64,000 nt of DNA, from assembly GCA_964035545.1 (NCBI GenBank), contig OZ037768.1, positions 16,785,875 through 16,849,874 of the forward strand, in the 5' to 3' direction. This document shows positions 1-64,000 of this stretch, in pieces. The notes under the pieces are model-generated. The model was not told the origin of the DNA. It saw nothing but the letters and a program-made list of their open reading frames with translations, and searched no databases. The first letter of the stretch is position 1; each line of letters begins with the position of its first letter. The translations under genes and the position numbers were made by a program. This DNA comes from Bugula neritina (lineage: Eukaryota; Animalia; Bryozoa).

Positions 1-25
1 ATTTTGTGATTTTTGAAACTTTTAG

Positions 26-1138
26 ACCACTTCTTTTTCAATCTGTGGAGAATATAGTGCAAAGTCATGCTGTCGGTGATGTGATTCCAATTAGTACAGT
101 TTTGCATTACTTGTTTGGGAGAGCACCCGAGGAATTAAGATCACCACATCAGGTATATTTAAATATACTTTTGATATGAATTTATTTATTTGAGTGGAAT
201 ATGTCTTAAAAAGTTTCAGAAATGTTTTATAAATATGCCAAACTAGCGTGATTCCTATACAGTATTTACAATATAAAACCCAAGGTGACAAAAACCACTA
301 TAAATATACATATTCTACGATGATTACTCTACTTCAAATCTTTTCAAATTATCTGCTAACCAGAATTTATATTACACATTTCTAATTTCAAGCTAATATT
401 CAAAATCATTGGCACCCATACAAGACCTTTTGAGACAAAGCAATACTTTCAACAACCTATGAAGAAGTCTTAAATATTCTAAAACTTGAAGCTGATTGCA
501 TTTTTCTTTTGCTGCGTCAACCCTGTAAGGCCTAGCCTAGTACGAGATCAAGTGAGATCCTTTGCTGTTGCTCTATGGTCTACGAACTACTAATTTTGCG
601 TATCATTGCAAAAAGATAATACTTTTAATAATAGTTGAATTATATCCAGCTTACCATTAAGTGAATATCCCTACATGCTCTCTCTCAAAACTACAAATGA
701 ATTTAGTTGGTTCATAACAGTTAGGATTTTGGATCTATTATGCAATATATGAATTTTACCATTAGACCCTTACCAAGGATATTGTAACAAGGATAATTAA
801 GACTTTTTATACATTATATAATTTTGTCTATGCTTGTAGGTAGCTAATTGGTCTCTTTCTCGATACACTCATTGGCTTGAAACTCACCCTTCAGAAACTG
901 ATAGACTTGTTCTTATAAAGTAAGTGCAACTATACTAATTGTTTTACAATTGTCCATCTTTTCTTGACTTGCACCATTAAAATACAAGTCTCCTTTATGA
1001 AATTATAAGTGTCAGTTTAATTGTTTTAGAGGAGCTTTAGAAGCATATGTCAAGTCAGTCAGTGCCAAAGGTGGCACAGAGTACAGTACTGTGTATCCAA
1101 TCATGTTGGAGCTCTTAAACAAAGGCTTGAAAGAATAG
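26..1138 (+). CDS. COG5: Conserved oligomeric Golgi complex subunit 5, last three coding exons (5'-partial)
   Basis: Exons 26-152, 840-919, 1030-1138 (GT-AG, frame-consistent) give ...PLLFQSVENIVQSHAVGDVIPISTVLHYLFGRAPEELRSPHQ/VANWSLSRYTHWLETHPSETDRLVLIK/GALEAYVKSVSAKGGTEYSTVYPIMLELLNKGLKE*. This closely matches the COG5 C-terminus as recalled (RPLLFQ..GDVIP..F.RAP.EL.SP..W...HPSE.DRL..I.GALEAYV.SV...VYPIM). Confidence 0.95.
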
Positions 1139-1324
1139 TGATAATCTTGTAGCAAGTCTTCATATTTATTTTTTTCTATCTTGAAACATAAATATCATTT
1201 TATTTATAACAAGTCTACTAATAAATTACAAATATCGTATCTCATTCATTTGTATTAAAATGATGTAAATATAAATATTGATAATTTAATAAATAGTAAA
1301 ATAAAAAGTTAGTGTTTGTATCAT

Positions 1325-4245
1325 TTATTCAGAAGAAAATATTTTGGACGCTATTTCATCAGTTGTACAGTCATCATCTTCTATGTGAAATTCTGTGGGC
1401 GCCATTTCAGAGTCATCTGCACCTGCTGTCTGGTCATCTTTGCCTTCACATGTATTGTCAGTTGTCTGGTCTAAATTTACTCTACCTGCAATCATATATG
1501 CAGACTGCAAATAGTAAATAACACATATTTGCAACTAGTGGAAAAAATCAACAGTAGTTGAAAATCAACTTATAAAAATACTGAATATTATTGAAATTGA
1601 ATTTAAATCAAACGATATAACACTATGACATAATACTCCAAAATTATTTTTATCTTCACTAAAACATTTTAATAACAATAATTGCAATAATATAGTAAAG
1701 AAATAAAAAGCCATTAAGTAGTCATACAAATAATACTGCAACGAAAACACACTTCTGTCCTAAAATAGAGATAATCTTCAAATTCATATCATCCCAGTTG
1801 TAATCGTTATATGTGCACGCGAAATAAAGGATTTAGTACATAATATTACCTTGCGCAGTCCAGACAGTGGGAACATTGGAAAAATTCACAGCATCATCAT
1901 TCACCAAAGTTGGATTTGCATGACCAAAAGATGGTTTTGGGTTATGCATAGTGGTCTGCCGGCAGCTTTTAGACAACACTTGTTGCTCAGTGTAAGACTT
2001 TAAATTAGTCCAAAACTCATCAGATGTGGCACTTGCAGAGATGGACATTTTTGGAGAATCAGCAGAAGAGCGAATATCTTCAATATCATTTAGGTAATGG
2101 CTACAGGCTGAAAAAGCGGAGTTTCGTTCAACAAGCTTCTTAATAGACTTCAATGTATTGTCACTCAGAGTCAGCAACTTTTCATTTAATAGAGTTCGCA
2201 CTGCTGCCAAGAAGGGTAACAAATGGTGAGCTAATACCTCATTCATTTGCACGCACATTGATACGATTTCCTCATCACAGTTTTTCAACTTATCTGGATG
2301 GGAAAGATGGAGCCACATTATTACAGTCCCGACTTGCATACAGGCCTTTGCTGACAGTTGCTCTTTCAAAACTACTGTAAGATTTTCAACTGACTCTGCC
2401 ACATCAGGGATTGATAGATATTTCAACACACTATTCAACAGAGTAGCTGACGTGTATGTTGTAGACTTATCACAACCATCTCCTGGACTGATACAAAGTA
2501 CATCCACAAGCTTCTGGGCAAACCATTGGATATTCAGCTCTGATAACTTGCACGATGTGATAATGTCCATAGTTTGTTTCTGGAACAATGCCGTGTTTTC
2601 GATAGGTCTTGTTATTTTTGTACAGAGCTCACATATAGCTTCAATGTTAGATGGTGTGGTAAGTTTAATGATTAAAGCCATAGCTTTTTCTGAATTTGTT
2701 AAATCGGACAATTTTAAAGCCGACATGATAAGATCCCGATTTGATTTCACCAGACCTTTATCATATTTCAACAATTCAGTCAGTATGCACAAACCAGTGT
2801 GAGTGTAGTTAGCTAAAGCCGACTTTAATAGGTTGGCAGCATACTTCGCAATTCTAGAAAAATGTCGGTTATCAGTTGACATTCTTGGTATAACTTTAAA
2901 GCATTCCGAAACAACAAAAACGGCAGGCAATGTGTTTACTGTTTCATACTTCTCTACAACAGCCAGCAATGCTAGCTGAACTTTTTGCTTAGTGTCAGCT
3001 TTCTCCGTATCCAATTTGCAAAGCAGTCGAACTAATTTGCTGATTATGTGAGGGCCACATACACCACCTCTGACAAAACCTAAAAAGAAGCAAATTTTTA
3101 AACAAACTAATAGCCCATTACTTCAGAGCACATGGTTGAACGTTTTTACTATGCAAACTTTGGTCGCAGAAAGACAACATGTGATCAAATATTCAAAACT
3201 CTGTTTATTGCTTATAATATTGCCAATTATTCAACATATATTTTTTGTCTTGGTATCCTACAATTTGGTAATGGGGCCCGTTATTTGGCTATGACAAATA
3301 CAGACAAACCTTTAGGCAAATTTCCATTGACTACTTGACTTAGAATGAAAATGAATGGCTTCAGCAGATTTGATGAGTTTTTGATACAGCTGGAAGGAAG
3401 ATTGTCGTAAACTTGTAGACTAGCCATCATCACCCCTGGATCTTTGTCGAGTAAAGACGCCTACAAGACAAAGTGCTCACTTAAAGTTCAGCAAAATAAG
3501 TGAAATGAATATAAAGTCATAAACTAATAAAGAGCAGTATATATGTTTATATAACTTAGTTTTTCAATAGAAAACATAAGTTGATTTAATTTATATAACT
3601 TACCCTTAAATATGATAGTTTCTCTTCAACATGCTGAGAGCTATCGGAAATAAGTTTGTAATAAACAAGAACTGATTTTCTTCTTACAAACTTGTCTGAA
3701 CTTTTCAAGTTTTCAATAACAGCATTCTCAATGAGTGTAAGCTGTTGCCGGGAGAGAGTAGAAGCGATTGTCATAAGTGCCATACACTTTTCGGCAGCTG
3801 ATACCAGGCTTAAAGGCTGGACTAAACAGTGCTGTAATGTTGACACCATGAGAAGAGACAACTCAGATTGCGGCGTAACTAACTGCTGACAAGCATTAAA
3901 GCTGATGACTTTCGAATGCCATGCCGACTTTGTATTACAAGCCAAGGATATGGCATGAAATCCTGCAAATGCTACGTCTTCACCAAGTGCCTTACAAATA
4001 AGGCATCTTTCAAGAATCTCACATTTCTGTACTTCTGTAGTTTCAGCATTTGACAGTCGCCATTTCAAGTATTTAACATGATTAGCCACAAACACAGATC
4101 TTTCATGATCTGATTGGCATCTTTTAAACCCTTGAAAAAACGCATATGTTGTGGGAAATTCATCAGCTTCAGGTGCAGAAGAGTTCATAGTTGAAGAGGA
4201 GAGATGTGCAACTATGTTATCGAGATAAGATATCAGCTTACTCAT
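1325..4245 (-). CDS. AP4E1: AP-4 complex subunit epsilon-like adaptin, ~727 aa, divergent, no appendage (ear) domain
   Basis: Coding exons 4245-3604, 3460-3310, 3079-1850, 1485-1325 (2184 nt, in frame). Adaptin-N motifs LGEDVAFAGFHAISLA, ELSLLMVSTL, CMALMTI, FVRRKSVLVYYKL, LLDKDPGVMMASL and ILSQVVNGNLP align to recalled AP4E1 (LGYDASFGYIHAIKLA, IVRRKAVLALYKF, LCDRDVGVMAASL, ILKQVVGGKLP). VWTAQG resembles the hinge WGKEG motif. An acceptor at 4281-4282 implies an upstream 5'-UTR exon. Confidence 0.8.
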
Positions 4246-5239
4246 GCTTCAGTTCAACTTGCTTGCATCAACTTGTGAACCTGTTAAAAAAATTAAAATT
4301 GCAATAAAGAATAAAACAAATGAATAAGAGCAATTTCCTTAATCAAGTTAAATTTGTCTGCATAACATTACTGGTAAAAGCTCAATATTTGCCATTGCTT
4401 ATGCCGGAAATTTTTTTCTAAAAAGTGTAATAAAAACAGCTACAAAAAAGGGTTCATTTTACAAAACATAAAACTTAAATTGTACTAATGTCATTGTTAT
4501 AAAAATAATTACTAATAACTAATACAGCATTCTACAAAGAACTCTCTCGAACAGAAAACTTTTTTACTTGCAATTTAAATTTAAAACTTAAAATGCAAAT
4601 ATTAAAGCAAAATTTAAATATCAACAGCATTGCATCAGTATATGCATGTACTGGTACTCACAAAACCAAAACCAAAAATTAAATAAAAAACACAAATTTA
4701 TCAATCATATCAAACAAATTATTTTTAAATAATTTTTTTTATTTTAAATCATCAAGAAATCTATTATCAATTTATTTTTATTTCAAAATTAACAAACCAA
4801 AATGGAAGCTACAAAACAGTTAGTGTTACCAGTAGTCTATTACTATAACTAACTCAAACAACTAAATCTATATAATAAAAATAATAAAATATACTAGATT
4901 ACTGCTCAGTCTGTCGATTTCATATTTTGTAATAATATAAAATAATACGTCATTAAATAGGCAGTGGAATTAAATTTAAATTACACTTTTATAATTAAAA
5001 ACTGTATTAGTGTACTTTATACAAATTTAATAAAAGCAAAAACTATGTTATTACGAATCATAATAAAAGTGTAGTGTGAGAGTATGACAATAAATAAGTT
5101 TGAACAAAGCTCTATAGAAATTTTAATTTAACAATTTTAAAAACCTAAATAATATCTAACAAAGATAATCTAATAACAATGAAGTGACAATTGAATGGAG
5201 CAAAAATCATTTTACTAACTATTAGGAATATTCCAAACT

Positions 5240-6260
5240 ACTTAGCAGTAGTAGGCTTTTGTCAGTTGGTCCGACCATAGATTACACCTCATGATTGGGT
5301 TGAATAACGGCGCCTGTAACCGTGTAGGCTGTAGACAAATGCATGAGTAGCAGTTCTTGTTGCAAAGGTCACATTTGCGTAGACACTGGTCTGTTGGTGG
5401 TGATATGAGCCTACATGTGTGCCCTCTTTTCAGCAGCTGCACTGAGAAGTTTTTCTTTTGATGTAATATGCTGTTTCAGCTTGCTCCTCCAACTTGAGTG
5501 ATCAAAAACAAGGTGCTCCAAGGATGATTATGTCTCTCTTGCAGACATCTTTGTAGGGCAGCCAAAGTCGTCCACAACTTCGGCTCCCACTGGTTAATTC
5601 ACCATAAAGAACGTCCTTGGGATGCGTCCTTTGTCCATGGGTCATACATGATCAAGCCAGCGCAGCCTGCATTGTCTAAGCAGGATAAATACGCTTGAAC
5701 AGCTAGCTTAAGAAAGGACTTCTGCATTGGTCACTCAGTCTTGCCATGTGATCTCTAGGATGTGGTGAATGTTACGCAGGTAGAAAGTATTTAGCTTCCT
5801 CTCTTGCCATACAACAAAGTGCTAACGACACAAGCGTTATACACTGCCATCTTTGCGGACACAGTCAGCTTGGTGCTTGCTCCAGCGCAGTTTGTAGGAC
5901 GGGCCAGGGTTGTTGCTGCCTTTCCAATCTTCTTGCTTATTTCACAGTCAAGAGAGAAGTTTTCGATGATAGTGGGCCTGAGTTAAGTGAGCTCCTTGGC
6001 AACATCTAGGTTGTAACTGTCTAATACAATAGCTGATGATGCCAGTGTGTTTTGTTCTTGACTATGGTCTTTTTCAAGGCAATTGTCAGCCCAAAGGTTT
6101 TGCAAGCCTGTGAGAAGTTGTTAATGAGTGTCTGCAATCTCTGCTGTGTGTGGAATACAATAGCAGCATCATCAGCACACATCTTATCTCAAACTTTTGT
6201 TTTGGCTTTGAGACGAGTGAGATTAAAAAGTTTACCATCATATCTAGTTCGTAAGTAAAT
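5240..6260 (-). mobile_element. 5'-truncated, decayed RTE-clade non-LTR retrotransposon (RT C-terminal half plus Cys-rich tail)
   Basis: Minus-strand translation IYLRTRYDGKLFNLTRLKAKTKV*DKMCADDAAIVFHTQQRLQTLINNFSQACKTFGLTIALKKT (RT xADD motif), then LRWLDHV, GRIP, YKDVCKRD and CDLCNKNC. Stops and frameshifts are present, and the 3' end carries a short (CTA)n tail. Confidence 0.88.
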
Positions 6261-7188
6261 AACTAAGAATTTTTATTTATCATTTAATTAAAGGAGTATC
6301 AGTAAGAGTATTTTAAGTTTCCATACACTAACAATGCAAGATAAATTTAGTCAAAGTAATAGTCCTCATTATTATGGATATAGTCATGACCATTACCATG
6401 GACTGAAAACTGGTAACGCACTTCAAACTTTATAAAAAAATGACAAAATTAATGAATGAATCTAATTATTAATAAACATGATGATAATACTTTTAGGAAG
6501 TTTTCATAAGCAATAAAAGTTAAACAATTTATTAGTTTTCAATCCACAGTTGTAGTTATTTTTCAGAACAAGATGTTTTTGGGTTGAAACTTGAATAGGC
6601 TACTTGAAAAATCAAAGACTGTGAGTGTGACATTACCACCTAAATTTACTAATTATAATCATAATGATAAAGATACTGTAGATCCAAATAAATATTATCA
6701 GTAAACTATCAATGCTATCAACCATCAAGTATTAGATAATGAAGTATCATTATGATTATGATAATTTAAGAATAAGTGATCACTGATCACTGATCAGAGT
6801 TTCAATTTTACTAGTAGTCATTAGTCTTAGATTTAGTGACTGAGAGCGTGACTGTAATTTCATCAGTTTAAGTTTATCATTATGATTATTATTATAATTA
6901 TTAATGATATTAATATTATATTTATCATTATTAATAATCAATTATCATTATCAATATCATTATGATTATGATATAGATTATTATTAATATTATCATTATC
7001 ATTATGATATAAATATATGATATAAATATTTAAATAAATTTATAATCATAATGATGAAGTGATAATGATTAACTGCAACTGAGTCTTGATCAGGGTTCAT
7101 GTTTGTTGACTCACTTGGGGTTTATCAAAGTGATGAAAACCAATCCGTTTTTACAGACCCGTAAGTCTTAGTCTAAGATGCTCTTACC

Positions 7189-9884
<2,696 letters not shown>

Positions 9885-10103
9885 CTCTTACCACAATTTG
9901 CAAGCCAAGCCTTCAACACATGAAAATAAACGTAGTGGTAGTGGTAGTAAAACAGTTATCTTACCATTTTATAAAAATATAATGAGATGATAACTTCTAA
10001 GTTTTTGGTTTTAACGTCACATCCGTTCTTGTCTAAAACATTGACAAACTAATATAGTAATTTTATTTCAACTTTTACATTAAAATTAAATTAAAATATT
10101 GAT

Positions 10104-10832
10104 ATCTTTGAAGACACAAAAATCTCTACAGCGCTAGGTATGCAAGAGAATTGCGTTAAATGATCAGTAAAGTAATTAAGTTGTGTGACCATAGAAGTTT
10201 CAGCTCTACTGTTAAAACTGAGCGTCGTACTACTAGTACTAGTACTACTACTACTAGTACTACTAGTACTAGTGTAGTACTACTACTACTAGCCTGAGTA
10301 CTACTACTAGTACTACTACTAGTAGTACTCAATTAGTAGTACTAGTAGTAGTATTACTACTAGTACTACTAATTGAGTACTACTAGTAGTAGTACTAGTA
10401 GTAGTACTAGTAGTGTAGTACAATCCGTGACCTTAAAGTTAAAGGGAACAATCCTTGCAAGACTAATTTACACACAGAATAATCTAAACATTGACAGGTT
10501 AACTTACCTGTACTATTAAACAATATTGCAACACACACTGCAACCAATTTATAGACTATTGTATGCATTTTACTTTCTGACCAACCGTAAACATATGAGG
10601 CATGCCGCTTCTGCTACCTAGTGGTCTAGCATGATCGTAATCTGGAGGTAACTACTACTAGTAGTAGTACTCAGTCTAGTAGTAGTAGTACTAGTAGTAG
10701 TAGTGGTACGACGCTAAGTTTTAACAGTAGAGCTGGGACTTCTATGATCACACAACTTAATTACTTTACTGATCATTTAACGCAATTCACTTGCATACCT
10801 AGCGCTGTAGAGATTTTTGTGTCTTCAAAGAT
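10104..10832. repeat. Inverted duplication with 127-bp unique arms (extended by TAC/TAG repeats) flanking a unique loop
   Basis: 10104-10230 is the reverse complement of 10706-10832 with 5 mismatches by manual alignment; similarity continues into the (TAC)n/CTGAGTAC segments. No TSD seen. Confidence 0.93.
10420..10650. promoter_or_regulatory. Putative bidirectional promoter and first non-coding exons of AP4E1-like (-) and the zinc-finger gene (+)
   Basis: Short unique, normal-complexity island enclosed by low-complexity DNA between two divergent genes that both have a splice acceptor just upstream of their ATG. It contains a minus-strand donor CAG|GTAAGT (exon end 10508) and a plus-strand donor GAG|GTAACT (exon end 10647). 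Confidence 0.5.
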
Positions 10833-11171
10833 TACTACTACTAGTACTAACTACTAGTACTAACTACTAGTACTACTACTAGTACTAGTAGTAGTAGTAC
10901 TGGTGGTACTACTTCAACTTGAACATGAGTACTTGTTACTTGTTAGTGGTTACTAAGTGTAGCTGGTATTAGTTATAGTTATACTATTAGTATTACTATT
11001 AGTAATACTCTTAGTATTACTATTAGTAACTACTACTAGTACTACTACTACTACTAGTAGTAGTAGACTAGTAGTACTAGTAGTACTTAATACTTATAAT
11101 AATAATTATACTAACCCTAAGTCTAAGACTCGTACTACTATTAGTATTAGTATTACTACTATGTCTATTGC

Positions 11172-11494
11172 ACTACAACTTGAGCTACAAGTACAACTAC
11201 AAGGTCAAGTATACTGTATAGTGTATAGTCTTATAGCCTATAGCTTATACTTATAGGTATTACATTTACTTATTTAGTTATTACTATGTCTATTGCCATT
11301 GGAGTATTATTATTATACTTACAGTTAGAGTTAGTGTTACTCTTAGTAAGAGTAGCACTAACTCTAGCTGTAAGTATAATAATATTACTTCAAAAGACAT
11401 AGTAATACTAATAACTAATTAATAATTATAAGTAAATGTAATATCTATAGGCTATACTTGACCTTGTAGTTGTACTTGTAGCACAAGTTGTAGT
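11172..11494. repeat. ~320-bp imperfect palindrome centred at 11346
   Basis: ACTACAACTTGAGCTACAAGTACAACTACAAGGTCAAGTATA pairs with TATACTTGACCTTGTAGTTGTACTTGTAGCACAAGTTGTAGT; inner arms TATACTTACAGTTAGAGTTAGTG/CACTAACTCTAGCTGTAAGTATA; centre TACTCTTA-G-TAAGAGTA. Confidence 0.9.
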
Positions 11495-12642
11495 ACAGTA
11501 GTAGTACTATTACTAATACTACTGGTACTAGTAGTATTACTACTAGTAGTTGTCCTTAGGTTTGGGCCTTGTACTTGTAGATGTAGATGTAAATACCTGC
11601 CCTCGGTCTTATAGTTGTACTTCTACTGAAAGTTGAAGTTATACTTGAAGTTCACACTAGACTAGTTTCACTTTTTAAACTTTAAGTTAAAGTTAATCAC
11701 TATGAGTATGAATATTCTCTCAGTATCAGTTAAACTGAAAATTAATCATTATAAGTTCATCATCATTAGGATTATGTGAAACTGAATCTTCAAATATTAA
11801 AAATAGATATCATAATCAATGTTAATTCATCATAATGACAAGCCTAAAGTGTTCATTATGATCATCATTATCATTATGATAATAATAATCACAATTTTAT
11901 TGATTATAACTTATGACTATGATTATCATAAAGATAATCCTAATCATAATGATTATTTTGTTGTAATTGGGTACTATTATGTTCAACCTTTTTTTTATCA
12001 AATTTAATAAATATTTTAAATTAACCTATAGTAAAGACAAATGTAGTGATTATTTCATTAATTATATCGAGTTTGTTATTTACTTCTTTATGAAATATTG
12101 ATAATAAAATAAAAATCAGTAATAAAACCATTATAATACTAATTATAATGATACTATTACTTTTTTTACAAATAACTATTAGTAATACTATTACTTTTAG
12201 TAGCCTATTAATAGTATTTCCAAGACCGGTGTGCTGTCTACTAAATATGTAAAACTGTTATTAGAACCGCCTCTTGTGTAAATCATATAGTAATGTTTAT
12301 ATGTTCACATTTTTAGACTGGGTTGCTAATTCAACACTGCTGGTATATTTGTAAGTGGTCGATATCTGGGATGATGCTAGTGGCATAAGTCATTTACCTT
12401 GTATACTGTCATCAGAATGGAAAGATAGTTATTAATAAAATTGATCATGTTATCGATCACTAAAACTGCATCTGTGAAAATAAAAGCAGACTACCTTCAG
12501 TGATAAAAATAGCGTCATTGGTTTGGGCTTGTTGCGTTACAGTATCTGAAGCATGTCAGTGTCACTGATATGTTTTAAATACAAGAAAAAGGTTGGAATG
12601 CTACTATTTCATTTTGTTTTTATAGGCCTATTAGAAGAAAAA

Positions 12643-14878
12643 ATGGCAACTGAAGAAGGCGATCTTTCTGATTTTGATATTCATCGAATTATGGAGGCTT
12701 TATCTTCTCGCCAATCAAAATGTGTAGCTTCTTGTGTGTTGAGCATAAAAATATTGTTGGCTGAAATACAACATCAGTTGCTCGAACTTATGGTTGAAGG
12801 CGGCATAACCGACAAAGCAACATCGCCTTCAAACAGTCCCACTGTTGATGATGTAATCCTTGACTACAAGACTATAGATCAGCTGTTGGAGGTAGTACAT
12901 TTATTCTAATATCTATTGCATTAATCTGTTATTAAACTGTTATAAATAATTTTGAATTTCTACTGCATAATTTTGTTGAAAGTTTTTGATCCATTCTTTA
13001 ATAAGATTTACTTGTCTTGCATTTTGTCTATTCAAGGAAATGAGGATTTTTGTTTAATATTTACATTGGTTGTACGTTTTCCATCAGGCTGAAGCAAAGC
13101 TTGAAGTTGATGAGGAAGATAGTTCCAGCTGCATACAGGATGCTGTAGTTACTGGAGCGACTGTACCAATAACAGGATCTCGAATCAAGTCCCCAAATCC
13201 TTACCCCTGTCCAGAATGCAAGCTTTTATTTTCTACTAAAAAGGCCCTTAGTAGGCACATTGTCGTTCATGACAGCTGTAAGGGAGAAAAGCTAGATTTA
13301 AATGAGTCCACTAATGATATAGTTGACAATGTAGAGCAAGGTGTCAACAGTGAAAATGAATTGAAGTCCGAGTCAACAGATAGTAGTACTGCCAAAACCA
13401 ATCCATTGCGAATAAAGCTCGTATTATCAAAATCGAGCCCAAGAGTGGCCTGTCAGATATGCGGTGTTGAAACTTTAAAGCAGCATATGCCTCGGCACAT
13501 GCGTAAACACACAGGTGTGAAGCCGTTTACCTGTGGTGAGTGTGGCACATCGTTTTCTAGGAAAGATAAACTGAAAGAACATATAAGAAAGCATCAGCCT
13601 GATTATAAAACTGCTCCAGCATCTAAGGATAAGAGAGTCAATGAGACTAAGGTACTGAAATGCCGAAAGTGTGACTTCTCAACTGAAGATAAAGAGGCAA
13701 TGAAAAAGCACCGCAAAACTCATCCAACAAAAAAGACCTTCAGGTAAAAAATTGAACTCTGCTCATTTTCATTTTATTCATACTCAATGGGTTTTTGTAG
13801 AAAAATTTATGCAGTATTTAGAGGTTGCAGTTGTATTTGTTCGTTGCTTCTGCATTATTCATTAACAAATGCAGTTTAATGTCTAAACCTACTGAATAGA
13901 GAATCGCTGAAACTTGATTCAATTATTGACTCATAATCGATATTATGGATTTGTCATGTTTCAGATGTGAGGAATGTGATAGGGAATTCAACTGCTCCAG
14001 TCACTTTGAACAGCACAATATTAAACATCGCAATGAAAAGCCGTACATGTGTGATATGTGTGGCGTATCGTTTTCAAGAGAACCTAATTTAGCTCGACAC
14101 ATACGCTCTCACGTTACTCCAGCCCCCTACCAGTAAGTTTCAATTACTTAATAAACCCTAAGCCAGTTTTCTAATTATTTTTTCATAAATTGTATTCATT
14201 TTTCACACTAATTGGAATTTTTCAGCTCTTTGCATACCAATATACTTTGAGCCTATTTATAGAATACTTGAACCTTTATATGGAGTTTATTACTTTACTC
14301 ATTTTAGTTGTAAGTTCTGCAACAAGCCATATCACAGAAACAATGAGCTGATTGTACATGAACGTACGCACACTGGTGAGAAACCTTATATCTGTGAAGT
14401 GTGTGGGAATGGTTACGCCTCCACTAAGTACCTCAAGCGTCACTTATTCACACACACTGGTCTCAAACCTCACAAGTGTGACTTGTGTGATCGTGCATTT
14501 GCAAGACCTGAAAATATGAAGGCTCACCGAAAGCTTCATGAGAAACCATCTAATCGTTTGTCTTTAACTCAAGATGCAGTTGCATCCGCCTTTCGATCCG
14601 TCTCTCAAATGGACACCCAAAATTCTGATGATGTCATAGATGCTATAACGTCCACCCAAGTACAATCAAGCATGTACCAGTTTTCTACTGCCTCAAGCGC
14701 AACTACTGCAACACCCACTTCAACTCTTAGTGCAACAGACAAAACTCAGGCATTAGATAGTGATGTTGAGGAGTACCAGTTTAAATCTGACTCCTCACAC
14801 CCCTCAACTATAGCAGTTTCCCGTGATACGTTGACTTGTGACAATAACACAACTCCTTCCTTAATAGATTCATTTTAA
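12643..14878 (+). CDS. C2H2 zinc-finger protein, ~547 aa, 9 fingers
   Basis: Exons 12643-12891, 13088-13743, 13965-14132, 14308-14878 (1644 nt, in frame); nine CxxC..H..H units with TGVKPF/TGEKPY/TGLKPH linkers; S/T-rich C-terminus. Possible small UTR exon 12317-12350. Confidence 0.92.
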
Positions 14879-15859
14879 GATTTCAGATGCCGTTCTATAA
14901 ACTTAAATTCTTTAGCCCATAGCAAATATTATGTTAGGAATATATAACTGCTCAATTAATCTTTTGCTATAATCTATCAATGTTGTTATGAGTTTGCTGA
15001 ATGAAATTTTTTTTGTATTATAGTATTTTCTGATTTTACAAAGACGTACTCGGCACACTTTTATGTGACATAAATGACATGCACTTGAAAATGTTATATA
15101 TAAATTATTTGTAAGTAAGTGTTGCTTTACATTATCCTCATTTTTAAAGTTGTTTAAATTGATTTTTGAGAGTATGCTTGTGAATAGCAGTTTACAAGAT
15201 CTCACTTAATGTATGTATTTTTATGTTAAAATCTCCTCTATAAATGTTTGATTTCAAGAAACTTCAATAATTTTTGCCCTTCCAGGCTTATATTTTCTAA
15301 AAAAAATATGCTGTTGAAATTACTTTCTGAATATAACAATCTGCATTAGATTTTGTTTAATGTTTAGAACCAAACCAGTTTCTTAGCATATGTCTCAGTG
15401 AATCATTTGTTGACACACTAGTCTCACAAGTGTCCCTTTTTGATCATAAGTTTCTTATTTCTACCTAGAAATTATTCAGAAGTTTGATCTAGCTTATACT
15501 GTTGCTAAATGTGTTACATAGACAATAGGCACACACGCACACACACCACACAATTGTGCGTTCAAGTTTTCTGTTCTATTTCCACTGTAATATAATCATA
15601 CTTATACAGTTTGTTAACATCATAAATAATTCATCAATTACATAATGAGGCAGGCATCGAAAAACCTGATGCCATATTTTTGAAGTTGCATAAATGTAAT
15701 ATCCTTAGACTGTTATAACAACTGCTTCACCATTAATTTGAAATAGCATAAATTTATATTTTTATAGTAATTTGTTGAGGTTAAAGCCGTGCACGGTTTT
15801 AGCTTATGCTTCGGTTTTGCAGTGTTGCAATACAGCAGCAATGGTGGGACTACTCCAAA

Positions 15860-15941
15860 AAACTATAACAATTTTCTTCAATTTAACACCCATCCCATCA
15901 ATGGGTTAAGCCACTCTGCTCTCTTCTTGCAAGAAATGCAG
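15860..15941 (+). promoter_or_regulatory. Putative non-coding first exon of MIOS (5' boundary uncertain)
   Basis: Donor CAG|GTGAGA at 15941/15942, followed by low-complexity TAA/TAG DNA; the MIOS ATG exon has an acceptor (17788-17789) only 5 nt before the ATG. Confidence 0.4.
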
Positions 15942-17174
15942 GTGAGACGGATATGCAATTACAAATTATTGCAAAGCAAGTGTAGACGTCAGTGGTATTC
16001 ATATTTCGATTTCAGTATAATAATGTTGATTGATATCCATATATAAATAATAATATAAATACTATCACTATGTTAGAAGCTCTTAGAAGCTATGTGTCAT
16101 TATGAAATTTTAGAGTAATCAATACTAATAGCAACTACTGATACTAATAGAATATATGCACTATTAATAAAATTAAAATATGACGTTGCATTTGTGATTT
16201 GACTGCTAGCTAACTCTAAGTTTAACTCTATCACATTCACTATGAGTATGTCTAATAGTAATAGTTATAGTAATAGTAATTACTAAGTCACTTACCAAGT
16301 GTAAGTCTAATGTCTAATACTAAATCCAATAGAGTAATACTAATACTAAATCTAATAGAAATACTAATACGTAATACTAATAGTAATACACTTACAGTTA
16401 CAGTAAAACTAAATATAATGCAAATACTGAAATAGTAATACTAATACTAATCGTTATATTTATAGTAATACTTATGTACAATCACAATAAGAATGTTTAG
16501 CTTGAATTTCGCATTTTCATTCTGATCTCTCTTGATGTTAGTGTCAGTGTTACACTCAATCTTACTCACTGACTCTCTGTCTTACCCTTACATTTAGACT
16601 TAGACTTGAAGTTAGTGTTATTATTACACCTACAGTTACACTTACAGTATTGCTATTATTATTAGTATTACAGTAAAACTAAATGTAATAGTAATACTAT
16701 TACTATTACTTTTAATATTACTGTTGATAGCAAACTGTTGTTTAATTATTAAACATTTAAAGTTTATTAAACTATAATTTATGTTTATGGATATCATTTA
16801 GCAATCATCATTAACCTACTAATATGCTACTAATTCTGCTAATCACATTAAAATGATATTGCCATTATTGATGGTTCATAATTGTTCTATTATTATGCTA
16901 ATATTATAAGTCTGTGTTCAGAATGTTATAATTAATTACCATTTTTCAAAGGGCCACAAATGGATTACTCAATATGAGTGGGATAGAGATGTTAAGAAAC
17001 AATTATACGCTGACTGCAACGTGCATTGCCATGTTGGTTAATGACATATTTTGTTAATTTAGTTAATTTATGTTTTGAACATTTGAATCTTATTCATGCT
17101 TTTGCACCTTATTTGTTGTGCATTTCAACTGAGGTTTGTGCCCTAACTATTACCTCATAATTTATCATTTTGGT

Positions 17175-17426
17175 TGCTAAATGCTAAATATTAAAATCTT
17201 GGCTTAAATTATTGTGTTAGTGTGGTTCTTTCATTTTCAAGTTTTGTAACTTGACAATGACTGAGTAGTGAGTTCAACTGTGTCACTAGCAGAAAATGAA
17301 GCAGTTAATTCAGGAGTAGAGGATGACAGTCTTGAAATGACAGTCTTCAAATGACAGTCTTGAAAATGAAAGAACCACACTAACATATAAATTTAAGCGA
17401 AGACTTTCAATATTTAGCATTTAGCA
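17175..17426. repeat. Inverted repeat (~67-bp arms) with internal triplicated ATGACAGTCTTGAA unit
   Basis: TGCTAAATGCTAAATATT...GTGTTAGTGTGGTTCTTTCATTTTCAAG pairs with CTTGAAAATGAAAGAACCACACTAAC...AATATTTAGCATTTAGCA. Confidence 0.85.
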
Positions 17427-17794
17427 TACTCTTTATGCAAATGATGTTGGCTACTAATCATAGATCCTACTTTTTCTTCTCTTACATTTATAAAGCTTTT
17501 TTAAAAAGTTTGGTATTGACTAAACTTACTCAAAATAAAGATGTGTGTATCAACAAGTATTTGTGATTACAGAAGAGGGTAAGCATGTAACCCAAATGAT
17601 CCTCTTTTTAGACATTTTTTGTTTTCTTGCATTGAAAATAACCTTTTGCATTGTGAAAAACATTAAATCAATTAGAGTTTGTGATTTTCAAATTTTTAAT
17701 GATGCAAAAAGTTCAGCCTCATAAAATGATAGAAAATTATAAATCCATTGTTGTAAATGTATATATTTCTTTGTAAGTTGTTATTTTAGTGAAG

Positions 17795-20700
17795 ATGTTG
17801 TCGTCTTTGTCTCGGTTAGATTTGTTTTGGTCACCCAGTAAAAGAGATAATTATATCGTGTTTGGATCTGATATTACTTTATACAAGGTAGACAAATATG
17901 ACCGTCACAACTCCAATATTGATCAACAAGGTATTCATCTTATCATTTTATTATGCTAAATAAATATTGGTTTAATTATATTCCTCCATAACTCTATTAG
18001 GCTGCTAAAATCAATTCACATTGAATGCAAACATGGCTAGAGAACATTTTTTTTGGCAAGTTGGCTTCTAGTTAAACACTAATTTGGGTTGGGAAAGTTT
18101 GTTTAAAGTTATTAGAAATTGTACTTATAATGAGTCAAACTAAGTAAAAGTAGAAAACGTTTTAATTTTGGTAAGTTTTAGGAGGTAGTGTTTTAGGAAC
18201 TGGGCAAGCACTGTTTAATAACTTACAGCATGTTTTGGCTACTGATGCAAAACTTACTTTTAGATTTTAAGGGACAGCCAAAATTTATTTGTCTTAAAAA
18301 TAAGTTCCAAATTGTGAAACTGGTTGACAACCGACATATTTAGATAGAATATTTTTTGGGATACATTATAGTATTTTTTCTCTTATCTCTTAATTCTTAT
18401 CATGACAAATTTTTGCTGACATAGGTTTGCTTTCTGAGGATACATACGCCAAGTATTTATCTCATGCAGAAAGTCAGTATCCAAAAGTAAGTGAAATCTT
18501 GATCCTTATCTACTTGTACAGTGTAGTTTAATAGTGGTTGGTTATAATACTATCTACCTATACTTATTCAGTTATAATCATTCAGCTATAATGTGTGTTA
18601 TAACTTGAGACTTTGGTATAGCTTGCTGTAGTGGTTGGTCTGTGTAGGCTAAAGAGATTATGTTTAAATTGGTGATAGAGGTTTATTTGTAATGATAGAA
18701 AGATTTTAGGGGTAAGCCACATTGTATTTCTTAAAATATAATAGTTCAATAAATAAACATATGTTTGTGAATGTGATTTTAGTGCATGTCATGGTACCCA
18801 AAGGCAGACAGAGATTACTTGGTAGCTGTAGGCCACGTGAATGGCAGGGTATCATTAACCAGCCTCGATCAAAAGAAAAATGATGAACTAATTGGAAAAG
18901 AGTTTGGTAAGCTATTGTCAAACAAGCCTCTTTTTTAGGATCTTCGTTAAAAATTAAGATTGTTCCTTTATCCCTTTATTTGTATTTTCAGCTCCTAGAC
19001 ACAGTAGACAATGCTGGTGTGTTGCCTGGAACTCGGAGTCTTCTTCCACAACAATGGTGAGTGGTGTAAATGTACAACATGCTTGTTAAAGCGCTGTCAG
19101 ATTCTTGGGTTCAGGCCTAAAATGTGATGTTTTTACTCGCACAGCATGTGCACTCAAGGTTGAGTCTTAGAGCAGCAGATAAATTTCATTTGATTTTTTA
19201 TAATACAACTTTTTGGAAATTGTAGTTTTTGTGGTTGAAGTTCATTGAGCTACAAGGTGAATCTATTCTTATTCTAATATATTAGAATAGGAATAAATTC
19301 AACTATAAAATCTCAGTATCAAAGTTTTCCCATTCTCTTAATATAAAATCTTTTATCCCGAGATTTTGTTGTAATTTTAAATAATCAATAAGAAAGTCTT
19401 TTTAAGTAGGTATATATTGACCCATAACTTGCAAAGTATTGTTAGTTTAGAGTTAAATATATATCTTGAATTAATTTTTTGTAATGACCCAGAAATTGAA
19501 ATATGGCAAACAACTTCCCTAAGTATTTTTCACATGTAGAATATAAATATTAAGATATATTATTTACTTACTCTAAACATATAAGTTTTAAATGACAAAA
19601 TTTGTCTTTTGCAACATAGAAAAATTTTTGCGCCAATATAATGTCTGCAATAATGAAGCATAAAGCCAGACTTTTGTTAGTTTTTGCCATATTTTGTTTG
19701 CCATAGTTGTTTTTAATCAAAATCACAATAGTTTCTTTTTTAAATTGATTTTCATGTTCAAAAAATAGTTGAAACTTTGTGCAAAGCTTATAAATTGTTA
19801 ACACATCATTTATAATTTAGAAAAAAGTTGTTGTTTTCAGATCAAAACACATGTTACTAACCAAATGTGATAAACGTTACGTTATTGGGTATTTAGTTGG
19901 CTGCTGGTCTAGATAAATACAGGACTGATACAAGTCTACTTATCTGGGATATCAACGGGAAAGGGAGTGAGGGTTCTGGGTCAGAGCTGGGAAAGGTTGT
20001 AAGAGAGTATGGTAAGGTCATTTCTATATGGTAACTTCTTCTTTTTGAATTGGCTAAATTTACGTTCTCGCTAAATATTCATTGGTTGTAAATCTATAAT
20101 AGGTCATGCCTACAAATGAATATTATAATTATACTGCCGTACTAAATTTTTCAGTTGTGTCGTTAATGTTTTGTGGGCTGTCATAGGCTCAAAAGCACTC
20201 ATAATCTAATTAGTTGTTGTCTTACTTTTGTTACAGGAAGTTCCGAAGCCACATACTCATTGGCTTGGACGTCTGCAAATCATATAATAACTGGGATGAA
20301 TAAATATTTACGAGTCATAGATTTACGCCGTAAGTTGAATTTATCGAGATATTTACATTTCTAAGTGTATATCACATTTTGTTTTGGGCACGTATTTGCT
20401 TGCAGAAGCATAAATAATATATAATGTGATACTGACCAGTTCTAAAAAGTATTAGTAGCAGCTGGATTTATTGGTATACATTTGTGTGTGCAGAAGATAA
20501 AGATAAGTTTGCCAACACTACTCAGACCAAAGCTGTGTATGGGATATGCATCGACCCGCAGTGGGAACAGAAGGGCATTGCTTCATACCTAGAGAACCAG
20601 GTCTACATATGGGATTTGAGGAAGTTTGATAAACCAGCCCATAGTCTTCCTTTGCAGAAATCATCCATTGTGAAGGTACCTCCTTACAGCAATGGGCATA

Positions 20701-23700
20701 TTATTAGGCTGGTGTCGGTGGTTTAAATTTGTCTGCTAGCGAGTAACTTTTGAAACTACAATACTTTAGCAAAGTTTTTTCTTCTCCATGGTTAGGGCAC
20801 AAATTGAAGGAATGGCAAACGTAGCATCAAAAACAACATGTCAATGCCATTTCGGTTTGTCAATATGCAGTCAGTCATACATCAAAATTATAATGTTTGC
20901 TGTAGGACGTTTGGACCAATCACACTTAAGCAAGTTATTTTATGCAGTGCCTTGTATATTTTTCACAAATTAGTAGCAATGTTCTTCTCTCAAGACATAA
21001 TATGAATGTCATTGGCTAGATAAAAACAATTAAAAGAACAATCTTTATTAAATATATATTTCGAAATAACTGTGCTAACTAATTTGAAGAATAAATATTA
21101 TTTTAACTGTCCATTCAGTTTTTAGGTTTTTGGTTTGCATGTTTAGGTAATTAGTTGAAGCTAAACTTTCAAGCTAGGTTTAGTTTAAAGAAGCCTCATA
21201 ATCATCTGTTAATCTTTTGAAGATATGGAATTTCGTAAATTAAATCAGCATCAACTAAAATAACCTAGTGAAAAAAATCTTCAAATTTTAGGACCGCATC
21301 AACTCATTGGATATATAAATGTCCAATAAGGTGACATAAATTTTACCCAATCTCTGATTTCAATAACGTCTCTCTATCCAATAGGATCGCGACGTAATTT
21401 TTGTGTTTGATCCTGTGCAAAATGACTAACGTCTGGCTCCTATTGGATTGGAAGACGTTCTCAAAGTCTGCTATTGCTCTGATGTCACAGCTGCTTGATT
21501 TTAGAACGAATTGGTCTAGTTTTAGCGATGCGTTCAGCACATTGAACATGAAAATTTGTGTTCAGCAATGTGCCTATTTCATTGGCTGATGGCTGAGTGG
21601 CTGAGTATTTTTACTTGTTCCACGTGCTATATTCTTATTTATTCAACATAGCCCTTCAAAAGCTAGACTTTTCATTAAGTCTGGCTAAATTATGTTCGTA
21701 AACGTAATTAAATTCTACAATTGAAGATTTATCTGGTAAGTTCGGCTAAAATATACGAGTGTAGATTTAGTTTGATCATGCTAGCAAATCTACGTTAAAT
21801 TATGCTAGTGGATTTTATTAAAGAATCCATGACATACTTTACTTATGTAGTATTAAAATGCTCTACATAAGTGAAGTGTGACGTGGATTTTTTAAATTTA
21901 AATAAAACTAATAAAGCTCATTGAATTATTCTAGTAAATTTGACTAAATTAGGCTAGTTTTTTGGCTATTGGTTGCTACGGGTAAGGCAGAAAAAGCTTT
22001 CATTTCCTGTTAGCTCCCGGATAGAATACGCCTTCATTGTTTGATATGTGGACAGCAAAGTTTAGGATGGGACATAAGAGCGATAGCAGTTTACTTTGAG
22101 CTGTAGTCTGGAGAGGCCATAATGCCTGACCTATGAGCCTTGATGTTTTTAAAAAATGACTGACATTTGCCGTTTTGTGTCCATTCGGCCAGACCTTAAG
22201 TCTAAGTTTGAGTTTGCTCATTTTTGCAGTATGGCTCACATTCTTCTGGAATCATAATGTAGAAACATCTTAGCATCACCACTTAAATCCATCACATAAA
22301 ATATAACAGTAAATAACAAAGCTATTGCACACAATTATGATATTTTGGGCTTGTCGTTTATTAATATAAGTGTAAACTAAGGACACCATGTTTGGTTAAA
22401 TATATTTTTATTGATGATTATTCTACTGATCTGTTGATAGTTATCAATGTCAGTAGATTATCGAGTTTAACCGAAATGACAAGTACTTAGTGTTAGCATT
22501 TCAAAAACATTTACATCAAAATAAAAATTAATTTCTAAGTCTTCTGGTTTCTACAATATAATATTATGTTTAAGAAAAAAGAAGCATGTCACTATAAAAC
22601 AGCAAATGTATGCTTTGCAATATTTTGAACCAAATTATTGAAGACATATCTAATATCAACTAACAACTTTATTCGGAAACATAATATTATTCATGCACCT
22701 TGCAAAAATATTTGAAGAAAAAATTTTTTTACCAACTGATTCGAAAAATATGTGTTTAAAGTTTAGCTATTATTGCTAAAACATCTCTTATATTAAATTC
22801 GATTAAATGATATTGGCATCAAATGAATAAAGTTTAAACATTAATATGAATTCACCATCCCTCTCTGTTCTATTGTTTGGCTTTGGTTTTTGTAATTACT
22901 GAAAGCAAATCTTGCAAGCTAAGTTTGATTTCAACGAACTGAATTAGCTACAATTTTTTTTATTTTTGGGGGTTTGTGTAAATTGAATTAGCATTTGAGC
23001 TTGAAAGAAACTAGAATAGCGAAAAAGTTCTTCAAATTTTAACATTATAACATCTTCTCAGACATAAATGTCCATTAAGGTGAACTACAATTTATCTAAT
23101 CACAGTCTTTTTGTCCAATAGTTTTGTTTCCATGCGACCTAGCCTTAAAGACCTGTTCTCTTAGAAATGGTATTTTTATTAATCCTAGAGCCCCAACATC
23201 CAACGGGACCCATTCAATTAAATTGAAGCACTGTTTGATTCAAAAGTATTCATTGAGTACCTCTTAGACAAAAAGTCACTCCAAGGTCTGTGATAGGATA
23301 AATTTTAATGTTACCTTATTGGCCATACATGTCCAATAAGGGAATATAATGCCAGAATTTTGAAGTTTTTCTGCTGTTTCAGTTCTCTTTATTTTTGAAT
23401 TTTTTTAAATTTAGTGTGAGAAGATTAAAAGATATTTGTTTTTCCGGCTTGTTGAAATTAGACTTAGTTTATACGATTTTTTTTGTCTATTTAAACAAGT
23501 GAAACATGAAACAAAAATTGAGCAGTGACGGGGAACTTATAATAACATTTACCACCATCATTTATTATTACTTGCATTGTTGAACTGAATATATTAGAAA
23601 AAATGCTTCAGCTCTAATGAAGTTTATTTAAATTTAGATATTTATTTTTCAAGTCAATTTCTAAGAATGCTTCAAGAATGATATTCAAGATACTTTTTAA

Positions 23701-26700
23701 AATTTTCTTATCTGGTAAGGTTTCTGGATAATAGTGCTGTTGGTTATTGCTATGCAGATACTGTACCACGGAAAATAATTTGCAGAATTTTTATTGTTAC
23801 AGTCTAAAATTGAACGAAATAATTTTGTTCTGAGCAATGGATGTATGTAGACCATGGTTACCTAACTGTTTCGAAGCAAGGACCACTTTGTTAAATTTAG
23901 CTTAAACTGTGGACTATGGCAGGTCATTGTTTTTCAAATTGATATTATAAATAAATATTCTGAAATATCAACCTAAATAATCAAGGTTCTTCTTAATTTT
24001 GCTTGATTTCCTATGTTTTTTTTTTCTTTATTTGGCTAATTTGGATTGTGGACTGTTACGAAAAAACCGTAAAGGTCCACAATCAAAAGTAGCTGAATAA
24101 TTAGGAAAAAACATGAAAATCAAGCAAAGTTGAAAAGAACCTTGATTGTTTAGGTGTATTTATTGATATTTTACTAGTTTTGGGCAAAATCCCGTGTTCA
24201 TTAGCAGCTAAATTATAAACAAGAGCTAAAAACTGGAGATTTCCAGTGTGTACTAAATTAATTAAAATGACTATGAAAAGTTCTGTTCCAAAAGGGGACA
24301 TAAACTATTCTTGAAACAAATTAGATGATGTTCTCTTGATATTTAAAATGGCATAACCAAACTTTTTTTTTCAAAATGAACCGTAGCTATCATTTCAACA
24401 TGCTTTAATAATTAATTTGTTTCAACGCGGGGCATATCCACAGGAGCTTGTTAGTGAAAGGGGACAATCCAACTATCCAATTAAAATTGGATTTCAGCGC
24501 AAAATTGTCCCATCAGCATGCATACAATTATTTGCTGCAGTAAACTTTCAAAATGACCATGTCTAACAGCATAACTGAAGAGTATGCTCAAATGCTGTCA
24601 TGTTCCAATACCGAAACACCCTCTGGCCCAGAATGTCACTATATTTTAGTGATGTTAGCCTTTAAATCTTTTTTGATTTTAATTCTATTTGCTCATTGTA
24701 AAATAAAGCTAATTTGCTCAACACTCAACTGATTTATTGTAACAAAATAGCACATATCCATGGAGATGTCTCATTTTCAAACAAAGCATCCAAGTACCTG
24801 AATATGACAGTAGACTGAAATGTTTGCCATCATACCATATAATATGTAGGATGCAACAGAAATTTTAGAATATAATTTGAGCCTCTGCTTCAATGTTTTA
24901 AAATATGTTAATCTGCAATTTTAAAAAATGGAGATGTCCCATTTTGAAATGGAGCTCTCCGTATATAACTAGATACAAAGTATAATATCAACATGTACAT
25001 ATTCAAGCTAAATATCTCAATGTTAAGGTCTTTCCTCACAAAGGTATAGGTAACTAGTACAAGGTACAACCAGGAGTGAGACACTTCGTACTGGTTGCTT
25101 TAGGTAATGTCAATGTCAAGGTTGACCCCTTCTCCATTCCATATGCCTACTCAGTTGATAGAAATCAGTTCTTACAGGAATTTTCAAAGAAATTCCCGTT
25201 TTACACACGATAATTTCTATGAAATATGTGTTCAAATATCTGGCTGTTGTTGTTACAGACTAGTTAGCCAAATTTAATAAAAGTAATTTTATTTGTTATG
25301 CCTGAGGGCCACATAAATTTAGGCTGTCAGCCTTGCTGTGAACAACACGAAATGGCATTGACATTTTCACCTCCATATAACCCTTGCCTTTATATACAAA
25401 ATATTTATCTTCATAGCAGCTGTTCAAAAAGCCCTAATAATTACCAAATCAGCTGTTGAAAATACGACAATTTTGAAGAAGATTTAGATTTCAAAGCTGC
25501 GTCATAGCAAATACTTCCAAATTTACTTTCTCTTTGTTTAGTTGGCGTGGTGTCCTAAGCGCCTCGGATTACTGGCATGTCTTTGCAAAGATAGTAACGC
25601 TATTCGAGTGTTTGATCTTCAGCATTTGTCCAATGTGGACTATGAGCAGCCGTTCAGCGAGAGGCCTGTAGACTGTATGTATTCCTCTATTTGACTAAAT
25701 ACTAAATGTTTCATTTTTTAGCTGCCATTAAATATGTATATAAATTATAGTCTATCATAATACCTGCAGTAGCAGTTTTCCATTTTGCTTTCTATAATTT
25801 ATATTTATTTGTTAATTTTTTATAAATGAAGAACTTAATTTTGTAGCCCCCTCTGGCGAGCCTTTAGCATCATTTGACTGGCATCCTGTTGACGAGAATA
25901 GGCTGCTGACTATAAACATGACAGGAAGAGTAAGCGACATCAAACTGTTTGAAAGAATCGCTATTGTGAGTTCTTTACACTCGAGAGCATATATGCTGAA
26001 TAAAGTGAATGACATCTATTACTTCGCTATACCAAAGTAACTCACTCTGTATTAACTGTTAAAAGCAATAAACTGACAACAACAACAACTCTTAGTTTCA
26101 CATCACATTCACTGTTAGAGATGACTCATTCCACTCTCTCTGTCTGTAGGACATGAATCCATGCGAGTCGGGGACTCAGCAGCTGTGTTACTCTCAGGTC
26201 AAGCAGTTTGGTCTCTACAACTTTGACAATAAACATGACATCAGCTCAATCATGAGACAAAGAGCACTGAGCCAGTATGGACTGCATGTAGGTTCTGCCC
26301 CCACTCATCCATTCCCGAGTTTATTCTGTATTGTTATATGGTTTTCATAACTTGAATCTTTCATAGCTATCAGTTTCAACTTGCGTCTTGACTAGCCACT
26401 TGTGTTGTTTAGGCTAGTCTCTTATGTTCTTTAGGCTAGTCCCTTATGTTGAACTTTAGGCTATTCATGAAGAAATCATCAGTCCAGTGCACGCACACAG
26501 ACCGGAGGCTCAACTGTGGAGCTGGGCGAGACATCTGACTACTCTCTTGGAGACAGATGAGAAGTTTAGTAGGCATGCTGCCACCTCTGACATTGCTGCC
26601 GATGGTCAGTCTGAATCTCTCACCCGCTTTGTTGGAGCCAAACATATCACAGAGAAGCTGGAAAGCAAACCCGTTGTTGTGAAATGGGATGGTGTGGGCG

Positions 26701-29700
26701 GAGAAAACCTGCCACCACTAACGCATTACTACAGTGTTGAAAGGTGGGCAATGAGTAGGTGCATGGTATGGAAGGTTAGTTATTTTAATAAACGTTGCAT
26801 ATACAGAGATGTTAGTTTAGGTATAGAGTTGAGTATATAGAGAGGTTGATTGAGTTCTCACGCTCTGGTGGTTTTTGCAGAGAGAAGTGTTTGAAGATAT
26901 GCAAATGGCCGTGTAGACCTCACGGTGAAGGACGCAGACCATCTTTCAGCCGATCCATGGATGGATTAGACCGGCAGGATCAGGTGACGGCAGTGGTCAG
27001 CAGGTGTGTGCTAAATATTGGTATTAGTAGGATGGTTGAGTCTCTAGTATAGCAATCTTGATCTCTACACTATTATATCATACGTTAGATAATTGTGATA
27101 ACCCTGCAGGGGGGAGCAAGCTATCATTTCAGTCACGAGAGTAATGCTCTCACAGAGCTAATTACAGTTTGTGATAGATTAAAGGGAATGTCAGTGCCAT
27201 AGTTTAAGTGTATCAATAAAATACTAGCTAAACAGCTAGAAGCTGTTGTTATTCATGTAATATATTTTATATAATATATAATATATATATTATATATAAC
27301 ATATAATATATATAACATATAATATATATAAAAGACGTATGGTAAAAATATGATGAATTTTCTAGCTTATACCATTTGTTCTGGTTTAACACTTTTCATG
27401 AGTATTCTGTTGTGTTGACTCAAACATCACATTCAAGTTTACATTTGATTTTCTCACAGCTTAGAAAAAGAGGGGTGCTTTGAAAAGGCCACTGCCATTT
27501 CACTCTTCCACGGGCGGATAGACGACGCCCTCAATATATTGAACAGGGGGGCCGAATATGGTGAGAAAGACTAAACATACCTTAGAAATACTTGCCTGAA
27601 GTGTTTTTTTATTGAATTATTACAGTCTTTTGTCAGTGTAGTGTGTAATGTACGCAAGTATTCAATTAAGGAGAAGTTTCAAATGACAGAAAAGTAGTTA
27701 ATACTTAGCAAAACTTACTAGTACCTAATCATTGTAGATTTTCTGTTGAACAAGCACAGCGGATAATACTATTTCAATCAATTATATTTCTCTTTGCTTT
27801 TGCTTTCAGCTGTTATTTACTGCGTTCTAAAGTAGATAATTTCATTCAAATGTTGCATTCCAAAACTGCTAATATCTTTTAATCATTTGTGTTATTTAAA
27901 TTGTAAAACTGGATAATGCATAGTTGAGTAGATCCTGCAAAGTCTTCTTCCCGTCTAACAATACTTTTCTACAGCTCATGTGTTGGGTGTTGTAATTAGT
28001 TTGGTTTTATGCTCTAATTTTATAGCAAGCACACATGGCCTGGGTAGCGGCATCAACCTCAGTATTGTGGCCATGGCCCTTGCCGGCATCAACACCGCCA
28101 ACAACGCCCTCTGGCTGTCCAAGTGTAGAGAGCTCTATAATAAGATTGACAATCCGTATCTTAGGGCCACGTTTGCGTTTCTCACCTGTGGCACAAACTA
28201 CAAACAAATAATTGTAGGTCTTCAATATCTATACCTAAAATTACTCTTGAATTAAAATTCTATTTGATTTGTTGACTGTCTGCATGTGAAACATAAACAT
28301 GCATTAGGTGGTATGCAGATGGTATAATTATGCTCTTGCCAAGCATATCATTATAATAATGCACTGCGCCTCCTCCCATTTATTATTGCCGAAACTCATC
28401 CTCCAGTTTGTGTTTTAGTAAGTTTTAGTAGACTGCTTAATATGTATACTAGATTCTCTTTTCAGTCAGCTAATTTTATTTTTAATTTTTCTTTGGAAGG
28501 AAAAATTTTATAGTGACAAAAAGTTATTATTGCAATATGTTGTTACCAACTGGCCAGCATGCTATATAACGTATATGTAATGTAATATGTTGTTTTGTCA
28601 GTCCAAATCCGACATCTCCATAGCTGACAAAGTTGCATTCGCCTGTCTCTTCCTGCCCGACAATGAACTGAAGGCTTACTTCAAAGATTTAGAAAATGAA
28701 GTCATAGAATCTGGAGATTTATCTGGGGTGCTAGTTACTGGTAAGCATAGGCAGTGATAGTTTATACAGGAGTTGTCTCACTTTTTATTTTGTTCACCAA
28801 GTTTTATTGCTAATATACTTAGTCCTGACTATTCACAGAGTGATTACAGTTGTTGCATAAGTATATTTTAATTGTATCAAAGATGAATTTGATTCTACAT
28901 ATTACACATGCACACACACACGCACGCAAGCACACACACACAGACACACACCACACACACACACACACAGACACACACACAGACACACACCACACACCGC
29001 ACACACACCGCACACACACCGCACACACACCGCACACAGAGACACACCGCACACACACCACACACACACACACCACACCGCACACACACACCGCACACAC
29101 ACCGCACACAGACACACACCGCACACACACACACACACACACACACCGCACACACACACACACACACCGCACACACACCGCACGCACACCGCACACACAC
29201 CGCACACAGACACACACCGCACACACACACACACACACACACCGCACACACACACACACACGCACCACACACACGCACCATATATCTTATTTTACAAGAT
29301 TTGAATGGCTAAACGCATTGAGAGACAGCTGTTTGCCTTCGGACAAAACTTTTGTTTATTGAAAAATGATCATTCAATACTTTTGGGTCGCTTATAAGAA
29401 ATGCTAACACTAGCTGTAGCTGTATAATATTAAAATAACATATTCTTCTATATTTCTGACAGGGTTGGACTACGCTGGTGTAAATTTGTTGCAGACGTAT
29501 ATAGATAATACAGGAGACATACAGACAGCCGCTCTTATTTTGATTCGCTCATTTCCCAGTAGGATACAAAATGACGAAAGAGTGGAGAATTGGATAGAGC
29601 AGTGAGTCTGTCACTTTGCTGGCTGTTGTAATGCTTTTGCTGAACTTTCTAAAACCATCTTTTTCACATAATTTTTGCTACATTTTCTCTGCTTCAGTTG

Positions 29701-32700
29701 TTTCTTATCTTACTGCAAGTATTTGTTAGATTCACTTTCCCTTTTACACAACTGTTACTGTTGAGTTAACTCACTGAGCATTGAGCATTGAGTTGAGTCA
29801 CTGAATTTAACAGTTTAACTGAGGGTTAAGTCGACTCAGTTTGTGTGATATTGACTCAAGTATGTTATACTCTCTTCTATACTTGCACTTATCTGTTGGT
29901 GCAGAGCATTGACTTAAACCAAATAACATTGATTTAATCAAATTTCTGTCAATAATAATGAGGAAATTTAGTTATCCTATCATTAGCCTCTACAAATAAG
30001 AACTTAATGATAAGCATATGATTTGACATTTGCAGGTATAGGTGTTTATTGGACAAGTGGAAACTATGGGTTTTAAGGTGGGTAATAACTACGCAATTCT
30101 ATATACTAATAGCCTTTAATGTCCTATATCTGATTATAGGCATATTACAACACTCTAGATACACTAGCTGAGTGCATATATGCCAGTGCTACTAGCTACT
30201 ATTAAGCTACATTTTATTTGATTTGTTACCAGCTATTACTTGTAGAAAATTAAAAGTAGTTGTTATTCCTAGGAGTATGCACTAGTTGTTAGTTACTGGA
30301 ATCAGCTGCAGTTAGCTGTGTTTATTAATACAGTGTAATTATGTGTTTGCGTGATGTATTACCATGCATGAACTTTCCTTATTTATGCTCAACAAGCAAT
30401 GGCTATACAAACTAGCATGTGGTAACTAGTATGTCTCTAAATCAGATTCCATACTTTAAATGCGTTTTGCTGACAGAATTTATGCTTTCTGATTCAAATA
30501 TTTGATCATCAAAATTTGGCAGATATACATACTTCGGTTGGAGAATGGGCTGGAGTTAGACTATGCAATGCTGTAGTATTCCAATGGGGTTGATGTAACC
30601 TAAATATTTTGACTTACTTTCAATCCTTAGATTATATTTAAGCATTGATGTCAGCATATAATGTAAATGGGGACTACGGTTCAGAGTGTTTGTCTAGTAA
30701 GCACTAAGTCATGGGTTCGAGCCTAGACAAAGGCCGTTGGTGATGTTAGTAAGAGCATCCAGTCATAATTGCTCCTGTACCTCATCTGAATGAGTCCTTA
30801 GCCCCATTTAACAAAAAAACCCCATTTCATCAGGGGTTTTATCACGGGGATGGTGACTATAAACTTGCGGGAGTGAGTTATAAATGGGGACTTGTGTAAC
30901 TTTTATTTAGCCATATTCTACTCTGGATGACTTATAATACAGCTTCCTTTACACTATTTATCAATATGCTGTGTACGCAAATGTAACATAACATAATACA
31001 TACTTCTTTTGAAGTTGTCTGCTACAGCTGAACTCGGTCTATACTTATATAAGTACGTGTTTTCACACAGGGCAAAGTTTGATATATTTCACAAGAGATT
31101 CCTGGAAGGGCCGTCTAAGTCCGTGCTGTCACAAGTCTACCTGAGCTGCCACTTTTGTAACAAGTCTATTATGCCTTTACAAATAAATAATCACAGACGG
31201 CTGTACAGCGGTGGTGGTTATGGCCCAAGAAACAGTGTAACTATTAAGGTATGGAATGAGCATGATAGTGACTGTTAGGAAATCACGTGAACATTTGTCA
31301 CATTATGTTGTAATCCTCTCATTATCAGCAACACTTGTTGGGCGGTTGGTTTGTATGTTCTGCTGATATTTACTTATCTATCAATTTTATTTGGTTTTGA
31401 TTTTTTGACAAATTTGTGCTATTTTACTTCCTGTTGCACGGCATTATTTTTACTGCTCTTTGCAGTTCACAGAGTATTGTGTGGTACATTAATTTTACAA
31501 TCGTTACTATTTCAAATCAAATAGTTACCTGACAGTCAGCATGCTTAGAACTGCTTAGAACAAGAGACTTTATGTTAACTACATGCCGCTGGCTAATAAC
31601 TAAGCTCTTAAATTATATTTTGTTTTATTTGTTTTAGTCAAGTCATTATGTACCAAATAATCTGAATGTATATATTTGAATTACGTTGGCAATCATTTGA
31701 TAAGCTGTATTGAGTGATATTCGTTATTTACTAAGAAATTATTTACTGTCATAAACTTTAGCATCAGTTTGTTAGAGGCTAGTTTTAAAGAGTGTAGGTA
31801 CAATACATCAATAGACAGCAAGGCCTTCTTGTATTACTTACTGCAGATATCAGTCCATCAAACTATATTCAACTAGCTAATGGCTTACAAGTGCAATCTG
31901 ACTGCAATTATACCCTTCAGTGGCTTATTGCAGTATCTGTATGACAGTGAAATGATGATGCTAATTATTGTAGAAAACCGTCTGTTCGGAGTGCTCAAAG
32001 CCCCTTCCTAGATGTGCTCTATGTCTAAAGCACATGGGCACAGCATCTGGCTTACTCGGCAATAAAGCAGATTCATTATCCATATCTCCCAGATCAGCTG
32101 AGGAATCTGGTGACAGAGGTATAATATAGCATAATACATCATGTGACCCCATGAGCCTGTTCCATGCAGCTAAATAGTGCTAGGGAACAGCTATGGTGTA
32201 GCTAAACAGTGCTAGGGAGCAGCTATGGTGTAGCTAAATAGTGCTAGGCAGTACCCATATTTTCTTCCCTTAAGTTAGGTTTAATAAAAAACTGAAATAA
32301 TCCCTTCTTCTAGTGTATCTGTTTCCTCATATAGTCGGATTCAATGGACACAGTGTTTACTTGGTTTGAGTTTGTGCCCGCGTTCTAGATAGGAACCAGA
32401 TAGGGTTTTATGGGATATGATTTTGCTACCCTGACCGGAAAGGTCAGCTTTTATAGAATTTCACTGACTTGTACTTGATATTAATCATTCCATCATAATA
32501 TTTTGTTGTAATTGCTGTTGGTAATTGTTTTGACAATTATATTGAGATCAATATTAGTCGGACTGGACCTGGTGGGAGATATTTGTTTAAATATAAAATA
32601 GACTGGATTGCTTGATCCCCGAATTATTTTGTTTTATTAAAATACTAAATAGAGAAAATATGATAAAAAGACACTACCAGAGGCTTTGTCTAACCCTGAA

Positions 32701-34487
32701 ACAGGGATTTGGCTAGTGGAAAGGGTGTATCTGTAGAAGAGGGTGTTACTGTGAAAGGGGTAGGCCTGTAGAAGGAGTGGATTAGAAAGGGGTTTGCACA
32801 GAAAAAGCCCTTGAGTGTTGCTGATCAGGAATACTTACAGCAGCCACTTTGAAGAGTTTTCTGCAGGCTCTTGGTATATTCTGCTGTATTTGTATCGCAT
32901 CATGAAGTTCTAAAAGATTATTAATTTGAAGTGATACGAAACAAGATATGCTTTAGGTATGCTGAAAACATGTGGAGTCAACTCCCTACCTCTACAGTTT
33001 CTATTGGGCTTTGAACATGATAGCCAGGTTACCCTTCACTTATATAAATCAGTGCTTAGTCGATAACACCTACCCCCCCTCCTGCCCCGCCGTTTAAGTT
33101 TGATTTAGTCTGTTTGTGTAAACCCTGTGATTAAATCAACCTAAGATATCTCTAATGGAGGTAAAGTATGTTTAGGGAAGTACACTATGTGATAGTACTA
33201 AGGTAAACAGGTTAGATACAGCTGATGGAGATGCAGTTCTGGTGGTCTAAGAGAATGAGATACTGAAGTTGTCAATGAACTGAGCTAAGAGTACATAGGC
33301 AAATGATGCTACTTTCTAGCCAGCAGTAACAATAGTTTTATTAATGTCATTGTTTGTATTGATGTAAAGACACGTTTTTACTGTTTTGATAATGTATTGT
33401 ATGTGGCAATCAACACCTCTGTTGAAGCTGTCAAACATTGAAGTATTAGTTGTTGCTGATTGGATCATAATGGCACTTAGAGATGTTCAACACATCACAA
33501 TGTGTGGAGCTGACAATCAATGCCTTTTATTGGTGATAGTTAGGTTTCTTTTTGGAATAGTGAGGTTAGATCTTGCCCTACTAGTCCTCAAGTATACAGT
33601 GTATCATGTCCATGCCTTGTGTTTATGTTGTACATGTTTAGTTGTTAACTCAATCACCCAGTTGTTTGCAGTCATCACCTGCAGTGGGTATCAAATGCTG
33701 AACTCAATGTTTCATCTGCTATCAATTACTTCAACAACAAGCTATTGTGGGTAAAGAAGACATATCCACACCACACGTAGCTGTAGCATGTAGCATAATA
33801 TGCTACATGCTACAGTATACTATATATTATATAGTATACTGATCACACCCTATATATAGCATACTGTAGCATGTACATCATATCTTATCATATATACTAT
33901 ATAGCATATTGTATCATATTATGTATGTCATACCTTATCATATATTATTTCTTATCATATTATATAGCACACTATAGCATGTATGGCACACCTTAGCATA
34001 TATAGTATATCATATAGCATATATGGCATATCTTAGCATATATAGTACACCATATCATACACTAAGTTTTGAATGATATACTTGATGTTTCAATCATTTT
34101 CGTCAAGTATGCAAATATTGTGTAAAAACAGTTTTTAGTATTCATTTTGTGAAAGCAATAAGAAAGTTTTACAGAAGCATATAAACATAAACATAAGGTA
34201 ATGCTGTATGTTTTACATTTAATTACCGCCGGTTAACCATAGGCTACTCATTCTCTTTATTTGCAGATGTAAGTCGAAGTAAAAAGTCTTCCGACGCGAG
34301 TCCATGTGCAGAGTTTTCTAATTGGTTCACCTGGTGCCAAAGTTGTCATCATGGCGGCCACTCTCTGCATATTGAGGACTGGTTTAAGAGAAACATTGAG
34401 TGCCCAGTGTCGGCGTGTGCTTGTAAATGTGCCTCTTTAGACAGTGTGCCTGCTGTTCTTCAGCAGCCAGCACTAGTAACCAACTAG
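17795..34487 (+). CDS. MIOS: GATOR2 complex protein MIOS (WD40 propeller, solenoid, C-terminal Zn-ribbon/RING), ~908 aa
   Basis: 20 coding exons: 17795-17930, 18425-18486, 18783-18906, 18992-19056, 19897-20011, 20237-20329, 20494-20675, 25542-25674, 25847-25965, 26150-26287, 26460-26743, 26881-27003, 27460-27560, 28026-28213, 28602-28740, 29463-29601, 30036-30077, 31071-31248, 31974-32118, 34267-34487 (2727 nt, in frame). Signature motifs: [116 protein letters not shown]. Confidence 0.97.
23921..24271. mobile_element. Decayed copy of the GGG...CCC MITE family also present at 52542-52813
   Basis: Shares ATTTATTGATATTTTACTAGTTTTGGGCAAAA and TTCCAGTGTGTACTAAATTA.(T/G)TAAAATGAC with 52542-52813; the central part is in the opposite orientation. 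Confidence 0.75.
24272..24964. mobile_element. Degenerate TA-flanked MITE-like element
   Basis: Imperfect ~30-bp inverted termini TATGAAAAGTTCTGTTCCAAAAGGGGACAT vs ATGTCCCATTTTGAAATGGAGCTCTCCGTA. Confidence 0.4.
28905..29280. repeat. Compound (CA)n microsatellite interrupted by CCG/AGA
   Basis: Directly visible; source of the spurious His-Thr and Cys-Val ORFs in the ORF track. Confidence 0.97.
30676..30880 (+). mobile_element. tRNA-derived SINE, family A copy 1, with 12-bp TSD
   Basis: B-box GGTTCGAGCC; core TTGGTGATGTTAGTAAGAGCATCCAGTCATAATTGC; flanked by direct repeat TAAATGGGGACT at 30664-30675 and 30881-30892. Confidence 0.88.
32168..32248. repeat. 32-bp tandem repeat, ~2.5 copies
   Basis: Unit AGCTAAATAGTGCTAGGGAACAGCTATGGTGT. 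Confidence 0.9.
32330..33760 (-). mobile_element. Possible heavily decayed LINE remnant
   Basis: Composition shift (G/T-rich plus strand) within a long intron, and a minus-strand RRGRRGVGVI segment near 33070-33095 reminiscent of the APE endonuclease 'GGGVAL' motif. No continuous ORF. Confidence 0.25.
33780..34060. repeat. Degenerate TATAGCATAT-type low-complexity tandem array
   Basis: Recurrent ATAGCATA / TATCATAT units. Confidence 0.8.
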
Positions 34488-35206
34488 CCTTCAATGACAC
34501 TTACCATTTACTAACAATACCCGAGGGCACTTGTTCTCCCTCTTCAGCACAGCTCACTTAAGTATGAGTTGTAATTATAATGGCTTATTGTCTTAGCTTG
34601 CACCTTTCTTCTCTGCACATTATTTGTTGTAGCAGTTTTCGTATTATTTTTTGGAAAATTGTTAAATATTTTGATACTAATTATGCTCTTCTGGTGTATT
34701 TTTTTATAATTGAATTATATGTTTATCCAATATTTTCGTTCACGTATTTATGAAATTGTTTTTTGTTGTGGGGAACTATAGTTATAAATTAAATAGACAA
34801 TTTCTAAAGGCAATCACATCTGCTGATAGTGTGAAAATATCTAGTGCTTCAAAAAGTTGCAGCAATGTGTAAAACTTACTTATATTAGGTAAAGCTTCAT
34901 TTGTTTACACGTGATAGAGTCCTGGTTTTCTTGGAACATGGGAGGCAAATCTTGAAAATGTTTATGATGGGCGTGTGTAAGCCGCTAATATTCATGCATG
35001 TATCTTGTATGTAATAAGTCTCCTAAAAATCTTAACTTGATTACTCAGGTTTTATGTTCTGTGTAAGCCCTGCTGATGCTCTTATACTGTTGAATATTAA
35101 GAAAACTATTTACATATCAATATGATGGTTTAATCACTAACAGGAAGCATTTCAATATACAGTACAGGCCTGTCTCTCAGCAGCATAAAACATTACCCAT
35201 GAAATG

Positions 35207-35540
35207 CCTGTACCTGTACCTATCCCTTGGTCGGGACGACCGTTGGGGCACCACTGTTGAAACATGTGGTGTGTCTTGGGCAAGTAAGCTTGGCGGCGCC
35301 CATCCCTCTCCAAGTTTCGCAATAGGATGCTAGTAATCCTGACTTAACGCCAACCATTGACTCTTCAGAGTTCTTCCATTTGCCGTAGTGGTACCAAGCC
35401 TTTGACCCCAAGAGTTCTTCCGCCAAGGTGACCATCCAATGCCTTGCTGCCGACATCTTCACCGTAACCCTGGCAGGAGAGCTAAAGGGGTTCCGACCTT
35501 GCTCAAGGGTATCCCAGGGTGCAGTTTAACGCCTACAAAC
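35207..35540 (-). mobile_element. SINE-like element (family B) with CORE/V-like segment and LINE-derived 3' tail
   Basis: GC-rich island. The minus strand reads ...ATACCCTTGAGCAAGGTCGGAACCCC... and ends AGTGGTGCCCCAACGGTCGTCCCGACCAAGGGATAGGTACAGGTACAGG, resembling recalled RTE/RTE-X LINE 3' ends with a short tandem-repeat tail. Confidence 0.6.
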
Positions 35541-35899
35541 TGCTAATACAGAATTTCGATTTTGAAAACATTTCATCACCTAATTTCACAATAAGGCCTG
35601 TTGGTTGTATCATTTTCTGCAGACAAAACTAAATTTTTACCATACTATTAATCTAACAGAAGTTGAACTAAGTAAAGCTGGTCTTTGAACAAGCAAAAAC
35701 CTGACTAACTTGATTTATTGGCACCTGTTTTGGCAAAACAGCAAATAGTATATTGTTAATCTTTTTAATAAGATTTTTGACCAGCTTCCCCATAGTTCTC
35801 ATGTACTTCGTACTGCCACCATTCTCATCACTAGGCTACTAATCACTTTTATCATCAAGAAGCCTACAATTGCACTTGAAATAACAGGAGAAAGGGAGA

Positions 35900-36045
35900 C
35901 ATTGTGAAAAGCCTAGATTAAAAATGTATAAAAAGAAGTTATGTCCTCGCAAGAATTTCAACCTGCACCCCAAACCAAAATTTATGAAGAAATTCAAAGA
36001 ACTTGGGCTATTTCAATTGCTCCACTACTGCTTCTAAATGAATAA
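35900..36045. mobile_element. Diverged reverse-orientation copy of the MITE at 38911-39060
   Basis: CCCCAAACCAAAATTTATGAAGAAATTCAAAGAACTTGGGCTATTTCAATTGCTCCACTACTGCTTCTAAATG aligns to the reverse complement of 38907-38990. Confidence 0.65.
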
Positions 36046-36108
36046 AATAACATCAAATTTTGCTGATCAATTAAAATAATGCTTCTATCTGCCTCTATCT
36101 TATATAAC

Positions 36109-36185
36109 ACAAGCAGACTAGCCTGGAGAGGACAAGCAGACTAGCCTGGAGAGGACAAGCAGACTAGCCTGGAGAGGACAAGCAG
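36109..36185. repeat. Perfect 23-bp tandem repeat x3.3
   Basis: ACAAGCAGACTAGCCTGGAGAGG repeated exactly three times plus ACAAGCAG. Confidence 0.95.
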
Positions 36186-36463
36186 TAGTGGCAGATGTGT
36201 GTTCTGATCAGGAGGCTGACCAGTGCAGTTAATATACTTCACACTTATTTCAGCTGCTGTCATTGCAATAACAGAGATCTGGCACTAACACCAGTACTAA
36301 AACAATGCAGTACCTATAGTAGGCTAGCAGTAGTTACTGTGTACTACACAGTCTTCTTTCATACAATAACATAATGAGTTGTAACATGGATTTCAGTCTG
36401 GGAGTATAAGAACAGATCTGTATTGCTGAGCATTGGCGTACTGAGTTGTATAGTGCAGTGTGC

Positions 36464-36580
36464 TATAAATACCAGCCACAGTTATATTTAGGAAACTAAA
36501 TAGTGCATCACTACGAAACAGTCAACATTGTTGAAGTAACATGTCAAACTGTGTAGTCATATACTCACGGCCTTAAGAAG
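36464..36580 (+). promoter_or_regulatory. Putative TATA box and non-coding first exon of the HEG1-like mucin gene
   Basis: TATAAATA at 36464-36471; donor AAG|GTATGC at 36580/36581; next acceptor 37561-37562 precedes the signal-peptide ATG at 37587. Confidence 0.45.
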
Positions 36581-37586
36581 GTATGCATATATCTTCAGCT
36601 GTGTTGTAATAGCCTGCAGGCAGATAATTACAGTGTTTATTGTGTATATTACCGTCTACTCAAAGTGACTCTTTGTGACTTTCTGTCTCCAAATTGTGAC
36701 ACTTATTATTACTACACCATAAAATTATGCAGCTGTGAGTTGATGCCCTCTTGCTTTGTGAGATTTGGAGGAAAATGTGATATGATATAACAATGTCGTC
36801 AACAGTTGGCTGGGTCATGCCTAAGATAGCGGGCAGCAGAATTGTTTACATGGCTACTTGATGTTCAAAACACAAAACCTTTTTACATGCAGGTTGTTAC
36901 TAGCTACTGTATATATAGATATTTTCTTAGAGCCCAGACCTATACACTCTAAAGTGGTTATCACAATAGCTAGGTTATGACAGAAGAAAGAATGGCATAT
37001 AAAAATAAATGATTGTATTGTTTTGTGAAGGGCAAAAAGGTGAACATTTTAAGTTTACTTATTGTTTTTATAAGCACTAGTTGAACTTTGTAATGCAGAA
37101 AAGCCAAAGTGGCTCCGAATACCACTGGGTATTACAGCGATGCCCACTGTCGCCAAAGGTTGTTTAATAAATTCCAGGCTACATCGTAACTTGAGTTGAC
37201 CCCATGACCTTTATTCAGAAGAATATTACTGCTGTAAGCTGAGTGCAGTTGGGAGGTGTTGCTGGTTATAATTGTAGAATGTTACTAGTAATAACACGGC
37301 TAGGGTGGCTGTTTCCTGACGTTCAGGTTGAAATCACAACATTCATTAGCAGTTTCTAGTTCATACCTACTTCAATTTTATTACTAGTTTCCTCGTCCTT
37401 ATCTCTTAACACGAAGCACCTCGACATTTTATTTGTAGCAAAGTTTATACGCAATGAATATTTTAAAGATAACATTTTACTGATAGGTGTGATCACATGC
37501 AACTGCCATTAGATATCCTGGCCTTAGATTAGCTTTACTCATTTCAATTATACATCTGTTAGGTGCCATACGATCTGTGAAACGAC

Positions 37587-40500
37587 ATGTCACAAGCCTT
37601 CATTCCTCTTTATTTTCTCTGCCTTTTCTGCATTCATGTGGCAGCTTCAACCACATCAGGTAAGTTAACAATCTAATTGTATTCAAATGCTAAAAACATG
37701 TAAAATTTGCCAGTAAAAAATAGGTTGAAAATCAATTACTTTTCTTTAATCTTGTTAAAGAGCTGGAACAAATAAAGCTAGTCAAATGTTTGCTGAGTTA
37801 GATGTGACCTAAAAATTTAATGGGAACATTTAATGATATTAAAAATAAATGACATTCGGTAGGTGTGTCTTAGGTGTCTTTAATGGATTATTTCTAATTA
37901 AATTAAGTTGTAAGAGTGGAGGGGAGCTGAGTAGAACATGATATAACGTAGGACATAAATTTAAACCAAATTTTTCTATCCAAACTAAACTGTTATTGAA
38001 ATTTAACAGCACAAACTTCCGGGAATATGGGGTTTTAACTCATGGTTACCCAACACCTTGAATTATTACTTTTTTAAATTCTCATCGTACAATTTGTCTT
38101 TTGTCTAGAGCTAGCCATAAAATGACAGCTAGTTGAGAATCATTCATATTATAGAATAAATTAAGAAACATTCTTCAAACGTGATAATTTTGTTGCAATA
38201 CGTTTTATAGCATTTAAAACCAATATTATCCTCTAATTTACTAATTACTCATAATTCAAGTTTTATTTTTCACACCTTGCTCAACTACACAGATGTAATC
38301 CTGTGACATTGAGATTCTATGTATGTTTTATTACATTACCGTAGTTTATCTAACAAGTTCATTGCATTTAGCCACTGTCCGTGCACAGCATGTTTTGTAT
38401 TTTAGTTTAAGCAGTAAGCAAACCAGTTTGTCACTCTCAGATCAAATTAACAAGCATGATAAATAGTCAAACTGAAACTTCATTGCATGATAACTAACTT
38501 TATAAACTAGTCATTGCTATTTTGGTTGTTGCAATTATTATTTAATTTGTAACTGGAGAAGCATAATGTTGAACTTGTTAACCTATGCAAACTTACAGTA
38601 AAAAAATAATTTGGATGTTTATAGCTATATGATTTAAAGGGTGTCCGGTAAAAATGACACAAATTGCAAAGTAAGTAAAAATGGCACATTTTCAATATCA
38701 GAGTTTGGGTTGGGGGTGGGTGTTTGAGTTTGGGGCTTAAAGGTTGAGGGTTTGAGTTTGGGGTTTGGTAAAATTTAACATCAGTGTGCCATTTTTTCCT
38801 ACTTTTCCATTTATGCCCTTATTACCTAAGATCAATTTAAAGCTTCTATGTTGGCATATTGAATCAGTACCAATCGATGGGTAGAAAGCTGCACCATGTA
38901 GTTATACATTTAGGAACAGTAGTGAAGAAATTGAGACAGCCTATAAGTTCTTCGATTTTCTATTAAATTTTTGTTTGGGGGTGGGTTGAACATAACTCCT
39001 TATGCTAAATTTCTAGTTTAGAACACATGGCTTTTCTCAATTTCTCCATTACTGTACCTACCTCTAATTATATATTGGCTTAATGGGTGCTCCTCGAAAT
39101 TGCTATCATATGTTGCTTTTCCTGACAAGAGGCAATCAAAAGCATACACGTGCTGTTACCATGTAAAGTAAGGTTAGATGGCATGGAAGCCTTTAAAACT
39201 TGGTATATATGTAGCATAACTCTGTCTTAGGCTATTAAACACAGCTTTCTTGCAGTTTAACTCACTAACTTAAAAACTGAAGTTTTAAATCAGCTGCTGC
39301 AATTTTTATTTGTTATTCTTCTGACAAGTGTGTTGACCCACAAAGTAATCTGTTGTTATAACATATTTCCATGATATAGGCTTTCAACTCATTGAAAAAA
39401 TTGATGCGGCTGAAAATTAGCAAATTTCTCCATCAACATAAATATAGGGATATAACTTATGCTATACTTTGCTGCTGCTGAAACTTCTGCATTACACCAA
39501 CAGCTATTACAGCTATTATCATACATTTATTATGTAGATATTAAACAGCTATACTTTTGTCGTTAACATGGTATGTTAGCCAAGATCACTGAAAGCCTGT
39601 TCTATAATAGCATAAGTGAATGTGGGGTAACGCCAACACCAGCCTAGGTTTTGGAATAATTATGTTTACCACAAGCTATAGAGACTCCCCCAACCAAATA
39701 ACCAGATTAATTAATGATCTCTTATTCAAAATTAGTTTAGCTACAGTGTAATTAACAGCACATTTTGCTGCTTACATACTGATAATAGTTGCTTTATTGT
39801 AACTAAACCATAAATCTAGACCTAGCTAATAATATTCCAGATAATTGCTAAACTGATCAAGTTTCTCATATAATAAGAGTGTACCCTGATAGCTTTGTAC
39901 TATTTCTAGCTTTTCCCTGCCAGTGACTTTTTATTGCAGTTGGTGCACAACCCAACCCTTTTATTCTCAATTTGAAGAGCCATTAGGCTAAGGTCAAGGT
40001 GTTTTCCTTGCATGCTCTCGAAATTTGCTATAAGCAGCATCAAGTTAGAGGTGCAACTGAGTGCAGCAGTTTGGGGTTCCAAGCACGGGCTTTCCATGTA
40101 CCGATCTCAGATCGATCTCACTGAGATCGATCTGAGAAATGTGCTCAGATCGATCGTTTTTCCATGAGAGTGTCAGATCGATCTCGCGAAGTTGCCTCCT
40201 CTTAAATGAAGGATATTTTAAAAGTATATTTTGTTTACCTATTTGAGTGATTAAAGCTACTACTGTTGAAAACAAGATGGTCCTAGTCTAAAATTTAATC
40301 CCAGCTATAAACTATACGCAGCAAAGCTTTCAGTGTATGGTAATTTGGCCAATTTAAAATAATTAATTTTAATTTTTTAGCTTGACAGCTTATATAAAAT
40401 TAATGGCTGTCTTGCAAATTATTAATAAACTTACAGAACTGTTAGGCTTAAAATTACAAAGAAAATAGCTAATGAAACCAAGTTTTAATAGTCATTTAAA

Positions 40501-43500
40501 TTCAATTTAAATTCTCCCATTTTTTTACCTTCTACTGCATATAATTGAGTTTTCTTAATCATTGTACTGAAAGTCAAAGTTTTGGCATCTGAATAGGTGG
40601 CTATCATAATTATTAAATACTTTGCTTAGCAATTATCAATAAGTTATCATATTTTATTAGCAGACAACATTGTAGCGCGCAGTCTTTTTCTACTTCTCAG
40701 ATCGATCTGGCGTCTTTCCATGGTCTTATTGACATGAGATCGATCTGAGTTCGAGCTCCACAGACCGACCAGCTCAGATCGACGGAGATCGATCTTTGGC
40801 GTCTTTCCATGGATCGATCTCGCTGAGATCGATCTGAGATCGGTACATGGAAAGCCGGTGAAGTCCCAACTTAAACCCAACCCCAAACTACTGCACTCAG
40901 AAACCCTCAACTGGAGGCTGCTTATAACAACTTTACATGCTCTTAACTTGCCACATTCAACTTTACTTCTTACATTGTATTCAGTAACAATTATGTAATA
41001 GAAAACAAATAATTATAATGCAGAAACTTTGAACAATATAATAATATATAAGTGTCTACTGATTCTTTAGATGGAATTCATGCCTCCTGTAGATTTCGGA
41101 ATGTTGATAGTTGTAACTATTGGAATAAAGTGTCATATCATCTGTTTTCTTAAGCTTATGGCTGTGTGGATAGCATAGATATACTGTTGTGTATAGCTCA
41201 GTTTAATGCTGCTTGGGGCAAGACAGCAGTGTATAGTACAAGGTTTATTGGAAAAGCTTGCTAGGAAATTTGTTAACCCTCCCCCTCCCTCTTATTTAAA
41301 ATTATAGTTTGAATAATTAGCATGAATTTGACTCCAGAACTGTATAGTTTTGTTAACAACAATATTTTAGCTGCTAACAGAAAACGCTGTTTGTTTGATG
41401 AGACATATGAAAATGAGATTAACTTGTAAATGTTATTAAAAACAGGTTCTAAAGTAATCTCTATGTAGCCATGTCAAAATAACTCACAAGTACTTATTAT
41501 ATGTTGATTGTCTTATTTGTGGGAAATACCGTTGACATCAATTGCAGAAGTATTAATGATTGAGTAGCATACAGTAGGAATATGTATTCATCTCACTTTG
41601 GATTCAGTACAGAAAAGATGGCTATGTAATCTGATACAATGTTTAAACTGATGCACATAATTATGACATACTACCTGTTTGATAAACTTCAGCAATCTTC
41701 TGACTTTTATGGTACTCAAGATTAAGCTACTGGGATGAAATTAACTAATCTATGTAAAAGAGCTACTCACAATTTTCATATTTGGTCACAGTGTTTTAGC
41801 TAGAGATATCTATTGTTTTGGCATTTGGCATTTTTGGCAGCTCTTGACAAGTTAGTGCCAACAATCCTCTGCACGGAGAAAATAATCAAGGCTTTGTTAG
41901 ATGTGTCATGATAGACAACCAACAGCTATCCACTTTTTGCCAATTTTGAGATACAAATTAGGAATTGTGTTCTCCCAAATCAAGCCTCGAGATAGCTTGA
42001 GACTAAATTGAAATCTCCAACTAACGACTACAAGATTTAGTAAAGCAATTCAATGAATTGTATCTTTACTTTAGTGAGTAAGACTGAAAACTCATGGTGA
42101 TTCTGATTTACTTTCGAGTCCTAAAGTCCAACGAATCTTCAATCAACTGCAGAAAATTACATAAACATATTTTTCAATTAAAATGCATAGCAGATGTGTC
42201 ATCAAAAGATTTGCTTTAACTCTGTTAATTAATTTCATTATTGATGCTTTTCCAGCGTTATACTTATTTTCTAATTGTTTACAAACTTACAATTTCATAT
42301 AACATATGACATTATTACCTGTGCCATTTTTACCGGACACCATATTTTGGATATTAATTTGGTCAAATTAACGTTTTCACAATGTAGTCTAGAAGCAATT
42401 TATTCTCATTTTTTCCAAAAAGAACTTTTGAGTTTGCATGCTCCATCTATCAATACACAACTCCCAGTAACTGAGTGAGTGTTTCAGGAGAAATGAATTT
42501 TCTCTTACACAAGTTTATTTTAGCTGTGATTTGCTTGCATGTGTGCATGATCTTTTGCTTTAACTGACATGGTTTGGTTGCAGCTGACCAAGGCATGCTA
42601 GGTTCACCTGGAATGGCTAACAACATTTCCCTGTACTCCACAACAAACCTCACCACTGCGCACACATCTTCCCCTCTTTCTGTCAGTAGAACAGAGTCCT
42701 CACTGACAAAATATGTGGGCACAACTTCTAATGTAACAGGAAGTGATGTCACACCTTCTGCCATTGTAACAGCATCTGCGGGGTCCAGTTTATCATCGAT
42801 ATTAAACTCAACTTCACAGGGTTCAGTAATTACTACTGCAGCAGCTCTTCCTACAAACGAATCAAGTCAAACAGTGGATAGTCTAAACTCTACAATTACC
42901 GATCCTGTGACATCAATTGTAGGATCTAGTTCATCAGGGATTGGAACAGGATCAAACACTGCTTCATCCGTTGTCGAGACCACCACCTCGGTACATAGTT
43001 CTGATATACCCTCCTCAAGCCTACCGATGAGCACAACTGCCAACACTTCTGTAACAGATGCAGGAAATAGCACAACTACTAATTCCTTTGTAACAGGTAC
43101 AGGAGAAAGCACAACTGCCAACACTTCTGTAACAGATGCAGGAAATAGCGAAACTACTAGTTCCTCTGTAACAGGTACAGGAGAGAGCACAACTACTAAC
43201 ACCTCTGTGCCAGATACAGGAGAGAGCACAACTATTAATTTCTCTGTAACAGGTACAGGAGAGAGCACAACTGCCAACACTTCTGTAACAGATGCAGGAA
43301 ATAGCAAAACTACTAGTTCCTCTGTAACAGGTACAGGAGAGAGCACAACTACTAACACCTCTGTGCCAGATACAGGAGAGAGCACAACTACTAATTTCTC
43401 TGTAACAGGTACAGGAGAGAGCACAACTGCCAACACTTCTGTAACAGATGCAGGAAATAGCAAAACTACTAGTTCCTCTGTAACAGATGCAGGAAATAGC

Positions 43501-46500
43501 GAAACTACTAGTTCCTCTGTAACAGGTACAGGAGAGAGCACAACTGCTGACACTTCTGTGCCAGATACAGAAAATAGCACAACTACTAATTCCTCTGTAA
43601 CAGGTACAGGAGAGAGCACAACTGCTAATTCATCTGTAACCGATACAGGAGAGAGCACAACTACTAACACCTCTGTAACAGGTATAGTAGAAAATAAAAC
43701 TACACTTTTGAATACCATCTCTCACATAACAAGTGTACCACTATAGTAGCAGCCCTATTACCTTTAATCCTTGCAGGATAAAGAGTCGTTTTAACATAAT
43801 TTAAACTGGTACATAAGCAAATCATGTTTTAGTTTAAAAATTTGTGAACATATGATTCTTAAACACAGTTAATCTTAGAATGCGTTTCTTGAGTGAATAC
43901 TACAAGAATATCTTAAACAGAAAGAATACTTAATATATTGAGATGTTTTTGATATATTTTTAAGTGCTTAAATTCATTTTTAAATAAAACTTTAACCATT
44001 ATAACAAGTAAAGGCGAGAACATTTGACTTTGGTATAGTTTGGGTTTAAACACTGTGAGTGAGTGCAAACACATGTTCATGTCAGTTTGATATCTAATCA
44101 GTCGTTTTTATCTCTTGTCACTTTCTATGTGTGACACGCTGCTTATCAGAAATTATTTAGCATCATCAACTTCAACAGTTTTTACACAAACATAATAAGC
44201 ATAATTTCGCTATTCTAGATAATATTGTATTGTAGCTCCTGATCCCTGCGTATCCCAGCCATGTGAAAATAGCGGAACGTGCCGACCTAATGGCACAGGA
44301 TACACTTGCTCTTGCGACTCCGACTGGACAGGATTTAACTGTTCAACTGGTCAGTTCCTTTTTCTAGATGCACTACTTGAAACTGGGCTACGTAATGATG
44401 CTATTGTTAGCCTAGCTAAACTTCTAAACGCTTGGTTCTGGCCGATGAAATAAACTTAAGCAACACATTTTGTCATTATTTTTTATAAAAATACAATATG
44501 CAATAGTATGCTTAAGCCTATAATTATATTATTTTCTGTGTTAGACAACTGTAGGCCTACTAGTAAAACTACTATTAGTTTAACACTAGGACTAGCAAAG
44601 TTTAATTATACCTGTAACATTTAGGTCCAATGTATAACTATCTTTTTATAGTAATTAAAATATAAAACAAGCATATTGCATAAACATTAAAACGGCTCAT
44701 AGAATTTCTTACTAGATCATTATAATAACATAAATAAATAAACTACTATTGCCAATAGCACTCACTAAAAAGGTATGTACTATATGCATCACTTTATATT
44801 ATGCAGTACCACCAGCACTTCCTCGGGTTTCATTCAATTTCAAAACACTAAAACAATTTATATCTTATAAAGGACATCATTATGTATATGTAGGCCATAA
44901 CAATAATCTAATTATGTATCGTTTGTATGGGTTTAATGACCTTGGCCTCAACTCTGTAGTTGTTATAATTCATAGACATACAGCTTCTAGTTGCTATATT
45001 TTAGTATAATGCATGTACTCTTCAGTCTTTTGTAAATGTTTCAGATGTAGATGAGTGTGCAGAGTCTTTGTCCAAATGCGACAATCAGACCAGTACATGT
45101 GAAAACAAAGATGGCGGATACTCATGCGTTTGCAATATGGGCTACATGAAAGACATAAAAACTGAGAATTGTGTTGGTTAGTGTGAAACTAAATGTATCC
45201 TAATAGCTGTGTGCTAATTGGTGAAATATAATAACTAATATGATTCATGCATTAATAAATAAATACAACTAACTGAAATGATAGTGTTTTCAGGGACATA
45301 GTGTAGAAATGATGGCTGTTTAAGCTAATATTTTGAGACATAAGGAAGTATTATGACGAGATTACTCAAAGCTGGTGTAGCATGGTCTGTGTGATGTTTC
45401 TGTGGTGTGGTTATAAAAGAGAAACTTTATAATTCATAGCCTGCGTCAGCCATAATGCAATCATAGAATGGTACTTTTACACTCATTATTATGCAGTTAT
45501 TTTTTCCATTTAGACATTAACGAGTGTGCTCTAGGCATGAGCAAGTGCGACTCAAGTAAGGGAGAAATGTGCAACAACACAATTGGCAGTTTCCAGTGTT
45601 TGTGTGATGAGGCAAGAGACTATGTAGAAAGAGACAATCAATGCATTCGAAGTAAGTTATGGTGGATAATAATAATGGTAGATACATTCAGTAAGTAATG
45701 GTAGATAAGCAAGTAAGTAAGTAGATTTAAGTAAGTTATGGTATATATGAGTAAGTAATGGTAGATGAGTAAATGAGTGATAGATGAGCAAGTATGGCAG
45801 ATAAGTAAAAAATGGTTGCTAACTTTAAAAAATATGAGTTATGATTATGCAAAATCGTTAAAACATTCACTTCACCAAAGGTTTTATTTTTTAAACACTG
45901 CATGTCACCTTTAAATTTTTATTCTGCTATAATAAATTTTACAGCAATCTTTCATAGATAATATGCTGTTTATTTTTAAACTTCGGTAAGTCTATTGAAA
46001 GTAGACTTCAGGCTAAAACAAATGATCGAATACTGTAGCCTTTTGATGATGCGAACTGTGCTCTTGAAAGTCTAGAGCAGCCATCTTGCATTTGAAAAAA
46101 AAGCAAATAATTGATGACTTGGACAGCACTTCTGTGGAGAGCTTTACACTTTTGACCTCAAGACTCGAATATTATTTATTTAATCCATTTTTTAAGATTA
46201 CTTAAACTTGCTGCATAAAATTTCAAATTCATTAAGAAGTAGCGGTCACTTAGTCTTTTGATATGAAAATACATTTCAGTTATCAAAGAAAAGTATGAGT
46301 TTAAAGTTTGGAATGACGCTGTGTACAGAGCAGAATATGATGATCCAAATTCTCAAGAATACAAAGACTTTGTGAGGAATATTACAGAGAATGTAAGTAT
46401 AATAAATTTACAGGAAGTACAGATATACAAGACAAAAAGATACACCAAGTTTCTCTTATGTGAAGCTAAGAACTGACTGTAAAATGCATGATACAATAAT

Positions 46501-47913
46501 ATTTCATAACTCAGCTTAAAAATAGTTATAAAAACTAATTTGTTGCAATTATTCAGGTATTTTGGTTGCTGATCTATCCATTTAATTCAGTACTAATGTA
46601 TATTGATCACACTGGCTTTATATAACAAGTTTCTTTCACCAGTCTGCAGTAGGAAGTCATAGGTTTTTACAGTTATGAGCAAAGTATTTTTAATTATTAG
46701 TTTAAACATCAGGTGGAAGACACTGTACTACTTTGCTTGGTGGGTGGATAATTCCCGTATAACTCTCTGGAACCCAGACATGACATAAAAACAGATTTTT
46801 ACATTTACCTCATTTTAAAGCATCAAAGTGCGCCAAAAATATTATCGCTGATTTAAAAATATTATTTTTATAAGCTTTTATTAATCATAACGCTGGTACG
46901 TACTTTAAAGTGCACCATAAATTCAAGTTTTAGTAATACCACATTATTCATATATGACATGGAAAGCCTAAAATATGTACTCATGTTTAAACTATAGGAT
47001 AGGATAAACATAAAACTGGAATAATATAGCTGTTACTATATGCTATTAATTATCATGCTTTGATAGTACACATATGCTATGTGTAGTCTGTAGATAAAAG
47101 TGATTGGAAATTTTTTGACACAATATACAATTGTTGCGCAATTGGACTTCTTATGAGAAGACAACTTCACAAGCCACTTGCATCTATGCCCAAAATGTTT
47201 AGAAATAGGAATTTAAATAAATGCTTATAATCCCTATAAGAAAGTAGCACCAGTGGTTGATGTCTTTCACTTAGTTTTATATGGTTAAAAAATTTGTCAG
47301 TTGAATTACTGTGATGCTACTATTACTGTCTATATTTGAAAGGATTAATTTGAAGAACAATAATCCGGGGTAACCTTCGCCGCACGCAACAACTTTGTTC
47401 CAGTAGAAACTCAGTTTATTGAGCAAAATGTATAATCTGCGATTCTTGATAAATACAAGGCAAACTCACTCTACTCAGACACTAAACATTTCATTTAACT
47501 CAAAAGATATTCGTGTCAATTGTTGTTAACAGTTTAAAATTTTCTTAGTCCACATATTTCTGCAAATTGCAAATTGAACCTTGTTGAGCTGAAAACACTG
47601 TTTTTAGGTCATTAAATTTATTTCAATATTTGTTTTCAGGCAACCACGATGTTGAACAGTACAAACAATAATACCATTGATAATTTCAAGGTAGTTAGTC
47701 TAAGGTAAGCATAGTGGTCTTATTTGTAAAAGTTGTGTCGCAAAATGACTTATGAAAACAACTCTAATGTTTTATTTTTCAACTGTAGCCTAGAGAATAA
47801 AATATATTAAAAAATTCGTTGTTTACAATACTGGGACACTGTCTATATATCAAGTGCTGAAATTTTGGTTTATTTGCCATTTGCCATGCTATAGGTAGTA
47901 CTGATGTGTGTAA

Positions 47914-47958
<45 letters not shown>

Positions 47959-48333
47959 GACATGCGAGGGCATTTGTTTTAGAAAGCGTTACATGAGCAT
48001 TCTATAATCCATACAATATGCTTACCAGCTTTTTTTAAATATCATTAATCCGCCAGCTTTTCAGCTTTTTACTACTTAAATAGTACCATGTAATATATTC
48101 TTTAGTAGATTTAAACATTTTATCTGAAGAGTGTATATTTTAACATACATGAAACTATTAGTAATAAAATGTTTTATCAATTTTAACTGTGTCATTTCAA
48201 TTCTATTTTATGATATGCTCTGTTTTAAACATTGAGCTCTTTTAAGCAGCGCACTATATCTCACAGTCATATATATATATATACATATGTATATATATAT
48301 ATGTATATATATATATGTATATATATATATGTA

Positions 48334-48405
<72 letters not shown>

Positions 48406-51400
48406 GATTGGTTTTATATATATACACACACGGTGCACCTATACGATGCTATGACAATACGTTATGAGAATACCAGCGTTATTGTTTTTATTTATGATTA
48501 ACAATAACATCACATGCTATGGCAATGCATTGTAGGAATGGCAGTGTTATTGCTACTGTCACTTTTGAAAGAAGCTCTGCAATAACTCTAAACACTTCAA
48601 GCTTGCCTAACGCCAATGAGTTGCGTAAGTTACAGTTCTACACAACACAGATGTTTGTACTTTTATTAGTTCATGAGATTTATTGCTTACGCATGCAAAT
48701 GTTAAATATTGAATATATTTTCTCTGTAGGTTTTATAGCATAAAAATCCAACTATGATTCATTTTGAGATGAATTCAGTTTTTTTTGTACTAAATAAATT
48801 TCTATGTAAAAAATGACCAATTATGTAGTCTCTATACTCTACTCATTTAGTTTCATATTTATGTTGAATTTAAGCTGCTGTTTACTGGCAGAGGTTCTGT
48901 TACAGTTCTCAGTTCCTCTGAGCTCTGTGCATCTCACAAATGTGATTCTCGATCCACGACATGTGAGGGAGTTCCTGCAGCAAAGTACTACGTCTGCAAA
49001 TGCAAAGACAATTTTGAAACCATTCCTAATGACTTCCGCAGGTGTAAAGGTTGGTTGATGAAACATTCATTGTATACTGTATAGACAAACAAGATTGGTG
49101 CTACCACTAGTTGTAGCTGTTTCTCAACTTCTCTTATAATCACATGAAATGATTAACAGCATACACAAGATACTATAGTAATGAATAGTTAATACTATCT
49201 TCCATAGCGCATAAATCTAATGGATGTTAATAAAAAGTTTAACTATAAAATCAGTTTTAAATGTTTGGTAAAAATATTTTCTGTTCTAATATTTTGCTAA
49301 TATTTAAATCAATGCTGGAATCATTTTCAAATCAAAAAGCTTTGTATTTTCTAAAATTCTTATGAATTTTAAAACTATTTTGTCAAATTACACATAGTAG
49401 AAGCAGTGTAATCTGCTTGTGAAACATTTGAATCATTATGAGAACTCGTAGCAAGCAAGTAAGCTTAGAATTCGCAAGTAGTCTGCTGATTTTTTCTGCT
49501 GCTTGCTTATAGTTAAAATTATTTTTATCATTTGTGTTCAAAGTAAGCGATTTTTACAGTTTTAAAGGTTAGTAGTTAGAAATATAATTCTTATGCATTA
49601 TTTTACAGCAATAGATGAATGCACTGTACCTGGAAAACTGTGTCCGGATGGTAGACGATGCGTTGAAGAATATGGCATTTTAATATGTAAAGGTAGGTCC
49701 TGGTCTGCTATGATGTATTGTGACTAGTAAACAGGCAGCTAAGACTTTATTCATGTCTTTTTTTATAAAAAATACATACATTTTTCAAAATTCATTTACC
49801 ATTTTAATTGGCTCAAAATAAAATATATTACTTTCTTAGTTTGTTGGTTTGTGTATGAAATTATAATGCAAAGCTGATTTTCTTTAGTGATGTTAATGTG
49901 AGAGAGTTTGTAGATAGGTTATTGGACTCATGTAACAGTCGAGTTTGCGGAAATCATGGAAAGTGTTCAACATTTAGAAATGGAAGTGTAGCTTGCAGGT
50001 GAGAAAATTCAATGTCAACATTTCTTTGAAACTGAATGAAAGATTACTTATTTAGCATTTTGTAGTTTAGTAAATTATTAAATTTTTACAATGCTGAGTA
50101 ACAATGTGTCTAAAGTTCAAACCACAAGTCTATAAGGTAATGTAGATTTATGTTATTACGTTATTATTATGTAATTTACAGCTGTACCGAGGGCTACTCT
50201 GGCACACAATGTGATGTTAAAATTGTCAAGAAATCTGAACGCGATGGTATGTAGGCAAAAACTTTGCTAAAATCCTTAACACTGAAAAATTGTATAGAAA
50301 TTGATCTAGCGAATGCTATATAAGCTATAGTATGGTGCTTAGAGTTGTCCCCCATGCAATCCAGTTTGTAAATGCCATTAAGACAAAAGGTTTTCAATTT
50401 TTAAAAAAATTTAAGCTTTATTTGTTTTAAAGATAGCAAAAGTTTACGTTGAAGCATCTTGACTTAATATTAAGGTAACTGGAAAAGCTCAATACCAGTT
50501 AGTGTTTGTAATCATATTACATAATAATGTATGACCTTCAGACATCATAAAAAATATTATCAACTTATGTTTGCCTGACTGCTGAATATGGGAATAAAAT
50601 CTTGTAAGTTTCATAGACACACTAGACATATACCGAGTGTATAAGGAGGAACTCATATAAAAGATATTTCTTTTCATTTTGCAAATTTTTCACAATTATT
50701 TGATTTCATGTTTTGAAAGCAACATTTTTTAAGTCATGTTAAAGTTTGATATGAGCACATGACATGCACTGTAAAACAGACAACAAATAATCTTTATATA
50801 ACAATAGTGAGTAATAATTTGTTTATTTTACAAAGTATATAAAATCTGGGAAAGTGAACATGCTGATATAAAATTATTGACATTAGGCGATAAGTAAATA
50901 ATTACATTGGCTGCCAGCTCACTTTTACATGGTATACTTGGTAGTAATTATTTGGCATGGCAACTTGTGTATAATTATACCCTATTAAATTACCATAATT
51001 TCCATAACTTCAGGATGCACATGTGTTAAGTTTCTTTCTGAATCAATGCTATTACCCTAATATAATATAGCTCGTCCAGTAGTACTAATACCATGAGTCT
51101 GATTGCAAATGCAAATACACTCGTTATATAGGATTTCTGTCAACTTCGGGTTCTACTTCAACACGTCTTATGCCAGTTATGCTGTAACATTCTCATTTAC
51201 TAATCCATAGTAATTACGTGAGCTCAACATGGTAGCATCTACTTTTACTGCATCTTCTACTCGTACAGGAATGTGGAGGTGGCTTTCAACATTGTAAGAA
51301 GTAGTTGACCTTGATTGAATATATAGCGCTGATGATAGACATATTATTGCTGACCTTTCATTCTGACATCATAAATAACTAAAACATTTTTGGCTAGTGG

Positions 51401-53378
51401 ACAGGAGCTAACCAACATGCTACGAGCATTTTTTCTTACTAAACATATGAGAATGTCTCATCGTTTAACTTTAGATCTGGAGAAAATCTTGATTGGCGTT
51501 GGTGTGGGACTAGGAACATTAGCCTTCTTCTGTGCAATCGCCCTTATCATCACTTGCTGTGGGTAAGCTCTTATAATCAACTGTTGTACCATTGAGTTCT
51601 AGAGTCTAGACTTTGGTATTTTAAATATGCAGAGGTGAAATTTAATAATGTAAAATTGCCAAGAATATAGGCTGACTACATTGTGTAATGGTCTATCGCA
51701 TTGTGTGATGCTTTTTTACCGGACTCAACAGGTTTATATTACTGTGAACAATGTTTCATAACTACAACAAGTAAGATAGCACAGTTACCTCAATAATTAT
51801 CCACACATTATGACATAGCAGACAGTATCTTATGTACAAAACTCTTCCCACTAACCACAGCTGTGAAACAAATACATAGCTTTCTAAGTGAATTTTGACT
51901 AAAGTAGAAACTTTTTAAGATCTAAGCTCTAAATTTGTACCTACGAGTCAAAGTTCTGTGCAAGTAGCCATTAGTTATAAGCACTTGATAGCCATTTGTA
52001 TTATATTGTGTAACGATATTACAGTTCTCCGCATTATTGATATCTGACTTAGTAATAGAACTTAATGGCAATTATTGAACGCGTGTAACTCTGCAATGGG
52101 GTATTTTAGAGATAGAGGTAAAGGGTCTAACTCCTCATATTCTCCAGTGAAAAAGACAAGCATGCAATATTTTAATGATGATGTGACAATTGATAACTGG
52201 GAGCCTTCCTTGCCTCGACCTAAGATTAAACCAGGAGCTTTCGACTCAACACATGGCGACGGCATAGAAATGAGAGAGAAGAGAGGAAACACCGATGGTG
52301 ACAAAGTAAGTCATGTGATTCAAAGTACTCAGTAGCTGCCCAAGACTGCTTGCAAGTGTTGATACATCATTTAATTATCTCCACTCTTCTCAGCTTGCGG
52401 CAGCGCGTAGCAATACTCAAACTAATATGTTCTAGATGCTGACTTAGCTAAATTCAACATGTAAACTGTAACAAGAACAGTTAATTGCTGTAGGAATACA
52501 GAACTGGATCACAAATTTATATACAATACATACAGTGATAGGGGTCATTTTACGTAATTTAGTACACATGCTTTTTCTTAATTATTCAGCTACTTTTGAT
52601 TGCGACTGTTATGGTTTTTTCATAACTGTCCGCAACCCAAATTAGCTAAATAAATAGGAAAAAACATGGGAAATCAAGCAAAATTAGGAAGAACCATGAT
52701 TATTTAGATGCATTTATTGATATTTTACTAGTTTTGGGCAAAAACCCATAAATTGTGAAAAATAGCTAAAAACTGGAAATTTCCAGTGTGTACTAAATTA
52801 AGTAAAATGACCCATAGACCATCATATATAATATAATATATAATAATAAATGACCACATATAACATACAAGGATAAATCACCATAATTCTATCAAGGTAT
52901 ATAATATATGGGCATCTATCACTATAATATATAGTGGTATATCACTGCGTATGTAGTATATGTGGCGATATATTATATATACAATATAATATACAAGTTC
53001 TAGATCACTATGTTTATAAAATATTATATACAATGGTAAATGACCATATGTAACATATACTGGTAGATCACATTATATTACATATAATATACAGTGATGA
53101 ATAACCAATATAATACGAAGTGCTACTGTAGTTCACATATAGTATACAGTGCTAGGTTGGCTCGTATGCTGGCTGTTTATGCACACTATACATATTTATA
53201 GACCATTGGTTAACTTTACTCCATGTTGTAACTGGTATTACAGGAAGGCCGACTGGGTGCTACAGGCAGAGAAAACCCAGCCTTCATACCGGAAGCTGAT
53301 TACGACATCGGCAATGGCCGAAATGGTAGACTAGTAGCCAATGGCAAACCTGAGACAGGAGATTATGTGTATTTCTAG
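37587..53378 (+). CDS. Type-I transmembrane mucin, HEG1/MUC13-like: signal peptide, Ser/Thr repeat stalk, EGF, 2x cbEGF, SEA, EGF, truncated EGF, EGF, TM, cytoplasmic tail; ~872 aa
   Basis: Exons 37587-37659, 42584-43681, 44236-44349, 45045-45176, 45514-45651, 46280-46392, 47640-47704, 48536-48624, 48906-49049, 49609-49692, 49914-49998, 50182-50246, 51475-51562, 52110-52305, 53244-53378 (2619 nt, in frame). Signal [21 protein letters not shown]; [28 protein letters not shown]; cbEGF DVDEC and DINEC; [16 protein letters not shown]...LRNGSVIA; [27 protein letters not shown]; tail ends [11 protein letters not shown]...GDYVYF*. Confidence 0.88.
38639..38833. mobile_element. Short element with GTAAAAATGGCACA/TGTGCCATTTTT inverted motifs around G/T-rich GGGTTTGAG repeats (Helentron/HINE-like organisation); matching inverted end at 42321-42341
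   Basis: GGTGTCCGGTAAAAATGACAC at 38639 and GTGCCATTTTTACCGGACACC at ~42321 are near-perfect reverse complements; internal telomere-like G-runs at 38701-38770. Confidence 0.45.
38911..39060. mobile_element. MITE with ~30-40-bp imperfect TIRs
   Basis: TAGGAACAGTAGTGAAGAAATTGAGACAGCC vs GGCTTTTCTCAATTTCTCCATTACTGTACCTA; second copy at ~35900-36045. Confidence 0.7.
40029..40926. mobile_element. Small TA-flanked MITE split by insertion of a second element (outer element of a nested pair)
   Basis: TATAAGCAGCATCAAGTTAGAGG...CTGAGTGCAGCAGTTTGGGGTT (40029-40078) pairs with AACCCCAAACTACTGCACTCAG...CCTCAACTGGAGGCTGCTTATA (40879-40926). Confidence 0.75.
40084..40860. mobile_element. 777-bp non-autonomous DNA transposon with CAC...GTG termini, 3-bp TSD (AAG) and subterminal AGATCGATCT palindromes
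   Basis: TIR CACGGGCTTTCCATGTACCGATCTCAGATCGATCTCA / TGAGATCGATCTGAGATCGGTACATGGAAAGCCGGTG (1 mismatch); AAG at 40081-40083 and 40861-40863; ~10 GATCGATC-type motifs. Confidence 0.88.
43030..43681 (+). repeat. Coding VNTR: ~16.7 copies of a 39-bp (13-aa, [13 protein letters not shown]-type) unit with a 156-bp higher-order period
   Basis: Visible in DNA and in ORF 42574-43746; rich in Ser/Thr and N-x-S/T sequons. Confidence 0.97.
45652..45810. repeat. Degenerate GTAAGTAATGGTAGAT tandem array starting at a 5' splice site
   Basis: At least five GTAAGT hexamers within ~110 nt downstream of the exon ending at 45651. Confidence 0.8.
47917..48425. repeat. Two (TA)n microsatellites (~47917-47953 and ~48270-48402)
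   Basis: Directly visible; source of the poly-(IY) spurious ORFs. Confidence 0.95.
52542..52813. mobile_element. 272-bp MITE with GGG...CCC termini and 4-bp TSD ATAG (Sola2-like end structure)
   Basis: TIR GGGTCATTTTACGTAATTTAGTACACA / TGTGTACTAAATTAAGTAAAATGACCC (1 mismatch); ATAG at 52538-52541 and 52814-52817. Confidence 0.85.
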
Positions 53379-54144
53379 TGGAACTCTGCGTGGTCTAGCC
53401 ACTGATATAATTAATCTAGCAAATACTATTTTTAGTTATTTAAATCTGTATGCCATTGATTCTTATTATATTCAACATTTAGTGTATAATATTTTGTTTA
53501 TTTTGACGACAATCTGTAGTGAATGCTGAGTTCATATGAATTAAACATTAGAGCATTGGAAATTGCTATATATGTATTTTACTAGGGTACCTTCATTTTA
53601 AACATTTATACATAAACATAGTCATGACATACATGTATTATATTTGCTTATGTTAGTACATAACTTAAACTTAAAGTCTGATACGACAACAAAACTTTTT
53701 AAAAATAAGGTTTACATAAATAGCTACAAGTTTTAAAAAAAATAAATACAATTAACTTCTTAAGTAATACGTGCTTCAATTAAAAACTTATTTTGTAACC
53801 GTCAACATGCTTGCTAGATTTTTGAAAATAATATTGACGAATTTCTTCAAGAGATTTTCTAAGATTTTTAATTTTACTATAAATTAAGTATTATGTGAAG
53901 TAACCAAGAATAGTGAACAAATCTAGAGAAGAAAATCTGACATGATAAATAATAATATATGTCATCTACACCAAATAAATACACGGCAGTTTACAGAATA
54001 CAGAAGTGAGATAATGTAGATGATATATGATAGAGGAGTAACCTGTAGCATAGAGATAGGGATATATTCATATACTATGTTACTCAGACAATAATCTGTA
54101 ACTCAAAATAATAAACCTGTGGCAAGCCTAGGGCAAGTCTAGCC

Positions 54145-57100
54145 CTAAAATGATGCAATATAAGGATTTAGTGATTGTGCAGTTTGCTTATAATAGGCGG
54201 AGCTTGTACCTACGAGATAGACCCTCTTGTTTCCCAGCGAGACACTGAAATTAAAACAATTATAAAATATATTTTACAGAAAAGCTGACATACACAAATT
54301 CAAATAAGACATTAACCATCAAACACAAACCTATTTTAAATATATCATTGAAAATACTTCTGATGACGAATGTTTGAAACAAAAAGTGATATTTATAACA
54401 TATTACTTTTTGATATAGTAATATTACTTTCAGAGCAAAAACTGAAACCTTGGCTATTATTTCAACACTAATTTATACAAAGCAGTAGAAAGTATTGAAT
54501 ATTACATTTCTAATTTACTAGTTAGTGGCGACTGTGAAAGAGTGGGTCAACAATTAGTAAGCATTGATTAAATAATTACTAGATAAGTAAATGAAAATTA
54601 ATAAAATATCGAATGCTATTAACTGTCTAACACTGGGCTCTCTATTTCATGATAACAGTAGTGCCTAACATATGAATTGAAATAAGAGGGGACTGTGCAA
54701 TTACATGATGTTATAAACTATTATTCTAGCGGCCAGTACACTAGTCACTCAAGTTTGAACATGCAGAGCATCAAATTCAAATTGATCAAATGATAAACAA
54801 AGGCATTATTATCAGTGTGAAGAATTTGGCATCTAATTCCAATTTCTTAGTCAAGTATAATCATAACAAGCAGATGTCTGCAATTTTAAGAGATGCATTC
54901 CAAGTTCAAGCTCGAAATGATTAGCACAAAATTTAATTTATTTTCTATCACTGTCCTTTTAGCAGCAAATATAAACCAATCATTCTGTGAAAGCATTAGC
55001 TAATGTATCAAACAATTTACAGTTAAAATTGGTTTTGCTTGACAATGGAAAATAAGCAGTTATTACTTAATATTCACTACAACACCTCAATAACAGAGTC
55101 CTACTCTTATCATAATCAAATTGTTGGCCAGTTGATTATAATATTGCATGTATAATCCAACACCCAATAAAAAATGAGGTCTCTAAGTGACCCGATCAAC
55201 AAAAAACACAGAAATAAAAATATACAAGCTAGGAATTTCAGCCGACTGTATTTGTCAAACATCTTATAAATGGTAGTTTTTGTTAATTATCTTCTCTACC
55301 AGATCGTAAGGTTACACAATCAGTTTAGCGAAGTTGTTCAATCAATTGAAGATAGACCTGAACAAAACATACTATAAATCGAGTTTAGCTGAGTAGACAA
55401 CTCCTAAACTATATTTGAGTTGTAACCCAGATACGTCTGCAGATTCTAATACAAATGTAATTAGGCAGCCCTGCCTTAACAAGTTGAGAGAACTTACGTA
55501 GTTACACCATTGTATATCCCATAAGGACTGATTCCATCCATGTACATCAGACCAAAACAGGAATAGACATACTTGAGTGATTGGTAGTCGTCTGCTCTAG
55601 CCTGACTGTACACCACAGCTATGTTATGTCTGCAAGTACAGCATTTACAGCTTAGAACCCACTACTACTCGCACACATGACTTGTATCAATTTAAAGGAA
55701 TGTATGTAATAATTCTGGCCAAGTAGAGTCTGAATGAATGCTGAAGTCGGTTGCTAGTGGAATATTTACTTGTCTAAGGGTAGGAATGGAGCCAGCTGTT
55801 TGACAGCGCCCTTTCCTTTGCTATTTCTGCAGATGGTCATATCACGCTCGGTCACGTAGTATGCACTTTTCAGATTGTCAGTTACAATTGTGTCAAAGTT
55901 GTATACATTGTCCATTGACAGGGACACTTCTGTGAGATTCATACTACAAATAACAGTATAGACAAATATATCCACCAATAGAGCCACACCACATTGAGGG
56001 GGTAAAACTGAGCTCAAGCAACAATACCAAAATAGTTCTAGAAAAACATGTTAATAAAGGATTGCTAAAGCCCCAGACCATCGTGCAGTATAACAAGATA
56101 CCCACCTAGCAGCTGTTCTGGGCATGCTCATGGCAAGGCTAGAGAGAGGCTGAGTCTGAGCAGAGTACGCGGTAGGACTGAAATAGCCAGCTCTAGAAAT
56201 CTCCGGAATAATGTACTTGTACTGTTTCTGAGTGCCAGACTGGAACCACTGCTGAATGGATCTACAACAGACACTCCGCATCAAAAATCTCAACTTCATT
56301 TCTTCACACATAATTCAAAATTCATAACATGAGAAAAATGAAACTGATTTAAATAAAACATCCATTTTAGAAAACAAGTGCCGTTATTTTCAGCCATGAG
56401 AACTTTTGCAAGCAGTTAATTCATTGACGAATCACGGTTAGTTGGCACAGGCACTAATATTCTAAATTTGACTTCCAACCAACTTTCACAATATAAAAAA
56501 ACTCACGCAAGTTTATAGTTACCATCTCTGTGAGAAAACCCGTAATGAAAGGAATTTTTGTTAAATCAGGCTAAAGACTTATTAAGATGAGGCACAGTAG
56601 CGATTATGACTGGATGCTTTTCCTAACATCACCAATGATCTTTGCTGGGACTCGAACCCATGACTTCGTGCTTACTAAACAAAGGCTCCAACCCCTAGAC
56701 CACGGCTGCTCCCTAACCAAATGCCACACTATGGTGAAGGATAAACACATTCTATCAATACCTTTGACTACAACACTCCTGCTCTCTGCCCTTTATCTCT
56801 GTCTCATAGAATGTTGTAGAAATAAGGAATGCTTGTCCAGGAAAGAGCGAGACCACATGTACCGCAGAGGGATCTGAGGCTACAGTCTCGAAACCTGCAG
56901 CAAACGTTACACCACTAGTAGTCGGTTATACGCCTCATGTATTAGTAGCTGGCAATATCTAAGCTGTAGAACTTTAAGTTAAATAGTGGAACTAGATATC
57001 AACTACATATTCCCTGACACTTACATTTATGCAGCAATCAATTATTAACATATATATTGGCTATCGGCTATCAGTTATACACAACTCCAGGGTAGTAGGC

Positions 57101-60100
57101 CCAAACATGTTGGTCCCATAATGAATTGTGTGCATACACGTCTTGAATTAATTTAATATGACCTCGGTTGAGCATTAAACCAATTTGAGTGAATTAAAAC
57201 GCAAATGAAGAAAAAATATACGTATGAAATCAAAATGATGACAGAACAGACTACAAACCTTGCGGGTTCCAAGCTGATGCGGCCCCAATTTGTGAATCCT
57301 TTTTCATGGCCTTCAGTGCGTGGCCCATGTACCACATAAAGCCTGGCTTGGCCACCACCTCATCATCAATCACTATAGCATGAGTGGCGTCAGAGTTGAG
57401 CAACCAGAACTGCTGAAGAGCAGCTGTGAGAAATTCTACAACATGCAGAGACGCAGATGTATGGTAGCTGCTAGCTGATACAGTCCACCACCAGATATAT
57501 TCTGATGTTCAATATTCATAACATAGCGACTCAAGAAGTGTGTTTAGTTTTTATTAACATCTCCTCGATTGCAGACTGAGAAAGAACTTACCCACATATC
57601 TACTGATAGGCTTGACTACAACTCGCTGAAACCCGAATAACTCAATGAATGGCTTGTAGTCATCACCAAACATGATGCTGTATGCCACGTATACTTTCTT
57701 TGTATTGAGACCCGGCTGCTTGAGTAGAGACTGTAGAGTATGACTCATAGCGATGTTGTTTACTCCTCCCAGAACCAGAATGGGCACTTCAAACACCTGC
57801 AGACACAGTGTGAGTGTCACTAAACATCGCCACTATATAACAGTTTCAATATATCGTACCATATCACATACTATGTACTATGTAGTACCTAGTAACCAAG
57901 TGTTGCAATTTTATTGAATGATAAATTACCATCAACTTGATATCATATCGATAGTCAGTCTAAACAAGATAATATCTACCTCGCTGATGGCATCGTAAGA
58001 GGTCAGCTTTGCGGCAGGTATCAGAGGCTCTGTCTTATGGTGAACGAAACAGAAGTCAGCAAAACTTTGGTGTTTGGCGCAAAACTCAGTCCGGGCTTTA
58101 CTAGTAATCTGCTCCACTGTAGCTTCTGTCACTGCAATACATTAAAGACATTCAACCTGCAAACGAGTTTCGGGCTAAAAAGTGGCAAAACAGCAGCGCA
58201 GAAATAATTTCACAGCAAGACAAAAAGCAAGAGGGTTTTTCACACACGGCAGTAGATAGTTGATTAGTGAGCATGTGCAAGAGGAGAAAAGCCTTACATT
58301 CCATTGGCAGACAAAATCGTTCATTTATTGGTGGAGCAAATTTCTTGGGTGAATCTGGGCGGCTGATTTTCTGTATAGGCGTAACCTTCAGACCCTTGCG
58401 ACCAACAAAATAGAGGACGGTTCTCATAGCTATCAGGTCGCCGTTGAATCCAAACTGCTTCAGAAGGTCACGGGCATGCTGCTTCAGACTGGAGCAGAAG
58501 AAGCACAAGGTCAGCAAAAAGCAGCAACAAATTTTGTTCACACTAAAAAATATCACTAAATTGACTGCCAATGATGCAATGATTTCTATAAATACAACAG
58601 TCAAGTTGAGCATCACATGTAACGCTGGGAAAAGCATAGAAAACTTTTCAATCCAAACTCTTGAATCAAAATAAAATTAGAAAAATGAATTAAAAAATAA
58701 ATCAATGATGGATTGTAAATAATAATTAACAGTGCTAGTAATTTAAGCATTGACTGCGTAAGCTGCAAGTGTAGAAACTCGAGTACATGGCCTTGTAATT
58801 CTGTGTTGCTCTTTCACCAGCTAGATAATACATTATTATAGCTCGTAACTTTACCTTACACTCCCATCATCAGACACTATGGCAATCAAAAAGTTCTTTG
58901 GTTCTACATTCTCCAAGAATAGCTCCAACCGACTACTTTCTAAAATTTTAAATAAAAAACTCGGTCATTGCTTAAGGACTGCTTTTGCTGTACAACACGT
59001 AAATGATATGACAACCAGAGTCAATTTTCAGCAATGAAAGTATGATTCTGCGTAAGCTGTCTACTCATTAATATTGTATGACCATGAATAGAATTTCACG
59101 AAGTCATGGTTTCAAAACCCAGCAAAAGCCATTGGTGATGTTAGGAAGAGTATAATTGCCCCTCTGCCATATATGAATAAGTCCTTAGCTCGCTTTAAAT
59201 TTTCATTAGAGCTTTCTCACAGAGATATGGACTATAAACTTTTTTAAAGTTTTATAAATTGAATTGCACATACTAACTTCTTCATCATTTTAAATCGTTG
59301 ACAAACAAAACACAATTTCAACGTTTTGTAATCATCGATGAGAAGGTGAAGGTTAGAATGGTGGCAGCTGTATACTGCTAGGAAACATGACTCACCAACT
59401 TGGTATGTGTCATACTCTGCCGTCTTAATAACAGTTTTGGTGGCTGGATCCAGCTCTACCAGATTGAATCCTCGCGACCCCTTAAGTCCTGGGTAGTATA
59501 TGCTAGACACACATAAATAATATAGTAGAATAGAAATTTCAACAGCCTATTATCAACAGAGAAGCAGTGCATGCATCTGTTGAAAATACTAGATGCTCTT
59601 CCAATGGTTTAACTCTCTCTTGGGTGAATTGTATTTGATATCAGTATCCAATAGTATTCTCTCGCTTAATATAAAAATACTTTCCTTCTCTGTGGAGGAC
59701 TTTACTATCTAAATTTTCCTATTCAGCCATTTCAAGACATTTTGTAAATAAATGTAATAATCGAGACCAAATATTAAAAAAAGCTCAAATAATGAATATT
59801 ATTGTATGCCATGTCACCATGATCTTAATGAGAAAAAGACACTAACAATTACCAAACAATAAAAAATCTCGATAGAACTTACTACGTGCTTCCTATACAC
59901 AGTTTGGGTGCCTTCGTCCCAGTATCTCCCGTAGCTATGTGTATCTCAATTTCCTCAAAACCACATTTTTGAACACCACAGTTCTCTAGGCTGTACCCAT
60001 TTATCACATCAACATCAACATATTTTGGAGAAACTGAAAAACACTCCATACTTTTTGACACATGTAGTTCTACATTTGAGTCATAACCAAAATTTGGTTC

Positions 60101-63100
60101 TTCACAGACAATGTATACATAATTTTATTTCCCTGATGTTGGTTTATTCCGTTTCAAGAAAAAAGAAGACAATTCTGTTTGAAAATATTAACATATTAAT
60201 CACTTTAACTTACTTGGTTGTGTAGCGCAGCCACTGACATTAACAGCTGCAGCTGGCCAACTCGCTCCTTTAGCTACTGAGCCAACCTGCAACAACGTAA
60301 CTACCAGGTAAAACATAGTTGAACAATTATCTGTGGAAAATTAATTTCATCAATGTTGGAGCAGTTTAGTGCCATCATTTTGCAAATACTACAAACCAAA
60401 CAAGAAAATAAAAATATAAACATCTTTATATTTCACCTGTACTTCAACCAAGATGTCTACATTAGCTAAAGCTGGCTTCTTCATTTAATCAGATAAATAA
60501 CTACTGCATAATTCAGTTCTCAAAATGACTAGACATGTTTTATAAATTGCATTGCTTGGCAGGCTGCTATTGCAGACATTGGCTTTCTGCATAACATTTG
60601 AATAATCAGCAGTCGTCATCATTATTCAACAGCATATTAATATTGATACATTTTGATTTATTGGTGTGGAAACTTAACCTTCTAAACTAAAATAGGTTAA
60701 TTCTCAATTGAGAATGCAAATGACTTTGGTGTTGAATTTATTATAAAATTATAGTACAGCGAAACTTCACCATAGTTTATCTAAGCAAGTGGCTCAAACA
60801 CATCCGCCCCTGTAAGCCATATTATGATGAATAAAATGTTGTTCTGACAGAACTACTAATCAAATTTCACTGAGTTTAACAAAGTATCCGATGAGGAACT
60901 TAACATTAATACCTCCTGGTAATGAAAATAATGCTATATAAACATACTACTGCATGAAATTCAAATACAAAATAGTATTAATTTCAACACTGATGATCTA
61001 TGATGATTGATTACATAATTGTAACAAAATTGTTCCTATTTATGATGTCTCTACCAATGTATTGGTGGTTAGCTAAATACCTGGCTGCAGTGAACAACTA
61101 AGTTATGCAGCCACAGCTTCATTCTACCTGAGGGATAGGAATAATTTTCAGACAAACAGCAAAGTTTAACAAAACAATATTTGGAAGAAAAATAAATCAT
61201 GATTGGGACATGACATACACTGCTGTTAAAGAATGAAAACAGGGTGTTAGCATCTTTCACTAAAAATGCCACAGCTTCATTAGTTCAGTTGCGATTGCGG
61301 TTTAGAGATCTAATTCACCAACCAGCTAGGAACTCATATTTCAACAAGTGAAAAGTATCACTACAAGATTTATAGTGGCCCTTGTGTGTTTATATACAAG
61401 TAATTGTTCAAGTCAGTGTCATTTAATTTATATTAATAGGGGAGGGGCTCATTAGTATCATTGAGTTATGATGGAATGTATCCGAAGCTACCAACTTAAT
61501 TATCAAATAGAATGTTGGGCATGAGCTACCACAAGCAAGCTATTAGAGAGTTATCTCGGCTCAACATTGAGATAAATTTGTTTTAACATTATCTAAAACT
61601 TTTTATCAAACAACTCTATCTTAAAAGATTATTCAGGATGGGCCAGTGGGCTGACTTATAAAACAGTTGGTGATGTTGGGAAGGTTATATAATAACAATT
61701 GTTTCAATACAACATTGAAGACCTCAGGCTATGCTTTAAGCTACAGTTGCATGTACAGTTGTTTTCTTTGATACCCGTCTACTAGTTAAGATAATTAATT
61801 TCACACAAAAAAGAAATTAAATATAATTTTAAATACATGCACCGTTGATTAAAATACAATAAATTTTCCACACGACTATCCTCTTTTCCAAAAGCTGAAG
61901 AAGTCAATAGAACTACAGCTGTAGAGGTAAGCTGATTCAACTACAACAGCTGTCATAATTGAGACTAACCACTTAACTGAAGCTGTAGTCTCTTCAAGTC
62001 TAAAATACTTTAATTCTACCAATAATCATTTATTAGGGAGAAGCGGTGGGCTAGAAGGGGTTGGCTTTAGTAAACACAGGGTCAGTCGTTTGAATCTACC
62101 AATACTATCAGTTAACGTAGTTCCTTTTTTTCAAAACAGAAATAACCTCTCAAAACAAACTAATTCAATGAGAAGTAAAAATCCTCAAGACATTCAGTTA
62201 ACGATAACTGGCCAACCCAGAACATGAACCAATAATACAGGTCAGTAAGCAAACCCTCTAACAGTTCATCTAAAACATGGAGTCCTTCAACAATTTCGTT
62301 CTTATCCCCCCTGCACTGCTGAAACATTGCACAAAGCAGTTTGACTAATATTAAAGCAAATTACGACATTTTATAAAACATTTTAAGTCATTTATATTCG
62401 TTCTATTTAAATACATACTAATGAAATAGTTGACTAAGCATAAAGAGTATTTAAGGAGCCAAATTTGTGGCAGCATAGCACAGTAAAGCATGAGGGGGGA
62501 TTTCAAGGTGACATGATAATTTTTCTTACTTATATATAAGCTTGCCAACAATGGAGACCATAAATTCAGAAGCTTTTTCTTGCATTAATGCGAACTTTAC
62601 CTGATCATTTCTTGGGCATGTATCTAAGAAAATCTTCCAAGCAACTGATTGGTGCTAAGTAAAGCACCCTTCTCAAGTTAAGCTGGGGATTTATTCACAA
62701 AATCAAATTCTAGTTCTTATAGAGTGGAATAACGTAAACTTTCTTAAAACACAGAATCCAATGATTGTAGCATTTAAAATTTAAAAAGCAATGTTGTTCC
62801 TAATAGGTATTAAAGTATTGAATTGAATTATTACTTCGATTTTTAAACTAACTATGTTATAAAATCTTTATTGCTGCATAAGACCACAACCCTACCTTTT
62901 CAAATCCAAAATTTCCAGGCAGTGCCTTTTCTCCAACTAGCACAAAATTGTCCCGGAACTTCAAGTTTTTAGCGAGAGCACTACCATATTGATTGAGCAA
63001 TGTCTTCACAGCGCTGCATAAACTGAAATCAAAAGTACAATTATCAGTTAGTATACGAGAATATACATGAAACACCGCAGAAAAATAATAAATTACAGCA

Positions 63101-63955
63101 AAACTGAAAACAACTTTCAGATAATCAGCTTAGTGGCACTAGTTTACAAAAGCAAAACTTTCTAATGACAAAATGTTGTGTGAAAGTTCTAAGCCAAGAA
63201 TAAAAATATCAACACAGGAAATCATACAGGTTTAGAAAATTAAAACTAAAACTAAACATAACTTACTGTATGGTGAAAAAACTTGTTAACAGTATATTGA
63301 AAGTTATTTATAATTTATACTGATGAAAATAGTGAAAAATCAATGATAAAATATTTGCTACAATAGAATTGCTGCTACACTAGAGCACTCTATAGCCTAT
63401 AGTATGGTCTACATTACACTAGAGCACTCTATAGCCTATAGTATGAGCTACACTACACTAGAGCACTCTATAGCATATAGTATAGCTACACTACACTAGA
63501 GCACTCTATAGCATATAGTATAGCTACACTACACTAGAGCACTCTATAGCCTATAGTATGAGCTACACTACACTAGAGCACTCTATAGCATATAGTATGG
63601 TCTACACTACACTAGAGCACTCTATAGCCTATAGTATGGGCTACACTACACTAGAGCACTCTATAGCCTATATTATGGGCTACACTACACTAGAGCACTC
63701 TATAGCCTATAGTATGGGCTACACTACACTAGAGCACTCTATAGCTTATAGTATGGTCTACACTACACTAGAGCACTCTATAGCCTATAGTATGGGCTAC
63801 ATTAGAGCACTCTATAGCCTATAGTATGGGCTACATTAGAGCACTCTATAGCCTATAGTATGGTCTTTACTTGATGCTCATCTCGTCAAAACTGGCCATC
63901 AGAATTTGTCCTTTGAAGGGAACAAATCCACTTAAAAATCTAGCCATTGCCATAC
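54145..63955 (-). CDS. POMGNT1-like GT13 protein with at least two ILEI/FAM3-like stem domains, 5'-partial, degenerate catalytic motifs
   Basis: Exons (minus) 63955-63871, 63022-62896, 60286-60214, 60033-59883, 59502-59396, 58939-58855, 58488-58298, 58131-57980, 57796-57592, 57435-57259, 56894-56762, 56261-56106, 55943-55770, 55629-55498, 54244-54145; all phases consistent. ILEI motifs GSALAKNLKFRDNFVLVG and GSRGFNLVELDP..AEYDTY; GT13 motifs RTEFCAKHQSFADFC, VPILVLGG, LQSLLKQPGL, ASAWNPQGFE, IIPEISR, VYLVGTSSAYY. Confidence 0.87.
56509..56713 (-). mobile_element. tRNA-derived SINE, family A copy 2 (full head)
   Basis: Minus strand GGGAGCAGCCG-TGGTCTAGGGG (A box)...GGTTCGAGTCCC (B box)...TTGGTGATGTTAGGAAAAGCATCCAGTCATAATCGC...GATGGTAACTATAAACTT; colinear with 30676-30880. 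Confidence 0.9.
59097..59241 (+). mobile_element. tRNA-derived SINE, family A copy 3 (decayed, 5'-truncated); further fragments near 61665-61700 and 62038-62100
   Basis: CACGAAGTCATGGTTTCAAAACCCAGCAAAAGCCATTGGTGATGTTAGGAAGAG...TCTCACAGAGATATGGACTATAAACTT aligns to copies 1 and 2. Confidence 0.8.
63375..63865. repeat. 39-bp minisatellite, ~13 copies, containing two internal palindromes
   Basis: Unit CTACACTACACTAGAGCACTCTATAGCCTATAGTATGGG (hairpins TAGAGCACTCTA and CTATAGCCTATAG); intronic in the POMGNT1-like gene. Confidence 0.97.
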
Positions 63956-64000
63956 CTGCAGCATTCGAAGAAATATTAAGAAGAGTCAAGGTCTATGAAT

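Follow-up and report, generated by a model that had tools for sequence, protein, structure and literature searches.

Vertebrate HEG1 (human Q9ULI3; complex with the KRIT1 FERM domain, PDB 3U7D; zebrafish heart of glass) is a mucin-like type I receptor, as is the predicted product of the bryozoan gene described here. MUC13 and other SEA-EGF mucins have a Ser/Thr-rich mucin domain, a SEA domain flanked by EGF-like domains, one membrane span, and a short signaling tail. In vertebrate HEG1, the order is EGF, calcium-binding EGF (cbEGF), a SEA-like stretch, a Cys-rich EGF, and the span, and the alignment shows the motifs IAL(I)VTCC, EAIEMHEN, YNPSFI, and RRRDYF (PMC5374711, Supplementary Figure 4). 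In the human protein, NPSF is located at residues 1367–1370 and SRRRDYF at residues 1375–1381, and the C-terminal Tyr-Phe is needed for KRIT1 binding (PMC3461514). The human motifs that the first-pass annotation of this locus had named are correct by these sources.

The window (the whole 64,000-nucleotide stretch of DNA that was analyzed) contains a 14-exon gene at 37587–53378 on the + strand, with splice phases consistent throughout. The exons are listed below, where P0002 is the annotated Bugula neritina protein KAF6031071.1 and P0004 is the Watersipora subatra orthologue.

37587..37659, + strand: exon 1 (tentative), start codon and signal peptide; ATG, hydrophobic core, and donor, with phase 1 out matching the acceptor at 42584
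42584..43681, + strand: exon 2 (5' boundary tentative), Ser/Thr-rich mucin stalk, 1098 nt, phase 1-1; aligns with the Ser/Thr region of the Watersipora orthologue
44236..44349, + strand: exon 3, EGF-like module, not calcium-binding; Pfam EGF 30.7 bits, acceptor TTGTAG, donor CTG/GTCAGT, phase 1-1
45045..45176, + strand: exon 4, calcium-binding EGF (DVDEC...); Pfam EGF_CA 44.8 bits, tblastn to P0004 residues 246–292, phase 1-1
45514..45651, + strand: exon 5, second calcium-binding EGF (DINEC...); Pfam EGF_CA 37.2 bits, tblastn to P0004 residues 293–341, phase 1-1
46280..46448, + strand: exon 6 (3' boundary tentative), N-terminal portion of the SEA-like module; Pfam SEA score of 17.9 bits, under the cut-off
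48536..48624, + strand: exon 7, C-terminal portion of the SEA-like module, containing GSVIATV; read from the sequence, with GSVIATLVV at the corresponding site of the Watersipora orthologue
48906..49049, + strand: exon 8, EGF-like module after the SEA-like module; tblastn to P0002 residues 11–51, 81% identity
49609..49692, + strand: exon 9, small, fast-evolving EGF-like module (IDEC...); profile search and tblastn
49914..49998, + strand: exon 10, first half of the membrane-proximal EGF; tblastn to P0002 residues 80–107, 93% identity, junction as in the annotated protein
50182..50246, + strand: exon 11, remaining half of the membrane-proximal EGF, plus a short stalk; tblastn and codon comparison with a relative
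51475..51562, + strand: exon 12, membrane span, entered in phase 1 and left in phase 2; identical (100%) to P0002 residues 130–159
52110..52305, + strand: exon 13, tail part 1, with DGIEMREK; tblastn and relatives carrying the exon
53244..53378, + strand: exon 14, tail part 2, with the C-terminal GDYVYF and the stop TAG; tblastn, family alignment, and codon comparison

The exon lengths total 2610 nt, or 870 codons including the stop, and the predicted protein has 869 residues. The start ATG at 37587 opens onto a hydrophobic leader, and the donor at 37659 (CAG/GTAAGT) matches the consensus perfectly; exon 1 is nevertheless tentative, since it has no cross-species support. Exon 2 carries a 39-nt (13-residue) tandem array of 16.7 copies at 43029–43681. 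The EGF and both EGF_CA scores of exons 3–5 were above the Pfam cut-offs. The 3' boundary of exon 6 is tentative because its donor (AA/GTTTCT) is non-consensus, and the end chosen is the only one that yields the phase 2 required by the next acceptor. The TAG stop at 53376–53378 directly follows DYVYF, and the tail sequence is present once in the genome. The predicted order is signal peptide, Ser/Thr mucin stalk, EGF, two cbEGFs, SEA-like module, three EGF-like modules, membrane span, and a tail of 110 residues that terminates in GDYVYF; this is the type I layout (signal peptide, Ser/Thr-rich mucin-like ectodomain, single span) that characterizes HEG1.

The signal peptide, stalk, EGFs, span, and tail motifs claimed in the first-pass annotation were all found on the + strand at the positions given there. 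In place of its SEA domain there is a SEA-like stretch: GSVIATV in exon 7 sits where the SEA self-cleavage site G/SVVV is usual, but the profile score remained below the Pfam cut-off of 26.4 bits, as did that of the corresponding Watersipora region (18.9 bits). The fold model of the SEA region had a pLDDT of 49, too low to be used.

The gene belongs to a family of bryozoan-type sequences. KAF6031071.1 equals exons 8–14, junction for junction; its model comprises the last 268 residues alone and is thus truncated, and it is named 'hypothetical protein' or 'EGF-like domain-containing'. The Watersipora protein is a full-length orthologue of 677 residues with a colinear architecture that lacks the first, non-calcium EGF. 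Over the tail exons, identity was 54–63% to Watersipora and 96–97% to KAF6031071.1, and both of these end likewise in DYVYF. An SSYSPV stretch near the membrane is confined to Bugula, without conservation in Watersipora. The same three-exon unit (membrane span, tail 1, tail 2) was found in three metagenome contigs (L031, L034, and L035). Ten relatives carried exon 13, nine of them with the tail motif (P0001–P0009), and the family fragment P0009 has IEMHEN exactly. Across the six aligned family sequences, NPA, IP, ADYD, and the terminal VYF were invariant, and all six end in D[YF]VYF, so the expected retention of the tail motifs in orthologues was borne out. The first pass had also supposed that automated annotation would call the gene only 'mucin-like'. 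This was wrong for Watersipora, whose orthologue is already named 'protein HEG homolog 1-like' in RefSeq, while the B. neritina model is still a truncated 'hypothetical protein'.

Codon changes were counted against the closest relative (L015), whose flanking non-coding DNA is 84–90% identical. The span and tail together had 20 synonymous and 3 non-synonymous changes: all four in exon 12 were synonymous, exon 13 had 9 synonymous and 2 non-synonymous, and exon 14 had 7 synonymous and 1 non-synonymous, with the stop position unchanged. In exon 9, all eight changes were non-synonymous (0 synonymous). Purifying selection on the membrane span and the 110-residue tail is accordingly strong. The ectodomain evolves fast. 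The last exon is supported both by this selection and by the independent annotation of KAF6031071.1.

The tail was compared with vertebrate HEG1 by eye, on machine-read supplementary text that has reading errors, and four short motifs were found in the same order in both. The span ends in IALI[IV]TCC (IALIITCC here), followed by a basic juxtamembrane stretch; IEM.E[NK] is common to DGIEMREK here and EAIEMHEN in HEG1; NP[SA]FI is common to ENPAFI here and YNPSFI in human HEG1; and both tails end in a free Tyr-Phe. Tail lengths are also close (110 residues here, 108–111 in vertebrate HEG1), because insertions and deletions compensate: the segment from IEM to NPxF has 18 residues in the bryozoan tail vs 49 in human HEG1, and that from NPxF to the C-terminus has 30 vs 11. 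A 15-residue insertion is specific to the bryozoan-type family and not present in vertebrate HEG1. The Rasip1-binding peptide of HEG1 (TDVYYSPTS) had no colinear counterpart in the bryozoan tail.

Searches with the tail did not reach vertebrate HEG1 at significance. Exhaustive HMMER with exon 13 against 1.84 billion proteins returned bryozoan-type relatives and two spurious repeat proteins but no vertebrate HEG1; word-based searches that took the tail and the C-terminal half of the Watersipora protein as queries, among proteins of 372–1185 residues, gave no further relatives; and a last-exon profile had no match to the HEG1 26-mer of PDB 3U7D at E values up to 10. With no significant sequence link, homology rests on the four colinear motifs and the shared domain order. 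The HEG1 kinship claimed in the first pass therefore stands as far as motifs and domain order go, and lacks a significant search link and the Rasip1 site. From these sequence features, we regard the gene as probably a HEG1 homologue.

The genome was searched for KRIT1, CCM2, and PDCD10, as the first pass had proposed, and all three are encoded. KRIT1 is located at approximately 32.746–32.755 Mb on the − strand of G000:C1 and has NUDIX_5 with NPCY, ankyrin repeats, FERM_M, and KRIT1_FRMD8_FERM_C (64.6 bits); its sole match in a PDB search was human KRIT1 (E 2e-6). CCM2_C and PDC10_C scored 35.8 and 58.6 bits, respectively. This KRIT1 also has the F1 insertion from which the HEG1 pocket is built, and its Leu472, Gln473, Lys475, Asp486, and Leu494 are identical to human; the F3 exon gave an ungapped alignment with human residues 652–716, and the next exon (ASLICSLMKRL) puts Leu at 717 and 721. 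Mutation of these two residues in human KRIT1 cuts HEG1 affinity more than 100-fold (PMC3461514).

On balance, the explanation we lean toward is that the gene is a homologue, probably an orthologue, of vertebrate HEG1 that anchors KRIT1 through its terminal Tyr-Phe; both the orthology and any physical binding are what we infer from sequence. The product would be an 869-residue type I membrane glycoprotein whose Ser/Thr stalk is heavily O-glycosylated. Its free C-terminal Tyr-Phe, modeled on the human HEG1-KRIT1 complex, would insert into the hydrophobic groove that separates lobes F1 and F3 of the bryozoan KRIT1 FERM domain, and KRIT1, and through it CCM2 and PDCD10, would thereby be anchored at the epithelial plasma membrane. 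A PTB-domain adaptor may have a docking site of its own in the conserved NPAF(I), the second in this tail.

The binding step itself, judged separately, is plausible but falls somewhat short of likely. The bryozoan pocket has the substitutions His483Gln, Glu489Ser, Ile490Gln, Glu493Ala, and Lys720Ser, and the residues preceding Tyr-Phe differ, with an extra Val-Tyr and without Arg-Arg-Arg-Asp. A true HEG1 homologue whose Tyr-Phe end lost, or never had, KRIT1 engagement, and whose tail has other partners, would fit these differences; we consider it unlikely, though it is the strongest of the alternatives. Against it, the Tyr-Phe dipeptide alone supplies 64% of the surface buried in the human complex (PMC3461514), Leu472, Leu494, Leu717, and Leu721 are kept, and KRIT1 has lost its acidic patch where the tail has lost its basic run, a parallel that would fit co-variation.

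A transmembrane SEA/EGF mucin that is specific to this lineage and has no relation to HEG1, with convergent short linear motifs in its tail, is a rather improbable source of the same features. Its NPxF would recruit a Numb- or Dab-type PTB adaptor, and its V-Y-F end would be a class II PDZ ligand. Such ligands are hydrophobic at positions −2 and 0 (hydrophobic-x-hydrophobic), which V and F fit as a match of pattern alone. The failure of all searches to link the gene significantly to vertebrate HEG1, the widely differing inter-motif lengths, the missing Rasip1 site, a weak EGF_Mua-3 match, and the occurrence of SEA, EGF, and membrane span together in several unrelated families all speak for such a mucin. 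Convergence would, however, have to account for four motifs in the same order and at the positions most conserved within both groups, among them the unusual IALI[IV]TCC span end and IEM.E, as well as for an identical order of EGF, cbEGF, SEA-like module, and EGF; RefSeq best-hit naming also points to HEG1, and the pocket leucines of KRIT1 are kept. Least probable is descent from a common ancestor of HEG1 and MUC13, making the gene co-orthologous to both with a tail function that need not equal that of HEG1: EGF, SEA, and EGF-EGF before the span resemble MUC13, as its layout is generally known, as much as HEG1, and the genome has a single tail copy, but the tail motifs that could be checked, in a comparison with HEG1 alone, are those of HEG1.

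If the gene is a KRIT1-anchoring HEG1 homologue, anchoring of the CCM complex to the membrane by a HEG-type Tyr-Phe receptor may predate the lophotrochozoan/deuterostome split and act in plain epithelia, a proposal that we put forward tentatively and with some doubt. To our knowledge, the bugulid bryozoan host has no heart, blood vessels, or endothelium. Were the anchoring older than that split and at work in such an animal, the 'cardiovascular' HEG1-KRIT1 module of vertebrates would therefore be an ancient device of epithelial junctions or mechanosensing that was co-opted.

Compared with the known systems, the bryozoan gene agrees with vertebrate HEG1 in the order of EGF, cbEGF, SEA-like module, membrane-proximal Cys-rich EGF, and span, to which it adds one cbEGF and two EGF-like modules. 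A GSV motif occupies its SEA cleavage position, in contrast to SNAVV in human HEG1, and its terminal context is D-Y-V-Y-F rather than RRRDYF. MUC13-type SEA-EGF mucins, in the layout generally known for them, share the overall plan, whereas the tail motifs of the bryozoan gene are those of HEG1. Like HEG1, the gene is single-copy and co-occurs with KRIT1, CCM2, and PDCD10.

A chain of stop-free pieces was found on the + strand of the window between 37587 and 53378, and it included every element that the first-pass annotation had listed there, from signal peptide to cytoplasmic tail. Exon boundaries were set solely by splice sites and reading phase. The resulting gene has 14 exons with consistent phase at every junction, a total exon length of 2610 nt (869 codons and a stop), and the usual symmetrical phase 1-1 exons for the ectodomain modules. 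Boundary placement is least secure at the 5' end of exon 2 and at the 3' end of exon 6, which has the non-consensus donor GTTTCT.

Exons of the HEG1-like gene (all boundaries from splice sites and phase)
37587-37659, +, exon 1, signal peptide
42584-43681, +, exon 2, S/T stalk (start less certain)
44236-44349, +, exon 3, EGF
45045-45176, +, exon 4, cbEGF
45514-45651, +, exon 5, cbEGF
46280-46448, +, exon 6, SEA-like, first part (end less certain)
48536-48624, +, exon 7, SEA-like, second part
48906-49049, +, exon 8, EGF-like
49609-49692, +, exon 9, EGF-like
49914-49998, +, exon 10, EGF, first half
50182-50246, +, exon 11, EGF, second half
51475-51562, +, exon 12, membrane span
52110-52305, +, exon 13, tail part 1
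53244-53378, +, exon 14, tail part 2 and stop

All searches were run exon by exon. In Pfam, one EGF scored 30.7 bits and two calcium-binding EGFs scored 44.8 and 37.2 bits, all above the cut-off, and the SEA match reached 17.9 bits against a cut-off of 26.4. An equally weak SEA match was obtained at the same place in the orthologue from Watersipora subatra, and both proteins carry GSVIAT at the SEA self-cleavage position. The SEA region had a pLDDT of 49 in a single-sequence AlphaFold model. The stalk includes an array of a 39-nt unit in 16.7 copies. The intron splitting the SEA-like module contains long microsatellites of the (TA)n and (TATG/TATA)n types, at 47860-47960 and 48230-48450. Elsewhere in the window, a large ORF-rich gene (1833-4245, minus strand), a stretch with a G+C content of only 8.7% (8001-10000), a multi-exon C2H2 zinc-finger gene upstream of the HEG1-like gene (12553-14878, +), and an imperfect simple repeat of the (CA/TG)n type, approximately 500 bp long and giving rise to artefactual long ORFs on both strands (28819-29362), were observed.

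The tail is single-copy in the genome. The exhaustive HMMER search with tail exon 13 recovered the annotated B. neritina protein KAF6031071.1 ("hypothetical protein EB796_010619"; 268 residues, 97% identical), which corresponds to exons 8-14 and reproduces each junction, as well as a full-length W. subatra protein of 677 residues, colinear with the window gene from the stalk to the C-terminus. The latter is named "protein HEG homolog 1-like" in RefSeq; thus, automated annotation had already given the HEG name, and the expectation that it would call such a gene only "mucin-like" did not hold. Two further HMMER matches were rejected as spurious: P0010 is a WD40 repeat protein, and P0011 consists of low-complexity repeats. 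In the word-based protein search with the tail exon, a near-identical ORF fragment was the sole match. Contigs of the closest relative, reached via the tail exon, were 87-90% identical to the window across 7.6 kb, introns included. With the 97% match to KAF6031071.1, this places the window in a bugulid bryozoan near to, yet distinct from, the B. neritina assembly that encodes this protein. Several short ORF fragments from metagenome and Logan contigs provided further family members, and the complete unit of span exon and both tail exons was present in three of these contigs (L031, L034, and L035).

Tail exon 13 is marked by the family-specific block DDVTI[DE]xWxPSLPRPxIxPG, followed by [IL]EMxE[RKN]. 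Tail motifs were kept in orthologues: G, NPA, IP, ADYD, R, N, K, D, and the terminal VYF were invariant in all six sequences having the last exon, each of which ends in D[YF]VYF-stop. Another family fragment (L030:412-627, Logan SRR25727943), from a contig ending short of the last exon, reads DDIEMHEN; its IEMHEN is exactly the vertebrate HEG1 motif, and it is nearer to the vertebrate one than any bryozoan sequence found.

Across the span and tail (137 codons), 20 synonymous and 3 non-synonymous changes separate the window gene from its closest relative. Together with the identical position of the stop codon and 84-90% identity of the flanking intron and 3' DNA, this indicates that the tail is coding and strongly constrained. 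In EGF-like exon 9 (49609-49692, 27 codons), 0 synonymous and 8 non-synonymous changes were counted. Part of the ectodomain evolves fast, and exon 9 may be under positive selection. When the relative's metagenome contig (L015:790-830) was aligned with window 50182-50222, 39 nt (13 codons) of the last EGF exon were absent from it, in frame; these codons are present in the annotated B. neritina protein. Either the gap is genuine (a polymorphism or a difference between lineages that takes out half an EGF) or it stems from misassembly.

The genome search proposed in the first-pass annotation returned KRIT1 (64.6 bits for KRIT1_FRMD8_FERM_C), CCM2 (CCM2_C, 35.8 bits), and PDCD10 (58.6 bits). The KRIT1 gene lies on the minus strand of chromosome-scale contig C1 (approximately 32.746-32.755 Mb) and encodes an N-terminal region that contains NPCY and NPLF and matches NUDIX_5 weakly, ankyrin repeats, FERM_M, and the C-terminal FERM profile, with the FERM domain split across at least eight exons. 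The NUDIX_5 profile had no match in the genome at the default threshold and was recovered with a relaxed threshold and exon-wise Pfam scans. A second copy of approximately 1.4 kb of the locus, 86-94% identical, is present on another chromosome-scale contig of the assembly (G000:C2:22518866-22520253; L012, L014, L001). This copy includes the NPCY exon with one residue different and has no further KRIT1 exons next to it.

Human KRIT1 was the sole PDB match of the KRIT1 exons (E 2e-6, 0.004, and 0.22), and the first of these alignments spans the KRIT1-specific F1 insertion, which forms the HEG1 pocket. Human numbering was obtained by pairing the human letters of the alignment with residue names in PMC3461514. 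Leu472, Gln473, Lys475, Asp486, and Leu494 are kept in the bryozoan protein, and His483, Glu489, Ile490, and Glu493 are replaced by Gln, Ser, Gln, and Ala, respectively. The F3 exon aligned gaplessly with human KRIT1 652-716. Counting on from this alignment into the last exon, ASLICSLMKRLSDINIARAK-stop, puts Leu at positions 717 and 721, with Ser at 720 and Arg at 724; as a sole PDB query, the 20 residues of this exon gave no match. The L717A/L721A substitution lowers the affinity of KRIT1 for HEG1 more than 100-fold (PMC3461514). In the human complex, Arg1378, which belongs to the basic run of the HEG1 tail, faces an acidic patch of KRIT1 formed by Asp486, Glu489, and Glu493. Two of the three acidic positions have lost their charge in bryozoan KRIT1, and the bryozoan tail has no basic run; this joint absence would fit co-variation.

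Human HEG1 contains N1367-P-S-F1370 and ends in S1375-R-R-R-D-Y-F1381; its last Tyr-Phe contributes 64% of the buried surface of the complex with KRIT1, and binding falls more than 20-fold when it is removed (PMC3461514). The 111-residue tail, in which human and zebrafish share 76% identity, includes the Rasip1 site TDVYYSPTS at 1327-1335 (PMC4733052). Human, rodent, and zebrafish HEG1 are aligned in PMC5374711 Supplementary Figure 4 (machine-read text with some reading errors), where the order is span end IAL(I)VT-CC, RKNKND, SPYAEYPKNPRSQEWGREAIEMHEN, Rasip1 site, and YNPSFISDESRRRDYF. The human motifs listed in the first-pass annotation agree with this alignment. Compared by eye, the four colinear tail motifs that had been noticed are common to bryozoan and vertebrate HEG1 in the same order: the span end IALI[IV]TCC, IEMxE[NK] (exactly IEMHEN in the short family fragment P0009), NP[SA]FI, and a free terminal Tyr-Phe. 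The residues common to both tails are those fixed within each group, as common descent predicts.

Database searches with the tail did not recover vertebrate HEG1: it was absent from the exhaustive HMMER matches of tail exon 13, and the PDB searches with the last exon and a six-sequence profile did not match the HEG1 26-mer peptide. Word-based searches with the tail of the Watersipora protein and with its C-terminal half, spanning proteins of 372-1185 residues (zebrafish HEG1, 977 residues, within; human HEG1, 1381 residues, beyond), returned the query itself as the sole match and no vertebrate HEG1. PDB matches of the last exon were rejected as chance (e.g., IPEADYD in phosphofructokinase), and look-alikes of the Watersipora span and tail in the ESM Atlas scored at most 0.77 (MUC1 fragments), below the noise level.

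Judged from these sequences, the gene is probably a bryozoan HEG1 homologue. It is tentatively proposed that the constrained tail would recruit KRIT1 through its Tyr-Phe end, with NPAF as a second, putative adaptor site. As bryozoans have no heart or blood vessels, any HEG-KRIT1 function in them must be epithelial. A true HEG1 homologue that has lost KRIT1 binding is a somewhat doubtful alternative: the pocket substitutions would suit it, and the pocket leucines and the large Tyr-Phe share of the buried surface suit a retained interaction. It is unlikely that the gene is a convergent SEA/EGF mucin with its V-Y-F end serving as a class II PDZ ligand; the silent searches suit this reading, and chance is a poor explanation of four motifs with 4-8 fixed residues, in order, within approximately 130 residues, which by our own estimate, made once the motifs were known, is very unlikely. 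Descent from a HEG1/MUC13 ancestor, which would share the EGF and SEA-like layout, is improbable, the tail motifs compared being those of HEG1.

HEG1 features in the literature as an orphan receptor of the heart and endothelium of vertebrates, and the reviews consulted cite invertebrate work for KRIT1, CCM2, and CCM3 only. The literature search found no paper on the HEG tail of an invertebrate or on how such a tail relates to KRIT1; among invertebrates, the sole use of the HEG name was for a best hit in a study of clam methylation. The bryozoan span end, IEM, NPxF, and Tyr-Phe argue, in a concrete and testable form, for a receptor arm of the CCM pathway that predates blood vessels, and so does a KRIT1 with pocket leucines kept in the same genome. 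Beyond the tail, the probable homologue shares with vertebrate HEG1 the ectodomain order of EGF, cbEGF, SEA-like stretch, Cys-rich EGF, and span. It differs in the between-anchor indels of 15, 31, and 19 residues, so that the equal total tail length is coincidental, in having no Rasip1 site, and in the residues preceding the terminal Tyr-Phe, which are not alike. Both the Rasip1 site and the basic run appear to have been added later, in vertebrates, and the tail residues retained over the bryozoan-vertebrate distance would be the essential ones.
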